From the NCBI RefSeq assembly GCF_055900595.2, contig NZ_CM148325.1: DNA of 64,000 nucleotides. One strand, written 5' to 3'. How positions within the stretch are numbered: the first letter of the stretch is position 1; the number at the start of each line of letters is the position of its first letter. The notes below the pieces were generated by a model. It made no database searches. It saw only the letters and a list, made by a program, of their open reading frames with translations, and had not been told where the DNA came from. Positions 1 to 64,000 of the stretch are shown here, one piece after another. The position numbers and the translations under genes are program-made.

Positions 1-15300: not shown

Positions 15301-15600
15301 ATGGCGCTTACAAAAGCTGAAATGTCAGAATATCTGTTTGATAAGCTTGGGCTTAGCAAGCGGGATGCCAAAGAACTGGTTGAACTGTTTTTCGAAGAGA
15401 TCCGTCGAGCTCTGGAAAACGGCGAACAGGTGAAACTCTCTGGTTTTGGTAACTTCGATCTGCGTGATAAGAATCAACGCCCGGGACGTAACCCGAAAAC
15501 GGGCGAGGATATTCCCATTACAGCACGGCGCGTGGTGACCTTCAGACCCGGGCAGAAGTTAAAAAGCCGGGTCGAAAACGCTTCGCCCAAAGACGAGTAA
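15301..15600 (+). CDS. ihfA: Integration host factor alpha subunit
   Basis: 99 aa [55 protein letters not shown]. Confidence 0.96.
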
Positions 15601-15613
15601 TCTGATCTAACTA

Positions 15614-15638
15614 AAAAGGCCGCTCTGCGGCCTTTTTT
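15614..15638 (+). terminator. Rho-independent terminator after ihfA
   Basis: AAAAGGCCGC-TCT-GCGGCCTTTTTT. Confidence 0.8.
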
Positions 15639-15700
15639 CTTTTCACTGTCGAAGAGTCACCGTAAAATCAACGCTATGACACTTCAGCAGAACGGATACC

Positions 15701-16681
15701 ATGCTGACACTTGCCCGCCAACAACAGCGACAAAATATTCGCTGGTTATTATGCCTGTCAGTTTTGATGCTGCTGGCGCTTCTCTTAAGCCTTTGCGCCG
15801 GTGAACAATGGATTTCGCCAGGTGACTGGTTTACTCCTCGTGGCGAACTGTTCGTCTGGCAAATTCGCCTGCCACGTACGCTGGCTGTATTGCTGGTTGG
15901 TGCGGCGCTGGCTATATCCGGCGCTGTAATGCAGGCATTGTTTGAAAATCCTCTGGCAGAACCTGGACTACTTGGCGTCTCTAACGGCGCAGGCGTAGGG
16001 CTTATCGCCGCGGTATTGCTTGGGCAAGGGCAACTCCCAAACTGGGCACTAGGGCTGTGTGCGATTGCTGGCGCGCTTATCATCACTTTAATACTCTTAC
16101 GTTTTGCCCGTCGTCATCTTTCGACCAGTCGGTTATTGCTGGCTGGTGTTGCATTAGGGATTATCTGTAGCGCACTAATGACGTGGGCTATCTATTTTTC
16201 CACCTCTGTTGATTTACGTCAGCTGATGTACTGGATGATGGGCGGTTTTGGCGGCGTAGACTGGCGGCAAAGTTGGCTGATGCTGGCATTGATCCCCGTG
16301 TTGTTGTGGATCTGTTGTCAGTCCAGACCGATGAATATGTTAGCACTTGGCGAGATCTCGGCGCGGCAACTGGGTTTACCCCTGTGGTTCTGGCGCAATG
16401 TGCTGGTGGCAGCGACCGGCTGGATGGTTGGCGTCAGTGTGGCGTTGGCGGGTGCTATCGGCTTTATTGGTCTGGTGATCCCACATATTCTCCGGTTATG
16501 TGGTTTGACCGATCATCGCGTATTACTTCCCGGCTGCGCGCTGGCAGGGGCGAGCGCATTGCTGCTGGCCGATGTTGTAGCGCGCCTGGCATTAGCTGCC
16601 GCAGAGCTGCCTATTGGCGTGGTCACCGCAACGTTGGGTGCGCCGGTGTTTATCTGGTTATTGTTAAAAGCAGGACGTTAG
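15701..16681 (+). CDS. btuC: Vitamin B12 ABC transporter permease
   Basis: 326 aa polytopic membrane ORF, recognised BtuC sequence. Confidence 0.95.
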
Positions 16682-16741
16682 CCGCAAAAAGACGGTCTAT
16701 GATTAAAAGCTAAGATTTTTACTGACCACCCAGGAGAAACG

Positions 16742-17293
16742 ATGCAAGATTCCATTCTGACGACCGTAGTGAAAGATATCGACGGTGAAGTGACCACGCT
16801 GGAGAAGTACGCCGGTAATGTGCTGTTGATTGTCAATGTCGCCTCAAAGTGTGGCTTAACGCCGCAATATGAGCAGTTGGAGAATATTCAGAAAGCCTGG
16901 GCCGATCGTGGTTTTGTGGTGTTGGGATTCCCGTGCAACCAGTTTCTGGAGCAAGAACCGGGCAGCGATGAAGAGATTAAAACTTACTGCACCACTACCT
17001 GGGGGGTGACGTTCCCGATGTTCAGTAAGATTGAGGTTAATGGCGAAGGACGCCATCCGCTGTATCAAAAATTGATTGCCGCAGCGCCGACGGCAGTCGC
17101 GCCGGAAGAGAGCGGATTCTATGCCCGTATGGTCAGCAAAGGTCGTGCACCGCTGTACCCTGATGATATTTTATGGAATTTTGAGAAATTTTTAGTTGGC
17201 AGGGACGGATTGGTCATCCAGCGTTTTTCCCCGGATATGACGCCGGAAGATCCCATTGTGATGGAAAGCATTAAACTGGCGTTGGCGAAATAA
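16742..17293 (+). CDS. btuE: Glutathione peroxidase-family thioredoxin/glutathione peroxidase
   Basis: 183 aa ORF with CGLTPQY motif typical of GPx family. Confidence 0.93.
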
Positions 17294-18042
17294 TGTCTAT
17301 TGTGATGCAGCTACAGGATGTTGCGGAATCAACCCGCCTTGGGCCGCTTTCTGGCGAGGTTCGGGCTGGGGAGATCCTACATCTGGTGGGGCCGAATGGC
17401 GCGGGTAAGAGTACCTTACTGGCGCGAATGGCCGGAATGACCAGCGGTAAGGGAAGCATTCAGTTCGCGGGGCAACCACTGGAAGCATGGTCCGCAACAA
17501 AACTCGCGCTGCATCGCGCCTATCTTTCACAACAACAGACGCCACCGTTTGCAATGCCGGTCTGGCACTACCTGACACTGCATCAGCACGATAAAACGCG
17601 TACCGAACTACTGAATGATGTCGCAGGGGCGCTGGCTCTTGATGACAAACTCGGACGTAGCACCAATCAACTTTCCGGCGGCGAATGGCAACGCGTACGT
17701 CTTGCTGCGGTGGTGCTGCAAATCACACCACAAGCCAATCCCGCAGGCCAATTACTACTTCTTGATGAGCCTATGAACAGTCTTGATGTTGCGCAACAAA
17801 GTGCGTTAGACAAAATTCTGAGCGCGCTGTGTCAGCAAGGACTGGCGATTGTGATGAGCAGTCACGATCTCAACCACACCTTGCGTCATGCGCATCGGGC
17901 GTGGTTGCTAAAAGGTGGAAAAATGCTGGCCAGTGGACGCAGAGAAGAGGTGCTCACGCCGCCAAATCTGGCGCAGGCCTATGGGATGAATTTTCGCCGT
18001 CTGGATATCGAAGGTCACAGAATGCTGATTTCGACCATCTGA
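17293..18042 (+). CDS. btuD: Vitamin B12 ABC transporter ATPase
   Basis: 249 aa ORF with Walker [10 protein letters not shown] and LSGGEWQR signature; overlaps btuE stop by 1 nt. Confidence 0.95.
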
Positions 18043-18119
18043 TTTCATTAGTATCTTGAAAATCGGGTAATTACGACGCTAAATTAATGCAAGAATAAAA
18101 AACAGAGGAACCGTACGGA

Positions 18120-18584
18120 ATGCGTTTCTGCCTTATTTTGATCACAGCACTGTTTCTGGCCGGGTGTAGCCACCATAAAGCACCGCCGCCAAATGCCAGA
18201 CTTTCTGATTCGATTACCGTTATTGCCGGTTTGAACGACCAGCTACAGAGCTGGCATGGTACGCCGTATCGTTATGGTGGCATGACGCGGCGCGGTGTGG
18301 ACTGTTCGGGGTTTGTGGTTGTGACGATGCGCGATCGTTTCGATTTGCAGCTGCCCCGTGAAACCAAACAACAAGCCTCTATCGGCACGCAAATTGATAA
18401 AGACGAGTTGCTGCCTGGTGACCTGGTCTTTTTCAAAACGGGCTCCGGACAAAATGGTTTGCATGTAGGTATTTACGATACCAACAACCAATTTATCCAC
18501 GCCTCTACCAGCAAGGGAGTGATGCGTTCCTCACTCGATAATGTCTATTGGCAGAAAAATTTCTGGCAGGCGAGACGAATCTAG
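18120..18584 (+). CDS. nlpC: NlpC/P60-family lipoprotein
   Basis: 154 aa ORF with lipobox LAGC near N-terminus. Confidence 0.9.
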   Translation: MRFCLILITALFLAGCSHHKAPPPNARLSDSITVIAGLNDQLQSWHGTPYRYGGMTRRGVDCSGFVVVTMRDRFDLQLPRETKQQASIGTQIDKDELLPGDLVFFKTGSGQNGLHVGIYDTNNQFIHASTSKGVMRSSLDNVYWQKNFWQARRI

Positions 18585-18830
18585 TATGTCGAAAAATGGA
18601 CGGCGATGATACATCTCCGTCCATTTACTCCTGAATACAGTAGTATTTTACAGACAAAAATACCGTATATGGATTATTCGTTTATAATCAGGATAATCTA
18701 ATAAAAGGACCCCTGAAAAAGTGGTTAACATGGAACAAATGAAAGTTACTCCTTCTGTAATTGTTATGTCTTATGGCCTCATCCCTTTTAGCCGGATACT
18801 GAAAAACATCCTTCGAGAGGGACGGTTACC

Positions 18831-19544
18831 ATGAAGATTTTTTTGGAGAATCTTTATCATTCTGATTGCTATTTCCTGCCGATAAGAGATAATCAGCAAG
18901 ACCTTGTCGGCGTTGAGTTAATTACCCATTTCTCCAGTGAAGATGGTACGGTTCGTATACCGACGAGTCGGGTTATAGCGCAACTTACCGAGGAGCAACA
19001 TTGGCAATTATTTTCTGAGCAGTTGGAATTGCTAAAATCATGCCAACACTTTTTTATTCAACATAAACTCTTTGCCTGTCTTAATTTAACCCCACAAGTG
19101 GCTACTTTATTATTAGACAGGGATAATTACGCGGGCGAACTATTAAAATATCCGTTTATTGAACTGTTGATTAATGAGAATTACCCGCATCTCGATGAAG
19201 GAAAAGATAATCGCGATCTTTTGTCCTTATCGCAAATGTATCCCCTTGTGTTAGGTAATTTGGGCGCAGGCAATAGCACAATGAAAGCGGTTTTTGATGG
19301 TCTTTTCACCCGCGTCATGCTGGATAAAAGTTTTATTCAGCAACAAATCACGCATCGCTCCTTCGAACCGTTTATTCGTGCGATCCAGGCGCAAATTTCC
19401 CCATGTTGCAATTGCATCATCGCGGGGGGCATTGATACGCCAGAAATAATGGCACAGATTATCCCCTTTGATTTCCATGCTCTCCAGGGATGCCTGTGGC
19501 CTGCCGTTCCTGTAAATCAGATAACGACGTTGGTTCAGCGATAA
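18831..19544 (+). CDS. ydiV: Degenerate EAL-like protein YdiV/RflP (anti-FlhD4C2 factor)
   Basis: 237 aa ORF; ELI in place of EAL motif (VGVELITHF). Confidence 0.9.
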   Translation: MKIFLENLYHSDCYFLPIRDNQQDLVGVELITHFSSEDGTVRIPTSRVIAQLTEEQHWQLFSEQLELLKSCQHFFIQHKLFACLNLTPQVATLLLDRDNYAGELLKYPFIELLINENYPHLDEGKDNRDLLSLSQMYPLVLGNLGAGNSTMKAVFDGLFTRVMLDKSFIQQQITHRSFEPFIRAIQAQISPCCNCIIAGGIDTPEIMAQIIPFDFHALQGCLWPAVPVNQITTLVQR

Positions 19545-19567
19545 CCCTCCTGTTTGCTGGTGTTTAA

Positions 19568-21043
<1,476 letters not shown>

Positions 21044-21046
21044 AGG

Positions 21047-21238
21047 CTACTTGGTCAACAGCAGCTTGCCAGCCTGAGTTTTACGAAGCAGATATTCTTG
21101 CCCGTCATGATCGATAATCAGTTTGCCATCCGGACCTAACAGTGTCTGGCTGGTAATTCGCCGAATGGGCTGCGGGGAGGCGGTCTTGTGATTGGCATCC
21201 GTTTCAGGCGTGAGTTTTCTGCTATCCGTATAACGCAT
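21047..21238 (-). CDS. ydiE: HemP-family small protein YdiE (63 aa)
   Basis: ATG at 21236-21238 (minus) gives [28 protein letters not shown]; Fur-box-like sequence just upstream. Confidence 0.8.
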
Positions 21239-21249
21239 AAAAATTAATA

Positions 21250-21284
21250 ATAATTGATATAACAATGATTCTTATTATCAATAT
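21250..21284 (-). promoter_or_regulatory. Putative Fur box in ydiE promoter
   Basis: Minus-strand read TGATAATAAGAATCATTGTTATATCAATTATTA resembles Fur consensus GATAATGATAATCATTATC. Confidence 0.55.
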
Positions 21285-21369
21285 TCTGGCGGACCAGAGC
21301 AAGCAGTAATTTGTTGAGAAGACAACAAGTTGCGCAGAAATGCCCATTCCGTCAGGAATGGGCACGCAT

Positions 21370-22416
21370 TCAGAAGCGGGTATCAACCGCAGAGGCGAGT
21401 TTTTCGACCAGGCGTTCGGTATCTTCCCAGCCCAGACACGGGTCGGTAATCGATTGACCGTAAGTGAGCGGCTGACCGCCGACGATTTTTTGCGTTCCTT
21501 CGCGCAGGAAACTTTCCGCCATAATTCCAGCAATCGCCGTAGAGCCATTGCGGATTTGCTGACAAATATCCTCACAAACTTCTAACTGGCGACGGTGCTG
21601 CTTCTGGCAGTTACCGTGGCTGAAATCCACCACCAGATGTTCAGGTAAATCAAACTCGTGCAACGTATCGCAGGCAGCGGCGATATCATCCGCATGGTAA
21701 TTCGGCTTTTTGCCGCCACGCATAATAATGTGGCCATACGGATTGCCGCTGGTCTGATAGATGGTCATTTGACCGTTTTTGTCAGGCGAGAGGAACATAT
21801 GGCTGGCGCGGGCAGCGCGGATAGCATCCACGGCAATTCGCGTGTTGCCATCGGTACCATTTTTAAAACCTACCGGACAAGAGAGTGCCGAAGCCATTTC
21901 ACGGTGGATCTGGCTTTCGGTAGTACGTGCGCCAATCGCGCCCCAACTGATTAAATCAGCAATAAACTGACCGGTCACCATATCGAGGAACTCAGTCGCG
22001 GTAGGGACGCCCAGCTCATTGACCTGTAAAAGTAATTTGCGCGCCAGCTCCAGACCGTGATTTACCCGGTAGCTGCCGTTTAAATCCGGATCGGAGATTA
22101 GCCCTTTCCAGCCGACAACAGTTCGTGGTTTTTCAAAATAGGTGCGCATTACGATTTCCAGCCGTGACTGGTACTGGTTGCGCAGCGACTGCAGACGGGT
22201 GGCGTACTCCATTGCAGCGGTGAGATCGTGGATCGAGCAGGGGCCAATAATGACCAACAGTCGCTTATCTTCACCATTCAGTATTTTTTCAATTCTGCGG
22301 CGGGAGTCGGTGACATGGGTGGCGACGCCAGGCGTTACGGGATACCGTAGCGCGAGTTCGGCGGGCGTTACCAGGCTCTCAATACGCGCAGTACGGAGTT
22401 CGTCAGTTCTGTTCAT
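21370..22416 (-). CDS. aroH: DAHP synthase, Trp-sensitive isozyme
   Basis: 348 aa ORF, recognised AroH sequence. Confidence 0.95.
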   Translation of the reverse strand: MNRTDELRTARIESLVTPAELALRYPVTPGVATHVTDSRRRIEKILNGEDKRLLVIIGPCSIHDLTAAMEYATRLQSLRNQYQSRLEIVMRTYFEKPRTVVGWKGLISDPDLNGSYRVNHGLELARKLLLQVNELGVPTATEFLDMVTGQFIADLISWGAIGARTTESQIHREMASALSCPVGFKNGTDGNTRIAVDAIRAARASHMFLSPDKNGQMTIYQTSGNPYGHIIMRGGKKPNYHADDIAAACDTLHEFDLPEHLVVDFSHGNCQKQHRRQLEVCEDICQQIRNGSTAIAGIMAESFLREGTQKIVGGQPLTYGQSITDPCLGWEDTERLVEKLASAVDTRF

Positions 22417-22560
22417 TACAAGTCTCAGAAATTTGTTGCTTCTACGGCAGGACTACCGGGAAGTGATGCGCATCACGATAAACCAATCGCAGCTGATTTC
22501 AAGTGCGAGGTGTGTCACACCTCGCCGGGTGGTTAGCATGATAACAAAAAAACAAGCTAA

Positions 22561-22580
22561 TGCACTAGTTCTCTAGTACA
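22561..22580 (-). promoter_or_regulatory. Putative TrpR operator of aroH
   Basis: Minus-strand read TGTACTAGAGAACTAGTGCA with two CTAG cores; overlaps ppsR stop codon. Confidence 0.6.
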
Positions 22581-23406
22581 TTCGACGACTAAGGCCCATG
22601 ATATCAAGGATCTTGGTGGCAATCTCTTCTACCGAATAATTGGTACTGTTAATCCACGGGATCTGATTTTTACGGTACAACGCTTCCACTTCCGCGACTT
22701 CCATCCTGCACTGACGAAGCGAGGCATAGCGACTGTTCTCCCGACGTTCCTCGCGAATCGCCGCCAGACGTTCCGGGTCGATAGTCAGGCCGAACAATTT
22801 ATGCTGAAGCGGTTTGAGCGACGCGGGTAGCACCAGATTATCCATATCGTCGGCAATAAAGGGGTAGTTTGCCGCGCGGATACCAAACTGCATTGCCAGA
22901 TACAAACTGGTGGGGGTTTTACCACAGCGAGAAACGCCGAGCAGGATCACCTGTGCCTGGTCCAGATTGCGTAATGAAATGCCGTCATCATGGGCGAGGG
23001 TGTAATCAATCGCCGCAATACGTGCATCATATTTATTGAGATTATTAGGGTTAAGGCCGTGGGTACGATGAGCAATCGGCGTTGGGTCCAGTTTCATCTC
23101 TTGTTGTAGCGGGGCAACCAGCGCCTGAACGATATCCTGGCAAAAGCCTTCACTTTGCAAGATGATGGCGCGAATCTCCGGCAACACGATGGAGTAGAAT
23201 ACCAGTGGGCGCACACCTGTCTGGTGATAAATTGCGTCAATCTGATCCTTCACTGCCCGTGCACGGCTCTCATTTTCGACAAACGGCAGCGTAATGCTGC
23301 TGATAGTGACGGGAAATTGTGACATTACTGCGTGTCCTAATACCTCCGCAGTTATTGCCGTACCATCAGAAATATAAAAAACGTGGCGATCAACAGCATT
23401 ATCCAT
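22573..23406 (-). CDS. ppsR: PEP synthetase regulatory protein (bifunctional kinase/pyrophosphorylase)
   Basis: 277 aa ORF with P-loop GVSRCGKT; divergent from ppsA. Confidence 0.94.
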
Positions 23407-23738
23407 TTTGTTCTTCCCGTAATGCAGACATAATTCTATGAAAGCATAAATTAAAAACGCACAGAAGCGTAGAACGTTATGTCTGGTTTATAAAATGAAC
23501 CTTCAATTTTATTTTTTATGAAAACAGCATTTCATTTTTACGGTTTCGTTTATACCGATGGTTTATGTGGAAATTGTCGAAGAGAGCAGATTTGCGCAAC
23601 GCTGGGATCAGTCTTAAAAAGTAAAAAAATATATTTGCTTGAACGATTCACCGTTTTTTTCATCCGGTTAAATATGCAAAGATAAATGCGCAGAAATGTG
23701 TTTCTCAAACCGTTCATTTATCACAAAAGGATTGTTCG

Positions 23739-26117
23739 ATGTCCAACAATGGCTCGTCACCGCTGGTGCTTTGGTATAACCAACTCGGCATGAATGATGT
23801 AGACAGGGTTGGGGGCAAAAATGCCTCCCTGGGTGAAATGATTACTAACCTTTCCGGAATGGGTGTTTCCGTTCCGAATGGTTTCGCCACAACCGCCGAC
23901 GCGTTTAACCAGTTTCTGGACCAAAGCGGCGTAAACCAGCGCATTTATGAACTGCTGGATAAAACGGATATTGACGATGTTACCCAGCTTGCGAAAGCGG
24001 GCGCGCAAATCCGCCAGTGGATTATCGACACTCCCTTCCAGCCTGAGCTGGAAAACGCCATCCGCGAAGCCTATGCGCAGCTTTCCGCCGATGACGAAAA
24101 CGCCTCTTTTGCGGTGCGTTCCTCCGCTACTGCAGAAGATATGCCGGACGCTTCCTTTGCCGGTCAGCAGGAAACTTTCCTCAACGTTCAGGGTTTTGAC
24201 GCCGTTCTCGTGGCAGTGAAACATGTATTTGCTTCTCTGTTTAACGATCGCGCCATCTCTTATCGTGTGCACCAGGGTTACGATCACCGTGGCGTGGCGC
24301 TCTCCGCCGGTGTTCAGCGGATGGTGCGCTCCGACCTCGCATCTTCTGGCGTGATGTTCTCCATTGATACCGAATCCGGCTTTGACCAGGTGGTGTTTAT
24401 CACTTCCGCATGGGGCCTTGGTGAAATGGTCGTGCAGGGTGCGGTTAACCCGGATGAGTTTTACGTGCACAAACCGACACTGGCGGCGAATCGCCCGGCT
24501 ATCGTGCGCCGCACCATGGGGTCAAAAAAAATCCGCATGGTTTACGCGCCGACCCAGGAGCACGGCAAGCAGGTTAAAATCGAAGACGTACCGCAGGAAC
24601 AGCGTGACATCTTCTCGCTGACCAACGAAGAAGTGCAGGAACTGGCAAAACAGGCCGTACAAATTGAGAAACACTACGGTCGCCCGATGGATATTGAGTG
24701 GGCGAAAGATGGCCACACCGGTAAATTGTTTATCGTGCAGGCGCGTCCAGAAACTGTGCGTTCTCGCGGTCAGGTCATGGAGCGTTATACGTTGCATTCA
24801 CAGGGTAAGATTATCGCCGAAGGCCGTGCTATCGGTCATCGCATCGGCGCGGGTCCGGTGAAAGTCATCCATGACATCAGCGAAATGAACCGCATCGAAC
24901 CTGGCGACGTGCTGGTTACTGACATGACCGACCCGGATTGGGAACCGATCATGAAGAAAGCATCGGCTATCGTCACTAACCGTGGCGGACGTACCTGTCA
25001 CGCGGCGATCATCGCTCGTGAACTGGGCATTCCAGCGGTAGTGGGCTGTGGTGATGCAACAGAACGGATGAAAGACGGTGAGAACGTCACTGTTTCTTGT
25101 GCAGAGGGTGATACCGGTTACGTCTATGCTGAGTTGCTGGAATTTAGCGTGAAAAGCTCCAGCGTGGAAACGATGCCGGATCTGCCGTTGAAAGTGATGA
25201 TGAACGTCGGTAACCCGGACCGTGCTTTCGATTTCGCCTGCCTGCCGAACGAAGGCGTGGGCCTTGCGCGTCTGGAATTTATCATCAACCGTATGATTGG
25301 CGTCCACCCACGCGCACTGCTTGAGTTTGACGATCAGGAACCGCAGTTGCAAAACGAAATCCGCGAGATGATGAAAGGTTTTGATTCTCCGCGTGAGTTT
25401 TACGTTGGTCGTCTGACTGAAGGGATCGCGACGTTGGGTGCTGCGTTTTATCCGAAGCGTGTCATTGTCCGTCTCTCTGATTTTAAATCGAACGAATACG
25501 CCAACCTGGTCGGTGGTGAACGTTACGAGCCAGATGAAGAGAACCCAATGCTCGGCTTCCGTGGCGCGGGACGTTATGTTTCCGACAGCTTCCGCGACTG
25601 CTTCGCACTGGAGTGTGAAGCGGTGAAACGTGTGCGCAACGACATGGGACTGACCAACGTTGAGATCATGATCCCGTTCGTGCGTACCGTAGATCAGGCG
25701 AAAGCGGTGGTTGAAGAACTGGCGCGCCAGGGGCTGAAACGTGGTGAAAACGGGCTGAAGATCATCATGATGTGTGAAATTCCGTCCAACGCCTTACTGG
25801 CAGAGCAGTTCCTCGAATATTTCGACGGCTTCTCAATTGGCTCAAACGATATGACGCAGCTTGCGCTTGGTCTGGACCGAGACTCTGGCGTGGTGTCTGA
25901 ACTGTTCGATGAGCGCAACGATGCAGTGAAAGCACTGCTGTCGATGGCGATTCGTGCCGCGAAGAAGCAGGGCAAATATGTCGGGATTTGCGGTCAGGGT
26001 CCGTCCGACCATGAAGACTTTGCCGCCTGGCTGATGGAAGAGGGGATCGATAGCTTGTCCCTGAATCCGGACACTGTGGTACAAACCTGGTTAAGCCTGG
26101 CTGAACTGAAGAAATAA
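23739..26117 (+). CDS. ppsA: Phosphoenolpyruvate synthase
   Basis: 792 aa ORF, recognised PpsA sequence. Confidence 0.97.
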
Positions 26118-26124
26118 AATAAAT

Positions 26125-26151
26125 CCCCGGCGGCGTTTTGTCGCCGGGTTT
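26125..26151. terminator. Hairpin between convergent ppsA and fadK
   Basis: CCCGGCG-GCGTTTTGT-CGCCGGG followed by TTT; U-run weak. Confidence 0.4.
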
Positions 26152-26173
26152 ACGTGATCCCCGAGTATGAAAC

Positions 26174-27820
26174 TTATTCAACCTCTTTGCAGATATCCTG
26201 AGTTAATCGCCGCATAATATCTTTCCTTAACAAAAACTTTTGTATTTTACCTGATGCAGTACGCGGTAATTTCTCTGTTACCACAATATGTTCAGGATAT
26301 TTATATTTTGCTACCCGTTTACGGCTAAAAAAAGCCACTATGTCTTCCAGCGATATTGAATGATGTGGCGCTTTAAGCACGACATAAGCGCATGAACGTT
26401 CACCTAAGCGTTCATCGGGCATTGCCACAACACAAGCATCATGAATTTTAGGATGCTGTAATAAAATATCTTCCACTTCACGACTGCTAATATTTTCCCC
26501 GCCGCGGACAATAATATCTTTCTTGCGCCCGGTTATTTTTATATAGCCAGCTTCATCCATTCGGCAGAGATCGCCGCTGTAATACCAGCCTTCTTCATCC
26601 AGCGCACGGGCGGTTAATTCAGGTTCATCAAAATAACCCATAAACACATTGGGACCACGCGAAGCCTCTTCACCTACACAACCAGGCGGTAAGGTCTTGC
26701 GTGCATCATCGACCACTTTAATCTCTACGCCTGCGGCAGCGTAACCATCGGTGTTCATAAAGCGCGACAAAGGATCGTCGAGATTTACCACCGCATGCGG
26801 CGAACTTTCTGTGGAACCATAAACACTTAATAATTTAATGCCGCGTTGTTGGCATTCACGCGCCACCTTTTTGGGGATCGTGGTGCCGCCGCAAAGAAAG
26901 AAGCGCAGCGCTGAAAGGTCTGCGGGCTGTTTCTCCAGTAAATTCAAAAGGTCATAGACAAACGGTGTTGCGCCGAGCATACAGGTGCAACGCTGCTGCT
27001 CAAGCAGCGCGAGACACGCATCAGGAGTGAAAATATCTAACAACACGCTGCGAGCACCAATCAAAAAAGGTGCTGTTACGCCATGCAGAAAGCCCGTTGC
27101 GTGACCAAGTGGCGCAGGCATCATAAAGACATCCTGCCAGGTCAGATTCAGCCGCGCGCAATAAGCCCGCTCACTGGCGAGAATATTGTTATGCGTTAGC
27201 ATCACGCCCTTTGGCAGACCCTCGGTTCCGGAGGTAAATAGCACAGCGGCTAATTCATCGCCGTGGGTCGTTATCGCCGTAGTCAGTGGGGTATTGTCGG
27301 CGAGAATCTGACTTAATGAGAGGGAAGAGGTGGCGGGAGCCAGTTTGTCCACGCCGACAATTTGTTGTAGTTGTGGAAGCTGATTTTGCAGCGGCAGGAT
27401 TAAATCTACCGGACGCGTTTGTTTAAACAACGTCGGTGCAAAGAACATTTTTGCCTGACACTTATTGAGTACCCACACCAGTTCTGCTTCCCGCCAGGAA
27501 GGTAACAGCGGCACGGAAACCGCACCGGTTTTCAGGCAGGCAAGATAGATAACGGTAAATTCACACCAGCCTGGCAGTTGAAATGCGATGCGATCGCCTG
27601 ATTCAATACCCTTCGCCAGCATCCAGTTTGCCAGACAGCTCGCGGCATGATCGAGCGCGCTATAGGTGTACGATGCACCATGATTATCGACCACGGCAAT
27701 TTTATCTGGCATCGAACGAGCGGTCTGCTGCCAGTAATCGGCCAGCGAAGCATCGCCCCATAATCCTTGCTGACGATACGCCGCACGACGTTGTTCGTTG
27801 AACGTTAATGTCACTTTCAT
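26174..27820 (-). CDS. fadK: Short-chain acyl-CoA synthetase (548 aa)
   Basis: ATG at 27818-27820 (minus) gives MKVTLTFNEQRRAAYRQQ; AMP-binding motifs TSGTEGLPKG. Confidence 0.9.
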   Translation of the reverse strand: MKVTLTFNEQRRAAYRQQGLWGDASLADYWQQTARSMPDKIAVVDNHGASYTYSALDHAASCLANWMLAKGIESGDRIAFQLPGWCEFTVIYLACLKTGAVSVPLLPSWREAELVWVLNKCQAKMFFAPTLFKQTRPVDLILPLQNQLPQLQQIVGVDKLAPATSSLSLSQILADNTPLTTAITTHGDELAAVLFTSGTEGLPKGVMLTHNNILASERAYCARLNLTWQDVFMMPAPLGHATGFLHGVTAPFLIGARSVLLDIFTPDACLALLEQQRCTCMLGATPFVYDLLNLLEKQPADLSALRFFLCGGTTIPKKVARECQQRGIKLLSVYGSTESSPHAVVNLDDPLSRFMNTDGYAAAGVEIKVVDDARKTLPPGCVGEEASRGPNVFMGYFDEPELTARALDEEGWYYSGDLCRMDEAGYIKITGRKKDIIVRGGENISSREVEDILLQHPKIHDACVVAMPDERLGERSCAYVVLKAPHHSISLEDIVAFFSRKRVAKYKYPEHIVVTEKLPRTASGKIQKFLLRKDIMRRLTQDICKEVE

Positions 27821-27876
27821 TTTGGACTCTCGAAACAGAACATCAGGCCCGAGATGCGGGCCTGTGGGATGCATGA

Positions 27877-28170
27877 TTAGCCGTAGCGAAAATCAATACC
27901 GAAGGTGCCTGCGGGATATTGCCACTGTTCGAGAATAGTGTTGCCGCACAGCACCCGACAGGTGCCGCACTCCAGACAACCGGCGGAATCGAAATGAATG
28001 TTTCCAGCGTCATCCTGCTTATAAAGTCCGGCAGGGCAAGCTTTCATTAATTTACGGAATTCATTGATATCGGGATTTGCCGCCAAAATGATATGCGGGT
28101 GGCCCTCATCAACATGGAATTTATTGACGCCTAATTTGATGTCGACGTTAACCGTAGCGTTCTGGCTCAT
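27877..28170 (-). CDS. ydiT: Ferredoxin-like protein (FixX homologue)
   Basis: 97 aa ORF with Cys cluster CLECGTCRVLC. Confidence 0.88.
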   Translation of the reverse strand: MSQNATVNVDIKLGVNKFHVDEGHPHIILAANPDINEFRKLMKACPAGLYKQDDAGNIHFDSAGCLECGTCRVLCGNTILEQWQYPAGTFGIDFRYG

Positions 28171-29456
28171 AGCGCGGTTGCTCCTTTAATGCCATCTTTC
28201 AGCAAGTTGATCAGCCCAATTTTCTTCGCGTGTCCCATGATCATTTTGCGTACCGGCTGGTTTGGTTTGCCGTCGATGGTGAACATATCGTTCATGATGT
28301 CGGCGACCATTCGTGGGTATTGGCTAAACAGGCGCGGGTTTTCCATCAGCGCCGGGATCTTGCGGAAATGCTGCATATCGCGCATAACACAACTTTGTTC
28401 CAGCTCACGTTTGTATTGCGCCAGGCTGCTGGCGGAGAAGTCAGCGCGTTCTTTAGCGGCAATCACTGTTGTGGCGGCAGCCTGGGCCGATGCGATGGCT
28501 AAATCCATTCCGCGAACCGTAAAGCCCAGATTGAGGCAGAAACCTGCGGCATCACCGACGATCATCACGCCCTCATTAACCAGCTGCGGCACCATCGCCA
28601 GACCGCCTTCCGGCACCATGTGCGCGGAATATTCAAGCAGTTTGCCGCCGCTAATCAGCGGGCGAATGGCGGGGTGTTGTTTAAAATCTTCCAACATTTG
28701 CGGCACACTTTTTTGCGCATGAGCGATATCACCCAATCCACAAACCAGCCCCAACGATACGGAATCCTTGTTGGTATAGAGGAATCCGCCGCCCATCAAG
28801 CCGTCAGAAGGGGAACCGGCAAACAGCCAGGCGGCACCTTCCTCGCCCGTAACATTAAAGCGATCGTTGATCTGTTCTGGTGTGAGGCCAATAACCTCTT
28901 TAACACCAACAGCGTAATGATGCGGATCGGAAGCGGGAACCATTCCCAGCGAGCGGCCAAGCATCGAGTTAACGCCATCAGCCAGAATCACCACATTCGC
29001 TTCAAGAACATCATCCCCGGCCTGAACGCCAGTGATCTTATTTCCTTCACGAACCAGCGCATCGACACGAACGCCCGGGATAAACTGCGCGCCAGCCTGT
29101 TCGGCTTGTTCCATCAACCACGGGTCCAGACGATTACGCAATACAGTATAAGACGCGTGTTGCGGAACATCTGGTTGCTCGCGGTGAAAATCGAGGGTAA
29201 CGGCACTCTCTTCGGTTAAGAAGGAGATTTTCTCGCGTGTGACCTTGCGTTCTACCGGCGCTGATGCTGCAAAGCCTGGAATAATCGCTTCAAGTGTGTG
29301 GGCATAAAGACGCCCGCCGGTCATGTTTTTACATCCGGCACTGTCGCCGCGTTCTATCACCAGGACATCCAGCCCGGCTCGCGCCATGACCAGTGCGGCA
29401 ACGCTACCGGCAACGCCCGCACCGACCACAATGGCATCAAATTTGTCATCCGACAT
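28167..29456 (-). CDS. ydiS: ETF:quinone oxidoreductase-like flavoprotein (FixC homologue)
   Basis: 429 aa ORF with N-terminal FAD fold AIVVGAGVAGSVAA. Confidence 0.9.
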   Translation of the reverse strand: MSDDKFDAIVVGAGVAGSVAALVMARAGLDVLVIERGDSAGCKNMTGGRLYAHTLEAIIPGFAASAPVERKVTREKISFLTEESAVTLDFHREQPDVPQHASYTVLRNRLDPWLMEQAEQAGAQFIPGVRVDALVREGNKITGVQAGDDVLEANVVILADGVNSMLGRSLGMVPASDPHHYAVGVKEVIGLTPEQINDRFNVTGEEGAAWLFAGSPSDGLMGGGFLYTNKDSVSLGLVCGLGDIAHAQKSVPQMLEDFKQHPAIRPLISGGKLLEYSAHMVPEGGLAMVPQLVNEGVMIVGDAAGFCLNLGFTVRGMDLAIASAQAAATTVIAAKERADFSASSLAQYKRELEQSCVMRDMQHFRKIPALMENPRLFSQYPRMVADIMNDMFTIDGKPNQPVRKMIMGHAKKIGLINLLKDGIKGATAL

Positions 29457-29511
29457 GCGTTATGCTCCCTTCCCGCTGCATTTACAGCGGGAGATGTGGT
29501 TGAAAGGGGAA

Positions 29512-30450
29512 TTAGCGGCTCAACTGGCTAATCAGGGCAGGGACGACTTTGTAAATATCGCCCACCAGACCGTAGTCGGCATAGTTGAAGATTGGCGCAT
29601 TTTTATCTTTATTGATGGCGACAATCACTTTTGCGCCGTTGCCGCCAACCATATGCTGGATCTGCCCGGAGATCCCCAGCGTCAGGTAGAGATCGGATTT
29701 CAGCAACACGCCGGAGACACCGATATAACGTTCACGCTCCATCCAGTTCTCGCCTTCGGCAATTGGACGTGAACAGCCGACTTCAGCATTCAGCACCGCC
29801 GCCAGTTCGTGGACCATTTTCAGGTCATCCTGCGCCGCCAGACCACGACCGACGCCAACCACACGTTTTGCTTTGCTCAGGTCCACGCTGCTTGCCGCTT
29901 TCGCACGGCGTTCGCGACAGAGAATTTCATGACGCGGGGCAACATAAGGTACCGTTTCTGTCGGGCACTGATGAGAGATATCACTGGTGCACGGTTCCTG
30001 AACACCGGGTGCAAGGGTAATAATCGCCAGCGGGCTGTTGATCTTTTCCTGAGCAAACGCTAACCCGCCATACATCCGGTGTTCGGCGCAAATGTGACCA
30101 TCGACAATATCCACCGCCGTGGCATCGTTCACCAGCGCCGCATTCAGTTGCACACTTAACCGTGCTGCCAGAGCTTTACCACGTTTCGTCGCGGCCAACA
30201 GCAACATAGCGGGGTGTTTATCTTTCAGCAGGGCAGCAATGCTTTCGGCGTAATTTTCAGTACGTTGCAGCGCGTCGTTTTGCTCAAGAACATAAATACA
30301 TTTTGGCCCATAAGGCATAACTGCCTGCGCCTGGTCGGTATTTTGTACAATGGCATACACCTGTTGGCCCCATTGCTGAGCGCCGCCAAACAGTTCAGCA
30401 TAACGTTCAGGATTATCGCTAAAGACCCAGACGCTGTTTAATTGACTCAT
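29512..30450 (-). CDS. ydiR: Electron transfer flavoprotein alpha subunit (FixB homologue)
   Basis: 312 aa ORF, ETF-alpha-like. Confidence 0.9.
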   Translation of the reverse strand: MSQLNSVWVFSDNPERYAELFGGAQQWGQQVYAIVQNTDQAQAVMPYGPKCIYVLEQNDALQRTENYAESIAALLKDKHPAMLLLAATKRGKALAARLSVQLNAALVNDATAVDIVDGHICAEHRMYGGLAFAQEKINSPLAIITLAPGVQEPCTSDISHQCPTETVPYVAPRHEILCRERRAKAASSVDLSKAKRVVGVGRGLAAQDDLKMVHELAAVLNAEVGCSRPIAEGENWMERERYIGVSGVLLKSDLYLTLGISGQIQHMVGGNGAKVIVAINKDKNAPIFNYADYGLVGDIYKVVPALISQLSR

Positions 30451-30469
30451 CGTTTCTTCTCCGTAGGCT

Positions 30470-31234
30470 TCAGTTCAGGGCTTTCTTCAGATGTTCCGCC
30501 AGCTCGGCAATGGCCTCCGGCGAATCGTTATCGAGAATGATGTGCTTACGTTCTGTTTGCGGCGGTACGCGAATGCCGGTCAGTTCAGCAAGTGGTGTGC
30601 TCTGGCTCCAGCCAATATCACTTGCCTGCCACTGATTTACCGGTTTTTTACCCGCGCCGAGAATGGCTTTCATCGAAGGAATGCGTGGCATGTTAATATC
30701 GGAGGTGACGCAGAGCACGGCTGGAACAGAGAGCTCAATAACTTCAACATCATCTTCAAGCGTGCGTTCAATCACCAGTGTATTGCCCTGACGCTGAATA
30801 GCACTCACTGCATTAATCACCGGAAGTTGCAGAATTTCTCCGACCAGCAAGCCAACCTGCTGGGCATAAAGGTCGCCGGAACCTTCACCAAAGATCAGTA
30901 AATCGAAGCCGATCTTTTCAACTGCTGCCGCCAGCGCCTTTGCGGTATCGAGAGGCAGTGCATGTTCAAGTTGCGCATCCTGCACCAAATACAGGCTATG
31001 CGGCCCGCGGGATAGCACGTCTTTGCGCACTTTCGAGTTCTGCAACAATGAGCCGCCAATGGTCAGCGCGGCTATCTCATCGTCATCTGTTGCAATCTGG
31101 CTTGCAGCTTCAATGGCATTGAGATCGAACTGGCTGATTTTGGCGTCGGCATTGTCGAAATTCAGGGTATATTCTGGAGTGACAACAATGTCCTGTTCTT
31201 CAGGCACCAGCTTAAAGCAGGTTATTATTTTCAT
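30470..31234 (-). CDS. ydiQ: Electron transfer flavoprotein beta subunit (FixA homologue, 254 aa)
   Basis: ATG at 31232-31234 (minus) gives MKIITCFKLVPEEQDIVV. Confidence 0.9.
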   Translation of the reverse strand: MKIITCFKLVPEEQDIVVTPEYTLNFDNADAKISQFDLNAIEAASQIATDDDEIAALTIGGSLLQNSKVRKDVLSRGPHSLYLVQDAQLEHALPLDTAKALAAAVEKIGFDLLIFGEGSGDLYAQQVGLLVGEILQLPVINAVSAIQRQGNTLVIERTLEDDVEVIELSVPAVLCVTSDINMPRIPSMKAILGAGKKPVNQWQASDIGWSQSTPLAELTGIRVPPQTERKHIILDNDSPEAIAELAEHLKKALN

Positions 31235-31549
31235 GATTTCTCCTGTGAGTCGCATACGGAACCATCTCCGATGGAAGGTAAAAATGGCCTGAAAATAGTG
31301 TGCGATAGCGGTGCGGGGTTTTCGACGGAGCAAGCTGTTTTCCTTGCCAACAATCTTGCAAAAAAAATGCGATCGCTAAAACAAAAGTGCAATTTGCGGC
31401 AAAGTTGTTATTCCATGACCGTACAATCTTGCATTCAGTGTAAATAATCTTGTTTAGCTCTCGCTAAACGCGGTTGTATAACCGCAATACACGCCGTATT
31501 TTATCCGGCATATATTGTTTTTGCTTGCTCATGGAATAGGGAGGTTGTC

Positions 31550-32461
31550 ATGTATCAACGCTGTTTTGATAACGCCAGCGAAACGCTGTTTGTCGCCGGT
31601 AAAACGCCACGGCTTTCACGTTTTGCATTTAGCGATGATCCAAAATGGGAGTCCGGACATCACGTTCATGACAATGAAACCGAGCTGATTTACGTCAAGA
31701 AAGGGGTAGCAAGGTTTACCATCGATTCTTCGTTATATGTCGCGCATGCCGATGACATTGTGGTGATAGAACGTGGCAGGTTGCATGCGGTGGCCTCTGA
31801 CGTTAACGATCCAGCAACGACGTGTACCTGTGCGCTGTACGGCTTTCAGTTTCAGGGGACTGAGGAAAATCAGCTACTGCAACCGCATTCTTGCCCGGTC
31901 ATTGCCGCAGGGCAGGGAAAAGAAATCATTAAAGCCTTATTTAATGAGCTAAGTGTGATTTTGCCGCAAAGTAAAAATAGCCAAACATCTTCGTTATGGG
32001 ACGCATTTGCCTATACGTTAGCAATTCTTTACTACGAAAACTTTAAAAATGCTTATCGTTCGGAGCAGGGATATATTAAAAAAGATGTTCTGATAAAAGA
32101 TATTCTTTTCTATCTGAATAATAATTATCGCGAAAAAATCACTTTAGAGCAGTTATCGAAAAAATTTCGTGCCAGCGTCAGTTATATTTGCCATGAATTT
32201 ACCAAAGAGTATCGTATTTCCCCTATTAACTATGTTATTCAACGGCGTATGACGGAAGCGAAATGGTCACTCACCAATACTGAATTATCACAGGCAGAGA
32301 TCTCCTGGCGTGTGGGTTATGAAAATGTCGATCACTTTGCCAAACTGTTTTTGCGCCATGTCGGCTGTTCGCCCAGCGATTACCGCAGGCAATTTAAAAA
32401 CTGTTTTGCGGAACAAGAAATCTTATCTGAATTTCCTCAACCGGTAAGTCTTGCCGGATAA
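31550..32461 (+). CDS. ydiP: AraC-family transcriptional regulator
   Basis: 303 aa ORF with C-terminal AraC-type HTH region; divergent from ydiQ. Confidence 0.88.
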   Translation: MYQRCFDNASETLFVAGKTPRLSRFAFSDDPKWESGHHVHDNETELIYVKKGVARFTIDSSLYVAHADDIVVIERGRLHAVASDVNDPATTCTCALYGFQFQGTEENQLLQPHSCPVIAAGQGKEIIKALFNELSVILPQSKNSQTSSLWDAFAYTLAILYYENFKNAYRSEQGYIKKDVLIKDILFYLNNNYREKITLEQLSKKFRASVSYICHEFTKEYRISPINYVIQRRMTEAKWSLTNTELSQAEISWRVGYENVDHFAKLFLRHVGCSPSDYRRQFKNCFAEQEILSEFPQPVSLAG

Positions 32462-32503
32462 ATCTGGCGGCGCAGTTTGTTAAGAAGCTGCGCCGCCTGC
32501 AGA

Positions 32504-33655
32504 TTATTTGTTCTGATAATCTTTCAGGATCTGCCGACCCGCTACGTAAATCATAATTTCGTCTGTACCGCCGCCGATACGTTCACAACGGACATCACGC
32601 CAGAAGCGAGAGACGCGCGCCTCATCGGTATAGCCCAGACCGCCCATGATTTGAATCGCATCATCAATAACTTCCATTGCGGTACGTGCGCAGTACAGTT
32701 TTGCCAGCGCCGCGCTGGTGCGCAGTGACTGATGCTGATCGGCTTGCCATGCCACTTTCAACACCATGTTGCGCATGTTGTCGATCTTAATCGCCATCAG
32801 CGCCAGTTTTTCCTGGATCATCTGGTTATGACCAATGGGTTTACCAAAAGCGATACGTTGGTTGGCATAGCGGGCGGCATCTTCGAATGCGCATTCGGCA
32901 AAGCCGGTGCTGCGCGCGGCGTTGATCAGGCGCTCCATCTCAAAGTTGTACATCACATTGAGGAAACCCATTCCTTCTTCGCCCACCATGTCGCTCTCTT
33001 CAACCTCTACGTTGTCGAGATAGACTTCGCAGGTGCTGAGCATATGCCAGCCGATTTTATGCAGCGGGTTAATCTTAATGCCGGGCTTACTGGAGTCGAC
33101 CCACCACAGGGTGAAGGCTTTTTTGGGATCTTTCGGTTCTGGATCGCGCGCCAGCACCAGCATATATGGGTACTCTTTCGCGCCGGTAATAAAGGTTTTC
33201 TGGCCGTTGATGTAAACCTTGCCATTTTTACGCGTGTAAGTGGTAGTGGCACTGTTATTGTCTGAGCCTGCGCCTGGTTCCGTCAACGCCAGGGCATAGG
33301 CGGGATCACCCGTTTCCAGGGTGCTCTCTGCCGTTTTACGTAGCTGCTCAGCAGAACCGAAACGGCGCATGCTGTGAATACATTGACCGTTGGTAATCAA
33401 AAATGCCGGAGCACCGCATTTTGACACTTCCATCAGCGCCAACATCTGGGTGACGTAATCCGCAGGGATGCCACCAAATTCTTCCGGCACGCCAAGCATA
33501 GAAATGCCGTTATCCGCCAGTGCCTGCATAAACTCACGCGGGTATGTCCCGTTTTGATCGCAGGTGCGGAAATACTCTTCCGGGAAGTTGGTCGTAATCA
33601 ATTCGCGAATACTGGCCAGCAGCAGTTCTTGTTCTTCAGTTAAAGAAAAATCCAT
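32504..33655 (-). CDS. ydiO: Acyl-CoA dehydrogenase family protein (383 aa)
   Basis: ATG at 33653-33655 (minus) gives MDFSLTEEQELLLASIREL; ACAD family. Confidence 0.9.
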   Translation of the reverse strand: MDFSLTEEQELLLASIRELITTNFPEEYFRTCDQNGTYPREFMQALADNGISMLGVPEEFGGIPADYVTQMLALMEVSKCGAPAFLITNGQCIHSMRRFGSAEQLRKTAESTLETGDPAYALALTEPGAGSDNNSATTTYTRKNGKVYINGQKTFITGAKEYPYMLVLARDPEPKDPKKAFTLWWVDSSKPGIKINPLHKIGWHMLSTCEVYLDNVEVEESDMVGEEGMGFLNVMYNFEMERLINAARSTGFAECAFEDAARYANQRIAFGKPIGHNQMIQEKLALMAIKIDNMRNMVLKVAWQADQHQSLRTSAALAKLYCARTAMEVIDDAIQIMGGLGYTDEARVSRFWRDVRCERIGGGTDEIMIYVAGRQILKDYQNK

Positions 33656-33668
33656 CATTATACTCCTG

Positions 33669-35264
33669 TTAATGAGCCGCTTCAGGCAGGACAAAACCCA
33701 TCGCCGCATCGATAAATAATCTTTCGTCCATCAGTTTGAGTTCTGGCGAAATCACTGGGGTGAAATCCATTTTGTCGAGAATATCTTTTTGTAAATCGAC
33801 GCCAGGAGCGATTTCGATTAAATGCAGGCCGTCTTCTTTTAGCGTGAATACGGCGCGCTCAGTGATATAACGAACATCCAGTCCTCGCTCGAGAGCGATT
33901 TTTCCGCTGAAAGTAATTTCCGGTAGTTCCCGAATAAATTTCTTCACCCGTCCTTCCTGGACGATATTTAATTTTCCGTCGGTAATTTCTGTTTTTAAAC
34001 TGCCCGCAGTTAATGTGCTGCAGAAAACGATTTTCTTCGAAGTGGCACTGATATCAATAAATCCACCGGTGCCCATGATTTTACCATTGAATTTATGCAC
34101 GCCGACGTTACCGTGCTGGTCGACTTCAGCAAAACTCAAATAACAAACATCCAGACCACCACCGTGATAAAAATCAAACTGGGACGTCATATCCAGAATG
34201 GCACGGGTATTCACGTTCGCGCCAAAGGCGATCCCCTGTGAAGTAATACCGCCAATTGGGCCTGTTTCTACCGTCAGAATAAAGTCATCAGCACAACCTT
34301 CTTCCCGGGCGACCAGGCCAATGCCGTCGGCAATACCGACGCCGACATTCCCCACCGCGCCTTTGCGCATTTCGAATAATGCGCGCCGCGCAACTAATTT
34401 ACGTTGGTTTAGGGGTAGGCTAAGTTTGGTGCTGTCATCAAGGGTGAAGTCACCAGAAATAAAGCGGTTAACCGGCGCACCGCCATACAGTTGGGTTTGA
34501 TCCGGATCGACTACCACAATATCCACCAGATAACCCGGAATACGGACAGATTTAGGATGCAGCGTGGCTTTCTTAACCATCTTCTGCACCTGCATCATCA
34601 CAATACCGCCGTTATTGTGCACCGCCTGAGCAATAACCAATGCGTCGAGATACATCACCTCATCTTCAAAAGTGGCGTAGCCTTCACTGTCGCAGGTGGT
34701 AGCGCGAATGAAGGCGATATCTGGCGCTATCGCTTTGTAATAGAGATATTCTTTGTTATCAAACTCGACCAGTTTAATCAGGTCTTCTTTAGTGACTTCA
34801 TTCAGTTTGCCGCCTTGCTGGCGTGGATCGACAAATGTTCCGATGCCAATATCACTAATAATACCAGGCTGGTGGGCTGCGGCGGCGCGTAAGGTTTGTG
34901 TAAGTACACCTTGTGGATAGTTATAAGCAATAATTTTATTTTGTTCTGCGAGATCAGAAATACGCGGCGATTGTCCCCAGTGACCGCATAATGCCCATTT
35001 CACCAGACCTTCTTGCGCCAGCGGACTAATACCACGGTCGGCGCGATCGCCAAGCCCTGTTGGACTAATAATCGATAAATTACGTGGTGTTTGAGTCTGT
35101 TTATATTTATCAGCAAGAGCAGTAATTAACGTGGTGGCTTCCAGAATACCGCCGCCAGCGCCTAACACACAAAGTGTTGCTTCGTCGGGAATATAATTCA
35201 CCGCTTCCTGTGCCGACAGGACCGGCACTCGTCCATTAATACGAGGTGGTTTTACAGGTTTCAT
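33669..35264 (-). CDS. ydiF: Acyl-CoA:acetate CoA-transferase (fused alpha/beta)
   Basis: 531 aa ORF, recognised YdiF sequence. Confidence 0.9.
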   Translation of the reverse strand: MKPVKPPRINGRVPVLSAQEAVNYIPDEATLCVLGAGGGILEATTLITALADKYKQTQTPRNLSIISPTGLGDRADRGISPLAQEGLVKWALCGHWGQSPRISDLAEQNKIIAYNYPQGVLTQTLRAAAAHQPGIISDIGIGTFVDPRQQGGKLNEVTKEDLIKLVEFDNKEYLYYKAIAPDIAFIRATTCDSEGYATFEDEVMYLDALVIAQAVHNNGGIVMMQVQKMVKKATLHPKSVRIPGYLVDIVVVDPDQTQLYGGAPVNRFISGDFTLDDSTKLSLPLNQRKLVARRALFEMRKGAVGNVGVGIADGIGLVAREEGCADDFILTVETGPIGGITSQGIAFGANVNTRAILDMTSQFDFYHGGGLDVCYLSFAEVDQHGNVGVHKFNGKIMGTGGFIDISATSKKIVFCSTLTAGSLKTEITDGKLNIVQEGRVKKFIRELPEITFSGKIALERGLDVRYITERAVFTLKEDGLHLIEIAPGVDLQKDILDKMDFTPVISPELKLMDERLFIDAAMGFVLPEAAH

Positions 35265-35408
35265 TGTTAATTCCTGATTCAGGTGTGATTTTCCCTACGC
35301 CAGATGGAGAATTAGAGCGCAGAGACTCACGAAATATTTTTATTAAATACGGTTGAATATATTTTTTTAGTTCGGCGGGGGAGGGTATTCCCGCCGAAAT
35401 ATTATTGC

Positions 35409-36167
35409 TTATGCCTGATGTAAAATAGTTAATACCGTGCGCAAATCATTTACCGAGATTTGCCCTGGCGCAGAGGCTTTTTTTACCGCACCAAAAGTTG
35501 CCGCCGAGCCAAATACTTCACCAGCCAGACGAGAAATTACGCCAGTTTTTGCCATTGACATCGTGATGATTGGACGATCGGCATACTGCTCCTGCATCTC
35601 CAGGGTCGCAGCAAGCAACGTCAGCACATCGCTGGTACTTTGCGGCATCAGCGCAATCTTAGGAATATCGGCATCGAAGGACTGCATTTTGCGCAGACGG
35701 GCAATGATTTCTTCGGCTTCCGGCGTTTTATGGAAGTCGTGGTTGGACATGACAACTTTCACATCATGCGCGTGGGCGTAGGCGACGGTTTCTTTAACCT
35801 GATCATCGCCGGTAAATAACTCCAGATCGATCATATCAACCAGGCCACTATCGATGGCTGCACGATTGAGTGCAATATAAGCCTCGGTGGAAATCGCCTG
35901 CTCGCCGCCTTCTTTGGCACTGCGGAAGGTAAACAGCAGTGGTTTTTCTGGCATGGTTTCACGGAGAATTTTTGCTGCCGCCATGACAGACTCCACATTG
36001 GAGAGGTCGGCATAGTGGTCCACACGCCATTCCAGAATATCAAAGTCCGCTTCACGATAGGCGAGAGCTTCGGATTTCACGCTGGCGATATCTTTCGCCA
36101 TCAGCGAGACGATGATTTTAGGTGCGCCCGTACCAATGACGAGATCTTTTACAGTTACGGTTTTCAT
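35409..36167 (-). CDS. aroD: 3-dehydroquinate dehydratase type I
   Basis: 252 aa ORF, recognised AroD sequence. Confidence 0.95.
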
Positions 36168-36197
36168 TTTTTACCCTTTCTGCACGCGGTCAGCCTG

Positions 36198-37064
36198 TCA
36201 GGCACCGAACCCCATGACCTGTTTAACATATTCCAGAGGGAAATCTTTGCCAGTCCATAACGTGAACTGTTCAGCCCCTTGCCACAACAACATGCCGTAT
36301 CCATCAATCGTTTTGCAACCAGCTTGTTGCGCCTGCTGCAATAACTTCGTCATATGCGGGTTATACACGCATTCAGTGACCAGAAGTCCCGGATGTAACA
36401 GACTGATATCATTAACCAATGATTCATTCTCAAGGGGTTTCATACCCACTTTTGTGCCATTGGTTAAAATGTCGGCGGAAGCCAGGGCTTCAGCAAAGGC
36501 TTGCTGATCGGCGAGATCGGTAACCGTGACGACACAATCGGTGTTTTCGTTAACCCGCTGCGCGAAGGCGAGGGCTTTATCGAAGAACTCATCCCGACGG
36601 TTAAAGAGTTTAATTTCTTTTAAACCTTCAATTGCCCCCTGCGCGCCAATCGCCGTTGAGGCACCTCCGGCCCCTAACAGCACCATTGTTTTGCCTTTGA
36701 TATCAAAACCGCTCTCTTTAATGGCGCGAATATGGCCCGTGCCGTCGGTGTTATAGCCACGCAGATAGCCATCATCATTAACGATGGTGTTGATGGCACC
36801 CACAAGTTTGGCCGCTGGTGTTAATTCATCAACATATTCACACGCCAGTTGTTTGTTCGGCATTGATACACCAGTTCCGCGCATTTTGAGGGCTTTTAAT
36901 CCTTCAATTGCTCCGGGAAAACTATCGTTATCCACTTCAAAGGCCATATAGGTAAATGGCAATCCCGCTTTTTCTAAGGCTTTATTCTGCATTTCAGGCG
37001 ATAAACTGTGGCGGATAGGATAGGCCATCAACCCAATCAATTCGTATTTTGCGGTAACATCCAT
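36198..37064 (-). CDS. ydiB: Quinate/shikimate 5-dehydrogenase
   Basis: 288 aa ORF, shikimate dehydrogenase family. Confidence 0.93.
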
Positions 37065-37075
37065 AATTAACTCCT

Positions 37076-38341
37076 TTAACCTCTATGCTTAATTGTGTTT
37101 AACCGGGTGCTAAATTTACGCTCGCCAAACCGCACATCATTCTCAGGAATAATAAAAACGCGGTAATAGCGGATAAAAACAATAATTGCGGTAATCAGGG
37201 CCAGCAGCGCGAAAGTAAAATCGAGAACGATGATATATTGCAGGCCGATGTTCGACAGATAACCGGTAATCAGCGGAATAACAAAATTAGCCAATCCACC
37301 CATCATCATATAAATACTGGTGACTTTGGCTTTGCTTTTGGGGAAAAACTCTGACATGACCGAAACGCCGAGCTGTAAAATGCCGCCAGCTGCTGAGAAA
37401 CCGATAACAAAGGCTCCGGCATTACACACCAGTGGAGAAGGGTACAGGTAGATAATGGCTGATGTTATTGTTGCCAGTGCAGAGTTAAATACATTAGCCC
37501 ATATGGGCCGGACCATTTTTTTCAGTAGTGCGGCAAAAATAAAGACACAGACCAACGAGCCCATACTGTAATAAGAGATGGTTTTTAATGCCTCAGCTTC
37601 TGACATACCAGCAAAAGCCATCGCATATTTGGGCATCCACACCACAATCACATAAAAGGTCGAGAATGCAGCTACACCGAACAGTACCGATGAAACACCT
37701 TCCAGCCAGACTAACGGTTTGCTGTTCATTTGCGGTAATTCATTAGCTACGCTGGCGTCCACCAACTGGTTGGGGAATTTGCTTTTCAATAGCATCAGCG
37801 TGATCAGTACAAACAGAATACCCGGAATAATCAGCCCATAGCCGTACCAGATGTTATTGAGCAACATATAGCTCACCAGCATTGGGTAGAACATTTGTCC
37901 GAATGACACCATCGCTTTAACCAGTATGACCGCCGAACCAGAGGCTTTCGGAAAGCATTCCATGAGCGCAGGGTAGCCACCCGTATCCAGCGCTGAGTTA
38001 GCGATACCTACGCACACTGCCAGACAGTAGGCGAGAGTTAAATTCGGGCAAGCGGGAATACCAAAGAAGAATAGCAGATACATTATTACTGCCATTAATA
38101 TCACCGCCCGACGACCAAACTTATCGGAGATCACACCGAAGAATAAAATACTGATCAATCGCCCCAAACCGATACCGGAAATTAAATAGGCAATGCCCGC
38201 GTTGTCAGTGGAAAACTTTTCTGCCAGAGATGACATATTTTGGGCAAGCGTTATAACACTAATGCCGTGCAGGAAATAGCTAAAGTAAATACAAAGAACA
38301 GCCAGGATAAATGGCGTGCTGAAAGCCTTATTTTGAGACAT
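37076..38341 (-). CDS. ydiN: MFS transporter YdiN
   Basis: ATG at 38339-38341 (minus) gives [16 protein letters not shown]; polytopic. Confidence 0.88.
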
Positions 38342-38567
38342 TTTCACAGCTCCTTGCTGAAAGATAATTTCGTTACCGTACGTATTGTTCTCCGACGGTT
38401 TACATAATTACTATACTGAAGATGATTTTCCCTGGGTACATGGCATAAAGTTTATGTTTCCAGGAATATTGCATGTCATAGTTTGTTTTTTATCGCGATT
38501 TTCCTTAGTTGGCGCAGAAAGAGTTATTTATCCGTAAGATCTTGCATGACCTGAAAAGAATATTGCA

Positions 38568-39782
38568 TTACCCACCCGGAGCGACATTTTCCTTTAGCGA
38601 GTGATGCCACGTTTCTTTGCGGCTGCGTAAGCTGATAAACAGTGCCAGTAAAAAGCCGATGGCAGCGATGGCGGTATCGAACCACATAATATCGGCAATA
38701 CTTCTTTGGGATAGATGAGCCGTAATCAACGGAATAGTAAAGGTCGCAATACTGCCCGCACTGTAATAGATCCCTGTAGCTTTACCTTTAGCGTAGGGGA
38801 AACGTTCAGCCATTAATGTCAGGCCAATTTGCACAACACCTCCAGCAGAGGTAAAACCAATGACAAAAGCAAATATTATCACCACATAAAATGTGGGATG
38901 CAGACAGACGGTAAACAGAGCAATAAATGAGATAAAGGTGTACAGCATGAGTAATGTTGTTGGGCGAACGGTATTACGAATGAGTGGAGCGGTAATAAAT
39001 ACACAAAGCAGCGAACCCACGGTGTAGATACTGAGTAGTTTGATCGACATAGTGTATGACATGCCTGCAACAAATTGTCCGTACTGTGCCAGCCACTGGC
39101 TAACCAGATAAAAGGTTGCCATTGAGATATAGCCATATAAGGTATAACTGGCTAAATCGATAATTGAACAGCGATGTTCCGTAGAGTTGGTGGCTTTCTC
39201 TATGACAGGTAAGCGACGACCCGGATGGGGTGGGAACGTACAACGGTATAAAAACAGAGCATTAATAAACATAATGCCTGCGGCAATCATAAAGGACCAG
39301 CCGAACCACAGTTCAGCCCACACTAACAGGCTGATGATTAGCGGTAATAAAAATTGCCCGCTGGAAACAAATGCTTTAATTAAAATATTAGCTGTACCCG
39401 GTGAACGTGGAAAAGCTTCCATCAAACTGGGATAGGTGCCTGCATCGAGAAAACTGTTTGCCATTCCCGCCAGAAAGCCCAAACCATAAGCGATAATGAT
39501 GTTATTGGTGTGCAGGATGCCAAAAAAGAAGGCCATATAGCAGCACATCCCGAGCATGATAAAAGGGCGGCGACCAAAGCGATCGGATAATAATCCTGCA
39601 AAAAGCAAGACACTTAATCGACCAATACCCAGCGATGAGATAACTATTGAGACGCCTGCGGCATTAGTCTGCCAAAGCGTCTCCAGCGAGGCCATATTCA
39701 GGCTCATCAAAATGACGCCCATACCATGCACCAGGTAATTAAAATACAACCCAAGTGCGGTAGGGAAATAGGGATTTTTCAT
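38568..39782 (-). CDS. ydiM: MFS transporter YdiM
   Basis: 404 aa polytopic ORF, paralogue-like to ydiN. Confidence 0.88.
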   Translation of the reverse strand: MKNPYFPTALGLYFNYLVHGMGVILMSLNMASLETLWQTNAAGVSIVISSLGIGRLSVLLFAGLLSDRFGRRPFIMLGMCCYMAFFFGILHTNNIIIAYGLGFLAGMANSFLDAGTYPSLMEAFPRSPGTANILIKAFVSSGQFLLPLIISLLVWAELWFGWSFMIAAGIMFINALFLYRCTFPPHPGRRLPVIEKATNSTEHRCSIIDLASYTLYGYISMATFYLVSQWLAQYGQFVAGMSYTMSIKLLSIYTVGSLLCVFITAPLIRNTVRPTTLLMLYTFISFIALFTVCLHPTFYVVIIFAFVIGFTSAGGVVQIGLTLMAERFPYAKGKATGIYYSAGSIATFTIPLITAHLSQRSIADIMWFDTAIAAIGFLLALFISLRSRKETWHHSLKENVAPGG

Positions 39783-39880
39783 AGGTTCTACTTAGCAAAG
39801 GTGCTTTAAAAAGTGAAGCGATGTTGTGTCAGCATCCGTTCATTATTGTTATAACAACGACAATTCCTTTCTTTGGAAAA

Positions 39881-40237
39881 TTAACAAAGGCGCTCCAGAT
39901 CGTGTGCATATAATTCAGCGGCTACCGATTGATAGATCTTCCAGTCAATAAAATTGCCATCAGGGTAGACACGTTGAAACGCGGTTAAGTCAGGGAAAAA
40001 ACGCATGGTGTTGTTGCCGATGCGGTTATTTATTTTCTCTATGATGGCATGAAGATGTTTTTTTCGTTGCTGTCGCATAGCCAACAGTTGCTCGACCACA
40101 CGATCAGGAATGGCGCATTTGCCATTTTCCCACTGACGCCAGCTTTCACTGTCACCGGTCTGGGCAATCCAGGTCGCGCATTCATCAATAGTCATGGCAA
40201 AAATATGGCGAAGTGCCTGGAGTTCATAAGCGTTCAT
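39881..40237 (-). CDS. ydiL: Uncharacterised protein YdiL (118 aa)
   Basis: ATG at 40235-40237 (minus) gives MNAYELQALRHIFAMTIDECATW. Confidence 0.8.
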   Translation of the reverse strand: MNAYELQALRHIFAMTIDECATWIAQTGDSESWRQWENGKCAIPDRVVEQLLAMRQQRKKHLHAIIEKINNRIGNNTMRFFPDLTAFQRVYPDGNFIDWKIYQSVAAELYAHDLERLC

Positions 40238-40375
40238 CGTGTAATGGCTGCATGAAATAAACAATAAAATATAAATAACATTATCAGCCTGCCGACGGCT
40301 TGAAGAGAGTCACAGTATCTTGTGCAACATTATTGGAAAGAGTGAGGGGGCGAGGTAGCGAAGCGGAAAAATGTT

Positions 40376-40481
40376 AAAAAAAAGCCCATCGTGGGAGATG
40401 GGCAAAGACTACACACAGCAATTCGTTGTTTCACTCAGGGGATTTCCATGCTTATAAATCAATATGTTGATTTATAACCGT
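40376..40481 (-). ncRNA. rprA: Small regulatory RNA RprA (activator of rpoS translation)
   Basis: Minus strand reads ACGGUUAUAAAUCAACAUAUUGAUUUAUAAGCAUGGAAAUCCCCUGAGUGAAACAACGAAUUGCUGUGUGUAGUCUUUGCCCAUCUCCCACGAUGGGCUUUUUUU with terminal hairpin and U-run. Confidence 0.9.
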
Positions 40482-40666
40482 GAGCTAATAGTAGGCATAC
40501 GGACTTTTTGCGTCGATCAGATTCGTCTCATTAGTTTAAAAACTGTAAAGAATTTGCGACAGGTACTACCAGCTGAATGGCGGTAAGCAGGAAAATATAG
40601 TGAAGAGCAAGCAAATATCAATTAGCGGTGGTTAACAATCAGGCGGCAGAACCGCCTGATGAGAAA

Positions 40667-41779
40667 TTACTTATTCGGTTTCTCGATTTCGCCAAGTTCT
40701 TCGAGAATTTCTTCCGGTTGATCCGTCGGCGGTGGGACCTCTTCCACCCACGCGGCAAACAGACGCCAGGAAACGGCTAACAGAACCGGACCAATAAACA
40801 GACCGATCATCCCGAAAGCAATCAAACCACCAATAACGCCAGAGAGGATCAGGATCAGCGGTAAATCGGCACCCATGCGAATTAACATTGGGCGGATGAC
40901 GTTATCCAGCGTGCCAACCACACCGCTCCACACTAACAATACCGTTCCCCAGGTGGTATCGCCGGTCCAGTAGAGCCAGATAATCGCCGGAATCAGTACC
41001 GGCAATGGGCCAAGCTGGACAAGGCAGGAGAGGATCATTAACACCGTGAGCAACGTTGCATAAGGTACGCCGGATACCGCGAGGCCGATACCACCAAGCA
41101 CTGCCTGTACTAACGCAGTCACCACAACACCCAGCGCCACTGCGCGGATAGCTTGTGCCGCTAGCAGCACGGCGGCATCTCCACGAACGCCTGCCAGACG
41201 GGTAGCAAAATGGCGAATGCCTTGCGCCACTTGTTCACCGCGCCAGTACAGCAGGGCGCTGAAGAGAAGCATCAGCGCACAATGCACCATAAAGCGCCCG
41301 ATATGCGCCGCCTGCCCAACGAACCAGGTGGTGGTGGTGCCAATATAAGGACGGACTTTCGCCATGATCGCCGTACCCCCCATATCCAGCAAGTTGTGCC
41401 AGCCTGCATATAGCTTCGCGCCAATCACCGGAATGGTATTAAGCCACGCCAGATCGGGTAACGTCATGTCACCGCTGGAAATAGCTTTAATAAGCGGGCC
41501 GCTGCCATCGACAATACTGTTAACCAACAAGGCAATAGGGATGATAAACACCATCACTAATAACAGCGTCATCACCAGAACGGCGAGAGAGCGGCGGCCA
41601 AACATTATCTTTTGCAAACGTAACAATACCGGCCAGGTGGCGATAACCACCGTACCGGCCCATGCAAAGCCGAGAATAAAGGGTTGAACAATCCACAGAC
41701 ATGCCACAATCATGATGGCTAAAAACAGCACCGAAAGCAGAATTTGTGCGACATCCCTGGGCTGACGAACATTTACCAT
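40667..41779 (-). CDS. ydiK: AI-2E family (PerM-like) membrane transporter
   Basis: 370 aa polytopic ORF, recognised YdiK sequence. Confidence 0.9.
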   Translation of the reverse strand: MVNVRQPRDVAQILLSVLFLAIMIVACLWIVQPFILGFAWAGTVVIATWPVLLRLQKIMFGRRSLAVLVMTLLLVMVFIIPIALLVNSIVDGSGPLIKAISSGDMTLPDLAWLNTIPVIGAKLYAGWHNLLDMGGTAIMAKVRPYIGTTTTWFVGQAAHIGRFMVHCALMLLFSALLYWRGEQVAQGIRHFATRLAGVRGDAAVLLAAQAIRAVALGVVVTALVQAVLGGIGLAVSGVPYATLLTVLMILSCLVQLGPLPVLIPAIIWLYWTGDTTWGTVLLVWSGVVGTLDNVIRPMLIRMGADLPLILILSGVIGGLIAFGMIGLFIGPVLLAVSWRLFAAWVEEVPPPTDQPEEILEELGEIEKPNK

Positions 41780-42164
41780 AACTACTTTTCACCTTTTTTG
41801 TGCGTCAAATCGTCGACGCGACGTGAACACGCGAAACTCACCTGCATAATGATGAGCAATTTCAGCGGTTTTTAACAGGCCGATTCTGCCCTTAATTCTG
41901 ATGGGCGTGTTAGAAAAAAATGTGGTACAACAACTCAGGCAACACGCAAACGATTTACTCGTCGTATTTCAAATTGCATGTGCTGCGGCTACGTTCGTTC
42001 ACCCCAGTCACTTACTTTGTAAGCTCCTGGAGTTCACTCGCTTGCCGCCTTCCTGCAACTCGAAATCCATAGAGTAAACAAACATCACCTTTCAGTGCGC
42101 TATTAGCAGCCTGAAAGAACAGTGTATCGTTCTACATCACAGACCGCAGGAAAGGGTCAATATA

Positions 42165-45100
42165 ATGATTCCACAGATTTCCCAGGCACCCGGCGTCGTT
42201 CAATTGGTGCTTAATTTTTTGCAAGAGCTGGAGCAACAGGGTTTTACCGGCGATACGGCGACAAGTTATGCCGATCGTCTGACAATGTCGACCGACAACA
42301 GTATTTACCAACTTCTCCCCGATGCGGTGGTATTTCCGCGTTCAACCGCAGATGTGGCGCTGATCGCCCGTCTTGCCGCGCAGGAACGCTATTCATCGCT
42401 GATCTTTACCCCCCGCGGCGGCGGCACCGGCACTAACGGTCAGGCGCTCAACCAGGGGATTATTGTTGATATGTCCCGCCATATGAACCGCATCATCGAA
42501 ATTAACCCTGAAGAGGGCTGGGTGCGCGTTGAGGCCGGGGTGATAAAAGATCAACTCAATCAGTACCTGAAACCATTCGGCTACTTTTTTGCGCCGGAAC
42601 TTTCGACCAGCAACCGGGCAACGCTCGGTGGGATGATCAATACCGATGCATCCGGTCAGGGATCGCTGGTCTATGGCAAAACGTCAGATCACGTACTTGG
42701 CGTACGCGCGGTGTTGTTGGGGGGCGATATTCTCGATACGCAACCTTTACCCGTCGAACTGGCGGAAACGCTGGGTAAATCCAATACTACAATCGGGCGA
42801 ATTTATAACACGGTTTATCAACGTTGCCGTCAGCAACGCCAGTTAATTATCGACAAATTCCCCAAACTTAACCGTTTTCTGACGGGTTACGATCTGCGTC
42901 ATGTCTTTAACGATGAGATGACTGAGTTCGACCTGACGCGCATTCTGACGGGTTCAGAAGGGACGCTGGCCTTTATTACCGAAGCGCGGCTGGATATTAC
43001 GCCCTTGCCTAAAGTGCGCCGTCTGGTGAACGTCAAATATGACTCTTTTGACTCCGCGCTGCGTAACGCGCCGTTTATGGTTGAGGCGCGGGCGCTTTCG
43101 GTAGAGACGGTAGACTCAAAAGTGCTGAATCTGGCGCGGGAAGATATTGTCTGGCATTCCGTCAGCGAGTTGATTACCGATGTGCCTGACAAAGAAATGC
43201 TCGGGCTGAACATTGTGGAATTTGCTGGTGATGATGAGACGCTGATTGATGAGCGGGTAAATGCACTCTGTGCGCGGTTGGATGAACTGATTGCCAGCCA
43301 ACAGGCAGGTGTGATTGGCTGGCAGGTGTGCCGCGAACTGGCAGGTGTTGAGCGTATTTATGCCATGCGCAAAAAAGCCGTCGGCCTGCTCGGTAATGCC
43401 AAAGGAGCAGCCAAACCGATTCCGTTTGCTGAGGATACCTGCGTACCGCCGGAACATCTGGCGGATTATATTGCTGAATTTCGCGCGCTGCTCGACAGCC
43501 ACGGCTTAAGCTACGGTATGTTCGGTCACGTCGACGCAGGTGTCTTGCACGTCCGTCCGGCACTGGATATGTGCGATCCGCAACAAGAGATTTTGATGAA
43601 GCAAATCTCTGATGATGTAGTGGCGTTGACTGCGAAATACGGTGGTTTGTTGTGGGGCGAACATGGTAAAGGTTTTCGTGCCGAATACAGCCCGGCGTTT
43701 TTCGGTGAGGAACTTTTTGCAGAACTGCGCAAAGTGAAAGCGGCATTTGACCCGCATAACCGACTCAACCCAGGGAAGATTTGCCCGCCAGAAGGTCTCG
43801 ATGCGCCGATGATGAAAGTGGACGCGGTGAAGCGTGGCACATATGATCGACAGATCCCCATCGCGGTACGCCAGCAGTGGCGCGGGGCAATGGAGTGTAA
43901 TGGCAACGGTTTATGCTTCAACTTTGATGCCCGCAGTCCGATGTGCCCGTCGATGAAGATTACTCAGAACCGGATTCATTCACCGAAAGGACGCGCAACG
44001 CTGGTGCGTGAGTGGCTGCGTTTGTTGGCAGATCGCGGCGTTGACCCACTCAAACTGGAACAAGAACTGCCTGAATCCGGAGTCAGTTTGCGGACGTTAA
44101 TTGCCCGCACGCGCAATAGCTGGCATGCGAATAAAGGCGAATATGACTTCTCACACGAAGTCAAAGAGGCGATGTCGGGTTGCCTGGCCTGTAAAGCGTG
44201 TTCGACTCAGTGCCCCATCAAAATTGACGTGCCTGAGTTTCGTTCTCGCTTTCTGCAACTCTATCACACCCGTTATTTGCGCCCCCTGCGCGACCACCTC
44301 GTCGCCACGGTCGAGAGCTACGCACCGCTGATGGCTCGTGCACCGAAGACTTTTAACTTCTTCATTAACCAGCCGCTGGTGCGCAAACTCTCCGAAAAAC
44401 ATATCGGCATGGTTGATTTGCCGCTGCTGTCGGTTCCCTCGCTGCAACAACAAATGGTGGGGCATCGCTCGGCAAACATGACGCTGGAACAGCTTGAAGT
44501 TCTCAATGCAGAGCAGAAAGCGCGCACGGTGTTGGTGGTGCAGGACCCCTTTACCAGCTATTACGATGCGCAAGTGGTGGCGGATTTTGTCCGTCTGGTC
44601 GAAAAATTAGGTTTCCAGCCCGTGTTACTGCCATTTTCGCCGAATGGCAAAGCCCAGCATATCAAAGGCTTTCTTAATCGTTTTGCGAAGACGGCGAAAA
44701 AGACGGCGGATTTCCTCAACCGTGTGGCGAAGCTGGGGATGCCAATGGTGGGCGTCGATCCGGCGCTGGTACTTTGTTATCGCGATGAATATAAACTGGC
44801 GCTGGGCGAGGAACGTGGCGAGTTTAACGTCTTACTGGCGAATGAATGGCTGGCAAGCGCACTTGACTCACAGCCAGTGGCTACAGTCAGCGGTGAATCA
44901 TGGTATTTCTTTGGTCACTGTACCGAGGTTACCGCTTTGCCGGGCGCGCCAGCACAATGGGCTGCGATATTTGCCCGTTTTGGCGCGAAACTGGAAAATG
45001 TCAGCGTGGGTTGCTGCGGCATGGCAGGGACTTACGGACATGAAGCGAAAAATCATAAAAACTCGCTCGGGATCTATGAGTTATCCTGGCATCAGGCGAT

Positions 45101-45221
45101 GCAGCGACTGCCGCGTAACCGCTGTCTGGCGACCGGATATTCCTGTCGCGGCCAGGTAAAACGGGTTGAAGGCACGGGGGTACGCCATCCTGTGCAGGCT
45201 TTACTGGAGATTATTAAATGA
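42165..45221 (+). CDS. ydiJ: Large FAD-linked oxidase fused to Fe-S / glycolate-oxidase-type C-terminal domain (D-2-hydroxyglutarate dehydrogenase-like)
   Basis: 1018 aa ORF; N-terminal FAD-binding region, internal CxxCxxC motifs (CLACKACSTQC). Confidence 0.9.
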   Translation: MIPQISQAPGVVQLVLNFLQELEQQGFTGDTATSYADRLTMSTDNSIYQLLPDAVVFPRSTADVALIARLAAQERYSSLIFTPRGGGTGTNGQALNQGIIVDMSRHMNRIIEINPEEGWVRVEAGVIKDQLNQYLKPFGYFFAPELSTSNRATLGGMINTDASGQGSLVYGKTSDHVLGVRAVLLGGDILDTQPLPVELAETLGKSNTTIGRIYNTVYQRCRQQRQLIIDKFPKLNRFLTGYDLRHVFNDEMTEFDLTRILTGSEGTLAFITEARLDITPLPKVRRLVNVKYDSFDSALRNAPFMVEARALSVETVDSKVLNLAREDIVWHSVSELITDVPDKEMLGLNIVEFAGDDETLIDERVNALCARLDELIASQQAGVIGWQVCRELAGVERIYAMRKKAVGLLGNAKGAAKPIPFAEDTCVPPEHLADYIAEFRALLDSHGLSYGMFGHVDAGVLHVRPALDMCDPQQEILMKQISDDVVALTAKYGGLLWGEHGKGFRAEYSPAFFGEELFAELRKVKAAFDPHNRLNPGKICPPEGLDAPMMKVDAVKRGTYDRQIPIAVRQQWRGAMECNGNGLCFNFDARSPMCPSMKITQNRIHSPKGRATLVREWLRLLADRGVDPLKLEQELPESGVSLRTLIARTRNSWHANKGEYDFSHEVKEAMSGCLACKACSTQCPIKIDVPEFRSRFLQLYHTRYLRPLRDHLVATVESYAPLMARAPKTFNFFINQPLVRKLSEKHIGMVDLPLLSVPSLQQQMVGHRSANMTLEQLEVLNAEQKARTVLVVQDPFTSYYDAQVVADFVRLVEKLGFQPVLLPFSPNGKAQHIKGFLNRFAKTAKKTADFLNRVAKLGMPMVGVDPALVLCYRDEYKLALGEERGEFNVLLANEWLASALDSQPVATVSGESWYFFGHCTEVTALPGAPAQWAAIFARFGAKLENVSVGCCGMAGTYGHEAKNHKNSLGIYELSWHQAMQRLPRNRCLATGYSCRGQVKRVEGTGVRHPVQALLEIIK

Positions 45222-45628
45222 TATGGAAACGAAAAATCACCCTGGAAGCACTGAATGCAATGGGTGAAGGAAACATGGTGGGGTTGCTGGATATTCGCTT
45301 TGAACATATTGGTGATGACACCCTTGAAGCGACAATGCCAGTAGACTCGCGGACAAAGCAGCCTTTCGGGTTGCTGCATGGAGGGGCATCCGTGGTATTG
45401 GCCGAAAGTATCGGTTCCGTTGCCGGTTATTTATGTACCGAAGGTGAGCAAAAGGTGGTTGGTCTGGAAATCAATGCTAATCATGTTCGCTCGGCACGAG
45501 AAGGGCGGGTACGCGGCGTATGTAAACCGTTGCATCTCGGTTCACGTCATCAGGTTTGGCAGATAGAAATCCTCGATGAGAAAGGGCGTTTGTGCTGTTC
45601 GTCACGATTGACGACAGCCATTTTGTGA
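45218..45628 (+). CDS. menI: Hotdog-fold 1,4-dihydroxy-2-naphthoyl-CoA thioesterase
   Basis: 136 aa ORF, recognised YdiI/MenI sequence; overlaps ydiJ stop. Confidence 0.92.
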   Translation: MIWKRKITLEALNAMGEGNMVGLLDIRFEHIGDDTLEATMPVDSRTKQPFGLLHGGASVVLAESIGSVAGYLCTEGEQKVVGLEINANHVRSAREGRVRGVCKPLHLGSRHQVWQIEILDEKGRLCCSSRLTTAIL

Positions 45629-45727
45629 CGTTGTCACCAGAAAAATGTGACGCATATTGCTTTTGGTCATTATCTGCACAGTAAACGGTGGTATACTGTG
45701 CAGGTCTTGTCTAAAAGCGAGGATGCT

Positions 45728-45916
45728 ATGTCTACTCAACTTGATCCCACCCAGCTGGCCATTGAATTTTTACGCCGTGACCAAAGCAATCTTTCACCTG
45801 CCCAATATCTCAAACGTCTGAAACAATTAGAACTTGAATTCGCTGACTTGCTTACTCTCTCTTCTGCTGAATTAAAAGAAGAAATCTACTTTGCCTGGCG
45901 TTTGGGCGTGCATTGA
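45728..45916 (+). CDS. ydiH: Small protein YdiH (62 aa)
   Basis: ATG at 45728 gives MSTQLDPTQLAIEFLRRDQSNLSPAQYLKRLKQLELEF. Confidence 0.75.
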   Translation: MSTQLDPTQLAIEFLRRDQSNLSPAQYLKRLKQLELEFADLLTLSSAELKEEIYFAWRLGVH

Positions 45917-46068
45917 TCCTGACGTAATGCCGCGAGTTCGCCAAATCGGCCTGGATTAATCTTCGTCCAGGTTCGAGGGCCTTCTTAATACTGCTTATCT
46001 ACCCGCCTGATAACGTTCAAAAATAATACAAATCGCAGTTTGTGCTAAAACGGCGGCTTAGCTTTATG

Positions 46069-46180
46069 AGACTATTCTTATCGCCCCTTCGAGCTAAGCC
46101 ACTGTGAGTGCCGGAGATAAGCGCCGGATGGGGTAGAAACCCTTAAGCCTGTGATGCACAGACTTAAGGGTTTTCTTATT
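46069..46180 (+). ncRNA. rydB: Candidate small RNA (position consistent with RydB) ending in a strong terminator hairpin; bounds approximate
   Basis: CCCTTAAG-loop-CTTAAGGG hairpin at 46140-46170 followed by TTTTCTTATTT; ydiH-sufA intergenic location; sequence identity to RydB recalled only approximately. Confidence 0.4.
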
Positions 46181-46402
46181 TCTGAACGCTGCACTTTTTT
46201 ACCTATCTCTTAAATAGTCATTTTCAATACAACTTTTTCTTTTTCATCACAGCCTTAATGCTCCTTAGATAATAATCATTATCTAACAATGAGATACCTA
46301 ATTCTTAGCGTGCCTGTTAACCCACACATCAGGGTCTATGCTTATTAAAAGCAGGCAAAAAGCATGTTTTACGGTAAAGCCCCTGCGTTTGCTGGGTTGA
46401 AC

Positions 46403-46420
46403 TGATAATCATTATCACTA
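46403..46420 (+). promoter_or_regulatory. Putative Fur box in suf operon promoter
   Basis: TGATAATCATTATCACTA 43-60 nt upstream of sufA ATG; near-match to Fur consensus; second similar element ATAATAATCATTATC at 46269-46283. Confidence 0.6.
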
Positions 46421-46462
46421 ACATGCTGTTATACGCTGAAAGCGATGAAGTGAGGTAAATCG

Positions 46463-46831
46463 ATGGACATGCATTCAGGAACCTTTAATCCACAGGATTT
46501 CGCCTGGCAGGGTTTAACGCTGACACCCGCAGCCGCTGTCCACATCCGTGAGCTGGTGGCAAAGCAACCAGGTATGGTCGGCGTGCGCTTAGGCGTGAAG
46601 CAAACGGGCTGCGCGGGATTTGGCTATGTGCTCGACAGTGTTAGCGAGCCAGACAAAGACGATCTGCTGTTTGAACATGACGGCGCGAAGCTGTTTGTCC
46701 CGCTGCAAGCGATGCCGTTTATTGATGGCACGGAAGTCGATTTCGTTCGTGAAGGACTTAATCAGATATTCAAATTTCACAACCCGAAAGCCCAGAATGA
46801 ATGTGGCTGTGGCGAAAGCTTTGGGGTATAG
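46463..46831 (+). CDS. sufA: Fe-S cluster A-type carrier
   Basis: 122 aa ORF with C-terminal CGCGESF motif. Confidence 0.95.
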
Positions 46832-46839
46832 GCGGTACT

Positions 46840-48327
46840 ATGTCTCGTAATACTGAAGCAACTGACGATGTCAAAACCTGGACCGGCGGCCCGCTGAATT
46901 ATAAAGAAGGATTCTTCACCCAGTTAGCCACTGATGAGCTGGCAAAGGGGATAAACGAAGAGGTGGTGCGCGCAATATCGGCGAAGCGTAATGAGCCGGA
47001 GTGGATGCTGGAGTTTCGTCTCAATGCCTATCGCGCATGGCTGGAGATGGAAGAGCCGCACTGGCTGAAAGCGCACTACGACAAGCTGAATTATCAGGAT
47101 TACAGCTACTACTCAGCACCATCGTGCGGTAATTGTGACGACAACTGCGCGTCTGAACCCGGCGCGGTGCAGCAAACTGGCGCGAACGCCTTTTTAAGTA
47201 AAGAGGTGGAGGCGGCGTTTGAGCAGTTGGGCGTTCCCGTGCGGGAAGGCAAAGAGGTGGCGGTGGATGCCATTTTCGACTCTGTTTCGGTTGCCACCAC
47301 TTATCGCGAAAAACTGGCGGAGCAGGGAATTATTTTTTGCTCCTTTGGCGAGGCGATCCACGATCACCCGGAACTGGTGCGTAAATATCTCGGCACCGTG
47401 GTGCCGGGGAATGACAACTTCTTTGCCGCGCTTAATGCGGCGGTAGCCTCTGACGGTACGTTTATTTATGTGCCTAAAGGCGTGCGCTGCCCGATGGAAC
47501 TTTCCACCTATTTTCGCATTAACGCGGAAAAAACCGGGCAGTTTGAGCGCACCATTCTGGTGGCCGACGAAGACAGCTACGTCAGCTACATTGAAGGCTG
47601 TTCCGCTCCGGTGCGTGACAGCTATCAGTTACACGCGGCGGTGGTGGAAGTCATCATCCATAAAAACGCCGAGGTGAAATATTCCACGGTACAAAACTGG
47701 TTCCCTGGCGATAACAACACCGGCGGTATTCTCAATTTCGTCACCAAGCGTGCTTTGTGCGAAGGCGAAAACAGCAAAATGTCATGGACGCAATCAGAAA
47801 CCGGGTCAGCGATTACGTGGAAATATCCCAGCTGCATTTTGCGCGGCGATAACTCCATTGGTGAGTTTTACTCGGTGGCACTGACCAGCGGTCATCAGCA
47901 AGCGGATACCGGCACCAAGATGATCCACATCGGTAAAAACACCAAATCGACCATTATCTCGAAAGGGATCTCTGCCGGACATAGTCAGAACAGTTATCGC
48001 GGCTTAGTGAAAATCATGCCGACGGCAACCAATGCGCGCAATTTCACTCAGTGCGACTCAATGCTGATTGGCGCTAATTGTGGGGCGCATACCTTCCCGT
48101 ATGTCGAATGTCGCAATAACAGCGCACAACTGGAGCACGAGGCAACGACATCACGTATTGGTGAAGATCAACTGTTTTACTGCCTGCAACGCGGGATCAG
48201 CGAAGAAGACGCCATCTCGATGATTGTTAACGGTTTCTGCAAAGACGTGTTCTCAGAACTGCCGCTGGAATTTGCCGTTGAAGCACAAAAACTCCTCGCC
48301 ATCAGTCTTGAACACAGCGTCGGATAA
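46840..48327 (+). CDS. sufB: Fe-S cluster scaffold SufB
   Basis: ATG at 46840 gives [26 protein letters not shown]; 495 aa. Confidence 0.95.
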
Positions 48328-48336
48328 GGAATAAAC

Positions 48337-64000: not shown

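Follow-up and report, generated by a model that had tools for sequence, protein, structure and literature searches.

Does the open reading frame at positions 18831..19544 of the stretch of DNA analysed here (64,000 nucleotides in all, called the window in what follows) encode an enzyme that degrades c-di-GMP, or a protein that has kept the fold of such an enzyme and lost its chemistry? The first-pass annotation had named the product YdiV and had pointed to the peptide VGVELITHF at the position expected for the EAL signature. It read this peptide as a degenerate motif (ELI) of an enzymatically inactive protein that acts as a protein-binding regulator against FlhD4C2 instead of as a c-di-GMP phosphodiesterase. 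Our analysis leads, with high confidence, to much the same picture: YdiV/RflP would be a protein of EAL fold, descended from c-di-GMP phosphodiesterases, which has a dead active site and serves as a stoichiometric anti-FlhD4C2 regulator.

For the window itself we determined the identity of the protein, its fold, the placement of the motif, the state of each catalytic position, its conservation and the presence of the FlhD contacts. Functions are taken from the literature on E. coli K-12 and Salmonella, and by analogy the window allele would be expected to act like YdiV of these two organisms.

A stand-alone EAL gene between nlpC and selO

The ydiV (rflP) coding sequence lies on the plus strand, as do all features described below unless otherwise stated. 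It begins with ATG, encodes 237 amino acids followed by a stop codon, and consists of a single stand-alone, degenerate EAL domain. A putative Shine-Dalgarno-like sequence, GAGGGA (18817..18822), is located 8 nt 5′ of the start codon. The translated frame matches the K-12 YdiV entries 4ES4 and 3TLQ of the PDB over all 237 residues (96% identity, E = 1e-154), and it is identical to K-12 YdiV (b1707) at 227 of 237 positions. The Pfam EAL model (PF00563) recognizes it with 35.2 bits at a cut-off of 31.3, residues 13-222 being aligned to profile positions 15-232 of 236. Furthermore, ydiV DNA is found in 5,422 of 5,426 complete E. coli genomes, and the RefSeq label reads 'ydiV: anti-FlhDC factor'. 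Because of the matches to 4ES4/3TLQ, to Pfam and across genomes, the frame is genuine, well past what chance would yield. STM1697 of Salmonella (PDB 5HXG) is also matched, with E = 4e-22. The gene order pheT-ihfA-btuC-btuE-btuD-nlpC-ydiV-selO-hemP-aroH is that of K-12, where the gene goes by the name rflP. Sequence and locus together identify the window ORF as the YdiV/RflP orthologue of E. coli.

Identity with PdeH (YhjH) was considered and rejected. The best NCBIfam model is the PdeH/YhjH equivalog NF008617, which scores 49.5 bits where 190 are required, and the product is therefore an EAL-domain protein, yet not PdeH. Two small reading frames that overlap ydiV, at 19251-19478 on the minus strand and at 19294-19449 on the plus strand, found no support and are taken as chance occurrences.

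An Rfam search of positions 17000-22000 returned no match, and a scan of 18400-19700 for sigma-70 promoters and terminators gave a signal no higher than that of shuffled controls. A sigma-E-type promoter has been mentioned for the nlpC-rflP spacer (PMC5930307). A loose scan for GGAAC-N16-18-TCNNA found four matches in the window, where 4.9 are expected, and none in the nlpC-ydiV spacer.

In the E. coli collection, two of 5,453 matches to the ydiV region fall on plasmid-typed records, and some genomes carry up to three copies of the region. On the other side of ydiV, selO (ydiU) occupies 19607-21043 on the same strand and starts 62 nt past the ydiV stop. SelO/YdiU UMPylates FlhDC according to a Salmonella study (PMC9239255). 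If this holds, ydiV and its neighbour selO would encode two post-translational regulators of FlhDC, the flagellar master regulator.

Fold of the window protein

An AF2 model of the window protein, built on 27 orthologues, reached a pLDDT of 90.6. It agrees with the crystal structure 3TLQ at a TM of 0.91-0.92, and with the active EAL enzymes RocR, BifA, MorA, YahA, PdeA and TBD1265 at a TM of 0.70-0.76, even though sequence identity to these enzymes is only 15-22%; the match probability was 1.00 throughout. The modelled strands end at or beside the former catalytic positions, as they would in the active site of a barrel. By this model, a TIM-barrel-like EAL fold is present.

The EAL signature is in place

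When the PDB was searched with a profile of the YdiV family, RocR alone was reached, and this with the C-terminal half only (YdiV residues 137-223). RocR residues D295, D296, K316, E352, E355 and Q372 map to G142, N143, M163, G199, D202 and Q219 of YdiV, respectively. Since the match to RocR does not extend to the N-terminal motifs, an alignment to reference EAL domains was built. The reference set comprised seven canonical domains, of which PdeL/YahA, PdeH and PdeK were taken from the K-12 genome and PA0575 (5M3C), MucR (5M1T), MorA (4RNI) and BifA (8ARV) from PDB alignments; five of the seven were crystallised with c-di-GMP or GTP or are documented phosphodiesterases. The YdiV family was represented by an alignment of 27 orthologues with 41-98% identity. 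Placement was determined in three ways, namely by hhalign profile-profile alignment, by an HMM of the reference set run against YdiV, and by a joint MAFFT L-INS-i alignment. In hhalign, the 27 orthologues and the seven EAL domains aligned over 210 columns with a probability of 98.8% and E = 8e-17. Around N85, the single-sequence HMM alignment was off-register with a low posterior, and hhalign and MAFFT were preferred there.

The peptide VGVELITHF comprises YdiV residues 26-34 (nt 18906-18932). It falls on TGCEVLVRW of PdeL in hhalign and in the HMM, and MAFFT gives the same placement. The gene coordinates and the peptide given in the first-pass annotation are exact, and its placement of the motif is shared by three alignments. 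The signature itself is E29-L30-I31 (18915..18923), and its metal-binding Glu is kept. The E29 column holds E in all seven reference domains in the MAFFT alignment, and E in 22, D in two, T in two and S in one of the 27 orthologues. Thus, ELI does occupy the place of the EAL signature, but it is not the cause of inactivity, because the Glu is kept. Variant signatures are also carried by active enzymes of the reference set, with EVL in PdeL and PdeK and ELL in PdeH. Given that the Glu is retained here and that EVL and ELL occur in active enzymes, the three letters of the signature say little about activity. As far as the alignments tell, the diagnostic losses sit outside of it, in DDFG, in the Lys and in EGVE.

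The catalytic centre, position by position

At the N-terminal end of the domain, the reference-invariant Gln of the Q-P motif is lost, and L16 is found in its stead. H33 (18927..18929) stands where the substrate-phosphate-binding Arg of EALxR would be. This column is R in six of the seven references (V in PdeH), and among YdiV orthologues it is occupied by H, N, T, Q or S. The metal-binding Asn is kept as N85 (19083..19085), the last residue of strand 81-85; the column is N in all seven references, and among the 27 orthologues it is N in 20, Y in five, I in one and T in one.

The ExxE motif survives as a remnant in E111-L-L113-I-N-E116 (19161..19178), in a register on which hhalign, the HMM and MAFFT agree. 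Its first Glu, which binds metal, corresponds to L113, while the second one, which stabilises loop 6, is kept as E116. However, E111 is invariant among YdiV orthologues and lies just two residues upstream of L113, so that a shift of register is conceivable here.

In loop 6, G142-N143 (19254..19259) replaces both metal-binding Asp residues of DDFG(T/A)GYSS, which are present in all seven references. M163 (19317..19319) replaces the catalytic Lys of K-I-D, in a column that is K in seven of seven references. The (A)EGVE motif is reduced to A198-G199-G-I-D202 (19422..19436), where the general-base Glu has become G199 and the second Glu has undergone a conservative change to D202. The Gln of QG(Y/F) is kept as Q219 (19485..19487), and all but one of the 27 orthologues have Q there. 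For the loop Glu, which we take to be E546 of TBD1265, the assignment is ambiguous, since hhalign places it at E63 and MAFFT at E54.

The signature residues that are kept are hence E29, N85, E116 and Q219, and the positions that are lost despite being invariant in the references (7/7) are L16, L113, G142, N143, M163 and G199. Columns 113, 142, 163 and 199 each contain five to nine different small or hydrophobic residues among the 27 orthologues. By the classical list of ten EAL catalytic residues, six and possibly seven are lost. The EAL mechanism needs the loop-6 Asp pair, the Lys and the general base for its two-metal site. Because both loop-6 Asp residues, the Lys and the general base are absent, no two-metal hydrolytic site would remain in YdiV. 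Li et al. quote a higher figure, with eight of the ten catalytic residues lost in YdiV (PMC3510510); the conclusion of inactivity is independent of the exact count. Moreover, according to a rule used in the field, a phosphodiesterase is predicted to be inactive if the catalytic base of EGVE is not conserved (PMC12900916).

The annotation had proposed an alignment against active EAL domains as the way to examine its reading. In this alignment the motif is placed as it had claimed, and the catalytic set is incomplete. Its view of YdiV as an inactive EAL domain, not a c-di-GMP phosphodiesterase, is therefore upheld, as the replacement of six reference-invariant positions should make the chemistry impossible.

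The FlhD-binding surface

The surface through which YdiV contacts FlhD, as described in the paper on the 4ES4 structure (PMC3510510), is made up of residues 152-192 (19284..19406) in helices alpha6-alpha8. The eight published FlhD contacts, F155, F168, H175, E179, F181, R183, A184 and Q188, are all present in the window protein, whose ten differences from K-12 all lie outside residues 152-192. F155, F168 and F181 are invariant among the orthologues, and A184 and Q188 are found in 26 of 27. In the YdiV-FlhD interface of 4ES4, F155, F168, F181, A184 and Q188 form the hydrophobic core, and the mutations F155A, F168A/Q, F181A/S/Q and A184E weaken or abolish FlhD binding, DNA release and the inhibition of motility (PMC3510510). 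Judging from the alignments, the catalytic centre has been dismantled and the FlhD surface is intact and conserved. The role of an anti-FlhD4C2 regulator that the annotation had assigned to the protein is consistent with the presence of these eight contacts, and the binding itself is documented in the K-12 and Salmonella literature. Outside the FlhD interface, YdiV is evolving unusually fast.

We also compared the region from thrS to ppsA (8283-26117) with K-12. At a similar nucleotide identity (96-98%), YdiV has changed at 10 of 237 and SelO at 18 of 478 residues, and the neighbours btuD, nlpC, btuC, pheS, aroH, ppsA and thrS show zero or one amino-acid change. Beyond E. coli, identity falls to 52% for the YdiV of Salmonella and to 49% for that of E. 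fergusonii. Furthermore, the GC content is 0.39-0.41 in ydiV and the nlpC-ydiV spacer (18400-19400), compared to 0.49-0.57 in the flanking genes. This AT-richness fits a gene that is fast-evolving or was once acquired. There are, in addition, many large clusters of shortened E. coli YdiV proteins (P0010, P0019, P0028, P0044 and P0051) of 130-206 amino acids with hundreds of members. Since complete chromosomes contribute to some of them, truncations or frameshifts of ydiV may be common among natural isolates, though some of the shortened proteins may be contig-end fragments.

How YdiV would act

In the mechanism that we propose, the lost residues would leave neither a two-metal centre nor an activated water in the barrel. 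Helices alpha6-alpha8, centred on F155, F168, F181 and A184, would dock on FlhD within FlhD4C2. At a high ratio of YdiV to FlhD4C2, the ring would be pried open and come off the DNA. The YdiV-FlhD4C2 complex would then be passed on to ClpXP, and the class 2 and 3 flagellar genes would be turned off.

The literature provides a basis for each of the later steps. YdiV is monomeric and was reported neither to bind nor to hydrolyze c-di-GMP, and its action on FlhD has been characterized by the structure of a YdiV2-FlhD2 complex, by mutants of the interface and by assays of motility (PMC3510510). In the same study, a stoichiometry of YdiV3-4:FlhD4C2 was found to open the FlhD4C2 ring, with release of the DNA (PMC3510510). 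YdiV was furthermore found to direct FlhD4C2 to ClpXP (PMC5930307).

Other readings of the locus

The window protein differs from K-12 YdiV by ten substitutions: V24D, W83C, E96D, N122D, G129D, V136M, A204P, L207M, T211I and I228V. Nine of these affect positions that are variable in the family, and W83C is the exception. The codon at 19077..19079 is TGT (C83) in the window and TGG in K-12 and the nearest relatives, and position 83 is W in 26 of 27 orthologues. W83C is confined to eight of 5,426 complete E. coli genomes. An exact match to the 41 nt around the TGT codon was obtained in eight of 5,270 genomes, the remaining ones being one base off. Among the matches listed, seven of the eight C83 genomes match the window over 22 kb at ~100% identity, and the eighth, E400634, is 99.8% identical over the 1,021-nt ydiV region. 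The nearest relatives, at 99.7% identity over the 1,021 nt that comprise ydiV and its flanks, have W83; two of them, 2017-02-2CC and EC42405, keep both W83 and T211. Since the next relatives (99.0-99.3% identical) likewise encode W83 and T211, W83C and T211I (19461..19463) are recent, derived and private to this clade.

This raises the possibility that YdiV of this lineage is weakened or non-functional through W83C, perhaps together with T211I, despite an intact reading frame. In the model, residue 83 belongs to barrel strand 81-85, where it precedes N85 by two residues and shares its face of the strand. A Trp-to-Cys exchange in a strand usually costs stability, and W83C may indeed be destabilising, given that the Trp is shared by 26 other orthologues at 41-98% identity and that the Cys is derived and so rare. 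However, the pLDDT of the AF2 model is ~95 around residue 83, though AF2 is insensitive to point mutations, and the reference EAL domains get by with G, S or A in this place. The frame is also of full length with intact FlhD contacts, and the allele has been maintained in eight isolates, which came from humans and a dog. On balance, we consider a loss or weakening of function unlikely. If W83 fills or stabilises the dead barrel, C83 would be a natural hypomorph that relaxes the post-translational repression of FlhDC, and possibly the control of Fur, in this clade, and here too we would rather bet against it. No description of W83C was found in the YdiV literature surveyed.

A second consideration concerns the groove that once held c-di-GMP. 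It might bind another small molecule that tunes FlhD binding, such that YdiV would be controlled by a ligand and not purely by its concentration, which would add to the main explanation and not replace it. In 3TLQ, this groove holds phosphate and glycerol, which touch T32, H33, F34, T45 and Q64, and Li et al. raised the possibility that nucleotides of the cAMP or cGMP type are YdiV ligands (PMC3510510). In addition, E63, E111, E116, N143, D165, D202 and Q219 show little or no variation in the YdiV family in spite of the lost catalysis. On the other hand, these conserved residues, as far as they are acidic, may be structural, H33 is variable, and N85 is replaced by Y, I or T in seven of 27 orthologues; the YdiV literature surveyed names no such ligand. 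A tuning ligand therefore seems distinctly unlikely to us.

Induction of ydiV by iron starvation, a SlyD-dependent inactivation of Fur and a two-hybrid signal between YdiV and Fur have also been reported (PMC7515728). One could hence argue that the dominant role of YdiV in E. coli is in iron homeostasis, where it would help SlyD to turn Fur into a form that does not bind DNA. However, no stable complex of YdiV with Fur or with SlyD was isolated, and the flagellar and the iron roles were treated as separate and additive (PMC7515728). The strongest conservation in the family, moreover, is that of the FlhD contacts, and we regard a dominant iron role as very unlikely.

It is extremely improbable that the window protein has remained a c-di-GMP phosphodiesterase, even a weak one, or serves as a c-di-GMP receptor like FimX or LapD, because, although the signature Glu, the metal-binding Asn, E116 and Q219 are kept along with the EAL fold and its groove, the Asp-Asp pair, the Lys, the general base, the metal-binding Glu, the Arg and the Gln have given way to G, N, M, G, L, H and L, the lost positions drift freely among orthologues, and YdiV/STM1344 neither hydrolyzed nor bound c-di-GMP in published assays (PMC3510510, PMC5622320).

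Relation to other EAL proteins

Read as an inactive EAL protein directed against FlhD4C2, the window protein has its closest counterpart in YdiV/RflP of E. coli K-12 (b1707; 3TLQ, and 4ES4 with FlhD). The K-12 protein is encoded at the same locus, nlpC-ydiV-selO, and shares the ELI signature, the degenerate positions and the eight contacts; the two proteins differ at the ten residues mentioned above, of which W83C and T211I are private to the small clade. YdiV of Salmonella (STM1344, also called CdgR or RflP) has suffered the same catalytic losses, with the motifs LEIIATF, ANFGAG, VMLDK and IAGID, although it is only 52% identical to the window protein. Its anti-FlhD4C2 function and the targeting to ClpXP were demonstrated in Salmonella (PMC5930307). 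Nutrients regulate Salmonella YdiV in the opposite sense from E. coli YdiV (PMC3510510).

Salmonella STM1697 (5HXG) is likewise EAL-like, inactive and FlhD-binding, and it carries an 'EII' motif in GVEIITHF. However, it is only ~28% identical to the window protein, with a TM of 0.77, and it blocks the recruitment of RNA polymerase, not DNA binding (PMC5622320).

Among active enzymes, PdeH (YhjH) of E. coli is also a single-domain EAL protein of similar length. It keeps ELL, N, ExxE, DDFG, K, EGVE and QG, though not the Arg of EALxR, whereas YdiV has lost its share of these residues, and PdeH promotes motility, whereas YdiV inhibits it. Residues 62-86 of YdiV (19014-19088), EQLELLKSCQHFFIQHKLFACLNL, are strikingly like the corresponding stretch of PdeH, EQIDLLAQKADFFIEHGLLASVNI, and the MAFFT alignment of this segment to PdeH does without the gap that is required for domains of the GGDEF-EAL type. 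This similarity supports a descent of YdiV from a stand-alone, PdeH-like subclass of EAL domains, and PdeH would be its nearest active relative on sequence grounds.

FimX and LapD, too, have inactive EAL domains that are re-used for signalling, and their fold matches that of the window protein with a TM of 0.65-0.70. In contrast to YdiV, which stands alone and is reported not to bind c-di-GMP, they are multidomain proteins that do bind it. YdiV/RflP is a class III ('EAL-like') stand-alone EAL protein.

Significance

The degenerate motif, the missing c-di-GMP activity, the structure of the FlhD complex and the shut-off of flagellar genes were already known (Li et al. 2012 NAR and others). W83C constitutes a minor lead for natural variation in the control of motility. 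YdiV/RflP is a textbook case of an enzyme fold that has been re-used as a protein-binding regulator, and it provides a control for annotation, in that ydiV should not be counted among the c-di-GMP phosphodiesterases of a strain.

Follow-up and report, generated by a model that had tools for sequence, protein, structure and literature searches.

A Fur operator on the core promoter of ydiE (hemP) in Escherichia coli

The window, that is, the whole stretch of 64,000 nucleotides that was analysed (NCBI RefSeq assembly GCF_055900595.2, contig NZ_CM148325.1), is a piece of E. coli chromosome. Several RefSeq E. coli genomes match the 421 bases around the site discussed here with 100% identity, and this region is present in 5,422 of the 5,426 complete genomes, the lineage of the window being 95-99% identical to most of them there. 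The site lies between the end of aroH and the small gene ydiE, and the following features frame it.

22416..21370, minus strand: aroH, open reading frame
21342..21363, minus strand: aroH terminator hairpin, GCCCAUUCC-UGAC-GGAAUGGGC (-26.3 kcal/mol, z = -5.3), with a weak T-tract
21238..21047, minus strand: ydiE / hemP (b1705), open reading frame of 63 codons plus stop, annotated as hemP in RefSeq
19607..21043, plus strand: selO (ydiU), open reading frame, convergent with ydiE

The hairpin behind aroH insulates ydiE from read-through of aroH transcripts. At the other end of the gene, the stop codons of the convergent ydiE and selO are 3 nt apart (21041-21049) and there is no terminator between them, so ydiE transcripts must run antisense into selO. 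The ydiE-selO pair has been listed as an excludon candidate (PMC12288877).

The YdiE protein matches the Pfam family PF10636 (hemP) with 55.9 bits over residues 27-63, where the cut-off is 25, and the NCBIfam equivalog PRK10183 with 135.5 bits. Both a crystal and an NMR structure exist, under the names 'YdiE' (PDB 4YNX) and 'putative cytoplasmic protein' (2LOJ). An earlier note on this DNA had described the product as a HemP-family protein associated with hemin uptake. The family membership holds, but the association with hemin uptake is a family label only: the neighbours are aroH and selO, and the 50 kb inspected around ydiE contain no heme transporter, nor was any other heme-uptake gene found there. 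A neighbouring heme receptor and transport operon of the hemR/hmuR type is a mark of the Yersinia-type locus, not of the protein family, and it is absent here.

The transcription start of ydiE has been determined experimentally in K-12, at position 1787609, giving a 5' UTR of 28 nt (Kim et al. 2012, supplement, PMC3415461). The upstream sequence listed for it reads ...CTTGCTCTGGTCAGCCATAATATTGATAATAAGAATCA, ending ...AAGAATCA. Over the stretch that runs from the -35 hexamer to the ATG, the window departs from K-12 at two positions only, 21291 and 21286, both in the spacer, and from the operator onwards there is no difference. As the two are identical around the start, the start point maps to the A at 21266. 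At 21291 the minus strand of the window has C where K-12 has A, and at 21286 it has G where K-12 has T; K-12's CATAAT thereby becomes CAGAAT, and the operator is untouched. With the published start 28 nt before the ATG, the operator is placed on the -10 hexamer and +1, as laid out below.

21297..21302, minus strand: -35 hexamer TTGCTC, 17 bp upstream of GATAAT, which fits the published start point
21274..21279, minus strand: -10 hexamer GATAAT, at -13 to -8, inside the primary Fur site and invariant in 13 loci
21266, minus strand: ydiE transcription start point (A), mapped from K-12
21264..21282, minus strand: primary Fur site ATTGATAATAAGAATCATT, 20.1 bits, centre 21273, 35 bp before the ydiE ATG
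21258..21276, minus strand: second, overlapping Fur site AATAAGAATCATTGTTATA, 18.1 bits, centre 21267, covering the transcription start
21256..21279, minus strand: 24-mer GATAATAAGAATCATTGTTATATC of the earlier note, by direct reading; its first 19 bases match the consensus at 15 of 19 positions
21239..21266, minus strand: 5' leader of 28 nt, AU-rich, with a single G and without a Shine-Dalgarno sequence
21236..21264, minus strand: weaker Fur-like sites in the AT-rich leader, the best with 11.4 bits, centre 21252; 7 of 19 leader columns invariant

The promoter TTGCTC-17-GATAAT was suggested by the tetramer CTTG, which is invariant and lies exactly 17 bp upstream of GATAAT in all 13 aligned loci, and the mapped start at 21266 fits it. 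A consensus promoter and terminator scanner found nothing between 20900 and 21600. It missed both elements because its thresholds exclude a 3-of-6 -35 hexamer and a short T-tract; the -35 hexamer and the terminator are supported instead by conservation, folding and the published start point. A different ydiE promoter, TTGATA-16-TATCAA, has been proposed from RNA polymerase SELEX (Shimada et al. 2014). We did not adopt it, since its -10 hexamer is not kept beyond Escherichia and the mapped start disagrees with it; with that promoter Fur would cover the -35 through the -10 hexamer, and core elements are thus covered under either promoter. Two further candidates were rejected, a leaderless transcript whose -10 hexamer would be TATTAT at 21252..21247, against which the published 28-nt UTR speaks, and a 72-codon reading frame from a TTG start at 21265, which would begin inside the operator and whose extension is not conserved.

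The leader is unstructured (minimum free energy -3.6 kcal/mol, z = 0.53), and a search of 20900-21500 against Rfam gave no RNA family at E <= 1. A Shine-Dalgarno sequence is missing in the orthologs as well, and the start codon shifts between them. Citrobacter and Salmonella have M-x-R-M-D with two ATGs; the first is gone in S. arizonae and the second in E. coli.

The earlier note had picked out the 24-mer GATAATAAGAATCATTGTTATATC, within 21239-21300, as a Fur-box-like element controlling ydiE. The 24-mer is found exactly as noted, on the minus strand at 21279..21256, and it does lie between the aroH stop codon (21370) and the ATG of the 63-codon ydiE. Its part from 21279 to 21261 agrees with the classical consensus GATAATGATAATCATTATC at 15 of 19 positions, which is the second-best match on both strands of the whole window. 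The note had also proposed scoring with a position weight matrix, and this gave 20.1 and 18.1 bits at the ydiE promoter. Together with the consensus match, these scores bear out the likeness to a Fur box. The operator itself is thus real, but the 24-mer does not delimit it precisely: the best register, ATTGATAATAAGAATCATT, is of the 9-1-9 / 7-1-7 type and shifted by 3 nt, and the double site reaches slightly beyond the 24-mer.

The sequence, strength, rarity, conservation and geometry of the operator are results of the present analysis. The matrix used was a symmetric 19-bp one built from 16 independent K-12 Fur sites, with ydiE and sufA excluded from the training. The sites came from the promoters of fhuA, gpmA, fepA-fes, fepD-entS, entC, fepB, fur, tonB, cirA, exbB, bfd, ryhB, sodA, fecA, fecI and fhuF, and each was placed at, or at most 5 bp from, the coordinates given in Chen et al. 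2007. The training sites scored 19.1 bits on average in leave-one-out tests, and their matrix scores (11-28 bits) are close to the published information values, for example 27.7 bits for gpmA as compared to 27.4 in Chen et al. 2007. For ydiE the same paper predicted, with an information-theory model, a Fur cluster of 20.1 bits with its centre 35 bp ahead of the start codon, which is the same value and the same position as we obtained. It described 10 overlapping ydiE sites over 53 bp; our matrix gives 9 positive-scoring positions over 47 bp, and the weaker sites in the leader possibly extend the cluster. The two strong sites lie within the range of footprinted sites, and they overlap at a spacing of 6 bp, with the second downstream of the primary. 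An offset of 6 bp between overlapping Fur sites is the usual arrangement for two dimers. Together the two sites span -16 to +9, over the -10 hexamer and the start point, as is classic for a repressor that acts by blocking RNA polymerase.

When the whole window was scanned, the highest scores were found at 56108-56126 (20.7 bits, 263 bp upstream of ydhY), 21264-21282 (20.1 bits, ydiE promoter), 46401-46419 (19.6 bits, 59 bp upstream of sufA) and 21258-21276 (18.1 bits, ydiE promoter), in this order. The ydhY and sufA hits are published Fur clusters (Chen et al. 2007), and the matrix therefore behaves as it should; a simple weight matrix puts the three known Fur promoters of the window on top. 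The best hit reads AATGATAATAAATATCACT and corresponds to the ydhY cluster that Chen et al. 2007 predicted with 19.9 bits at -255. The site at 46401-46419 is the known Fur box of the suf operon and ChIP-exo peak P52, and a second site in the suf region, at 46268-46286, scores 13.3 bits about 130 bp further upstream. A Fur-like site of 15.8 bits was also observed at 18843-18861, in the first codons of ydiV (ATG at 18831). Of the Fur ChIP-exo peaks listed for ydiU/ydiV, that of W3110 falls at about 18857-18869 and that of MG1655 at 18721-18751, about 100 bp upstream, where the matrix finds no site. Two intragenic hits, at 8574-8592 in thrS (16.4 bits) and at 32042-32060 in ydiP (15.0 bits), both exceed what shuffled windows reach on average as their best score (14.2 bits, sd 2.1).

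That Fur occupies the site in vivo and that ydiE is derepressed in fur mutants has, like the start point, been shown by published work in K-12, which has the identical sequence. For ydiE, the supplementary data of Gao et al. 2023 (PMC10164565) contain a Fur ChIP-exo peak at 1787605-1787617 of MG1655, classed as repression, together with a matching peak in W3110; the MG1655 peak maps to 21270..21258 of the window. In the MG1655 delta-fur mutant the expression of ydiE was raised by log2 +2.87 (P = 1.9e-14), and ydiE belongs to the 36-gene core Fur regulon common to the nine strains studied and to both Fur iModulons (PMC10164565). In Salmonella delta-fur, ydiE was derepressed 7.4-fold, and earlier work is cited there by which Fur-binding sites had been established upstream of ydiE in Salmonella and of hemP in Yersinia (Troxell et al. 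2011). A 2003 microarray study, as cited by two papers, one of them Chen et al. 2007, found Fe2+-Fur-dependent expression of ydiE. The iron-responsive expression that the earlier note had suggested is therefore well founded.

There are also indications that Fur could be one input among several, or a context-dependent activator in some strains, which would make simple repression an incomplete description. In BL21(DE3) delta-fur, ydiE went down (log2 -1.10; Gao et al. 2023, PMC10164565), and it is the only gene of the core Fur regulon that falls in this mutant according to the same supplements. Rcs control of Salmonella ydiE has been listed (Troxell et al. 2011), the homologous hemP promoters of Yersinia are co-regulated by OmpR, and an invariant motif, A.TTA...CTTG, is found upstream of the Fur site. 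However, the derepression is clear in Salmonella and in eight of nine E. coli strains, with 2.2-8.1 log2 in the seven besides MG1655 (PMC10164565), and an operator lying on the -10 hexamer and +1 has the geometry of repression, not of activation. We consider it distinctly unlikely that Fur acts here in this composite way, and the preferred reading is still direct repression.

To see how the operator has been kept in relatives, we scanned one genome per species with the YdiE protein. The scan yielded just 13 loci, in Escherichia, Citrobacter and Salmonella, because the query has only 63 residues. One of them, a 417-bp low-coverage contig labelled Streptomyces sp. NTH33 (NZ_POTZ01001146.1) with YdiE at 98% identity, is almost certainly E. 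coli contamination of the Streptomyces assembly and was left out. The alignment of the other 12 loci with the window starts at the end of aroH and reaches into ydiE. In these 13 sequences from three genera the double operator has a mean identity of 0.94, with 20 of its 25 columns invariant, as compared to 0.35 for the segment between the terminator and the -35 hexamer, 0.62 for the promoter spacer and 0.67 for the first 24 codons of ydiE. The block TTGATAATAA[G/A/T]AATCATTGT is invariant across the alignment at all other positions than the bracketed one. All 12 orthologous loci have a Fur site in the same position, with 14.3-23.6 bits, and the versions in Citrobacter and Salmonella, ATTGATAATAATAATCATT, are stronger sites. 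The aroH terminator is another conserved island, where the stem has been kept in the 13 loci with changes on both arms. In E. coli EC02 (NZ_CM169499.1) we observed a 145-bp deletion at 2589-2590, corresponding to about 21167-21311 of the window, by which the ydiE promoter is lost along with the Fur operator and about 24 codons; what is left still carries the annotation hemP, with 51 residues.

Since the -10 hexamer and the transcription start lie inside the conserved block, conservation is unable to separate the Fur operator from the promoter elements. It could then be argued that the core promoter alone accounts for the conservation, that Fur binding is incidental or weak, and that delta-fur acts indirectly, for instance by way of RyhB or general iron stress. 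Neither a footprint nor a gel shift for the ydiE promoter of E. coli was found in the literature, and ydiE stands in Table 4 of Chen et al. 2007 without an F or G mark, which leaves this argument some room. Against it, both palindromic half-sites (TTGATAAT ... ATCATTGT), which are of the canonical Fur type TGATAAT/ATTATCA, are conserved well beyond the needs of a -10 hexamer, whereas the -35 hexamer is less conserved, with three of its six positions invariant. Furthermore, Fur has been cross-linked at the ydiE site in vivo by ChIP-exo (PMC10164565). Taken with the half-sites, this makes an incidental role of Fur very improbable, and we keep to the reading of the conserved block as a Fur operator laid over a promoter.

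The rarity of such sites was assessed with 200 dinucleotide-preserving shuffles of the window and 20,000 shuffles of the 131-bp intergenic region. Sites of at least 20.1 bits occurred 0.005 times on average in the shuffled window, as compared to 2 observed, and sites of at least 18 bits 0.065 times, as compared to 4 observed. The intergenic region and the 62-nt core were also shuffled separately, because the local DNA is AT-rich; the intergenic shuffles reached 20.1 bits in 0.055% of the 20,000 trials, and two sites of at least 18 bits 6 bp apart were seen in none of them. That the likeness to a Fur site arose by chance, from the AT-richness of a promoter and leader to which H-NS perhaps binds and at which Fur has no role, is hardly credible: the core is 74% A+T, the Fur consensus is itself AT-rich and repetitive and H-NS is listed in the aroH-ydiE spacer (Shimada et al. 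2014), but composition-matched shuffles of the core attained 20.1 bits in 0.09% of trials and never the double site, the exact half-sites are invariant in three genera, and the published ChIP-exo peak and delta-fur derepression refute it in practice.

The sequence at the ydiE promoter is a real operator for the iron-sensing repressor Fur, and it belongs, very probably, to a sigma-70 promoter that is repressed by occlusion. In such a mechanism the two overlapping 19-bp sites, 6 bp apart, would let Fur cover GATAAT and the start point, from about -16 to +9. When iron is sufficient, Fe2+-Fur dimers would bind both sites, probably from opposite faces of the helix, and they may also spread into the AT-rich leader. 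Bound Fur would then stop RNA polymerase from binding to the promoter or from opening it. Under iron shortage, or where fur is mutated, Fur would leave and a short, monocistronic ydiE mRNA would be made. The steric nature of the occlusion is inferred, and likewise the number of dimers at ydiE.

The Fur site and the regulation of ydiE are already known from literature between 2003 and 2023, so the finding is correct and ordinary. That the earlier reader picked out a true operator from the letters alone makes it a positive control, with little weight as a discovery. The biological question shifts from the operator to the role of YdiE, a member of the core regulon, where it is unlinked to a heme transporter. 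It is conceivable, if unlikely, that YdiE is an orphan HemP-type small regulator that feeds back on the expression of iron-uptake genes, and not a component of heme uptake. That HemP/ChuP homologues are regulators in other bacteria is a hint in this direction. Overexpression of YdiE in BL21 gives resistance to phage T5, which would be consistent with lower levels of FhuA and may be taken as a hint. As part of this idea, the conserved AU-rich leader with its weak Fur sites and no Shine-Dalgarno sequence may add a second layer of control.

Compared with the ydiE promoter of K-12 (b1705; Chen et al. 2007, Kim et al. 2012, Gao et al. 2023), there is no difference of substance. The sequence from the -35 hexamer to the start codon is the same save for the two spacer substitutions, both outside the operator, the gene order aroH-ydiE-selO is the same, and the matrix score and position agree with those of the published prediction; the window is simply another E. 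coli lineage. The operator also resembles the classical ones of iron-uptake promoters, among them those of fhuA, fepA-fes, entC, cirA, sodA, fecI and ryhB, with which it shares a similar information content (11-28 bits, 20.1 for ydiE), the overlapping 6-bp arrangement and the position on the core promoter. It differs from the classical iron-uptake targets in that its gene product is a 63-residue protein, and not a transporter or biosynthetic enzyme, and in that the 28-nt leader of its transcript lacks a Shine-Dalgarno sequence.

The hemP gene of Yersinia enterocolitica, which is of the same family as ydiE (PF10636), is the first gene of the Fur-repressed heme-uptake operon hemPRSTUV, and the related hemP/chuP genes of Stenotrophomonas and Chromobacterium have, like ydiE, a Fur-repressed promoter directly upstream. 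In these three bacteria hemP heads an operon for a heme receptor and transport, whereas ydiE is a monocistronic orphan between aroH and selO.

Follow-up and report, generated by a model that had tools for sequence, protein, structure and literature searches.

The TrpR operator of aroH overlaps the end of the neighbouring ppsR coding sequence

The operator of aroH has been a model site for the tryptophan repressor TrpR since the 1980s, and the repression that TrpR exerts on aroH is modest. The classical papers on this operator and on TrpR binding are reportedly those of Zurawski in 1981, Kumamoto in 1987, Klig in 1988 and Jeeves in 1999. A comparative-genomics study has described repression of aroH by TrpR in Escherichia coli and its close relatives only. 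Both the operator and its regulation are already known, and the overlap with the stop codon of ppsR (ydiA) can be read off any annotated E. coli genome; the overlap, its conservation and its codon footprint are unsurprising to a specialist. Our literature search found no paper that treats aroH together with ppsR in the sense of an operator overlap.

The 64,000-nucleotide stretch of DNA analysed here (the window) is E. coli chromosome, collinear with K-12 MG1655 1810865..1746862 in reverse orientation, with 97.3% identity and no large insertion. Window positions were converted as K-12 = 1788435 + (22416 - window position). The stretch spanning ppsR and aroH matches several RefSeq genomes at 100% identity, and both genes are named in RefSeq. 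Over 261 bp it is 98% identical to K-12, where the operator 19-mer and its flanks are found unchanged at 1788272-1788290. The window strain thus carries the same element between the same neighbouring genes with zero operator differences; within the aligned stretch the departures from K-12 are a G for A in the spacer (window 22553), two synonymous ppsR sites and two further bases of the aroH leader. The features at the gene junction are as follows.

22561..22579, minus strand: TrpR operator of aroH, GTACTAGAGAACTAGTGCA (top matrix match in the window, 16.8 bits)
22573..23406, minus strand: ppsR coding sequence, PEP synthetase regulatory kinase/phosphorylase, 277 aa (open reading frame and RefSeq annotation)
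22573..22575, minus strand: ppsR stop codon TAG, within the left CTAG core of the operator
21370..22416, minus strand: aroH coding sequence, Trp-sensitive DAHP synthase, 348 aa, the regulated gene (open reading frame and RefSeq annotation)

A first-pass annotation of the window had proposed that a double-CTAG palindrome within 22540-22600, some 150 nt upstream of the aroH start codon and overlapping the ppsR stop codon, is the TrpR operator of aroH. Each element of this description was borne out. We located GTACTAGAGAACTAGTGCA on the minus strand at 22579..22561, 145-163 nt upstream of the A of the aroH ATG (22416), with its centre at 154.5 nt. Its 18-bp near-palindrome, GTACTAGAGAACTAGTGC, occupies 22579..22562 and is centred between 22571 and 22570. 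The minus strand at the gene junction reads ...CGA ATG TAC TAG AGAACTAGTGCATTAGCTTGTTTTTTTGTTATCATGCTAACC..., and the first seven bases of the operator comprise the last base (G) of the Met276 codon, TAC for Tyr277 and the ppsR stop TAG (22575..22573), which sits in the first CTAG of the palindrome; these seven bases belong to both elements.

The site stands alone in the window. Allowing up to three mismatches, both the 19-mer GTACTAGAGAACTAGTGCA and the ideal trp operator GTACTAGTTAACTAGTAC match this single place in 64 kb, with 0.01 matches expected for each; the aroH operator agrees with the ideal at 15 of 18 positions and differs at three. The arrangement CTAG-N4-CTAG likewise occurs once in 64 kb, at the aroH operator, against 0.28 occurrences expected. 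We then scored all 18-mers of the window with a leave-one-out TrpR matrix built from the other four K-12 operators, located upstream of trpL/E (GAACTAGTTAACTAGTAC), trpR (GTACTCTTTAGCGAGTAC), aroL (GTACTAGTTTGATGGTAT) and mtr (GTACTCGTGTACTGGTAC), with aroH excluded. The aroH site ranked first at 16.8 bits, compared with 11.2 bits for the runner-up and 18.3-23.7 bits for the training sites. The gene downstream is annotated as the Trp-sensitive DAHP synthase, placing the regulated gene within the metabolism of tryptophan and aromatic amino acids, and its product in relatives matches PF00793.

We compared the position of the operator with published aroH transcription starts, from which the following features were placed.

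22531, minus strand: aroH P1 transcription start (K-12 1788320); the leader is 115 nt (SMRT-Cappable-seq)
22538..22546, minus strand: extended -10 of aroH P1, TGtTATCAT (read from the sequence; spacing fits the start)
22561..22566, minus strand: -35 position of aroH P1, AGTGCA, a weak match with a 17-bp spacer (derived from the start at 22531 and the -10)
22505..22525, minus strand: GC-rich hairpin GCGAGGTGTG-A-CACACCTCGC, P1 transcript +7..+27 (folding, -15.6 kcal/mol, z = -4.0)
22475..22502, minus strand: aroH P2 promoter, TTGAAA-16-TATCGT (promoter scan)
22467..22468, minus strand: aroH P2 transcription start, 51-52 nt ahead of the ATG (Kim 2012 and SMRT-Cappable-seq)
23437, minus strand: ppsR transcription start (K-12 1787414), of a ppsR + aroH transcript that crosses the operator (SMRT-Cappable-seq)

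The entries for this locus in the SMRT-Cappable-seq operon table (NC_000913.3) include an aroH (b1704) unit from 1788320, given as a primary 5' end, a second aroH unit from 1788383, and a forward ppsR-aroH (b1703|b1704) unit from 1787414 that is labelled 'novel'. A TEX-enriched study of transcription starts in glucose minimal medium reported a single aroH start at 1786408 (NC_000913.2), 51 nt before the ATG and with 414 reads, together with starts of ppsR at 25 and 30 nt upstream of its ATG (Kim 2012). Two database promoters, aroHp1 and aroHp2, were targeted in a CRISPR-activation preprint, and its guide positions back-calculate to starts at about 1788318 (about window 22533) and about 1788384. 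The former lies within 2-3 nt of the SMRT-Cappable-seq end at 1788320, and we took the directly reported position, window 22531, over the guide-derived one as the start of P1; a reading of the -35 and -10 elements alone also predicts a start near 22531. The Cappable-seq and Mendoza-Vargas supplements hold zero entries for the ppsR-aroH locus.

With this start, the P1 hexamer TATCAT (22543..22538) falls at -12..-7, with TG at -15/-14, and we infer that AGTGCA (22566..22561), wholly inside the right arm of the operator, is the -35 hexamer. The operator extends from -48 to -30 relative to the P1 start, is centred at -39.5 and includes the -35 position. The first-pass annotation had named an aroH start mapped far from the palindrome as the observation that would speak against it; with P1 starting at window 22531, aroH transcription begins close by. 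In the classical description the operator presumably lies over the -35 region, and the P1 geometry agrees with this.

Taken together, the sequence of the element, its single occurrence in the window, its score under the TrpR matrix, where it lies relative to mapped 5' ends and how well it is conserved (below) indicate that it is almost certainly the known aroH operator of TrpR, which, going by the literature on binding, would occlude P1. When tryptophan is abundant, Trp-bound TrpR dimers would bind the near-palindrome GTACTAGAGAACTAGTGC and cover the -35 position of P1, a promoter that combines a weak -35 with an extended -10. RNA polymerase would thereby be kept off P1, and less Trp-sensitive DAHP synthase would be made. 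Because P1 directly abuts the co-oriented ppsR gene, the left half-site coincides with the last base of codon 276, TAC and TAG.

Three classes of transcript reach aroH, arising from P1, from P2 and by read-through from ppsR, and the operator is at the -35 of P1 only; its overlap with a promoter core element holds for P1 and not for P2 or ppsR read-through. Since P2 and read-through also supply aroH transcripts, TrpR would control only part of aroH expression, and with one class in three carrying the operator at its -35, modest repression by TrpR would fit. That only P2 was reported for aroH in glucose minimal medium (Kim 2012) suggests that P1 may be a minor contributor under some conditions.

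The read-through transcript bears on a further possibility, that TrpR bound at the operator also acts as a roadblock to polymerases arriving from ppsR, so that tryptophan gates the ppsR-aroH co-transcript. A transcript crossing the operator does exist in the SMRT-Cappable-seq data, and the operator is positioned exactly at the ppsR gene boundary; however, those data were pooled from minimal and rich media, and the tryptophan dependence of the transcript cannot be read from them. Set against this possibility, which we consider unlikely, is also the general behaviour of the class: roadblocks formed by small repressors, TrpR among them, are usually weak. On the opposite strand, the strong 3' end of an RNA antisense to ppsR is among the entries of a published Term-seq table, at about window 23203 on the plus strand (K-12 1787648, minus).

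Being a palindrome at the end of a gene, the element would also form a hairpin in the ppsR mRNA, and with the U-run that follows, it might be read as the intrinsic terminator of ppsR. A consensus scan does call AATGTACTAGAGAACTAGTGCATT followed by AGCTTGTTTT terminator-like, and the predicted RNA fold of the palindrome is a 10-bp stem of -12.1 kcal/mol (z = -2.3). Yet the stem is A+U-rich with three G-C pairs, the U-run begins 3-6 nt beyond it, and the corresponding T-run is unconserved beyond Escherichia, Citrobacter and Salmonella. Transcription also argues otherwise: the SMRT-Cappable-seq entries examined for the locus include a ppsR-aroH transcript from the ppsR start and no ppsR-only unit, and none of the entries listed in two 3'-end studies falls at 17882xx-17883xx. 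On stem composition, non-conservation of the T-run and read-through, we rejected intrinsic termination of ppsR as the main function, a role that we judge very improbable, and retain the reading as a TrpR operator.

Downstream of the operator, a GC-rich hairpin is predicted near the 5' end of the P1 transcript. Strong hairpins of unrelated sequence occupy the same place in the P1 leader of Enterobacter and Lelliottia (CGGGGCG..CGCCCCG), of Leclercia and Silvania (CAGGGCA..TGCCCTG) and of Pseudenterobacter; among 65 unique sequences, about 29 have a hairpin at this position. The hairpin could stabilise the 5' end, or could signal pausing or termination to polymerases reading through from ppsR. 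An Rfam search of window 22300-22700 with E up to 1 returned zero matches.

The P2 promoter is the most conserved non-coding stretch of the ppsR-aroH intergenic region. A perfect 14-bp palindrome, GTGATGCGCATCAC, lies at 22463..22476 on the minus strand and spans the -10 and the start of P2. Its arms, GTGAT and ATCAC, are conserved across Enterobacterales, and its four central bases vary (GCGC, CGCC, CATC, CCCC). We take the pattern GTGA-N6-TCAC to resemble a CRP-type site. As the P2 start lies inside this palindrome, a protein site acting at the DNA level is suggested rather than an RNA hairpin.

Conservation of the operator was assessed in 80 of at least 563 loci, from species-representative genomes with a PpsR of at least 90% identity and spanning more than 25 genera of Enterobacteriaceae. 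In 76 of the 80 loci, and in Klebsiella besides, an operator-like 18-mer starts exactly 4 nt ahead of the ppsR stop. TATnAT follows the operator at fixed spacing in the conserved loci, and the P1 -10 hexamer is kept in this form throughout 77 unique intergenic sequences. Conservation of the non-coding right arm, CTAGT.C (CTAGTRC), equals that of the coding left arm. On the coding side, the ppsR stop is TAG in 15 loci (Escherichia, the Citrobacter freundii group, Franconibacter and one metagenome-assembled genome, or MAG), TAA in 65 and TGA in none. Codon 277 is TAC in 78 of the 80 loci, its third-base conservation ranking 6th of 232 degenerate codons (median 64%), and the two loci with TAT, L034 and L037, are the two in which the stop-overlapping operator is missing or decayed. 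As judged from these sequences, the overlap appears to constrain the choice of both the last codon and the stop codon of ppsR. The seven bases common to a regulatory site and a coding end would then carry a measurable synonymous- and stop-codon constraint across a bacterial family. Elsewhere in the gene, codons 10-12 (about 23379..23371, minus strand; Phe-Tyr-Ile, TTT TAT ATT) have third bases that are 95-97% conserved in the 80 species, placing them among its most constrained synonymous sites and possibly reflecting the region of translation initiation or a signal belonging to the divergent ppsA.

Three loci separate the operator from the ppsR stop. L034 and L041 each have an insertion between ppsR and aroH, and in both a complete operator, GTACTAACAAGCTAGTAC, stands beside the aroH promoter while ppsR keeps its Met-Tyr-stop ending; in L071 the operator is displaced to 20 nt past the ppsR stop. 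That the full operator stays with the aroH promoter in all three indicates that its left half is kept for its own sake and not merely as coding sequence, and that the operator and the ppsR ending are both kept in uncoupled loci indicates two functions maintained independently.

These loci also weigh on a more sceptical account, in which the palindrome is a by-product of the C-terminal codons of ppsR and chance, or serves P2, and is no functional operator of P1. Met-Tyr-stop does dictate 7 of the 19 operator bases, and P2 is the sole aroH start in the study of Kim 2012. A by-product, however, would not be expected to show a non-coding right half, CTAGTRC, conserved equally with the coding half, nor to follow aroH as a whole operator where the two genes have been separated; relatives outside Enterobacteriaceae have the same Met-Tyr-stop ending without the right half-site, and the chance expectation is 0.01. 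As for P2, the centre of the operator lies about 102 bp upstream of its start, too far for occlusion. The conservation pattern rules against a coding or chance artefact, and we regard this account as extremely improbable next to that of a TrpR operator at P1.

The inserted sequences between the ppsR stop and the operator are about 1.45 kb long in Kosakonia sacchari (L041, 3755-5207) and about 200 bp in a soil MAG (L034, 3835-4036). They are alike at their left ends, TTGCAGTT(T)AATGG.T.GCT.TTAGAT.AA.AGCAGAAGCGGAGA.AGGCAAAGGA.CCCTACGCC, and the operator beyond them keeps GTACTAA. In seven loci of the C. freundii group the ppsR-aroH gap is 125-126 nt, about 30 nt shorter than in E. coli; the missing bases include the leader hairpin and the P2 -35 motif CTTGAAAT, and the operator, with its TAG stop, and the P1 -10 are retained.

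Within E. coli, the ppsR-aroH region is present in 5,420 of 5,426 complete genomes, and the exact 30-mer around the operator in 4,252 of the 5,426. The only natural variation that we saw within the 19-mer is at the third base of the stop codon, TAG to TAA, in 16 of the 5,426 genomes; the other natural variants sampled change only the spacer at window 22555-22557, outside the 19-mer. Records with the TAA stop (for example NZ_CP007592.1, NZ_CP019359.1 and NZ_CP025268.1) have the CTAA left core typical of other genera, and one of them, which bears the label K-12 MG1655, may be a derivative recoded by engineering. The operator variant of one sampled locus that is labelled E. coli in GTDB (L004) has zero exact matches in the 5,426 complete E. 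coli genomes.

A disrupted operator was found in a single sampled record, that of the engineered RF1-free strain B-95.deltaA, in which TAGAGAA has become TGATCTG. At the equivalent of window 22569..22575 this strain (NZ_CP085842.1 1731969-1732109) carries ATGTACTGATCTGCTAGTGCA in place of ATGTACTAGAGAACTAGTGCA; the full edited form is GTACTGATCTGCTAGTGC, and the common form of the operator in Enterobacteriaceae is GTACTAATATGCTAGTAC. Its authors report that in replacing TAG they introduced 4-5 successive mismatches directly downstream, and here the recoded stop together with four deliberate mismatches after it rewrote the left half and the spacer of the operator. With these changes the TrpR matrix gives 9.2 bits instead of 16.6, a score at background level for the window. 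By this measure the recoding of B-95.deltaA damaged the predicted aroH operator. If so, stop-codon recoding projects unintentionally alter aroH regulation, and B-95.deltaA exemplifies how genome recoding that treats the bases after a stop codon as free can harm a neighbouring operator.

To look further afield, we included eleven more genomes of Enterobacterales, namely Klebsiella and ten outside Enterobacteriaceae (Erwiniaceae, Yersiniaceae and Pectobacteriaceae). The ppsA / ppsR / DAHP-synthase arrangement is retained in all eleven. Klebsiella has the overlapping operator, at 18.2 bits, and the matrix scan found a full operator in none of the ten others, which agrees with the published limit of TrpR control of aroH to close relatives of E. 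coli. In eight of the ten (Erwinia, E. tracheiphila, Pantoea, Mixta, Dickeya, Musicola, Serratia and Yersinia) the best score for any site was 5.3 bits or less. The C-terminal residues of PpsR are RRMY in Erwiniaceae and Pectobacteriaceae and RRMF in Yersiniaceae, and where the operator is absent the ppsR endings vary: TAT-TAA in Erwinia and Dickeya, TAC-TGA in Pantoea, Mixta and Musicola, TAC-TAA in E. tracheiphila, TTC-TGA in Serratia and TTT-TAA in Yersinia. A TGA stop occurs in four of the ten genomes outside Enterobacteriaceae compared with none of 81 within (one-sided exact p ~8e-5, phylogeny ignored).

The two remaining genomes, Lonsdalea and Affinibrenneria (Pectobacteriaceae), have ppsR ending in ATGTACTAGTAC..., so that a perfect palindrome of 10 bp, GTACTAGTAC, sits on the stop codon. 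It scores 15.6 and 10.1 bits, respectively, and is either a minimal TrpR site of the single ACTAGT type or a coincidence.

The P2 region (GGTTGAAT ... TGGTTTATTGTGATnnnCATCACTTCCCGG) is recognisable in seven of the ten outside genomes, including Erwinia, Pantoea, Mixta, Serratia and Yersinia. Since P2 is widely conserved and the operator is limited to Enterobacteriaceae, the simplest history is that P2 is older and that the operator and P1 were added. We put at about even the chances of a fuller version of this history, in which the operator and P1 are an Enterobacteriaceae-specific addition upstream of the older P2 that recruited a ppsR ending of the form ATG-TAY-TRA as its left half-site; since then TAC would have become fixed and TGA excluded, and lineage switches between TAG and TAA may tune TrpR affinity.

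Among the known TrpR sites, the operator of the trp operon (trpO), GAACTAGTTAACTAGTAC, shares its architecture with the aroH near-palindrome, both having two ACTAG cores in an 18-bp near-palindrome. The aroH operator differs in its asymmetric central AGAA and in having G instead of A in the right arm. The two also differ in placement: trpO overlaps the -10 region of its own promoter, whereas the aroH operator lies at the -35 position, and trpO has no overlap with a coding sequence, whereas the aroH operator overlaps the end of ppsR. The operators of trpR, mtr and aroL, which lie upstream of genes of the tryptophan and aromatic amino-acid regulon, share the GTAC...GTAC outer frame with aroH and depart further from the ideal site, at 4-5 positions compared with three for aroH.

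Follow-up and report, generated by a model that had tools for sequence, protein, structure and literature searches.

The locus under study lies at positions 26174–35264 of a 64,000-nucleotide window (the whole stretch of DNA analysed) and is the intact E. coli fadK-ydiTSRQ / ydiP / ydiO-ydiF locus. Its 9091 bases match E. coli Z0117EC0005 at 100% identity, the locus is found in 5346/5426 complete E. coli genomes (at least 80% of the 9091 bases covered), and the eight encoded proteins share 97–100% identity with those of K-12. A preliminary description had named and placed all eight genes; open reading frames lie exactly at those positions and the gene names agree with RefSeq and K-12 annotation, while mechanical ORFs of ydiQ and ydiO reach further upstream than the gene starts. 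Pfam searches likewise returned every domain that had been assigned (ligase, ETF, ETF-QO-like flavoprotein, ferredoxin, ACAD, CoA-transferase, and AraC). Because the ydi cluster is already annotated and has been under discussion since 2003, it is, as first described, known. In extraintestinal Salmonella, the locus undergoes decay.

The enzymes of CoA activation and acyl-CoA redox chemistry are encoded on the minus strand. fadK (ydiD; 26174..27820) specifies an AMP-forming acyl-CoA ligase (Pfam AMP-binding, 1e-87) annotated as a medium-chain fatty-acid–CoA ligase. The start first given for it, 27874, matches K-12 annotation (566 aa), whereas PGAP and the NCBIfam model place it at 27820 (548 aa). 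Conservation of the 18-residue N-terminal extension is confined to Escherichia, and within it lies a GC-rich hairpin (27844..27864, minus strand, between the ydiT stop and the 548-aa start; 8-bp stem with 7 GC pairs in a terminator-like scan); NCBIfam equivalog PRK06087 covers residues 1–547 of the 548-aa form. ydiF (33669..35264) encodes a fused alpha/beta family I CoA-transferase (Pfam CoA_trans, 2e-49) in which Glu333 and GTGGF are both present, and the solved structures 2ahu/2ahv/2ahw are essentially identical to the YdiF of this locus. FadK and YdiF are reported to act in vitro on short and medium-chain substrates. ydiO (32504..33655) encodes a CaiA-like FAD acyl-CoA dehydrogenase / enoyl-CoA reductase with three Acyl-CoA_dh Pfam domains, 92–93% identical between E. 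coli and Yersinia. As in CaiA, the MCAD-type base position of YdiO (RIGGGT) is occupied by Gly, and a Glu is found at the alternative helix-G position (FEMERL).

In family searches these proteins also resemble families of cyclohexanecarboxylate and acryloyl-CoA metabolism, which are among the highest-scoring characterised ones once the proteins' own models are set aside. After its own model, the second-best family for FadK is cyclohexanecarboxylate-CoA ligase (TIGR03208, 424 bits) and YdiO matches cyclohexane-1-carbonyl-CoA dehydrogenase models, recalling AliA/AliB of Rhodopseudomonas palustris; YdiO and YdiQR further match AcrC and AcrAB, the acryloyl-CoA reductase and ETF of Clostridium propionicum. 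Scores against the Ali and Acr models fall far below the curated cut-offs, so these matches indicate resemblance and not membership.

Four further minus-strand genes encode ETF and its partners: ydiQ (30470..31234; ETF small, or beta, subunit, Pfam ETF), ydiR (29512..30450; ETF large, or alpha, subunit, Pfam ETF_alpha 4e-28), ydiS (28167..29456; a FixC-type ETF:quinone oxidoreductase flavoprotein with Pfam DAO and ETFQO_UQ-bd domains), and ydiT (27877..28170; a FixX-type ferredoxin-like protein, Pfam Fer4). YdiS matches both 7koe_C (1.9e-70) and the ETF-QO 2gmh (2e-24). By sequence identity (45–63%), YdiO and YdiQRST have their paralogues in CaiA and FixABCX of E. coli: 48% for CaiA/YdiO, 56% for FixA/YdiQ, 45% for FixB/YdiR, 62% for FixC/YdiS, and 63% for FixX/YdiT, with 29% for CaiC/FadK. 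These domains and this paralogy uphold the earlier view, already in the literature, of an ETF-dependent acyl-CoA/enoyl-CoA redox module with FixABCX-like partners.

The E. coli cai/fix pathway converts carnitine anaerobically to gamma-butyrobetaine. The caiTABCDE/fixABCX and ydi systems share deviant ETF motifs, a single-cluster FixX, a ligase together with a CoA-transferase, a nearby transporter, and two divergent operons. However, the ydi CoA-transferase belongs to family I (YdiF) and that of cai to family III (CaiB), ydi lacks a CaiD-type enoyl-CoA hydratase, its regulator is AraC-type and not CaiF, and its neighbours are quinate/shikimate genes.

Those neighbours are, on the minus strand, aroD (35409..36167, annotated as type I 3-dehydroquinate dehydratase and outside the span first described), ydiB (36198..37064; NAD(P)-dependent quinate/shikimate dehydrogenase, NCBIfam equivalog PRK12749, 670 bits), and ydiN (37076..38341, annotated as an MFS transporter). 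The order fadK...ydiF-aroD-ydiB-ydiN is collinear in Escherichia, Citrobacter, Kosakonia, Serratia, Symbiopectobacterium, Brenneria, Dickeya, Prodigiosinella, Yersinia, and one MAG, and aroD is collinear in every Enterobacterales locus long enough to show it; among the collinear loci compared, only Escherichia and Citrobacter retain the ppsA flank. The association also extends to rearranged loci. L050 has the order ydiN-ydiF-ydiO-ydiQ-ydiR-ydiB-aroD-ydiS-ydiT, L049 places aroD between ydiR and ydiS, and aroD homologues are embedded in ETF/ACAD operons of L049, L050, L051, and L056. ydiB homologues (77% identity) lie within the rearranged operons L050 and L051, Shikimate_dh genes occur inside L056 and, in L052, immediately upstream of ydiF-ydiO, and a ydiN orthologue is the first gene of the rearranged operons L050 (69%) and L049 (46%). 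YdiF homologues (63–65% identity) in L053 and Sedimentibacter L057 adjoin type II dehydroquinases, which replace AroD there without being homologous to it. Of the nine non-collinear YdiF neighbourhoods inspected, which are few and not phylogenetically independent, seven include a gene for a dehydroquinase or a shikimate dehydrogenase. Where YdiO-like genes are accompanied by a family III CoA-transferase instead of YdiF, no dehydroquinase or shikimate dehydrogenase neighbours were found among the loci inspected. Clusters in relatives also carry associated MaoC and ApbA-like genes.

ydiP (31550..32461, plus strand) encodes an AraC/XylS-family regulator (Pfam HTH_18 1e-20, AraC_binding, and Cupin_2) and is, as originally described, divergent from ydiQ across an intergenic region at 31235–31549; it is convergent with ydiO. 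YdiP orthologues occupy the equivalent position in 40 loci (59–99% identity). A candidate YdiP operator (31420..31456, plus strand), 94 nt upstream of the ydiP ATG, consists of the direct repeat ATCTTGCA-N13-ATCTTG with a 21-bp period. This pattern is exact at the corresponding ydiP-proximal site in most Enterobacterales loci and also adjoins the AraC gene of the rearranged locus L050. With a PWM built from ydiP-proximal sites only, the candidate scores 48.6 bits, compared with a shuffled-window maximum of 10.9 bits. A promoter-proximal half-site, TGCAAGAT (31353..31360, minus strand), precedes the ydiQ ATG by 119 nt, is 73 bp away from the tandem pair, and is kept from Escherichia to Yersinia. 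The sole other PWM match of at least 10 bits within the window (26.5 bits) is a second candidate operator copy upstream of ydiN (38466..38567, minus strand; half-sites at 38560–38567, 38539–38546, and 38466–38473), and across 1.13 Mb of scanned loci we find only two site classes, ydiP-proximal and upstream of ydiN. The ydiQ and ydiN upstream regions each have three half-sites at spacings of 21 and 73 bp, and the triplets end 119 nt (ydiQ) and 125 nt (ydiN) before the ATG. Sites upstream of ydiN recur, with position and orientation kept, in Escherichia, Citrobacter, Serratia, Symbiopectobacterium, Brenneria, Yersinia, Prodigiosinella, and other loci. An operator type of this kind ahead of both ydiQ and ydiN is presumably bound by YdiP.

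Gene order and operators suggest that the functional unit reaches past 35264, through aroD-ydiB-ydiN to about 38570; on this view the extent first proposed was too narrow. The eight genes would be half of a conserved unit, ydiN-ydiB-aroD-ydiF-ydiO / ydiP / ydiQRST-fadK, of which we propose that aroD is a member. aroD encodes the sole biosynthetic dehydroquinase in E. coli, and its position might therefore owe something to that role. The 144-bp aroD-ydiF spacer also counts against a single unit: it contains a GC-rich hairpin (35371..35398, no strand assigned; 11-bp stem), followed on the transcribed minus strand by an A-run and not a U-run, and in this spacer we saw neither an operator half-site nor a clear promoter upstream of ydiF.

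Because the conserved unit includes ydiN-ydiB-aroD, and ydiQ and ydiN have an operator in common, the native substrate is probably a hydroaromatic carboxylic acid derived from quinate/shikimate, and not fatty acids only. Our preferred reading, to which we assign a probability of roughly 0.45, is that ydi may be a quinone-linked, Cai/Fix-like CoA-loop redox system acting on such an acid. Homology indicates that FadK and YdiF make and recycle the CoA thioester, that YdiO carries out the alpha,beta C=C / C–C redox step, and that YdiQR, YdiS, and YdiT connect YdiO to the membrane quinone pool. In a scheme modelled in parallel with carnitine and caffeate reduction, YdiN would import quinate or shikimate; YdiB and AroD would interconvert quinate, dehydroquinate, dehydroshikimate, and shikimate; FadK would prime the enoate with CoA, after which YdiF would cycle it; YdiO would reduce the ring C1=C2 bond with electrons passing from menaquinol through YdiST to YdiQR; and YdiF would load the next substrate molecule while freeing the reduced acid (dihydroshikimate). 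The reductive direction of electron flow is suggested solely by the Cai/Fix analogy. The preliminary description held that neither substrate range nor YdiP effector is evident from sequence, which was fair for one sequence; comparison with other genomes gives a lead to hydroaromatic acids and a candidate YdiP operator, and this link to quinate/shikimate genes suggests a testable native substrate.

The scheme has parallels in other bacteria. Caffeate respiration by CarABCDE of Acetobacterium woodii similarly combines a CoA-transferase loop, a priming ligase, an ACAD-type enoyl-CoA reductase, and ETF; YdiQ has its top PDB match in CarD (6fah_B), and CarC and CarE also match. Gut bacteria use shikimate as a respiratory acceptor by reducing its enoate, and faeces contain shikimate. 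The predicted net reaction, in which the shikimate enoate is reduced and serves as an anaerobic electron sink in the gut, resembles that of the Eggerthella lenta and Sutterella wadsworthensis flavin reductases, which reduce shikimate to hydroshikimate; for ydi this reaction is only predicted, and those enzymes belong to an unrelated, respiratory-like family that acts on the free acid without CoA thioester, ETF, or ACAD. ydiQ, ydiR, ydiS, and ydiT are differentially expressed in a shikimate-accumulating aroK aroL strain, in a transcriptome without a non-producing control.

The published assignment, which stands against the hydroaromatic reading, is a dedicated anaerobic fatty-acid beta-oxidation. 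Here, FadK would activate short/medium-chain acids, YdiO would be the anaerobic counterpart of FadE, electrons would reach quinone by way of YdiQR and YdiST and then pass to nitrate/fumarate reductases, and the adjacency of aroD-ydiB-ydiN would be functionally meaningless. This is how the literature sees fadK, ydiO, and ydiQRST, with citations to Campbell et al. 2003 and Gulevich et al. 2016, and it accords with the fadK annotation. The ACAD, ETF, and ETF-QO domain set suits an oxidative chain, with the same three protein families and quinone link as the canonical ACAD–ETF–ETF:ubiquinone oxidoreductase chain. However, none of ~50 loci is linked to fadBA/fadIJ-type hydratase, dehydrogenase, or thiolase genes, the constant neighbours instead being ydiB, aroD, and MFS genes, and no FadR-like box (up to 4 mismatches allowed) is present in any intergenic region of the locus. 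ydiN is preceded by the same operator as ydiQ, and the closest characterised paralogue, CaiA with FixABCX, forms a reductase system for a non-fatty substrate. Unlike the canonical chain, the ydi ETF small subunit lacks the AMP-site motif DDDSNQ, and the putative catalytic Glu of YdiO is at the helix-G (IVD-type) position. In knowledge bases, ydiO is still an entry with limited functional information. We consider fatty acids as the dedicated substrate possible but doubtful; if the hydroaromatic reading is true, the reported fatty acyl-CoA activity would be a side or secondary one.

The same neighbourhood and operator evidence would also fit an oxidative salvage, in which the cell takes up dihydroshikimate or related cyclohexane carboxylates from other gut bacteria and activates them with CoA, their oxidation by YdiO passes electrons to quinone, the freed shikimate feeds the aromatic amino-acid pathway, and YdiB and AroD salvage quinate. 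ACAD–ETF–ETF:QO chains run oxidatively as a rule, hydroshikimate is made by gut bacteria, and FadK and YdiO resemble cyclohexanecarboxylate ligase and dehydrogenase families. Cai/Fix, the closest paralogous system, is nonetheless reductive, we found no sign that E. coli uses reduced hydroaromatic acids, and the MaoC/ApbA-like genes of relatives are explained no better than by the reductive reading, making this direction distinctly unlikely. Still less probable is the assumption of metabolic-engineering models that YdiO is an enoyl-CoA reductase of reversed beta-oxidation that would support fermentative chain elongation by reduction of crotonyl-CoA and longer enoyl-CoAs: engineered strains and models have employed YdiO and YdiQRST in this role, but according to a 2026 review YdiO deletion or overexpression shifted butyrate production minimally and the role of YdiQRST is unclear, and the conserved neighbours and shared operator are left unexplained.

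Least probable of all is flavin-based bifurcation, in which NADH would react with a second, bifurcating FAD of YdiQR and its electrons would be split, as in FixABCX, EtfABCX, Bcd-EtfAB, and CarCDE, between enoyl-CoA or quinone and low-potential ferredoxin or flavodoxin: the four FixABCX-type subunits are all encoded and, among PDB entries, YdiQ and YdiR best match subunits of bifurcating complexes (CarD 6fah, 5ol2, and LctBC 7qh2), but the sequence signatures of bifurcation are missing. The YdiQ zipper reads DLYAQQ, compared with DGDTAQ in bifurcating and DDDSNQ in canonical ETFs, and of 46 sequences of the YdiQ/FixA type that were examined nearly all have D[LIV]YAQQ (DLYSQQ in one); the Thr of DGDTAQ is 100% conserved among 216 bifurcating ETFs. 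The YdiR clade has His aligned to a near-universal Arg (447/449 canonical ETFs, and bifurcating ETFs too), YdiR itself carrying EHRMYGG at the conserved TRPAFGG/RPIYAGN position, and Pro replaces one Thr of the pair that holds the bifurcating FAD. YdiT matches T. maritima EtfX (7koe_D, 2e-14), but three N-terminal Cys of EtfX are missing from YdiT, so that its Cys suffice for a single [4Fe-4S] cluster where EtfX has two. Bifurcation has been attributed to group 2 ETFs only. Because of DLYAQQ, the His, and the one-cluster Cys set, the label "electron-bifurcating" given to the module at first is not supported by these sequences, by which ydi is a paralogue of the E. coli carnitine system and not a canonical bifurcating FixABCX. 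It shares the four subunit types of the bifurcating complexes of A. vinelandii, R. palustris, and T. maritima (7KOE), but its genes are linked to ACAD and CoA-activating enzymes and not to nitrogenase. CarCDE is a soluble bifurcating complex with DGDTAQ and without a FixCX partner, whereas YdiQR is paired with a quinone oxidoreductase. The FAD-binding C-terminal domain of YdiR aligns well with the large subunits of solved ETFs, and the YdiT orthologues inspected have 4–5 Cys, with six in one from Kosakonia.

The cluster at 26174–35264 is a known, annotated E. coli cluster, which the preliminary description re-described correctly. Its coordinates and gene calls stand, with eight intact ORFs filling the span under the names fadK, ydiT, ydiS, ydiR, ydiQ, ydiP, ydiO, and ydiF in both RefSeq and K-12, and Pfam confirms every domain that it named (E-values down to 1e-87). 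The locus DNA is 100% identical to one sequenced E. coli chromosome, and 5346/5426 complete E. coli genomes cover at least 80% of its length. It is flanked by ppsA on one side and by aroD, ydiB, ydiN, ydiM, ydiL, and rprA on the other. In the portions of the literature available to us, ydiFO, ydiQRST, and fadHIJK are described as an anaerobic beta-oxidation pathway with ydiP as its presumed regulator, and strains engineered for reverse beta-oxidation have used ydiO together with ydiQRST as their enoyl-CoA reductase. Elsewhere, ydiO is named among genes whose functional information is limited; according to a 2026 review, butyrate formation is barely altered by YdiO deletion or overexpression, and another review terms the role of YdiQRST unclear.

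The functional module appears to run past 35264, the end proposed for it earlier, to aroD-ydiB-ydiN; the genes placed within the original span were right. We searched for YdiP with one genome per species and mapped the window's proteins onto the resulting 40 loci. A collinear block of fadK-ydiTSRQ, ydiP, and ydiO-ydiF-aroD-ydiB-ydiN, with a ydiM-like MFS gene next in line, is shared by Escherichia, Citrobacter, Kosakonia, Serratia, Symbiopectobacterium, Brenneria, Dickeya, Prodigiosinella, Yersinia, and an Enterobacterales MAG, although Escherichia and Citrobacter alone retain the ppsA flank. Between E. coli and Yersinia, YdiO and YdiF are 92–93% and 87–90% identical, and YdiR, YdiP, AroD, and FadK are 68%, 65%, 70%, and 71% identical, respectively. 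Conservation of YdiO and YdiF is also unusually high between E. coli and Dickeya, with the rest of the block at 65–79% (loci L007–L043).

Homologous clusters with rearranged gene order (GC 38–43%) retain the association with genes of hydroaromatic metabolism. One (L050) reads ydiN-ydiF-ydiO-ydiQ-ydiR-ydiB-aroD-ydiS-ydiT on a single strand and adjoins a divergent AraC gene; others read MFS-ydiF-ydiO-ydiQ-ydiR-aroD-ydiS-ydiT-fadK (L049), ydiB-aroD-ACAD-MFS-ACAD-ydiQ-ydiR-ydiS-ydiT-fadK-Dfx-ydiF-ydiO (L051), MFS-ydiF-ydiO, ETF small and large subunit genes, and Shikimate_dh-DHquinase_I-ApbA-MaoC (L056), or simply Shikimate_dh-ydiF-ydiO (L052). In two further loci (L053 and, from Sedimentibacter, L057), a YdiF homologue (63–65% identical) is followed, in slightly varying order, by genes for a MaoC dehydratase, an ApbA-like reductase, and a type II dehydroquinase, whose fold is unrelated to that of AroD. 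A dehydroquinase or shikimate dehydrogenase gene thus occurs in 7/9 non-collinear YdiF neighborhoods, a sample that is small and not phylogenetically independent. The exceptions, L054 and L055, pair esterases or TRAP transporters with MaoC and reductase genes. One gene set kept together through rearrangement, with a single member exchanged for a nonhomologous enzyme of equal function, is the pattern classically expected of functional coupling.

Outside Enterobacterales, a MaoC-type dehydratase and an ApbA/PanE-like reductase repeatedly accompany YdiF homologues (L053, L054, L056, and L057). The trio in Hominifimenecus (L054) lies downstream of four carboxylesterase genes, whose products might have chlorogenate and other quinate esters as substrates. 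A 651-aa product from a 4-kb ENA contig (P0175) has a Shikimate_dh_N domain as well as a CoA_trans domain and shares 83% identity with YdiF; it represents either a genuine ydiB-ydiF fusion or an artefact of gene calling. Cai/Fix-like modules are also found on an E. albertii-type contig (L048, 4504–12872) and in Desulfovibrio desulfuricans (L044, 5134–17537), each with a YdiO-like acyl-CoA dehydrogenase (63–68% identical), ETF genes, an MFS transporter, a second acyl-CoA dehydrogenase, and a family III CoA-transferase, and neither has dehydroquinase or shikimate dehydrogenase neighbors. The Desulfovibrio copy adds FixCX, a metallo-beta-lactamase-fold gene, and a ligase, and the E. albertii copy is located between ung and a SpoU methylase gene.

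The ydi proteins have close paralogues in the E. coli carnitine system. YdiO is 48% identical to CaiA over its full length and is a CaiA-type acyl-CoA dehydrogenase; YdiQ, YdiR, YdiS, and YdiT are 56%, 45%, 62%, and 63% identical to FixA, FixB, FixC, and FixX, respectively, and share the same deviant motifs; and FadK is 29% identical to CaiC. The ydi locus encodes both enzyme types of a Cai/Fix-like CoA loop, an AMP-forming ligase that would prime it and a CoA-transferase that would recycle CoA, but YdiF belongs to family I rather than family III. It matches the solved YdiF structures 2ahu, 2ahv, and 2ahw at an E-value of 0 and carries Glu333 and GTGGF at 398, that is, the catalytic Glu that forms the glutamyl-CoA thioester in family I and the GxGGF motif. 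YdiS matches the FixC chain of Thermotoga maritima EtfABCX (7koe chain C, 1.9e-70), mitochondrial ETF-QO (2e-24), and the ETF-QO quinone-binding domain. At the position of the MCAD/SCAD catalytic Glu, YdiO and CaiA both have Gly (RIGGGT vs IYEGT), and both place a Glu in FEMERL/FDHERF, at the helix-G position where MCAD/SCAD-type enzymes have Gly; this is the layout of isovaleryl-CoA dehydrogenase. Substrate-level family assignments all fall below curated cut-offs: cyclohexanecarboxylate-CoA ligase is the second-best family of FadK (424 bits, just over the fatty-acid ligase subfamilies), and YdiO also scores against acryloyl-CoA reductase and cyclohexane-1-carbonyl-CoA dehydrogenase models. 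One YdiO homologue that is 74% identical (P0027) is solitary, lacking ETF or YdiF neighbors, and thereby uninformative.

The earlier suggestion that the system is electron-bifurcating did not survive inspection of its motifs. The gene set itself is that of bifurcating ETF systems, a class comprising FixABCX/EtfABCX, Bcd-EtfAB, and CarCDE, with ETF small and large subunit genes beside FixC-like and FixX-like partners (Pfam; 45–63% identity to FixABCX; 7koe chains C and D). Only group 2 ETFs are regarded as bifurcating. In bifurcating ETFs, a small-subunit "zipper" peptide, DGDTAQ, binds the phosphates of the bifurcating FAD, with the D and the T each present in 100% of 216 bifurcating ETFs, while canonical ETFs carry DDDSNQ in its place (PMC8958531, quoting ETF-group motif statistics from Garcia Costas et al. 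2017). In HMMER alignments, DLYAQQ of YdiQ falls on DGDTAQ of CarD, LctB, and C. difficile EtfB, and D[LIV]YAQQ occupies this position in nearly all of 46 YdiQ/FixA-type sequences (DLYSQQ in one). A large-subunit Arg (R165 in R. palustris, R146 in A. fermentans) is kept in 447/449 canonical ETFs and also in bifurcating ones (PMC8958531); YdiR (EHRMYGG), when aligned to C. difficile EtfA, has His there, as do FixB (KHMVYGG) and all relatives, and since in YdiR, and in no other, an Arg directly follows this His, a one-residue register shift is possible. Two Thr whose hydrogen bonds hold the bifurcating FAD by its ribose (T94/T97; PMC8958531) align with Pro and Thr (ALPLDTA vs ADTWATS in CarD), the segment being assigned by numbering and T-x-x-T spacing. 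Finally, the FixX/EtfX of bifurcating systems has two [4Fe-4S] clusters, with two motifs totalling 9 Cys in T. maritima EtfX, whereas the 5 Cys of YdiT (one CP plus CxxCxxCxxxC) suffice for one.

The YdiQ and YdiR deviations hold across the sequences of the clade that we collected, including E. coli FixA and FixB, and in YdiR the C-terminal domain that binds FAD gives a good alignment to solved ETF large subunits. YdiQRST therefore does not resemble canonical bifurcating FixABCX; it looks like a one-flavin ETF plus quinone oxidoreductase with an altered second nucleotide site. A historical review of bifurcation makes no mention of ydi or cai. For metabolic engineers, YdiO with YdiQRST is unlikely to serve as a bifurcating crotonyl-CoA reductase.

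A candidate operator connects the two ends of the extended module. Within the ydiP-ydiQ spacer lie a direct repeat, ATCTTGCA-N13-ATCTTG, with a 21-bp period (31426–31452) and a third half-site at 31353–31360, 73 bp from the repeat. The exact 27-nt pattern is found in most Enterobacterales loci, usually some 95 nt ahead of ydiP, and also adjoins the AraC gene (45% identical) of the rearranged cluster L050. We built a 37-nt weight matrix from ydiP-proximal sites only. Scanning the 64-kb window with it returned one other match of at least 10 bits, at 38533–38569, about 190 nt upstream of ydiN, which scored 26.5 bits, whereas ten shuffles reached at most 10.9. Across 1.13 Mb of loci, all matches of at least 14 bits are ydiP-proximal or upstream of ydiN, with ydiN sites pointing the same way in Escherichia, Citrobacter, Serratia, Symbiopectobacterium, Brenneria, Yersinia, Prodigiosinella, and others. 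When the sense strand of the leftward operons is read, the ydiQ and ydiN regions share three TGCAA(G/T)AT-type half-sites with spacings of 21 and 73 bp, the last ending 119 nt short of the ATG for ydiQ and 125 nt for ydiN. YdiP has the HTH_18, AraC_binding, and Cupin_2 domains of the AraC/XylS family, whose regulators act on direct repeats about 21 bp apart, together with this conserved 21-bp-period direct repeat near its gene. We therefore predict from site distribution a single regulon, presumably YdiP's, that comprises ydiP, ydiQRST-fadK (listed as a transcription unit in a gSELEX table), and the operon starting at ydiN.

Consensus scans of the six intergenic regions for FNR, CRP, ArcA, and NarL sites found nothing at the mismatch levels used; scanning 26000–35600 for generic sigma-70 promoters and for terminators gave no more sites than shuffles; and neither ydiQ promoter hexamers nor sigma-54 spacing could be assigned convincingly in the conserved upstream block. 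The 144-bp aroD-ydiF spacer holds no operator half-site. Directly after the aroD stop, this spacer contains a strong hairpin with an 11-bp stem (35371–35398), which has an A-run and not a U-run on the transcribed strand and so resembles a terminator for the opposite strand alone. In Brenneria, Dickeya, and Prodigiosinella (L026, L027, and L030), the ydiP-ydiQ spacer is 760–911 bp long and has a conserved Shine-Dalgarno-like GGAG followed by ATG (AACCGGAGAAAA.CATG), and may contain an inserted small gene. In Enterobacter sp. EA-1 (L042, 4631–15506), the ydi block is fragmentary, with fadK at 54%, ydiO at 70% over part of its length, and no ydiS, ydiT, or ydiF match, while the YdiP-type operator is intact at 9872–9908; the gene content suggests a decayed ydi locus.

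By homology, the module provides CoA activation (FadK, YdiF), flavin-dependent alpha,beta redox chemistry (YdiO), and electron transfer via an ETF (YdiQR) and a FixCX-type quinone oxidoreductase (YdiST). We infer a substrate derived from quinate or shikimate, menaquinol as donor, and CoA recycling by YdiF. Our most far-reaching reading, to which we give a probability of about 0.3, is that E. coli and many other Enterobacterales have a CoA-dependent, quinone-linked pathway with quinate or shikimate of plant and microbiota origin as an anaerobic electron sink. In this tentative scheme, YdiN would carry the acid into a route where YdiB and AroD convert quinate to shikimate, FadK and YdiF run a CoA loop, YdiO and YdiQRST reduce shikimoyl-CoA to dihydroshikimoyl-CoA, and YdiP senses a hydroaromatic acid. 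AroD would be the counterpart of CaiD, its dehydration making the enoate, and YdiB would balance the ketone/alcohol step. Textbook potentials are near −10 mV for enoyl-CoA/acyl-CoA and near −74 mV for menaquinone, and menaquinol-driven reduction would therefore be feasible without bifurcation.

Published observations touch on several parts of this scheme. Gut bacteria use the shikimate enoate as a respiratory acceptor, forming hydroshikimate, and shikimate occurs in faeces; the flavin reductases of Eggerthella and Sutterella are, however, distinct from the CoA-level ydi route to hydroshikimate proposed here. In a shikimate-accumulating aroK aroL strain, ydiQ, ydiR, ydiS, and ydiT are among the top 50 genes differing between early and late stationary phase, a comparison with no nonproducing control, and another shikimate producer shows joint induction of ydiB, aroD, and ydiN. 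Transporters of the ydiM/ydiN type are known to cluster with shikimate-pathway genes, and ydiN is reportedly absent from Klebsiella. The literature that we searched contained no paper linking ydiFO or ydiQRST to hydroaromatics.

Two other readings merit consideration. The same enzymes could run oxidatively, salvaging dihydroshikimate-type compounds into the shikimate pathway, which fits the gene content almost as well; the reductive direction of our scheme is taken by analogy with Cai/Fix. The fatty-acid role in the literature could be a genuine secondary activity, and a requirement for the system in anaerobic growth on fatty acids has been reported, but in the loci examined we saw no enoyl-CoA hydratase, 3-hydroxyacyl-CoA dehydrogenase, or thiolase genes next to ydiO or ydiF homologues, the constant neighbors are instead ydiB, aroD, and MFS genes (with MaoC and ApbA-like genes in some relatives), and the FadR operator ANCTGGTCNGACNTNTT, allowing up to 4 mismatches, had no match in the six intergenic regions of the locus, a weak negative.

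If the quinate/shikimate electron-sink pathway is real, it would explain what some eleven poorly understood genes do physiologically, YdiB among them, and add a CoA-dependent mechanism to the recently recognized use of dietary enoates as gut electron acceptors. The hydroaromatic link may also explain why E. coli has a second, NAD-linked quinate/shikimate dehydrogenase, and, should it hold, would correct a default "fatty-acid" annotation propagated to thousands of genomes. Interest in the locus comes solely from this unproven link and from the predicted common operator, which make the role of the y-genes testable cheaply.

The sole annotation issue in the locus is the start of fadK, placed at 27874 in K-12 (566 aa) vs 27820 by PGAP and the NCBIfam model (548 aa). 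The K-12 ATG lies 2 nt past the ydiT stop, and the disputed 54 nt (within 27821–27876, minus strand) include an 8-bp GC-rich hairpin; the 18-codon N-terminal extension is not kept outside Escherichia (Citrobacter, Serratia, Yersinia). Inside fadK, antisense to the gene, an intragenic sigma-54 site at 27508–27524 (plus strand) corresponds to the reported K-12 site GCGGCACGGAAACTGCA (IA15 in PMC4591121), from which the window's copy (GCGGCACGGAAACCGCA) differs by one change in the region of the −12 element.

What the first reader, a model, noticed from the sequence alone, without database searches (positions are those of the whole stretch)
35409..39782. aroD-ydiB-ydiN-ydiM: biosynthetic dehydroquinase linked to a quinate/shikimate dehydrogenase and two MFS transporters
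All four genes are tightly spaced on the minus strand. Pairing a shikimate-pathway enzyme with a dual-specificity quinate/shikimate dehydrogenase and two paralogous MFS permeases looks like a remnant hydroaromatic uptake/catabolic unit, not pure biosynthesis. Transporter substrates cannot be read from sequence.
Basis: inference. Interest (0 to 1): 0.35.

Follow-up and report, generated by a model that had tools for sequence, protein, structure and literature searches.

The report
E. coli aroD-ydiB-ydiN-ydiM hydroaromatic gene cluster
These are four well-known core E. coli genes (a dehydroquinase, a quinate/shikimate dehydrogenase and two sister transporters) whose link to plant-type ring acids has been proposed in print since 2006; the one fresh lead is that they probably work with the neighbouring ydiF-ydiO-ydiQRST-fadK genes.

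Summary
Window 35409-39782 (minus strand) holds aroD, ydiB, ydiN and ydiM, found in 5425 of 5426 complete E. coli genomes. "Tightly spaced" holds for ydiN-ydiB-aroD only (gaps of 11 and 30 bp). ydiM lies 226 bp upstream, across a gap with a conserved dyad element. In Yersinia, Serratia, Dickeya and Brenneria this position holds a LysR regulator gene.

The hydroaromatic-transport idea is already published (Johansson and Liden 2006, read through citing papers; Hu 2009; a 2023 PLoS One paper). "Remnant catabolic unit" is only partly right:
- All genes are under strong purifying selection (dN/dS 0.014-0.11).
- The window has no dehydroshikimate dehydratase.
- Only the cognate LysR is missing.

New lead: in 80 species, the MFS + dehydrogenase + type I dehydroquinase module almost always sits beside a C=C reductase module. 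In most Firmicutes and Orbaceae this is an OYE-type Fe-S flavoenzyme. In Enterobacterales, Sutterella and one Sporolactobacillus it is a CoA-activating enzyme (YdiF or FadK), a YdiO-type acyl-CoA dehydrogenase and ETF/FixCX. In two metagenomic clusters the dehydroquinase gene sits between the ETF and FixC genes. This suggests a carnitine (Cai/Fix)-like reductive route for quinate/shikimate. It is untested.

The finding as stated is already known and of low-to-moderate interest.

The parts
35409..36167 (-). aroD, type I 3-dehydroquinate dehydratase (252 aa)
   Evidence: TIGR01093 scores 292 bits against a cut-off of 139, and PF01487 matches. RefSeq annotates it as aroD. The catalytic residues E86, H143, K170 and R213 are invariant in alignment A3.
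36198..37064 (-). ydiB, NAD(P)-dependent quinate/shikimate dehydrogenase (288 aa)
   Evidence: NF009390 scores 670 bits against a cut-off of 349. The Shikimate_dh_N and SDH_C domains are present. It lies 30 nt upstream of aroD. dN/dS is 0.015.
37076..38341 (-). ydiN, MFS permease (421 aa), 11 nt upstream of ydiB
   Evidence: Pfam MFS_1 and the RefSeq annotation. It matches the aromatic-acid/H+ symporter model TIGR00895 only weakly, at 44 bits against a cut-off of 418.
38342..38567 (-). ydiM-ydiN intergenic region (226 nt). It holds a conserved dyad-like element at about 38437-38475 and a TATAGT at 38410-38415. This is a candidate activator-dependent promoter/operator for ydiN-ydiB-aroD, and it is the position where other genera carry a divergent LysR gene.
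   Evidence: Sequence. Alignment A2 shows a conserved TGCAATA...TTAT..TAC.GTA block in Escherichia, Citrobacter, Kosakonia, Dickeya, Yersinia, Serratia and Brenneria. The LysR position comes from the synteny table. No terminator-like site was found in the gap. The promoter reading is inference.
38568..39782 (-). ydiM, MFS permease (404 aa), paralogue of ydiN
   Evidence: 37% identical to YdiN over the full length, E = 9e-87. Pfam MFS_1. RefSeq annotation.
39881..40237 (-). ydiL, small Aca2/YdiL-family helix-turn-helix protein. It is the conserved upstream neighbour of ydiM and a possible regulator.
   Evidence: PF08965 at E = 3.7e-61. Present next to ydiM in 38 of 42 orthologous loci, and also in Frischella. 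The regulatory role is inference.
35371..35398 (.). GC-rich hairpin in the 144-nt aroD-ydiF spacer
   Evidence: Found by the terminator scan on the plus strand. As RNA of the aroD strand it folds at -17.5 kcal/mol, z = -3.7, but is followed by an A-run rather than a U-run. Read-through into ydiF is therefore neither shown nor excluded.
33669..35264 (-). ydiF, fused family I acyl-CoA:acetate CoA-transferase (531 aa). It lies directly downstream of aroD on the same strand.
   Evidence: Pfam CoA_trans in homologous loci and NCBIfam hits. Adjacent to aroD in 40 of 42 orthologous loci.
32504..33655 (-). ydiO, acyl-CoA dehydrogenase/reductase (383 aa), the closest paralogue family of CaiA
   Evidence: NF008997 scores 787 bits. 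The next best models are the CaiA model NF002885 (452 bits), then acryloyl-CoA reductase and cyclohexane-1-carbonyl-CoA dehydrogenase. dN/dS is 0.014.
31550..32461 (+). ydiP, AraC-family regulator with a cupin sensor domain, divergent from ydiO
   Evidence: A 44%-identical homologue lies divergent from the whole MFS-ydiF-ydiO-ETF-SDH-DHQase-FixCX operon in L009.
27877..31234 (-). ydiQ, ydiR, ydiS and ydiT: electron-transfer flavoprotein beta and alpha subunits plus FixC-like and FixX-like proteins
   Evidence: The second-best NCBIfam family for each is FixA, FixB, FixC and FixX respectively. Conserved with the cluster in 37-38 of 42 orthologous loci.
26174..27820 (-). fadK (ydiD), acyl-CoA synthetase
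   Evidence: NF004758 scores 1079 bits. The second-best family is cyclohexanecarboxylate-CoA ligase TIGR03208 (424 bits), above the fatty-acid ligase families. An orthologue that passes the FadK cut-off sits beside SDH-DHQase-MFS-MFS in Sporolactobacillus.

Best explanation
This is the known, functional E. coli core locus ydiM | ydiN-ydiB-aroD.

Shown:
- aroD is a type I dehydroquinase with its catalytic residues intact.
- ydiB is a quinate/shikimate dehydrogenase.
- ydiN and ydiM are paralogous MFS permeases.
- ydiN-ydiB-aroD are packed like an operon behind a conserved upstream element, and ydiM stands apart.
- All the genes are under purifying selection.
- The permease + dehydrogenase + dehydroquinase trio is conserved from Enterobacterales to Firmicutes.

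Inferred:
- The module takes up hydroaromatic acids (quinate, shikimate or 3-dehydroshikimate). It interconverts them as quinate -> 3-dehydroquinate (YdiB, NAD+) -> 3-dehydroshikimate (AroD) <-> shikimate (YdiB or AroE).
- It uses the cell's only dehydroquinase, which biosynthesis also needs.
- The products can feed aromatic biosynthesis (salvage).
- They probably also enter the adjacent ydiF-ydiO / ydiQRST / fadK module, which would activate the ring acid as a CoA thioester and reduce its C1=C2 double bond. The second permease would export the product.
- Escherichia, Citrobacter and Kosakonia have lost the LysR regulator that controls the module elsewhere. In E. coli the module is therefore probably poorly induced or controlled by another factor.
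For: Gene identities.

Operon-like spacing and the conserved upstream element.

Presence in the E. coli core genome.

Purifying selection against E. whittamii: ydiB 0.015, ydiO 0.014, ydiF 0.022, aroD 0.041, ydiN 0.042, ydiM 0.075.

Conserved linkage of YdiN/M-type permeases with the dehydrogenase and type I dehydroquinase: 40 of 42 orthologous loci and 35 of 38 distant loci. Independently, PMC10588857 reports that about 75% of homologues lie next to a shikimate-pathway gene.

Two MFS paralogues occur in 25 of 38 distant loci.

A Telmatospirillum homologue lies in a cluster with a type II dehydroquinase, a dehydrogenase and a gene I read as a QuiC1-like dehydratase.

Published experiments:
- ydiN, ydiB and aroD are co-induced under carbon limitation.
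- ydiN and ydiB deletions impair shikimate use.
- A ydiN deletion raises shikimate titre 1.3-fold.

Coupling to a reductase module:
- An OYE-type Fe-S flavoenzyme gene lies in the same operon in 29 of 38 distant loci.
- ydiF-ydiO is adjacent in 40 of 42 orthologous loci.
- In L009/L010 the dehydrogenase and dehydroquinase lie between ETF-alpha and FixC. In L096 the dehydroquinase alone does.
- Sporolactobacillus L093 links ACAD, ETF, FixCX and a FadK orthologue with the trio.
- YdiO and YdiQRST are the closest relatives of CaiA and FixABCX. FadK's second-best family is cyclohexanecarboxylate-CoA ligase.
- The LysR regulators of Dickeya and Carnobacterium are 47% identical.
Against: - No transport assay exists for YdiN or YdiM.
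- YdiM has been linked instead to copper uptake and bo3 oxidase activity, and to isoprenol tolerance.
- ShiA is the established shikimate transporter.
- From my own knowledge, not checked here: E. coli K-12 is not known to grow on quinate or to use it as an aromatic supplement, and YdiB has a low turnover in vitro.
- ydiFO, ydiQRST and fadK are conventionally assigned to anaerobic fatty-acid oxidation.
- The aroD-ydiF spacer is 144 nt with a stable hairpin, so co-transcription is unproven.
- Within Enterobacterales the aroD-ydiF adjacency could be inherited synteny.
- One YdiO homologue at 74% identity has no such context.
- No product of the proposed reduction has been reported from E. coli.
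Confidence: 0.6

Rival explanations
1. Salvage only. ydiN (and ydiM) import quinate or shikimate, and YdiB and AroD channel them solely into chorismate biosynthesis. The neighbouring ydiFO-ydiQRST-fadK genes are an unrelated fatty-acid system that happens to lie next door.
For: aroD is the biosynthetic dehydroquinase. Shikimate-kinase-like genes lie beside the module in 13 of 80 loci, and L011 reads kinase-MFS-dehydrogenase-dehydroquinase. PMC10588857 reports neighbours ydiB > aroD > aroK and chorismate mutase fusions. ydiN and ydiB deletions impaired shikimate use. ydiFO/ydiQRST/fadK are conventionally read as anaerobic beta-oxidation genes.
Against: Salvage does not explain why an ene-reductase gene shares the operon in 29 of 38 distant loci. 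It also does not explain why the dehydroquinase, with or without the dehydrogenase, is inserted between ETF and FixC genes in L009 and L096, or why a FadK orthologue, ACADs and ETF/FixCX join the trio in Sporolactobacillus. A 2022 review says the roles of YdiQR and FadK in fatty-acid degradation lack evidence.
Confidence: 0.25
2. One reading: a decaying remnant of a classical oxidative quinate/shikimate catabolic cluster (qui/qsu/qut type) whose downstream steps were lost.
For: The gene set (transporter, quinate/shikimate dehydrogenase, dehydroquinase) matches the first steps of those clusters. The cognate LysR regulator is missing in Escherichia. A Telmatospirillum homologue lies in a cluster of that type.
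Against: All genes are intact, part of the core genome and strongly constrained. The window has no dehydroshikimate dehydratase or type II dehydroquinase. Among 80 species, only one locus has a dehydratase within 10 kb, whereas reductase modules are the rule. There is therefore no sign that the enterobacterial lineage ever carried the oxidative branch.
Confidence: 0.07
3. Coincidental neighbours. YdiM and YdiN carry unrelated cargo (copper, solvents or drugs), and their adjacency to ydiB and aroD has no functional meaning.
For: [quoted passage not shown] Neither protein reaches any curated NCBIfam transporter cut-off.
Against: The linkage is conserved across phyla with shuffled gene orders. 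ydiN is co-expressed with ydiB and aroD, and ydiN deletions have shikimate-related phenotypes.
Confidence: 0.08

Closest known systems
E. coli K-12 ydiM / ydiN-ydiB-aroD locus, as described in the literature (Johansson and Liden 2006; Hu et al. 2009, PMC2672614; PMC10588857, 2023)
   Same: It is the same locus, with the same genes and order, at 95-99% DNA identity to essentially every E. coli genome. The hypothesis that YdiN moves shikimate-pathway acids is already stated there.
   Different: Nothing in the four genes themselves differs. This window comes from a lineage no closer than 99.0% to any complete E. coli genome. Those papers do not discuss the link to ydiF-ydiO-ydiQRST-fadK, the lost LysR or the ene-reductase partners.
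Classical quinate/shikimate catabolic clusters: Acinetobacter qui, Corynebacterium qsuABCD, Aspergillus qut (described from my own knowledge)
   Same: They share a transporter, a quinate/shikimate dehydrogenase and a dehydroquinase as the first steps, with a dedicated regulator in relatives.
   Different: The window has no dehydroshikimate dehydratase and no protocatechuate pathway. The dehydroquinase is the cell's only, biosynthetic, type I enzyme. The conserved partners are reductases rather than ring-cleavage enzymes.
Carnitine system caiTABCDE / fixABCX of E. coli
   Same: YdiO is most similar to CaiA, and YdiQ/R/S/T to FixA/B/C/X. A CoA-transferase, a CoA ligase, a dehydratase and a transporter are encoded together. 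FixAB are needed for anaerobic carnitine reduction.
   Different: YdiF is a family I CoA-transferase, whereas CaiB belongs to family III. The transporters are MFS rather than BCCT. The dehydratase (AroD) acts on the free acid and is not a crotonase. The substrate and the reaction have not been demonstrated.
Respiratory flavin 'shikimate reductase' of Eggerthella lenta, and shikimate respiration in Sutterella wadsworthensis (bioRxiv 10.1101/2022.12.26.521950)
   Same: It is the chemistry proposed here: reduction of the enoate of shikimate to 3,4,5-trihydroxycyclohexanecarboxylate by gut bacteria. Shikimate is detected in faeces. S. wadsworthensis carries a ydiN-ydiB-aroD-ydiF-ydiO + ydiQRST + fadK cluster.
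   Different: That enzyme belongs to the family of respiratory flavin reductases described in that preprint and is not CoA-dependent. The Sutterella enzyme was not assigned there, because RNA-seq was done only on E. lenta and H. filiformis.
ShiA, the established E. coli shikimate/dehydroshikimate permease
   Same: It is an MFS transporter for the same class of substrate.
   Different: From my own knowledge, ShiA belongs to the metabolite:H+ symporter family. YdiN matches that model (TIGR00883) only at E = 1e-4 with no significant stretch. ShiA is not encoded in this cluster.
Quinate -> dihydroshikimate reduction by cider lactobacilli (Carr et al. 1957; Whiting and Coggins 1971, 1974; recalled from memory, not read here)
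   Same: It is a reductive use of quinate and shikimate that needs a hydroaromatic dehydrogenase, a dehydroquinase and a double-bond reduction. Secundilactobacillus collinoides and relatives carry LysR | dehydrogenase-MFS-dehydroquinase clusters with extra dehydrogenase and MFS copies.
   Different: As far as I know, the genes for that pathway were never assigned. No OYE-type gene lies within 10 kb in the four Lactobacillaceae loci. E. coli has not been reported to perform the reaction.

Membership tests
Type I 3-dehydroquinate dehydratase (AroD; TIGR01093 / PF01487) | Profile score above the curated cut-off over the full length | tested here: met
   292.2 bits against a cut-off of 139.3, residues 17-245 of 252. 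PF01487 scores 260 bits.
Type I 3-dehydroquinate dehydratase (AroD; TIGR01093 / PF01487) | Schiff-base lysine and catalytic His/Glu (K170, H143, E86), plus R213 | tested here: met
   All are invariant in alignment A3 of the window protein and six cluster homologues. The residue roles come from established knowledge of the family.
YdiB-type quinate/shikimate dehydrogenase (NF009390) | Profile score above the cut-off, with the N-terminal substrate domain and the C-terminal SDH domain | tested here: met
   669.9 bits against a cut-off of 349, residues 1-288. PF08501 and PF18317 are both present.
YdiB-type quinate/shikimate dehydrogenase (NF009390) | Dual substrate (quinate and shikimate) and dual cofactor (NAD/NADP) activity | not testable with these tools
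   This is known for the K-12 enzyme from the literature (cited). It was not measured for this allele, which is 99% identical to RefSeq proteins.
Aromatic acid:H+ symporter family (TIGR00895; TC 2.A.1.15) | Profile score above the curated cut-off | tested here: not met
   YdiN scores 44 bits and YdiM 35 bits against a cut-off of 418.55. TCDB nevertheless lists them as 2.A.1.15.13 and 2.A.1.15.12, according to PMC10588857. Only membership in MFS_1 is secure.
Aromatic acid:H+ symporter family (TIGR00895; TC 2.A.1.15) | Demonstrated transport of an aromatic or hydroaromatic acid | not testable with these tools
   The searchable literature reports no transport assay. There are only indirect phenotypes.
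Classical quinate/shikimate catabolic cluster (qui/qsu/qut type) | Transporter + quinate/shikimate dehydrogenase + dehydroquinase encoded together | tested here: met
Classical quinate/shikimate catabolic cluster (qui/qsu/qut type) | Dehydroshikimate dehydratase feeding protocatechuate degradation | tested here: not met
   tblastn of the Telmatospirillum gene I read as a QuiC1-like dehydratase finds nothing in the 64-kb window. Only 1 of 80 related loci has one within 10 kb.
Classical quinate/shikimate catabolic cluster (qui/qsu/qut type) | Dedicated pathway regulator adjacent to the cluster | tested here: not met
   The LysR gene found between ydiM and ydiN in Yersinia, Serratia, Dickeya and Brenneria is absent from the window. 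Its DNA has no blastn match in 5,426 E. coli genomes. ydiP (AraC family) and ydiL (helix-turn-helix) are nearby, but their targets are unknown.
Cai/Fix-like CoA-dependent enoyl reduction system | CaiA-type acyl-CoA dehydrogenase/reductase with FixAB-type ETF and FixCX-type partners encoded together | tested here: met
   YdiO scores 452 bits on the CaiA model. That is below the equivalog cut-off of 540, so it is a paralogue and not CaiA itself. The second-best hits of YdiQ, R, S and T are FixA, B, C and X. All lie within 9 kb of aroD.
Cai/Fix-like CoA-dependent enoyl reduction system | CoA-transferase and CoA ligase specific for the substrate | tested here: inconclusive
   YdiF is a family I transferase, unlike the family III CaiB. 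FadK's second-best model is cyclohexanecarboxylate-CoA ligase at 424 bits, well below that model's cut-off of 792. Substrates were not tested.
Cai/Fix-like CoA-dependent enoyl reduction system | Demonstrated reduction of the enoyl-CoA derived from the imported substrate | not testable with these tools
   This needs enzymology or metabolite analysis (see next steps).

The most novel reading that the evidence does not exclude
The four genes are the front end of a 14-kb hydroaromatic reduction system, ydiM, ydiN-ydiB-aroD-ydiF-ydiO, ydiP, ydiQRST-fadK, built like the carnitine Cai/Fix system.

Proposed steps:
- Quinate or shikimate is imported.
- It is converted through 3-dehydroquinate to the enoate 3-dehydroshikimate or shikimate (YdiB, AroD).
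- It is activated as a CoA thioester (FadK primes, YdiF recycles the CoA).
- YdiO reduces the ring C1=C2 bond with electrons supplied through YdiQR and YdiST.
- The dihydroshikimate-type product is exported by the second permease.

Under this reading the OYE-type operon found in most Firmicute and Orbaceae loci (Enterococcus, Carnobacterium, Paenibacillus, Megasphaera, Gilliamella and others) is the CoA-independent or FadH-like equivalent. This would give a function to the orphan genes ydiF, ydiO, ydiQRST and fadK. It would also give a genetic basis for the reduction of quinate and shikimate to dihydroshikimate by gut and food bacteria.
Probability: 0.35. Interest if true: 0.7.

Novelty: already known. 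Interest (0 to 1): 0.35.

Why it matters
As stated, the finding matters little. It re-describes a known E. coli locus and a hypothesis already in print.

The comparative lead could matter in three ways:
- ydiF, ydiO, ydiQRST and fadK are long-standing poorly characterised genes. A 2022 review says evidence for their fatty-acid role is lacking.
- YdiB's physiological role is unclear.
- Quinate and shikimate are abundant plant-derived acids. Shikimate is detected in faeces and is reduced by some gut bacteria.

A CoA-dependent hydroaromatic reduction pathway would connect these loose ends. It is directly testable with existing Keio mutants and LC-MS.

Tried and rejected
- **Riboswitch or leader RNA.** I looked in the ydiM-ydiN gap and in the 800-nt LysR-ydiN spacer of Dickeya. 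Rfam at E <= 1 found only RprA in the window, plus weak sub-threshold hits in the ydiK-ydiJ spacer, and nothing in Dickeya.
- **Terminator between ydiM and ydiN.** The scan found no terminator-like site in the gap. Promoter-like hits in the region were no more frequent than in shuffles (8 found, 10.4 expected), so the consensus scans decide nothing.
- **Leftover catabolic genes.** I searched the 64-kb window for a dehydroshikimate dehydratase, type II dehydroquinase, OYE-type reductase, extra shikimate kinase or the cognate LysR. None was found. The LysR DNA has no match in any complete E. coli genome.
- **Prior publication of the wider link.** I searched the literature for any link between ydiO or ydiF and shikimate or quinate, and found nothing relevant. 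The library holds open-access papers only. Johansson and Liden 2006, Campbell et al. 2003 and Morgan-Kiss and Cronan 2004 were seen only through citing papers. EcoCyc and RegulonDB could not be consulted.
- **Reciprocal context test from YdiO.** Results were mixed. The 77% homologue supports the link (L096). The 74% homologue is isolated (L097). The 63% Desulfovibrio homologue sits in a Cai-like cluster without a dehydroquinase (L098). The ACAD/ETF/FixCX cassette is therefore generic, and only its nearest relatives are tied to the dehydroquinase.
- **'Remnant'.** Rejected on the basis of dN/dS.

Full report
**1. Observation**

The window carries four minus-strand ORFs at the stated coordinates:
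- aroD, 35409-36167
- ydiB, 36198-37064
- ydiN, 37076-38341 (ATG start nine bases downstream of an AAGGAG; the mechanical ORF starts at a GTG at 38347)
- ydiM, 38568-39782

A 9-kb query around them matches 5425 of 5426 complete E. coli genomes. It covers at least 80% of the query in 5304 of them. RefSeq annotates aroD, ydiB, ydiN and ydiM there. The best identity to any genome is only 99.0%, so the window comes from a somewhat divergent E. coli lineage.

Profile searches agree with the names:
- AroD: TIGR01093, 292 bits (cut-off 139)
- YdiB: NF009390, 670 bits (cut-off 349)
- YdiN and YdiM: Pfam MFS_1

YdiM and YdiN are 37% identical end to end.

"Tightly spaced" is correct only for ydiN-ydiB-aroD, with gaps of 11 and 30 nt. 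ydiM ends 226 nt before ydiN.

**2. Anatomy beyond the coordinates**

Upstream of ydiM lie ydiL (Aca2/YdiL helix-turn-helix family), the sRNA gene rprA (Rfam, 118 bits) and ydiK.

Downstream of aroD there is a 144-nt spacer with a stable hairpin (-17.5 kcal/mol, z = -3.7). On the aroD strand the hairpin is followed by an A-run rather than a U-run. After the spacer come these genes:
- ydiF and ydiO on the same strand, 13 nt apart
- the divergent AraC-type gene ydiP
- ydiQ, ydiR, ydiS, ydiT and fadK

The ydiM-ydiN gap has no terminator-like site. It holds a roughly 40-nt dyad-like block (about 38437-38475) and a TATAGT. This block is conserved upstream of ydiN in Citrobacter, Kosakonia, Dickeya, Yersinia, Serratia and Brenneria. 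I read it as an activator-dependent promoter/operator for ydiN-ydiB-aroD. That reading is inference.

**3. Comparative evidence**

I anchored on a YdiN/YdiM alignment and fetched 80 loci, one per species. I mapped homologues of all the window proteins on them with tblastn.

(a) *Orthologous loci.* There are 42, from Escherichia, Citrobacter, Kosakonia, Intestinirhabdus, Yersinia, Serratia, Dickeya, Brenneria, Symbiopectobacterium, Prodigiosinella and Sutterella.
- 40 have the dehydrogenase and the type I dehydroquinase next to the permease. At least two of the 42 contigs end just after the permease gene (L017, L019).
- 40 have ydiF, 39 have ydiO and 38 have ETF genes.

(b) *A LysR gene.* In 12 of these loci (Yersinia, Serratia, Dickeya, Brenneria, Symbiopectobacterium, Prodigiosinella) a LysR gene lies between ydiM and ydiN, divergent from ydiN.
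- It is absent in Escherichia, Citrobacter and Kosakonia.
- It is 47% identical to the LysR that flanks the module in Carnobacterium, so it is an old companion of the module.
- It is absent from the window, and its DNA finds nothing in 5,426 E. coli genomes.

(c) *Distant loci.* There are 38, from Enterococcus, Paenibacillus, Clostridium, Bacillus-like genera, Megasphaera, Sporolactobacillus, Lactobacillaceae, Gilliamella, Frischella and Telmatospirillum.
- 35 keep the dehydrogenase and dehydroquinase.
- 31 keep the LysR orthologue.
- 25 have two MFS paralogues.
- 29 have a 660-700-aa OYE + pyridine-nucleotide-oxidoreductase gene in the same cluster. The typical order is LysR | OYE - dehydrogenase - MFS - dehydroquinase (- MFS).
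- The OYE protein belongs to the BaiCD / FadH / bilirubin-reductase group of Fe-S flavoenzymes, which reduce C=C bonds.

(d) *Rearranged clusters.*
- In metagenomic loci L009 and L010 the order is AraC | MFS - YdiF - YdiO - ETF-beta - ETF-alpha - dehydrogenase - dehydroquinase - FixC - FixX, with short gaps between genes.
- In L096, found from a 77%-identical YdiO, the order is MFS - CoA-transferase - ACAD - ETF-beta - ETF-alpha - dehydroquinase - FixC - FixX - acyl-CoA ligase.
- In Sporolactobacillus sp. CQH2019 (L093) the order is ACAD - ETF - FixCX | LysR | ACAD - dehydrogenase - dehydroquinase - MFS - MFS - CoaD - ligase. The ligase passes the FadK equivalog cut-off, 767 against 736.

(e) *Other contexts.*
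- Telmatospirillum has a type II dehydroquinase, a dehydrogenase, a TetR gene and a gene I read from its domains as a QuiC1-like dehydroshikimate dehydratase. It is the only classical catabolic context seen.
- L011 has a shikimate-kinase-like gene in front of the trio. This looks like salvage.

(f) *Enzyme integrity.*
- The catalytic residues of the dehydroquinase are invariant in all cluster copies examined.
- The Firmicute dehydrogenases fall in NF001313, which is the second-best model for E. coli YdiB.

(g) *Limits of the reductase cassette.* More distant YdiO relatives are not tied to the dehydroquinase.
- A Desulfovibrio cluster (63% identity) is Cai-like, with a CaiB-type transferase.
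- A 74% homologue stands alone.

The ACAD/ETF/FixCX/ligase cassette is therefore a generic enoyl-CoA reduction cassette. Its substrate-specific genes vary from cluster to cluster.

**4. Selection**

Against Escherichia whittamii, where dS is unsaturated (0.25-0.88), dN/dS values are:

| Gene | dN/dS |
|---|---|
| ydiO | 0.014 |
| ydiB | 0.015 |
| ydiF | 0.022 |
| aroD | 0.041 |
| ydiN | 0.042 |
| ydiM | 0.075 |
| ydiR (highest of the 13 genes) | 0.110 |

Nothing here is decaying. ydiB and ydiO are more constrained than the essential aroD.

**5. Family relations of the neighbours**

- YdiO's best model other than its own is CaiA, crotonobetainyl-CoA reductase (452 bits). Next come acryloyl-CoA reductase and cyclohexane-1-carbonyl-CoA dehydrogenase.
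- The second-best models of YdiQ, R, S and T are FixA, B, C and X.
- FadK's second-best model is cyclohexanecarboxylate-CoA ligase (424 bits), ahead of the fatty-acid ligase families.

**6. Literature**

- Johansson and Liden 2006 found ydiB, aroD and ydiN co-induced under carbon limitation. They proposed that YdiN transports shikimate or its by-products (seen through PMC4585142 and PMC8788726).
- Hu et al. 2009 predicted that YdiN, YdiL and YdiM interact with the Aro genes. They reported shikimate-related defects for ydiN and ydiB deletions.
- A 2023 paper showed that about 75% of YdiM/YdiN homologues lie next to a shikimate-pathway gene. It also linked YdiM to bo3 oxidase activity and copper.
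- Deleting ydiN raises shikimate titre 1.3-fold.
- None of these papers mentions ydiF, ydiO, CoA, LysR or ene-reductases.
- No open-access paper relevantly pairs ydiO or ydiF with shikimate or quinate.
- ydiFO, ydiQRST and fadK are conventionally read as anaerobic beta-oxidation genes. A 2022 review states that YdiQR are of unknown function and that FadK's role is unsettled.
- Shikimate is detected in faeces. Eggerthella lenta and Sutterella wadsworthensis reduce it to 3,4,5-trihydroxycyclohexanecarboxylate as an electron acceptor.
- The Sutterella enzyme was not assigned there. S. wadsworthensis carries the ydiN-ydiB-aroD-ydiF-ydiO + ydiQRST + fadK cluster.

**7. Mechanism**

Shown: the gene identities, the paralogy, the spacing, the conservation and the selective constraint.

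Inferred, with fair support: ydiN-ydiB-aroD is one unit that imports and interconverts quinate, 3-dehydroquinate, 3-dehydroshikimate and shikimate. It shares the cell's only dehydroquinase with biosynthesis. That aroD is the only dehydroquinase comes from established knowledge of E. coli aroD auxotrophy.

Inferred, more tentatively: the enoate made by AroD, or shikimate itself, is activated to a CoA thioester by FadK and YdiF. YdiO then reduces it at the ring double bond with electrons from YdiQR and YdiST, in parallel with CaiD/CaiB/CaiC/CaiA/FixABCX. The second permease exports the product. In most Firmicute and Orbaceae loci an OYE-type reductase would do the same job.

The classical oxidative route is not supported. 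The window lacks the dehydratase, and reductases rather than ring-cleavage genes are the conserved partners.

**8. Verdict**

- The finding as given is already known and of modest interest.
- The most novel reading not excluded is a Cai/Fix-like hydroaromatic reduction system spanning ydiM to fadK. I give it about a one-in-three probability. It is directly testable with existing mutants.

Noticed in passing
window 38342-38567; L002 6300-7202; L035 about 8142-9044: A LysR-family regulator gene lies between ydiM and ydiN, divergent from ydiN, in Yersinia, Serratia, Dickeya, Brenneria, Symbiopectobacterium and Prodigiosinella. It is missing in Escherichia, Citrobacter and Kosakonia. It is 47% identical to the LysR that flanks the equivalent Firmicute operon. 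The operator-like dyad upstream of ydiN is still conserved in E. coli.
   Followed up: yes
L034 about 6228, L036, L043, L051, L068 (between ydiL and ydiM); L060-L064, L066, L079, L081 and L086 nearby: A shikimate-kinase-like gene accompanies the module in 13 of 80 species, in the ydiL-ydiM interval in some Enterobacterales. E. coli has only a 98-nt gap there.
   Followed up: partly
window 39881-40237: ydiL encodes an Aca2/YdiL-family helix-turn-helix protein (the family of anti-CRISPR-associated regulators). It is a conserved neighbour of ydiM in 38 of 42 orthologous loci and is also present in Frischella. It may be a regulator of ydiM.
   Followed up: partly
L003 (Logan SRR6784583); protein cluster of P0089: Sutterella wadsworthensis, a gut bacterium shown elsewhere to respire shikimate, carries ydiN-ydiB-aroD-ydiF-ydiO with ydiQRST-fadK divergent from them and a cytochrome c552 gene alongside. 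Identity to the E. coli proteins is 51-82%, which suggests horizontal transfer between Enterobacterales and Sutterellaceae.
   Followed up: partly
L096 5333-6502 and 18338-19300, around 7129-17147: This is a second ydiF-ydiO-ETF-FixCX-ligase cluster, apparently from the same kind of organism as L010. It contains a type I dehydroquinase but no shikimate-type dehydrogenase. It is flanked by two aldo-keto reductases, two LysR genes and extra MFS genes, so it may act on a related substrate.
   Followed up: no
protein P0007: A single 668-aa predicted YdiN-YdiB fusion (MFS_1 + Shikimate_dh_N + SDH_C) occurs on one 188-kb Logan contig. The natural gap is 11 nt, so this is probably a sequencing or frameshift artefact.
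   Followed up: no
window 31550-32461 versus L001 4551-5462: ydiP (AraC-type regulator) is intact in the window (303 aa). In the closest complete genome (E. coli E200086, 99.0% identity) it is annotated as a pseudogene with an internal stop.
   Followed up: no
window 40374-40481 and 41915-42079: The rprA sRNA gene is confirmed (Rfam, 118.5 bits), with its terminator at 40384-40403. The ydiK-ydiJ spacer gives weak hits to V_AS5 and Ysr49 that fall below the gathering scores. These are probably a repeat element or chance matches.
   Followed up: no
window 5864-7762 (-): A 632-aa ORF sits at the same coordinates as the type III effector gene espL1 in the closest genome. The source strain may therefore carry attaching-and-effacing-type effectors. 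It was not analysed further.
   Followed up: no
window 21370-26117: aroH (DAHP synthase), ppsR and ppsA (PEP synthase) lie immediately beyond fadK, judging by the annotation of the closest genome, which has matching coordinates. Two further genes that supply the shikimate pathway therefore border the ydi cluster. Whether this is meaningful was not examined.
   Followed up: no

Follow-up and report, generated by a model that had tools for sequence, protein, structure and literature searches.

The small RNA RprA has been studied since 2001, and Papenfort et al. 2015 is said to be the primary paper on its processed form and on its target ricI. Through RprA, the Rcs phosphorelay, which responds to envelope stress, is linked to RpoS, the sigma factor of the general stress response, and to the control of curli and biofilm. 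The box recognised by the RcsB homodimer was defined as TN(G/A)GAN4TC(T/C)NA by Huesa et al. 2021 (PMC7913699). The Salmonella PrprA oligonucleotide co-crystallised with phosphomimetic RcsB is a 23-mer, CTATTGAGACGAATCTGATCG, covering -53 to -33 (PMC7913699). Binding of RcsB to the rprA promoter and its Rcs-dependent transcription have been published (PMC7913699, PMC3465796, PMC9262595).

Several targets of RprA have been described beside rpoS. Repression of csgD and ydaM was assigned to nt 28-45, 45-75 and 60-97 of the RNA (PMC3465796), while hdeD and lrhA (PMC5861431) as well as narP (PMC9262595) are also repressed. The published pairing sites for csgD, ydaM and narP are located within nt 28-97 (PMC3465796, PMC9262595). 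RprA is also processed. The processed form corresponds to the last 47 nt in PMC9262595 and is given as RprA60-105 in PMC3465796. According to PMC6202311, RNase E releases it from a loop, and the stem of the first stem-loop (SL1) was proposed there as the duplex recognised by the enzyme.

Identity and ends of the rprA gene

A covariance-model search with Rfam was done on the whole stretch of DNA under analysis (64,000 nt of contig NZ_CM148325.1, hereafter the window). A match to RprA (RF00034) was obtained on the minus strand at 40481..40374, covering model positions 1-108 of 108. It scored 118.5 bits against a gathering score of 70 (E = 1.6e-16), with maximal posterior probabilities throughout. 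No second RprA match was detected in the rest of the 64-kb window. Among the other RNA elements reported by Rfam are a Phe leader (11577-11701, plus strand, 74.4 bits) and STnc540 (15542-15700, plus strand, 69.3 bits), the latter lacking large internal parts of the model.

The rprA gene of E. coli K-12 MG1655 (b4431, 1770372-1770477) maps onto 40481..40376 with both ends agreeing and 106 of 106 nt identical. The A at 40481 represents +1, and the last T of a T8 run marks the 3' end. The gene, its terminator and its neighbours are the following:

40376..40481, minus strand: rprA, RprA sRNA of 106 nt (Rfam, K-12 identity, RefSeq E. coli annotation)
40384..40403, minus strand: terminator hairpin GCCCATC-TCCCAC-GATGGGC with a 7-bp stem, five of the pairs being G-C, and a 6-nt loop (terminator scan, Rfam consensus structure)
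40376..40383, minus strand: T8 run, the U-tail of the terminator, TTTTTTTT after the hairpin (direct reading)
40667..41779, minus strand: ydiK, AI-2E family transporter of 370 aa, upstream neighbour (open reading frame list, RefSeq annotation)
39881..40237, minus strand: ydiL, YdiL/DUF1870 family protein, downstream neighbour (open reading frame list, mapped RefSeq annotation)
39782..38568, minus strand: ydiM, downstream and on the same strand as rprA (open reading frame list, RefSeq annotation)
42165-45221, plus strand: ydiJ, divergent (open reading frame list, RefSeq annotation)

The T8 tail is presumably the expected proximal-face site of Hfq.

An earlier note, made from the letters of the window, had described a full-length RprA on the minus strand at this place, which was borne out by the RF00034 match over model positions 1-108 at 118.5 bits. 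Its coordinates, 40376 and a 5' end at 40481, are exact according to the mapping of b4431. The Rfam search that it had proposed was run and returned a full-length RprA well above the gathering score. Divergence in the rpoS-pairing region, which it had named as the observation that would speak against the assignment, was looked for and is absent, as no substitution relative to K-12 is present anywhere in the sRNA. Its terminator hairpin was likewise recovered as the 7-bp stem given above. The U7 tail attached to it was a trivial miscount, since eight T's are present (40383..40376).

The same note had read the locus as ydiK-rprA-ydiL. The open reading frames support this reading, and the gene order on one strand agrees with the RefSeq annotation of both K-12 and E. 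coli RMDEC465. The 1.2-kb block around rprA is present in 5,398-5,424 of 5,426 complete E. coli genomes, annotated as ydiK / rprA / ydiL. The intact rprA confirms that the window represents the E. coli ydiJ-ydiK-rprA-ydiL-ydiM region. Strain RMDEC465 (human stool, Thailand) is 100% identical over the 1.2-kb rprA stretch. Identity of at least 99% over 1.2 kb was found in only three of the 5,426 complete genomes, which therefore indicates a somewhat divergent E. coli lineage.

This divergence is visible in the flanking features, whose identity to K-12 ranges overall from 96.9 to 98.9%. It amounts to 97.4% for ydiK, 96.9% for ydiL, 97.3% for the 5' part of ydiM and 97-98.5% for the other intergenic parts. 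In the sRNA and about 118 bp of sequence upstream of it, no difference from K-12 was found, and the promoter, the RcsB box and the terminator are all intact. Of the 5,424 matching E. coli records, 5,224 show an identity of at least 99% over the 185-nt interval comprising rprA and its promoter. A decayed, non-functional copy or a chance resemblance, as opposed to an active sRNA gene, is an explanation of negligible probability. It would have to account for an E value of 1.6e-16 across the full length of the model, and for the lack of any substitution relative to the characterised K-12 gene and promoter next to genes which have diverged by about 3%. The near-invariance of the sequence in more than 5,200 genomes and the intact promoter, RcsB box and terminator equally argue against it.

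Judged by its sequence, the locus is the K-12 rprA gene itself, beyond mere family membership. It is predicted, almost with certainty, to be the canonical E. coli rprA, i.e. an independently transcribed, Hfq-dependent and RcsB-activated sRNA gene. The gene is already known, and all its defining features accessible to the analysis were found: score, identity, synteny, terminator, and the sequence, position and conservation of the box. The analysis itself established the identity of the gene, its boundaries, its structural elements, the sequence and position of the box, and the conservation.

Promoter, RcsB box and upstream sequence

Upstream of the +1 position, three promoter elements were assigned:

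40488..40493, minus strand: -10 hexamer TACTAT, -12..-7 (position relative to the annotated +1)
40511..40516, minus strand: weak -35 hexamer TCGACG, -35..-30 (direct reading)
40517..40530, minus strand: RcsB box TGAGACGAATCTGA, -49..-36, centred at -42.5 (consensus match, position, conservation)

The two hexamers are separated by a spacer of 17 nt, and the RcsB box directly abuts the weak -35 hexamer. Its sequence matches the homodimer box TN(G/A)GAN4TC(T/C)NA. An RcsB-dependent site had been expected earlier in the region 40482-40560. The search for a box upstream of 40481 located it at 40517-40530, that is at -49..-36, where the 14-mer is identical to the box inside the crystallised Salmonella PrprA oligonucleotide. 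Numbering of the promoter from 40481 reproduces the published register of -53..-33 exactly (PMC7913699).

The RcsB-box pattern is not enriched across the window, with 4 matches against 2.06 expected and 13 of 100 shuffles reaching 4. Therefore, the weight of the box at rprA comes from its position and its conservation. The core promoter was missed by a sigma-70 consensus scan (score 8/12) because the core is weak, as expected for an activator-dependent promoter. The promoter, which the consensus scan could not confirm, was placed with the help of the annotated +1, the numbering in the literature and the footprint of conservation.

In the arrangement proposed for this promoter, the Rcs phosphorelay of envelope stress has phosphorylated RcsB as its output, and this protein would bind TGAGACGAATCTGA at -49..-36 as a dimer. 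Adjoining the -35 hexamer, the dimer would switch on the weak sigma-70 core promoter (TCGACG / TACTAT). Transcription would then begin at 40481 and end at the terminator formed by the hairpin and U8. For RcsB dependence, as for Hfq dependence, target regulation and processing, the prediction is drawn from published work on the K-12 and Salmonella sequences, which are identical and near-identical, respectively.

In order to follow the promoter across Enterobacterales, a species-representative genome collection was scanned by plain pattern with the 22-nt core ATTGCTGTGTGTAGTCTTTGCC (RprA nt 60-81). At least 120 exact matches were obtained across the order. Those listed include genera of the Enterobacteriaceae, Erwiniaceae, Pectobacteriaceae, Yersiniaceae, Hafniaceae and Morganellaceae as well as Budviciaceae-like genera. 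Among the listed matches, 116 Enterobacterales loci had enough flanking sequence to be aligned with MAFFT, and the identity to the window was calculated for each column. RprA was also matched by Rfam in 12 of 12 long loci from other genera, with 87-115 bits.

The exact RcsB-box pattern was found upstream of rprA in 111 of these 116 loci from the listed matches. Across the 116 loci, the box columns T-49, G-46, A-45, T-40, C-39 and A-36 are at least 95% conserved. Conservation is 60-80% at the R and Y positions and low at the N positions, which vary freely and, like the spacer and the flanks, fall within 33-48%. The -10 hexamer behaves similarly: T-12, A-11, A-8 and T-7 are conserved to at least 95% and positions -10 and -9 vary. 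In the -35 hexamer, GAC is conserved to 80-95%. Mean conservation reaches 0.48 in the spacer, 0.40 far upstream and 0.33 downstream of the terminator, while the T8 run is 98% conserved in the same sample. As read from the alignment, this pattern of constraint is a textbook example of the footprint left by an RcsB box and a -10 element.

The five loci without the box pattern comprise two from Edwardsiella, two others and a shortened second copy in Phytobacter. In the Edwardsiella loci (L023, L026) and the two others (L087, L107), the best candidates in the upstream frame have at least two mismatches. The conserved 3' module of RprA may be regulated differently in these genera; alternatively, the transcript may be longer and the box may lie beyond the frame examined. 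Phytobacter massiliensis carries two copies on the contig NZ_HE578945.1. One of them (L048) is a canonical rprA, whose RcsB box and promoter resemble those of E. coli. The second (L049) shares only RprA nt ~36-106 and has neither RcsB box, promoter nor SL1. Its upstream sequence is unrelated, which therefore points to a truncated or re-promotered paralogue.

The RcsB-box pattern is also present at another place of the window, about 5.6 kb from rprA. The sequence TGAGACTATTCTTA (46067-46080, plus strand) ends 3 nt before the Rfam match to rydB (46083-46141, plus strand, 71.7 bits against a gathering score of 50) and overlaps the annotated 5' end of K-12 rydB. Compared with its K-12 counterpart, rydB of the window lacks 2 nt (AA) and carries one T/A substitution. 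K-12 keeps the RcsB-box pattern as TGAGATTATTCTTA, with changes confined to degenerate positions. The pattern is kept in Citrobacter youngae too (TGGGATTATTCTTA, locus L045, about 4174-4161, minus strand), again with changes at degenerate positions only, although the flank upstream of rydB has diverged there. The element could be an RcsB operator acting on rydB, or just a part of the RydB transcript. A literature search for rydB together with RcsB returned unrelated matches only (Rydberg, RCSB PDB).

Within E. coli, the sequence further upstream of rprA is variable. For the 76 nt at -89..-164, four genomes are identical to the window, 3,602 show 95-99% and 888 show 90-95% identity, and about 930 E. 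coli genomes gave no megablast match. The contrast between the constrained rprA gene and promoter and this variable sequence therefore places a sharp upstream boundary of the functional unit near -118.

A promoter scan detected a sigma-70-like site, TTGATA-16-TATATT, which matches the consensus at 10 of 12 positions (40621..40594, minus strand) about 106 nt upstream of the +1 of rprA. This rare lineage might also transcribe rprA from there and produce a constitutive, RcsB-independent isoform of ~210 nt with an extended 5' end. The quality of the match speaks for this possibility, as do two lineage SNPs (40601 C>A, 40599 C>T) by which the CATATT of K-12 is turned into TATATT, and the terminator scan detected no terminator-like site between the upstream site and rprA. 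However, the K-12 sequence at this place already matches at 9/12 positions. The spacer is AT-rich, and promoter-like matches turn up often in it (3, with 1.4 expected per kb). Furthermore, the intergenic part that holds the site shows poor conservation among E. coli genomes, just 4 of 5,426 of which carry exactly this 76-nt variant. This poor conservation and the rarity of the variant argue against selection for a function of the site. Its use is considered very unlikely, and it is probably inert. If the site were active, the extended isoform might make the control of sigma-S and biofilm partly independent of envelope stress.

A 9-bp GC-rich hairpin, ATCAGGCGG-TTCTG-CCGCCTGAT, is found directly after the stop codon of ydiK (40636-40658, minus strand), with no T-run behind it and with one SNP relative to K-12 in the loop (40651). 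For ydiK, it may serve as a weak terminator or stabilise the mRNA. In another reading, RprA would mainly be a 3'-UTR or read-through product of ydiK instead of arising from its own promoter. Termination of ydiK could indeed be leaky, as the hairpin past its stop (about 40658..40636) is not followed by a T-run. Nevertheless, this origin is very improbable. The TAnnAT -10 element and the RcsB box stand at a fixed distance from +1 and are conserved across genera, conservation is absent between ydiK and the box, and RcsB binding to the promoter and Rcs-dependent transcription have been published.

RNA structure, processing and target pairing

Both the minimum free energy and the centroid folds of RprA predict a 5' stem-loop at nt 5-30, a largely open centre, a weak small hairpin at nt 60-74 and the terminator at nt 79-98. 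The folding z-score of the whole RNA is -2.5 relative to dinucleotide shuffles. Three parts of the molecule were delimited upstream of, or overlapping with, the terminator:

40452..40477, minus strand: SL1, RprA nt 5-30, an 11-bp perfect inverted repeat UUAUAAAUCAA / UUGAUUUAUAA with a 4-nt loop (minimum free energy and centroid folds)
40408..40450, minus strand: target-pairing region, nt 32-74, mostly single-stranded (best local rpoS-leader duplex, published target sites)
40376..40422, minus strand: 3' 47 nt, nt 60-106, processed species and order-wide invariant block (literature, conservation)

The central region includes ...GGAAAUCCCCUGAGUGAAACAACGAAUU..., which is complementary to the rpoS leader. 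A pairing scan was done with a 36-nt sliding window and the K-12 rpoS leader as target. The best local duplex was obtained between RprA nt 32-74 and -128..-93 of the leader, with -27.9 kcal/mol, and 12 of 100 shuffled cores were as good. This top site belongs to the distal leader, to which the binding of activating sRNAs has been assigned (PMC3783183). Given that 12 of 100 shuffles reached the same level, the assignment of rpoS pairing rests on the identity to the experimentally studied RNA. A whole-molecule calculation with RNAduplex, in which RprA was confronted with the 597-nt rpoS leader, was also tried and discarded as uninformative, as it produced giant interior loops and 61 of 300 shuffles were as good.

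By analogy with the studied RNA, the central single-stranded region would act as an anti-antisense on the inhibitory hairpin of the long 5' leader of rpoS, by pairing with the upstream arm of this hairpin. The pairing would free the ribosome-binding site of rpoS and lead to more sigma-S synthesis. The same and adjacent regions would repress csgD, ydaM/dgcM, hdeD, lrhA and narP. A cut by RNase E would release the 47-nt 3' species, which may retain some regulatory activity.

Conservation is unevenly distributed over the RNA. From about nt 59 onwards, the alignment columns are conserved to 95% or more. The start of the invariant block, at nt 59-60, is also that of the published processed species. 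An analysis of 68 dereplicated sequences with RNAalifold also revealed an invariant 3' half, with covariation in the terminator stem (C-G to U-A in 16 sequences, A-U to G-C in 4). The 5' half, including ...AAAUCCCCUGAGUGAAACAACGAAUU..., is conserved in Escherichia, Citrobacter, Enterobacter, Pantoea and Erwinia-like genera. In Yersinia, Proteus, Photorhabdus, Providencia and Edwardsiella, this half could hardly be aligned at all. Taken together, the positions contacted by RcsB and the processed 3' 47 nt are the most constrained parts, and the rpoS-pairing 5' half is a more recent feature of the Enterobacteriaceae.

Comparison with known systems

The importance of the rprA gene described here goes little beyond its correct annotation. 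It places the Rcs regulatory arm in a somewhat divergent E. coli strain, and the comparative data restate the published picture with a clean footprint.

The closest relative is RprA of E. coli K-12 (b4431; RF00034), with the same 106 nt, the same promoter to about -118, the same RcsB box and terminator, and the same position between ydiK and ydiL. The two sequences differ only outside the gene and the core promoter, by SNPs at -118, -120 and -170 and by a 1-nt insertion (C) 25 nt downstream of the terminator. The rprA promoter of Salmonella Typhimurium has the same 14-bp box TGAGACGAATCTGA in the same -53..-33 register (PMC7913699). One base differs just upstream of the box, where E. coli has CTAATGAGA and Salmonella CTATTGAGA. 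For Salmonella Typhimurium RprA, the same three stem-loops and the RNase E processing to a short 3' form have been described (PMC9262595, PMC6202311). The target ricI is confined to the Salmonella virulence plasmid (PMC9262595).

DsrA and ArcZ are functionally comparable, since they are also Hfq-dependent and act as anti-antisense RNAs on the distal rpoS leader (PMC3783183). They differ from RprA in that their sequences are unrelated and their loci are different. Their signals are low temperature for DsrA and the aerobic/anaerobic ArcAB system for ArcZ, whereas RprA represents the Rcs envelope-stress arm.

Follow-up and report, generated by a model that had tools for sequence, protein, structure and literature searches.

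The DNA analysed here, called the window, is a stretch of 64,000 nucleotides from contig NZ_CM148325.1 of the NCBI RefSeq assembly GCF_055900595.2. In this window, ydiJ is followed directly by menI (ydiI), and the stop codon of the former overlaps the start codon of the latter. The features of the locus are as follows.

42165..45221, plus strand: ydiJ coding sequence, predicted D-2-hydroxyglutarate dehydrogenase with a GlcD-like FAD domain joined to a GlpC/GlcF-like Fe-S domain (ATG-start ORF, 1018 codons plus TGA).
42318..42740, plus strand: FAD_binding_4 domain, YdiJ aa 52-192 (Pfam PF01565, E=2e-38).
43005..43781, plus strand: FAD-oxidase_C (substrate/cap) domain, YdiJ aa 281-539 (Pfam PF02913, E=3e-68, profile positions 1-248 of 248).
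43893..44225, plus strand: ferredoxin-like dicluster region, YdiJ aa 577-687 (Pfam Fer4_8, 28.6 bits, cutoff 27).
44154..45212, plus strand: GlpC-like half, YdiJ aa 664-1016 (NCBIfam NF008369, E=8.8e-31, profile positions 51-398 of 401, under the family cutoff).
45206..45209, plus strand: predicted menI Shine-Dalgarno (SD) sequence GGAG within ydiJ Leu1014-Glu1015 (CTG GAG), 8 nt 5' of the menI ATG.
45218..45221, plus strand: ATGA overlap, menI ATG at 45218-45220 and ydiJ TGA at 45219-45221 (read from the sequence; identical in K-12).
45218..45628, plus strand: menI coding sequence, predicted 1,4-dihydroxy-2-naphthoyl-CoA hydrolase of the hotdog fold (ATG-start ORF, 136 codons plus TGA).
45631..45658, plus strand: sigma-70 promoter-like site TTGTCA-16-CATATT just 3' of menI (scan match), predicted ydiH promoter.

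The single frame of 1018 residues reported in the sequence-only reading was confirmed as an ORF, and the domain searches with Pfam and NCBIfam bore out its proposed composition, an FAD-linked oxidase N-terminus with a Cys-rich C-terminal region. The translated YdiJ matched the NCBIfam equivalog NF049975 with 1726.7 bits (cutoff 1350), where aa 1-1016 aligned to positions 1-1017 of the 1018-position profile, and the annotations of E. coli genomes carry the ydiJ label for the same gene. The PDB matches to the FAD_binding_4 region were chains of GlcD, D-LDH, LctD and human D2HGDH. In the dicluster region, the first ferredoxin motif is incomplete (C578-x2-N581-x2-C584-x9-C594-P), and the second is complete (C673-x2-C676-x2-C679-x3-C683-P; nt 44181-44216). 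The latter corresponds to the CxxCxxC motif noticed earlier. The seven Cys residues of the two motifs, including all four of the complete one, and N581 were invariant in 41 homologues with 33-58% identity, and a chemoproteomic study assigned C673 and C683 a role as Fe-S ligands (bioRxiv 10.1101/2021.04.01.438105). The GlpC-like half contains a CCG-type motif, C919 ... C950-C951-G952 ... C994, of which the four Cys residues were likewise invariant in the 41 homologues; the Pfam CCG model gave no match to the window YdiJ. The Fe-S cysteine set C578, C584, C594, C673, C676, C679, C683, C919, C950, C951 and C994 is present in the window protein. The architecture, a fusion of a GlcD-like FAD part with a ferredoxin/GlpC-like Fe-S part, has been described for E. 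coli YdiJ (PMC9504171, PMC12297413). Codons 786-802 of ydiJ showed low synonymous diversity and were considered as an internal functional element. No motif was seen there, and most of the codons either have only two-fold degeneracy or are subject to a strong bias (GTG, CTG, CAG, ACC); this stretch was read as ordinary codon bias.

The menI product matched the NCBIfam equivalog NF007631 with 309.7 bits (cutoff 226), while its score against the model of the paralogue EntH was 193.1, under the cutoff of 237, and thus the two are separable. Pfam 4HBT was found at aa 50-127. The PDB matches were 4K49, 1SBK and 1VH5, annotated as YdiI (E=2.5e-88), and the protein is near-identical to the crystallised YdiI of 4K49. 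These matches agree with the earlier assignment of menI to the hotdog-fold acyl-CoA thioesterases. Q48, H54 and E63, which we take to be the catalytic residues of YdiI, were found in the translation. EntH (YbdB) shares fold and length with MenI (full-length alignment E=2e-57; PDB 4K4C, E=1.1e-50), but belongs to a different operon, that of enterobactin. MenI/YdiI is referred to as the DHNA-CoA thioesterase of E. coli in a preprint (bioRxiv 10.1101/2020.12.21.423900), and the window protein would hydrolyse 1,4-dihydroxy-2-naphthoyl-CoA to DHNA within the synthesis of menaquinone (vitamin K2).

The closest characterised system is the K-12 locus, ydiJ (b1687) and menI (b1686). The gene order is shared (ydiK and rprA, both divergent, then ydiJ, menI, ydiH, rydB and sufABCD), and the two proteins have the same lengths as in the window (1018 and 136 aa). 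At the amino acid level, YdiJ is 98.9% and MenI 98.5% identical to its K-12 counterpart, and the nucleotide identity is 96.3% for ydiJ and 95.9% for menI. A single base differs in the 60-nt junction stretch, and it is synonymous in menI codon 5. Functionally, there is no difference between the two loci. Over 4.2 kb, the window locus showed at most 98.1% nucleotide identity to any of 5426 complete E. coli genomes, and therefore the window comes from a somewhat divergent strain of the E. coli lineage. The ydiJ-menI locus was detected in 5420 of these 5426 genomes, and 5419 of them contain the 50-nt junction with an identity of at least 95%. The ydiJ-menI pair is thus a real conserved gene pair, not a chance ORF. 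Our main reading, to which we give a probability of about 0.85, is that ydiJ and menI of the window form a bicistronic unit on the chromosome of a member of the Escherichia coli lineage.

The junction reads ...CTGGAGATTATTAAATGATATGG..., with the ATGA overlap located exactly where it had been placed before. Conservation of this overlap across the Enterobacteriaceae had been suggested as a test of the coupling, and the comparison was drawn from the best 80 of 452 relatives in a genome scan. Among these best 80 of 452, menI lies directly 3' of ydiJ with overlapping stop and start codons in 79/79 informative species loci. The overlap in these 79 loci is ATGA in 75, TTGA in one, and one-base in three (TGATG, TGATG, TAATG). 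The codon for Glu1015, which contributes to the GGAG, is GAG in 80/80 sequences, as compared with 49% GAG among the Glu codons of these genes, and synonymous variation is absent at just 0.85% of the conserved degenerate codons in the ydiJ comparison; the synonymous-site counts from the 80 sequences are not phylogenetically independent. Where the junction is ATGA (76 of 80 sequences), the third base of the last sense codon of ydiJ is A. The absence of conserved coupling, named earlier as a refutation, is thus contradicted by the overlap, by the constraint on the GGAG and by the operon listing cited below. Outside the family, the 1-nt overlap is retained in Erwinia persicina along with CTGGAG. 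The equivalent of codon 1015 is GAA in Pantoea dispersa, where menI is not adjacent, and in Pragia fontium, where a 34-nt spacer separates the pair, these two being the only controls. In these sequence comparisons, the synonymous sites of the SD are frozen only if the start codon of the downstream gene overlaps, as expected from selection on an SD inside a coding sequence. The family-wide conservation of the overlap and the frozen SD are among the contributions of this work, and this small comparative result is a clean textbook example of such selection.

A hairpin at the junction was also considered as a coupling device and was rejected, because the fold of 45150-45270 gave z = -0.18 against shuffled sequences. 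The stretch from the SD to the AUG was not predicted to be sequestered, with a mean unpaired probability of 0.44 against 0.42 overall in the 79 species. Therefore, menI could initiate independently of ydiJ translation, and any dependence may be partial. The presence of the SD within ydiJ speaks as much for initiation de novo as for reinitiation.

Because there is no intergenic space, the ATGA is shared and the ribosome binding site lies within ydiJ codons, menI is probably carried on the ydiJ mRNA. Its translation would be due either to ribosomes that restart after terminating on ydiJ or to others that the embedded SD recruits, and strict translational coupling, in which menI translation depends on that of ydiJ, may be proposed from this arrangement. 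The ydiJI pair is given as an operon in a table entry of Shimada 2014 (PMC3946193), beyond which a full-text search of the literature found nothing on ydiJ-menI co-expression. The same study lists a constitutive ydiH promoter between ydiI and ydiH, with the same hexamers and spacing as the site just 3' of menI (PMC3946193). With this promoter of its own, ydiH falls outside the ydiJ-menI unit, which the site delimits on the 3' side.

Alternatively, menI might be expressed mainly from its own promoter within ydiJ and from its own SD, in which case the 4-base overlap would reflect genome compaction and the expression levels of the two genes would be uncoupled. The well-spaced GGAG, free of predicted sequestering structure, fits this explanation, as do the 34 nt between the pair in Pragia fontium, which imply that the overlap is dispensable, and the Enterobacterales that have ydiJ without an adjacent menI. 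However, the consensus scan, which a weak internal promoter could escape, detected no promoter-like site within 1.3 kb of the 3' end of ydiJ; one 9/12 match inside the gene, at 43819-43847, lies about 1.4 kb upstream of menI. Across the region, four promoter-like sites were found against a shuffled expectation of 4.8, and five terminator-like sites against 6.2, and a terminator cannot fit between ydiJ and menI. The listing of ydiJI as one operon and the overlap kept in every informative species of the best 80 of 452 relatives also speak against an independent menI, and we regard this explanation as unlikely.

With respect to the enzymatic function, the earlier description of YdiJ as a D-2-hydroxyacid dehydrogenase-like enzyme was right as to the dehydrogenase, but too vague, since the purified E. 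coli enzyme is specific for D-2-hydroxyglutarate (D-2-HG), with a Km of 83 uM, and a ydiJ knockout accumulates D-2-HG (PMC9504171). By its amino acid identity of 98.9% to the characterised K-12 orthologue, the window YdiJ is predicted to be a D-2-HG-specific dehydrogenase. The accumulation of D-2-HG is suppressed by deletion of serA, both domains of YdiJ are needed, deletion of the GlpC-like domain abolished the activity in vivo, and electrons have been proposed to pass to quinone via this domain (PMC12297413). YdiJ would convert D-2-HG, the by-product of the 2-oxoglutarate reductase activity of SerA, back to 2-oxoglutarate. The oxidation would take place on the GlcD-type FAD domain, and the electrons would flow through the fused ferredoxin/GlpC-like Fe-S domain to the quinone pool, with quinone as the presumed acceptor.

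The D-2-HG dehydrogenases with the GlcD-GlpC fusion, such as PP4493 of Pseudomonas putida, with a reported identity of 51% to YdiJ (PMC12297413), have the same two-domain architecture and function. This fusion is widespread, with 2238 cluster representatives at E<=1e-30; unlike the window ydiJ, the distant fusions sampled do not have the thioesterase downstream. The GlcDEF and GlpC systems share with YdiJ an FAD dehydrogenase wired to an Fe-S/CCG protein. The N-terminal half of YdiJ is GlcD-like (TIGR00387, E=1.9e-56), yet its score was 191.7 against a cutoff of 567.9, and the C-terminal half resembles GlpC, yet scored 107.2 against a cutoff of 278. YdiJ differs from these systems in that both parts are in one polypeptide and the second Cys of the first ferredoxin motif is replaced by Asn.

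The conserved adjacency may also be thought to reflect a metabolic partnership. MenD uses 2-oxoglutarate, and YdiJ might regenerate this co-substrate and deliver electrons via its GlpC-like domain to (demethyl)menaquinone, while MenI supplies DHNA for that quinone, so that co-expression in a fixed ratio would be selected. The adjacency is old within the Enterobacterales, reaching from the Enterobacteriaceae to Erwinia and Pragia, and the proposed quinone destination for the electrons of the GlpC-like domain (PMC12297413) is likewise in favour of it. On the other hand, the adjacency is missing in Pantoea dispersa and two other Enterobacterales, no further men gene was found in the neighbourhood of ydiJ-menI in the window, and a full-text literature search found no functional connection of ydiJ and menI. 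Among five distant YdiJ homologues with 44-49% identity, none had a neighbouring 4HBT or men gene; one had serA immediately upstream instead, which is consistent with the known link to SerA. The ten distant YdiJ representatives include those of Pelagibaculum spongiae and a Pseudomonadota MAG, which clusters with a Thalassospira protein. From this distribution, the link of ydiJ to menI appears to be specific to the Enterobacterales, and we consider the partnership improbable. The narrower proposal is still harder to credit, namely that the overlap and the frozen SD of the Enterobacteriaceae reflect a fixed YdiJ:MenI ratio needed by the cells, with D-2-HG oxidation wired specifically to menaquinone, (demethyl)menaquinone reduced by YdiJ and 2-oxoglutarate returned to MenD. 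If the fixed-ratio explanation were true, the operon would be a small respiratory/metabolite-repair module rather than a historical accident.

The bicistronic unit, our preferred reading, is of ordinary operon architecture; the pair is already known and well annotated, and it does not represent a novel type of system. With both enzymes characterised and the locus found in essentially all E. coli genomes, the assignment matters little beyond good annotation. Since the start codon of menI overlaps the end of ydiJ and the menI ribosome binding site is located within ydiJ, insertions or deletions in ydiJ that are polar or remove its 3' end can lower MenI and thereby menaquinone synthesis. The phenotypes of ydiJ knockouts therefore merit a check by complementation, as was carried out in one study (PMC12297413).

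The spacer between ydiK and ydiJ contains a repeat element, which was found to be multi-copy by BLAST against E. coli genomes. A 58-aa ORF at 41901-42077 in this spacer was rejected as a gene, as it had no Pfam or NCBIfam match and overlaps the dispersed repeat. A search for the ERIC core in the window with a mismatch-only pattern gave no match, since indels separate the copy in the window from the consensus used. When the 130 nt 5' of ydiJ were aligned across genera for a conserved promoter, the alignment was scrambled by the Escherichia-specific insertion of the repeat. As a guess, an extended -10 element, TGgTACAAC, may lie near 41923-41931, upstream of the repeat.

The end of ydiJ and the start of menI (ydiI) share an ATGA tetranucleotide, and the features of this gene pair are as follows.

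42165..45221, + strand: ydiJ ORF, 1018 aa, ATG start (from the ORF listing)
45206-45209, + strand: GGAG, the Shine-Dalgarno (SD) sequence of menI, 8 nt upstream of its ATG
45218..45628, + strand: menI ORF, 136 aa, ATG start (from the ORF listing)
45218-45220, + strand: menI ATG, read from the sequence
45219-45221, + strand: ydiJ TGA stop, read from the sequence

The junction was read from the window as GCTTTACTGGAGATTATTAAATGATATGGAAACG. The sequence-only reading had proposed a 1018-residue frame at 42165-45221 with its stop overlapping the menI start at 45218-45221; the frame was matched by the ORF listing and the overlap position was exact. The lengths of both genes and the 4-base overlap are identical in E. 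coli K-12.

A domain search, which had been suggested together with that reading, was run and agreed with both gene identities. YdiJ matched the equivalog NF049975, 'D-2-hydroxyglutarate dehydrogenase YdiJ', end to end at 1726.7 bits (cutoff, 1350), in line with the earlier D-2-hydroxyacid dehydrogenase-like label. The fusion of an FAD-linked oxidase with a Cys-rich region was also recovered, as the following regions.

YdiJ aa 52-192: FAD_binding_4
YdiJ aa 281-539: FAD-oxidase_C
YdiJ aa 577-687: Fer4_8 ferredoxin-like region
YdiJ aa 664-1016: GlpC-like C-terminal half (E=8.8e-31, below the GlpC family cutoff)

The 'CxxCxxC' of the earlier reading corresponds to C673-x2-C676-x2-C679-x3-C683-P. 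In an alignment of 41 homologues (33–58% identity) from an exhaustive HMMER search, these four cysteines did not vary, and C578, C584 and C594 of an incomplete first motif and C919, C950, C951 and C994 of a CCG-type motif were likewise invariant. The first ferredoxin motif is C-x2-N-x2-C-x9-CP (aa 578-594; window 43896-43946), and Asn581, invariant in the 41 diverse homologues, occupies the position of the second Cys of dicluster ferredoxin. This deviation could reflect a three-Cys cluster site with a non-Cys ligand. Only one [4Fe-4S] cluster has been reported for YdiJ, with C673 and C683 identified as Fe-S ligands by chemoproteomics (bioRxiv 10.1101/2021.04.01.438105). In the PDB comparison, no solved structure of YdiJ itself was found, and its N-terminal half resembled VAO/GlcD-type flavoenzymes including human D2HGDH. 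The purified enzyme is a D-2-hydroxyglutarate (D-2-HG)-specific homotetramer with a Km of 83 uM, and D-2-HG builds up in ydiJ knockouts (Samsonov et al. 2022, PMC9504171). A 2025 study (PMC12297413) reported that both the GlcD and GlpC domains are needed in vivo and that serA deletion suppresses D-2-HG accumulation, and proposed the GlpC domain as a direct electron donor to quinone.

The hotdog-fold thioesterase assignment of menI was borne out by the MenI equivalog NF007631 (309.7 bits; cutoff, 226) and by near-identity to crystallised E. coli YdiI (PDB 4K49, 1SBK, 1VH5; E=2.5e-88), while the model of the paralogue EntH scored 193.1 bits, below its cutoff of 237. YdiI is cited as the DHNA-CoA thioesterase of E. 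coli menaquinone synthesis (bioRxiv 10.1101/2020.12.21.423900), and the operon is listed as 'ydiJI' (Shimada et al. 2014, PMC3946193). From the equivalog matches, the papers and the operon listing, the identities, functions and operon membership of both genes are already on record, and ydiJ-menI is a known unit of ordinary operon architecture. What is added here is limited to two points: the overlap is conserved family-wide, and the embedded SD is frozen at synonymous sites.

One genome per GTDB species was scanned, and the best 80 of 452 relatives, all Enterobacteriaceae with 83–98% amino acid identity, were compared; one locus is truncated, and the junction count rests on the other 79. Among these best matches, a MenI orthologue (69–99% identity) begins at the end of ydiJ in 79/79 loci, all with a stop/start overlap, as would be expected from the conserved coupling that the sequence-only reading had put forward for checking. 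The junction is ATGA in 75 loci, TTGA in Salmonella enterica subsp. arizonae, and a one-base overlap (TGATG or TAATG) in Kosakonia cowanii and two Siccibacter species. Upstream of the menI start, the 80 sequences including the window carry CTGGAGAT or TTGGAGAT everywhere but in Franconibacter pulveris, which carries CTGGAGTT; GGAG itself is invariant in 80/80. Synonymous variation was measured codon by codon over the 80 sequences. Mean entropy was 1.15 bits in 820 conserved degenerate codons, with zero variation in only 0.85% of them. All 80 sequences have GAG at Glu1015, against a GAG share of only 49% among the Glu codons of these genes; Leu1014 is encoded by CTG in 78 and by TTG in 2. In the 76 ATGA-junction sequences, the third base of the last sense codon of ydiJ is the A with which the menI ATG begins (GGA in 68 sequences; AAA in most Escherichia). 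Natural controls were consistent with this: Erwinia persicina, with a TGATG overlap, retains CTGGAG, whereas the Glu codon is GAA in Pragia fontium, where menI lies 34 nt downstream of ydiJ, and in Pantoea dispersa, where menI is not adjacent. Thus, GGAG is retained where the menI start overlaps and, judged from these non-independent species and only two GAA controls, bears the mark of an initiation site that is functional and under selection.

Across the 80 sequences, synonymous diversity was also lowered at ydiJ codons 2-25 (42168-42239; for example CCA 80/80, ATT 80/80, TTT 71/71), as expected from translation-initiation constraints. A dip at codons 786-802 was rejected as an element, resembling plain codon bias.

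The most likely arrangement is a single mRNA beginning upstream of ydiJ, on which menI translation would begin at the accessible embedded SD, by ribosomes that have just finished ydiJ at the overlapping TGA, by newly recruited ribosomes, or by both. Because there is no intergenic space, a terminator between the two genes is impossible. The junction RNA had no unusual structure (z = -0.18), and pairing of the SD-to-AUG stretch across 79 species was no higher than in its surroundings. In consensus scans of the region, neither promoter-like sites (4 against 4.8 expected) nor terminator-like sites (5 against 6.2 expected) were in excess. Promoter-like sites from the scan include the following.

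45631-45658, + strand: TTGTCA-16-CATATT, 3 nt past the menI stop
46246-46273: ATCACA-16-GATAAT

The hexamers of the first are those of the constitutive ydiH promoter placed between ydiI and ydiH by Shimada et al. (2014, PMC3946193), and this promoter would serve ydiH at least partly. A minor internal promoter for menI is possible. That the two genes are expressed independently and overlap only through compaction is possible, but the 79/79 conservation and the ydiJI listing (PMC3946193) weigh against it. A metabolic partnership, in which 2-oxoglutarate returns to MenD and electrons pass to menaquinone, is attractive on paper but unsupported: sampled distant homologues had no men gene neighbours, adjacency is lost in some Enterobacterales, and no literature linking ydiJ with menI was found.

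Within Enterobacterales, adjacency was seen in Enterobacteriaceae, Erwinia and Pragia (Budviciaceae), and is missing in Pantoea dispersa and two other lineages, in which lpp and pykF come after ydiJ. No 4HBT neighbour was found at five distant fusion homologues (44–49% identity). This distribution marks the menI pairing as a lineage-specific operon arrangement and not a property of the YdiJ enzyme family. In the distant gammaproteobacterium Pelagibaculum spongiae (locus L084), the YdiJ homologue (3001-6081, 49% identity) lies directly 3' of a gene for a 409-aa SerA-type dehydrogenase (2-Hacid_dh and ACT-type domain, 1515-2744), a neighbour that fits the known SerA/D2HGDH biochemical cycle better than a menaquinone link.

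Among the relatives' loci (L003-L082), detection of ydiH (62 aa, 45728-45916, downstream of menI) was confined to Escherichia, Citrobacter, Salmonella, Enterobacter, Lelliottia and Intestinirhabdus; Klebsiella, Kosakonia, Kluyvera, Leclercia and others lack it. This small gene, which has its own promoter at 45631-45658, is either young or evolving fast. The 46246-46273 site equals the sufABCDSE promoter of Shimada et al. (2014, PMC3946193) in hexamers and spacing. One relative's locus, L064 (CACSKA010000003.1), is titled 'Chryseobacterium sp. 18061' and has an 87% identical ydiJ within the complete ydiK-ydiJ-menI gene order of Enterobacteriaceae. It is almost the same as L044, 'Citrobacter sp. 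18056', from a common project, and mislabelling or contamination of the assembly is probable.

The 4.2-kb stretch is present in 5420 of 5426 complete E. coli genomes, annotated ydiJ / menI / ydiH. The closest to window 41780-46000 is strain RMDEC465 (98.1%), most being at about 97%, and the source appears to be a somewhat divergent E. coli-lineage strain. Identity to K-12 is 96.3% for ydiJ and 95.9% for menI (42165-45628) and 98–99% for the 385-nt ydiK-ydiJ spacer (41780-42164), so this non-coding DNA shows higher conservation than the genes do at their synonymous sites. The spacer holds a repeat.

41945-42085: imperfect palindromic dispersed repeat (inverted arms, 41954-41978 and 42054-42078)

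Its core, CACCCCAGTCACTTACTTTGTAAGCTCCTGGAGTTCAC, agrees with the ERIC/IRU consensus of the ERIC1R and ERIC2 primers, and E. coli genomes have the repeat at 11 places (median). Since several Escherichia species have a 388-nt spacer, and most other genera as well as Escherichia sp. MOD1-EC7003 one of about 200–213 nt, the repeat looks like a lineage-specific insertion, possibly inside the ydiJ 5' UTR. The best match is just 80–90% in about 1200 E. coli records, suggesting a possible polymorphism of the insertion at this site. The ydiJ-menI locus is flanked by two known small RNAs, arranged as in K-12.

40374-40481, - strand: RprA small RNA, 118.5 bits
46083-46141, + strand: RydB small RNA, 71.7 bits

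Follow-up and report, generated by a model that had tools for sequence, protein, structure and literature searches.

The interval between ydiH and sufA harbors a small RNA (sRNA) gene that is already known, rydB, together with a terminator hairpin located downstream of it. According to the sequence, its conservation across species and the transcript ends published for Escherichia coli K-12, it is considered probable (about 0.78) that rydB has an independent transcription start and its own Rho-independent terminator, which would yield a primary transcript of approximately 96 nt from which the hairpin is later removed. The coordinates given here refer to the window, that is, the whole stretch of 64,000 nucleotides analysed, and the features of the locus are the following:

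46067-46075 (+): putative RydB promoter, an extended -10 element (TGaGACTAT), proposed from its conserved block and its position.
46083-46141 (+): mature form of the sRNA RydB, delimited by the RF00118 match and the Term-seq 3' end; 59 nt here and 61 nt in K-12.
G46083-C46087 with G46130-U46134 (+): outer stem P1, which covaries across the rydB family.
46096-46097 (+): 2-nt (AA) deletion, UUC--GAG for UUCAAGAG, seen in the alignments to K-12 and EC42405.
46110-46127 (+): inner hairpin P3 (GCCGGAGAUAAGCGCCGG), invariant across the aligned species.
The 7 nt that follow the outer stem P1 (+): 3' tail of RydB, AGAAACC.
46137-46173 (+): terminator hairpin (AAACCCUUAAG-C-CUGUG-AUG-CACAG-A-CUUAAGGGUUU), supported by its fold and its conservation.
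46171-46183 (+): U-rich tract (UUUUCUUAUUUCU), the first 3 nt of which pair with an A-tract at the base of the stem.

The initial annotation had guessed from the location that this was the sRNA RydB, and had proposed a search with the corresponding Rfam covariance model. When the whole window was scanned, the Rfam rydB model (RF00118) matched 46083-46141 (+) over model positions 1-61 of 61, with a score of 71.7 bits, above the gathering score of 50 (E = 7e-15). In K-12, the curated rydB gene (b4430, 68 nt), also referred to as tpe7 or IS082, lies in the ydiH-sufA interval and shares the strand of both genes, and it aligns to 46071-46136 of the window. The identification as RydB was, therefore, correct. 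The window RydB is 97% identical to the K-12 sequence. With respect to the flanking genes, ydiH occupies 45728-45916 (+; Pfam YdiH, E = 2.5e-43) and sufA 46463-46831 (+; Pfam Fe-S_biosyn), and the hairpin first noticed extends from 224 nt past the ydiH stop to 293 nt short of the sufA start, all on the + strand, in agreement with the location originally described. For the 571-nt ydiH-sufA interval, hairpin included, the median number of places in an E. coli genome is one, and the co-oriented position of rydB between both genes forms part of a synteny shared by Escherichia, Citrobacter, Salmonella, Silvania, and Leclercia. As RydB has been catalogued since 2001, has an Rfam entry and is annotated in K-12, its identification carries little weight as a discovery. 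Nevertheless, rydB goes unmarked in the routine annotation of E. coli in RefSeq, and the RefSeq genomes of this species annotated with PGAP hold no feature at its position.

The hairpin that had been taken for RydB is a different element. The hairpin starts at the point where the Rfam model and the K-12 coordinates alike come to an end, which places it downstream of RydB; the sRNA is thus present in the interval as supposed, but the hairpin lies outside both descriptions of it and begins where RydB ends. The hairpin itself has been confirmed, and its helix is larger than the 8 bp initially reported. On the + strand, CCCTTAAG at 46140-46147 pairs with CTTAAGGG at 46163-46170, as part of a lower stem of 11 bp (46137-46147 with 46163-46173) separated by a C46148/A46162 mismatch from an upper stem of 5 bp (46149-46153 with 46157-46161), which is closed by an AUG loop (46154-46156). 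Folded alone, this element reaches -21.4 kcal/mol (z = -6.17), a value equalled by none of 200 shuffles, and it was scored at -20.0 kcal/mol in a scan for hairpins followed by a T-tract. The CCCTTAAG/CTTAAGGG pattern has a single occurrence in the 64 kb, and 100 dinucleotide shuffles produced none.

As in an intrinsic terminator, the base of the stem consists of CCC/GGG and is followed by a U-rich tract (TTTTCTTATTTCT, 46171-46183, 10 of 13 residues T), and the end of the primary transcript is predicted at around 46177-46179. A simple terminator scan that admitted loops of 3-8 nt and required an uninterrupted stem left the hairpin unflagged, a result due to those loop and stem rules. The element resembles the canonical intrinsic terminators of enterobacterial sRNAs in its stable stem with a G-C base, its U-rich tail, its upstream A-tract pairing with the U-tract, and the way it closes a short transcription unit. 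In addition, RepRanger associates rydB with a Rho-independent terminator (PMC12306157), and rydB from Salmonella has been annotated as 105 nt (Sittka et al. 2008), enough length to span the hairpin; both data fit a longer primary transcript. A repeated extragenic palindrome (REP) was also considered and rejected because the element is single-copy, with one copy in the window, and RepRanger classifies it as a terminator and not as a REP (PMC12306157).

The conservation of the hairpin was studied in an alignment (A2) of 24 distinct sequences (the window and 23 other species) from five genera, among the matches listed. This hairpin clade comprises Escherichia, Citrobacter, Salmonella (arizonae and diarizonae), Silvania, and one Leclercia metagenome-assembled genome (MAG). 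In all 24 sequences a CCCTTAAG-type hairpin starts 3-5 nt after P1, and the T-rich tail is likewise conserved in every one of them. Pairing is kept in 93.6% of the alignment cells, with compensatory double changes in 6 of the 17 pairs; none of 500 shuffles reached either the pairing or the covariation observed, and sliding the partners collapses the pairing. The lower stem, AACCCUUAAG/CUUAAGGGUU (A2 columns 63-73 and 95-105, with the palindrome CTTAAG), is nearly invariant across the five genera. The upper stem, the loop, the linker, and the downstream DNA are variable, and the length of the hairpin loop differs by 1-6 nt among species. The conservation of the lower stem exceeds the needs of a generic terminator, a hint of some further, sequence-specific function.

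The mature 3' end of RydB is located upstream of where the terminator would release the transcript. In the Term-seq data from K-12, the dominant 3' end of RydB maps to 1764708 on the - strand (Adams et al. 2021, PMC7815308, supplementary file 1), which corresponds to 46141 in the window, 5 nt inside the 5' arm of the hairpin and at the final position of the Rfam model. This end reads ...GGGGUAGAAACC|CUUAAG, 7 nt past the outer stem. All three Term-seq rows for rydB have coordinates that begin with 17647, and two of them place the end at 1764708, on the strength of 2.2 and 4.1 million reads; for comparison, these tables credit the tRNA aspV with 3.5 million and the terminator of lpp with 0.18 million (PMC7815308). 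The aspU and aspV entries served to check the register of the 61-nt sequences that accompany the Term-seq data. The transcript end near 46178 anticipated by the initial annotation was consequently not that of the dominant K-12 species, which ends at the equivalent of 46141 (PMC7815308), and the mature RNA seems to have lost the hairpin by trimming. The curated tables contain no end at K-12 coordinates that begin with 17646; as only the strongest peak within each 100 bp was retained, the absence from them of an end at the U-tract is uninformative (PMC7815308). The stretch 1764768-1764708 of K-12 is exactly the 61-nt Rfam RNA. In K-12, the annotated rydB stops 5 nt before the 3' end mapped by Term-seq, and the curated coordinates should probably change to 1764768-1764708 (61 nt).

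At the other end of the gene, the putative promoter is an extended -10 element with its TG at 46067-46068 and the hexamer GACTAT at 46070-46075, weaker than the GATTAT of K-12. The TGaGAyTAT block is kept in the subtype-A copies of rydB across genera, and every rydB subtype among the matches listed has a -10-like box shortly before the outer stem. A -10-like hexamer ending 5-8 nt before the first nucleotide of P1 was found in 59 of 106 copies, as compared with 15 of 105 for a control region shifted upstream by another 22 nt (in both cases among the matches listed). From this promoter geometry, transcription would start at about G46083, which is also the 5' end of the Rfam model. The 5' end annotated in K-12 (1764780, equivalent to 46071) is located inside the -10 hexamer, 12 nt upstream of the predicted start (1764768, equivalent to 46083), so it is probably approximate and 12 nt too far upstream. 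The Cappable-seq supplements contain no entry near K-12 17646xx-17647xx.

The mechanism favored here combines these elements. The extended -10 promoter (46067-46075) would start transcription at about G46083, RNA polymerase would proceed through the conserved 59-nt RydB core, and termination would take place at the 16-bp hairpin and its U-tract (46137-46183), yielding a primary transcript of about 96 nt that ends near 46178. The terminator would also shield the control region of sufA from the transcription of RydB and from any read-through from ydiH. A 3' end within a stable stem requires an endonucleolytic step; an endonuclease would thus open the hairpin, and 3' exonucleases would then stall at P1, leaving a 7-nt tail and a mature RNA of approximately 59-61 nt ending at 46141. 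The length of the tail fits stalling of the exonucleases at P1.

An alternative, which is judged to be distinctly unlikely, is that the hairpin is mainly a processing element, for instance a substrate of RNase III cut at ACC|CUUAAG, with termination being secondary or occurring elsewhere. It would account for a mature 3' end inside the 5' arm of the stem (K-12 Term-seq, PMC7815308), although an end 7 nt past P1 is equally explained by exonuclease stalling. It would also suit a lower stem that is nearly invariant in five genera above which the upper stem drifts with compensation, and the fact that Citrobacter koseri, Citrobacter sp. R56 and Awk 4, and Pseudenterobacter carry different long hairpins at the same position. 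The stems found by the scan are of 16 bp and of 15 bp plus a mismatch for C. koseri and Pseudenterobacter, respectively; in R56 and Awk 4, the long hairpins are followed by only weak T-runs, and the scan chose other, weaker folds. However, the hairpin of the window has everything expected of an intrinsic terminator (a stem base with G-C pairs, a U-tract, and an A-tract as its partner), and in most other genera, among the matches listed, the downstream hairpin is short and located 13-50 nt from the RydB core. Furthermore, typical E. coli substrates of RNase III are longer than a 16-bp stem with a mismatch, which counts against this enzyme.

The other two alternatives concern the neighboring reading frames. 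The initial annotation had considered that the hairpin might serve only as the terminator of ydiH, in which case RydB would be a stable fragment of the 3' untranslated region of the ydiH mRNA. Both elements are on the same strand as ydiH, read-through from this gene would stop at the hairpin, and between the ydiH stop and RydB there is only a weak terminator-like site (45960-45979). Yet a conserved -10 block immediately precedes the RydB core whatever the subtype or context, and RydB and its hairpin persist at entirely different loci. They are also kept beside sufA in Citrobacter, where the gene upstream is of the LysR type; a tblastn search upstream of RydB in this genus returned no YdiH match, with an out-of-frame query that makes it unreliable for distant genera. 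In addition, the Term-seq end is classed as primary for rydB, with reads of the order of the tRNA peaks, and the curated tables contain no 3' end attributable to ydiH (PMC7815308). The notion that the hairpin is only the ydiH terminator is consequently unsupported, and the 3'-fragment explanation is very improbable. Scarcely credible is an origin of the palindrome as an incidental part of a small protein encoded on the opposite strand, proposed by a 38-aa open reading frame with a GTG start (46194..46078) that is present in the program-made list. This candidate was rejected: a 2-nt indel with respect to every other E. coli shifts its frame, the length of the hairpin loop varies among species, and the conservation pattern is that of a paired RNA and not of codons.

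This indel is a peculiarity of the window allele, which lacks the AA found in both RF00118 and b4430 at the junction between P1 and P2, an unpaired and conserved segment. Of the 5,394 complete E. coli genomes that gave a match, none exceeded 97.7% identity over 46060-46145, a value that corresponds to the two gap columns, and the deletion was present neither in these genomes nor in the 23 other species of A2. Apart from this deletion, the nearest genome (EC42405) shows no difference from the window in RydB or the hairpin. The deletion may represent a private mutation or an error of sequencing or assembly. All the pairs of the consensus helices P1, P2, and P3 are standard in the window row of A2, and P1 carries compensatory changes between species in this alignment. 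Folded alone, the core gave unremarkable minimum free energies (z = -0.3 and 0.0) that did not reproduce the Rfam helices, and the support for its structure is covariation rather than thermodynamics.

Downstream of the hairpin, the regulatory region of sufA reportedly contains sites for OxyR, IHF, IscR, and Fur, which Lee et al. are said to have described in 2004. A promoter scan revealed two promoter-like sites that match the constitutive promoters of ydiH and sufA reported by Shimada et al. (PMC3946193); the Fur-box-like GATAAT promoter at 46246-46273 coincides with the one given in that study. Other structured RNAs of the window with Rfam matches above their gathering scores are the Phe leader upstream of pheST at 11577-11701 (+; 74.4 bits), STnc540 at 15542-15700 (+; 69.3 bits), and the sRNA RprA at 40374-40481 (-; 118.5 bits).

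The rydB family extends well beyond the species that share the hairpin. A search with an exact 18-mer of the inner hairpin (GCCGGAGATAAGCGCCGG), using one genome per species, retrieved at least 120 loci. Among the matches listed, approximately 106 are RydB-like copies, nearly all of them labelled as Enterobacterales, with one labelled Martelella alba, and nearly all the tested subtypes score above the Rfam rydB threshold. A hairpin of -12 kcal/mol or lower with a T-tract is found within 170 nt downstream in 63% of 101 copies, versus 5% when the flanks are shuffled, and the sequences of these hairpins are unrelated between genera (all among the matches listed), as expected for a generic terminator. 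At least four subtypes can be distinguished, which share a covarying outer stem and the near-invariant loops GAGCUAAG and GGAGAUAAG. Two or three copies per genome, in unrelated contexts, are present in Pantoea, Erwinia, Rouxiella, Serratia sp. M24T3, Raoultella, and Enterobacter sp. JUb54. In the subtype-C copies (L006, L040, L041, L083, L088, and L115, of Sodalis / Acerihabitans type), the sequence cagaaaagcgcatcggc(t/a)acttacctcctcg is conserved after the terminator. The subtype-D copies of Pantoea (L027:3045, L050:448, L065:942, and L095:2863) have no detectable terminator and are located about 60-150 nt upstream of a co-oriented gene for a calcineurin-like phosphoesterase (Pfam Metallophos) that resembles PrpA/PrpB; from this arrangement, a role as cis-acting leaders is a possibility. 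A RydB-like copy of Atlantibacter subterranea (L042:3936-4000, -) is also found upstream of a phosphoesterase gene, at about 270 nt from the SraC/RyeA-SdsR/RyeB pair (L042:4271-4416), a locus that thus groups several sRNA genes.

With regard to function, RydB in multicopy lowers the expression of rpoS, an effect cited in two works (10.1101/310631, 10.64898/2025.12.22.696124), and a biofilm and motility overexpression screen revealed no RydB phenotype. Co-immunoprecipitation with Hfq enriched the Salmonella RydB weakly (2.5-fold; PMC2515195), RydB has been listed among the Hfq-independent sRNAs (PMC3933206), and in Salmonella it is repressed by ppGpp together with SsrA and SsrS (PMC3963941). 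RydB does not behave as an Hfq-dependent base-pairing sRNA according to the literature on other strains, in which its K-12 3' end is upstream of the hairpin and its Hfq enrichment is 2.5-fold. Hfq-dependent sRNAs keep the terminator hairpin and the U-tail as an Hfq-binding module, whereas the dominant form of RydB is devoid of both, which fits its weak enrichment (PMC2515195) and its inclusion among the Hfq-independent sRNAs (PMC3933206).

RydB shares several features with other stable RNAs. M1 RNA of RNase P and the tRNA precursors are matured by removal of their 3' terminator. Like them, RydB is an abundant, compact, and structured RNA whose mature 3' end is located upstream of a terminator hairpin, and end mapping and sequence together suggest that it may be matured in a similar manner. 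Its covarying outer stem and the near-invariant GAGCUAAG and GGAGAUAAG loops also seem more typical of an RNA that binds a protein or a ligand. It is conceivable, although doubtful, that RydB represents an abundant, terminator-trimmed, compact structured RNA belonging to a multi-copy family of Enterobacterales, and not a conventional base-pairing sRNA.

The re-examination of rydB has modest practical uses and opens no long-standing question. If RydB were indeed a structured RNA of this kind, the terminator-less paralogues of Pantoea upstream of the phosphoesterase gene could act in cis, and the lower stem conserved in Escherichia, Citrobacter, and Salmonella would constitute a sequence-specific maturation signal. 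RydB looks processed, Hfq-independent, and highly abundant, and on these grounds it would be reasonable to study it specifically.

Follow-up and report, generated by a model that had tools for sequence, protein, structure and literature searches.

The window (the whole 64,000-nucleotide stretch of DNA that was analysed) carries the ydiJ-menI-ydiH-rydB-sufABCDSE region of Escherichia coli on the plus strand, as identified from the open reading frames and from the RefSeq annotation of near-identical strains. Of 5426 complete E. coli genomes, 5421 have a match to a 601-bp stretch (45900-46500) that includes the intergenic region upstream of sufA. Between the OxyR block and the ATG, a single base of the window differs from K-12 (T at 46276). 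The further differences between the window and K-12 are located upstream, in rydB and ydiH. The suf control region is well studied and already known, and the finding described here is an ordinary one. The features of the region are listed below, with positions relative to the transcription start (+1) where these apply.

46083..46141, plus strand, rydB small RNA gene (Rfam RF00118, 71.7 bits, E = 4e-16)
46202..46232, about -229..-199, OxyR-site block CCTATCTCTTAAATAGTCATTTTCAATACAA, strongly conserved across genera
46268..46286, -163..-145, distal Fur-box look-alike GATAATAATCATTATCTAA
46284..46296, plus strand, IHF core-consensus position TAACAATGAGATA, 2 mismatches to WATCAANNNNTTR
46329..46351, -102..-80, highly conserved block CAGGGTCTATGCTTATTAAAAG
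46376..46400, about -55..-31, IscR type-2 activator site, CC at 46380-46381 and GG at 46395-46396
46398..46431, plus strand, PsufA core promoter, -35 TTGAAC at 46398-46403, putative -10 TAACAT at 46419-46424, +1 at 46431
46401..46419, proximal Fur operator of PsufA, 19-mer ACTGATAATCATTATCACT with 7-1-7 core TGATAATCATTATCA at 46403-46417
46463..46831, plus strand, sufA coding sequence (ORF list and RefSeq naming in near-identical strains), with sufB, sufC and the remaining operon downstream

The K-12 annotation places rydB at the homologous position, and an Rfam scan of 44000-48000 returned nothing but this gene. A long hairpin and a T-run are found on its 3' side (about 46140-46185). Two bases (AA) that are present in rydB of K-12 are missing from the copy in the window. 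In the soil isolate SC434, the upstream part of rydB is replaced by IS1397, and the suf regulatory region is intact.

The window was anchored to PsufA using published promoter data. The -35 hexamer was reported as TTGAAC, within the end of the IscR type-2 site (Mettert et al. 2021), and is found at 46398-46403. In a 2025 paper from the Kiley laboratory, the Fur site was knocked out by changing ATA at -26 to -24 to TAT, and the IscR site was mutated by deletion of -56 to -51 and by replacement of C with G at -50. Since the sole ATA of the Fur box is at 46405-46407 and position 46381 is C, +1 was assigned to 46431. With this assignment, the published IscR-site deletion covers 46375-46380 and the point mutation falls on the C at 46381. 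The IscR site overlaps at its end with the -35 hexamer, and conservation across genera is seen in its CCCC and GGGG parts. The order from upstream to downstream is OxyR (about -229..-199), IHF (about -167..-127), IscR (-55..-31), Fur (-30..-12), +1 and the ATG.

The original prediction described two near-identical elements in this region, ATAATAATCATTATC at 46269-46283 and TGATAATCATTATCACTA at 46403-46420, and took both as matches to the Fur consensus. Both strings are read at these positions in the sequence, which confirms the observation. An exact 12-mer, ATAATCATTATC, is common to the two elements and appears at 46272-46283 and 46405-46416. Six matches to this 12-mer with at most one mismatch were found in the 64-kb window, relative to 0.21 expected from dinucleotide shuffles. 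Three of the six are accounted for by the two suf elements, because the palindromic proximal element is matched on both strands. Near-matches to the 12-mer also appear at 5950 and 6368, inside the AT-rich espL1 gene. A distance of 133 bp separates the two suf elements, and the IscR site and the IHF core are located in this interval.

A Fur matrix was obtained de novo using a Gibbs sampler on 15 Fur-regulated K-12 promoter regions, with suf left out. The sampler recovered AATGATAATCATTATCATT de novo. The symmetrised matrix contains 21.9 bits of information and was used to score 63,982 positions of the window. The 19-bp consensus GATAATGATAATCATTATC and the 7-1-7 motif TGATAATNATTATCA served as the Fur-box references. 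Matrix scoring of both elements, a check suggested with the original prediction, gave 17.3 bits for the proximal and 10.9 bits for the distal element. The relevant matches are as follows.

Training sites (15), leave-one-out: 17.3-28.3 bits
56108-56126, upstream of ydhY: 19.1 bits, rank 1
21258, upstream of ydiE/hemP: 18.4 bits, rank 2
46401-46419, proximal suf element: 17.3 bits, rank 3
46268-46286, distal suf element, window allele: 10.9 bits, rank 12
46210-46228, match inside the OxyR block: 9.9 bits, rank 13
Distal suf element, K-12 allele: 8.7 bits

The strong Fur clusters reported by Chen et al. (2007) for the chromosome stretch of this window are ydhY, ydiE and sufA. The matrix is validated by the fact that its top three matches in the window are exactly these three clusters. 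In the ydiE(hemP)-aroH intergenic region, the matches of 18.4, 14.9 and 11.1 bits at 21243-21282 correspond to the cluster of Chen et al. (2007). A match of 14.4 bits, TTGGAGAATCTTTATCATT, is located at 18843-18861, within ydiV and about 12 nt from its start; this gene encodes an anti-FlhDC factor. Matches within coding sequences were obtained in thrS (8574-8592, 16.7 bits), pheS (12307-12325, 13.2 bits) and ydiP (32042-32060, 13.4 bits). These three matches are probably due to chance, and they give a background rate of about one match of at least 11 bits per 10 kb. The match of 9.9 bits inside the OxyR block, TTAAATAGTCATTTTCAAT, shows that scores of about 10 bits on this matrix are reached by AT-rich sites of other factors.

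The proximal element is the known Fur operator of suf. It matches the 7-1-7 motif perfectly (14/14) and the 19-bp consensus at 16 of 19 positions, and its score is within the 17.3-28.3 bits obtained for the training sites by leave-one-out. The 7-1-7 box, TGATAATCATTATCA, spans -28..-14 and is contained in the -35/-10 spacer. The predicted overlap with the sufA core promoter is thus confirmed, as the box fills the spacer from the published -35 TTGAAC to the -10 region. The element is identical in K-12, and none of its 19 columns is variable among 7 Escherichia. A set of 80 sufA loci from Enterobacteriaceae, with one genome per species, was used for comparison. In 77 of the 80 loci, a box that reaches 12/14 or more is located at -60..-63 from the ATG, and in the remaining three it is found at -67, -68 or -158. 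The matrix score at the proximal place is 13.7-26.6 bits in all loci except L059, in which the box is at -160.

The literature on K-12 places the Fur site of suf at the same box. Expression of sufABCDSE is Fur-repressed in K-12, and the neighbours of the K-12 operator (ORE-III region) are the same, rydB and ydiH. The position of the K-12 box relative to the -35 and to +1 is also the same, and the proximal element is present without any difference. The K-12 sufABCDSE promoter is said to have had its Fur operator described in work by Patzer and Hantke (1999), Outten (2004), Lee (2008) and Mettert and Kiley (2014). The published Fur-site mutation at -26 ATA -24 falls inside the proximal box, and in the reporters of the Kiley laboratory this 3-bp change is equated with loss of "the Fur binding site". 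A predicted Fur cluster of 21.3 bits and 31 bp was listed by Chen et al. (2007) at -53 of sufA, and this cluster is the proximal one only.

The distal element is a weaker match. It agrees with the 7-1-7 motif at 12 of 14 positions and with the 19-bp consensus at 14 of 19, so that it is absent from a scan that allows at most three mismatches. The central 13 bp of the distal element are almost identical to the operator. Its score is lost in the flanks and by the missing G of the left half-site, and the key G/C is present in one half-site only. When the 217-bp upstream region was shuffled 5000 times with its dinucleotides kept, 0.9% of the shuffles produced a match of at least 10.9 bits (P about 0.009). 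The resemblance to a Fur box is real and goes beyond base composition, since the shuffles rarely reach this score.

This resemblance raises the possibility, considered unlikely, that the distal element, at least in strains with T at 46276, serves as a genuine auxiliary operator of low affinity for Fur, at which Fur competes with IHF. Such an operator would allow Fur to damp the OxyR-dependent activation of suf when iron is plentiful. The element matches the 7-1-7 motif at 12/14 and carries two perfect hexamers, GATAAT/GATTAT, on the minus strand, and the P value of about 0.009 relative to shuffles also speaks for Fur. Proven Fur sites reach down to 10.1 bits in the separate model of Chen et al. 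(2007), so that a score of about 11 bits is compatible with Fur binding. The distal score is nevertheless 6.4 bits below that of the operator and is under all 15 training sites. The distal element is also outside of the promoter and has no strong partner at a spacing of 3 or 6 bp; its sole companion is a site of 3.8 bits, 3 bp away. In the multi-site Fur clusters of ydiE/hemP and ydhY, several matches of the same motif family are found near one gene (Chen et al. 2007). In true clusters of this type, however, the sites overlap, with a spacing of 3 or 6 bp within 25-106 bp, whereas the suf pair is 133 bp apart.

The published work on K-12 argues in the same direction. Among the strong clusters that Chen et al. 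(2007) obtained for K-12 by information theory, the proximal one is the only entry at sufA. In the Kiley-laboratory paper, mutation of the proximal box alone serves as a Fur-blind promoter. Fur binding to the distal element is unreported in the accessible literature, a scope outside of which Lee 2003, 2004 and 2008 and Seo 2014 fall.

The distribution of the distal element was examined in the same 80 loci. A distal box of at least 11/14 is present in Escherichia only. At the homologous place outside of Escherichia, no box of at least 11/14 was found; the nearest is that of L052, with 11/14 at -190, three nt away. In other genera, most matrix scores at the homologous position range from -2 to 9 bits; one outlier, of 14.9 bits, is located four nt away in L052. 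Among 7 Escherichia, 4 of the 19 columns of the distal 19-mer vary, which equals the regional average of 19%. The lack of conservation outside of Escherichia counts against an auxiliary Fur operator.

Position 46276 is a core base of the Fur hexamer, and three alleles (T, C and G) are found at this position within Escherichia, with G in one lineage. The T allele, as the exact 61-mer of the window, is present in 1977 of 5414 complete E. coli genomes (about 36%). The C allele, as the K-12 61-mer ATAACCATTATC, is present in 3258 of the 5414 (about 60%). T is carried by O157:H7, and C is carried by K-12, DH1 and an O103:H2 strain. The K-12 base homologous to 46276 is position 1879 of L001. The reference strain K-12 carries C and therefore has no exact repeat of the 12-mer. 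Across Escherichia species, T appears to be the commoner state, with E. albertii, E. whittamii and also Escherichia sp. MOD1 carrying it, and this speaks for an auxiliary operator. Against such an operator stand the three alleles at this core base and the fact that most E. coli carry the weaker allele, that of K-12. To our knowledge, all of the published experiments on the suf promoter were conducted with K-12 and its weaker C allele.

The original prediction offered a second Fur site as one explanation for the distal copy. This part was not supported, since the distal element scores lower than each of the 15 training sites, is found in Escherichia alone and is polymorphic at a core base; the K-12 literature, too, treats the proximal box as the Fur site. 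The identification of the suf promoter and of its proximal Fur box did hold. The distal element is probably not a second operator.

The sequence adjoining the distal element was compared with the IHF consensus. Upstream regions of 78 loci were aligned, and the IHF core was counted in 72 loci from Enterobacteriaceae other than Escherichia. In the alignment column about 180 nt upstream of the ATG, WATCAANNNNTTR is perfect in 42 of the 72, has one mismatch in 24 and has two mismatches in 6. An example of a perfect core outside of Escherichia is AATCAATGCATTG. The sequence TAACAA(T/C)GAGATA, with two mismatches, is present at the IHF core position in all Escherichia. The distal element directly abuts this core on its 5' side, where 16 of the 20 positions of 46264-46283 are A+T. 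The 'AAT.CATTAT' part of the distal element flanks the IHF core and is conserved in this position across genera. IHF is predicted to wrap roughly 46264-46304 in total.

Three upstream blocks are strongly conserved: the OxyR-type block at 46202-46232, 'AAT.CATTATT' followed by ATCAA....TTG, and the block at 46329-46351. The predicted IHF site is located between the conserved OxyR block upstream and the IscR/Fur/promoter region downstream. Lee and co-workers reportedly observed IHF binding at the K-12 suf promoter in 2004, with ORE-I at -236..-197 and ORE-II at -156..-127. In the window, ORE-I and ORE-II would presumably correspond to 46195-46234 and 46275-46304, and the distal element would overlap ORE-II. 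These coordinates are supported by the conserved OxyR block and the IHF core, as both sit in the middle of the respective intervals. Since the Escherichia core has two mismatches, the assignment of this exact stretch to IHF in E. coli rests on the K-12 footprints.

According to reviews of suf regulation, ORE-II is bound by IHF and is located between the promoter and the OxyR site far upstream (ORE-I). ORE-III is the place of action of Fur and IscR, and looping by IHF brings OxyR to RNA polymerase. The AT-rich arm in the window occupies the same place between the OxyR site and the core promoter as ORE-II of K-12 (Lee, Yeo & Roe 2004). It differs from ORE-II of K-12 in that the 12-mer of the arm is identical to the operator core, and the 5' arm in Escherichia has drifted towards a Fur-box-like sequence. 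The suggestion that the distal copy belongs to the OxyR/IHF/IscR region of this promoter is thus supported, and specifically for an IHF site, as the element abuts a positionally conserved WATCAANNNNTTR core.

The layout was also compared with a lambda site. The sequence of the lambda H' IHF site, AAAAAA-GCATTGCT-TATCAATTTGTTG, is paralleled in the window by TAATAA-TCATTATC-TAACAATGAGATA. Both have the arrangement of an AT-rich tract, xCATTxxx and the core. The lambda H' site scores -1.9 bits on the Fur matrix. This low score indicates that likeness to a Fur box is not general to IHF sites and is specific to the Escherichia arm.

Overlap of the distal element with the IHF site makes competition between Fur and IHF sterically plausible, a point in favour of an auxiliary Fur operator. 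The arrangement as a whole is best read as a canonical PsufA region, in which, with good confidence, Fur has its operator in the proximal element, and the distal element forms the AT-rich 5' arm of the IHF site and not an independent module. One observation that stands against the IHF arm is the distal score itself, which is unlikely to arise from composition. The sequence matches, the positions, the patterns of conservation and the allele frequencies were observed directly; from these, IHF and not Fur would be the ligand of physiological relevance at the distal element.

The distal element also contains a potential -10 hexamer, GATAAT, which could belong to a second, upstream suf promoter repressed by Fur. 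A sigma-70-like ATCACA-16-GATAAT is found at 46246-46273, and the Fur-like element overlaps its -10. This single match is to be compared with 1.4 matches expected by chance in the region. Both hexamers vary among Escherichia: E. albertii has GATAAG and E. whittamii has GGTAAT as the -10, and one lineage has CATAAC as the -35. A single sufA transcription start is described in the accessible papers. The second promoter is very improbable and was rejected, because the sigma-70 match over the distal element is at chance level; the match is also not conserved.

The common 12-mer could also be the remnant of a decaying partial duplication of the operator/promoter segment. The exact identity would fit such an origin, and with a 2-bp gap the similarity extends to the following TAACA..TG as well. 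The flanks cannot be aligned beyond about 20 bp, however, and the orthologues in other genera (AAT.CATTATT-WATCAA...) exhibit point changes and a 1-nt indel with no inserted copy. A duplication has hardly any likelihood and was rejected after alignment of the orthologues, since these display stepwise point changes from the ancestral flank of the IHF site and not an inserted copy.

From the alignments, we infer that the identity of the 12-mers reflects convergence of two AT-rich protein-binding sites and not duplication. The ancestral arm, 'AAT.CATTAT', would have been present in all Enterobacteriaceae, and a few point changes in the Escherichia lineage would have raised its accidental likeness to a Fur box. 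T at 46276, found in about a third of E. coli and in the window, would then complete the identity with the operator core.

The mechanism established in K-12 can be carried over to the window because the sequence is identical. Metal-loaded Fur in the -35/-10 spacer would block RNA polymerase and would compete with apo-IscR at the adjoining type-2 site, and iron limitation would free the promoter. In the presence of H2O2, OxyR at about -215 would activate transcription via the IHF-induced bend. These results leave the accepted view of how Fur, IscR, OxyR and IHF regulate suf unchanged.

A functional role for the T allele itself can be formulated. It is quite doubtful that the IHF arm is a functional low-affinity Fur site in the T-allele strains (about one-third of E. 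coli). If this were true, iron-loaded Fur would compete with IHF, and OxyR-dependent induction of suf would be gated by the iron status. K-12, with the C allele, would largely lack this iron gating of OxyR-dependent induction. T-allele strains such as O157:H7 are the place to look for any interplay between Fur and IHF at the suf promoter. The two suf elements illustrate a more general caution, in that an exact 12-bp copy of an operator core can be a look-alike inside the site of another factor. Conservation and position distinguish an operator from a look-alike where motif matching alone cannot.

The block at 46329-46351 was characterized in the 72 loci outside of Escherichia. It is 90-100% conserved at 17 of 23 positions, with the lowest at about 50%, and within it a 20-bp sub-block is 93% identical among 7 genera. 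Conservation of the block exceeds that of the IscR site. Inspection by eye of 46329-46351 for NsrR, IscR, ArcA, Fis and SoxS motifs gave none that was convincing, and no regulator assigned to the block was found in the accessible papers. The block might be an unrecognised protein site.

On the minus strand at 46225-46262, opposite and just upstream of the distal element, the sequence TAAGGAG-N10-GTGATGAAAAAGAAAAAGTTGTATTGA was found. This Shine-Dalgarno-like motif with an ORF of 7-8 codons is probably meaningless. Elsewhere in the window, two differences from the closest relative, EC42405, were observed. A 4.2-kb cluster that is present in EC42405 is missing between ppsA and fadK (about 26149-26216); it contains genes for an anion permease, a 2-hydroxyacid dehydrogenase, a YhcH-family protein and an SDR oxidoreductase. 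The second difference is the type III effector gene espL1, which adjoins thrS in the window (about 5864-7762).
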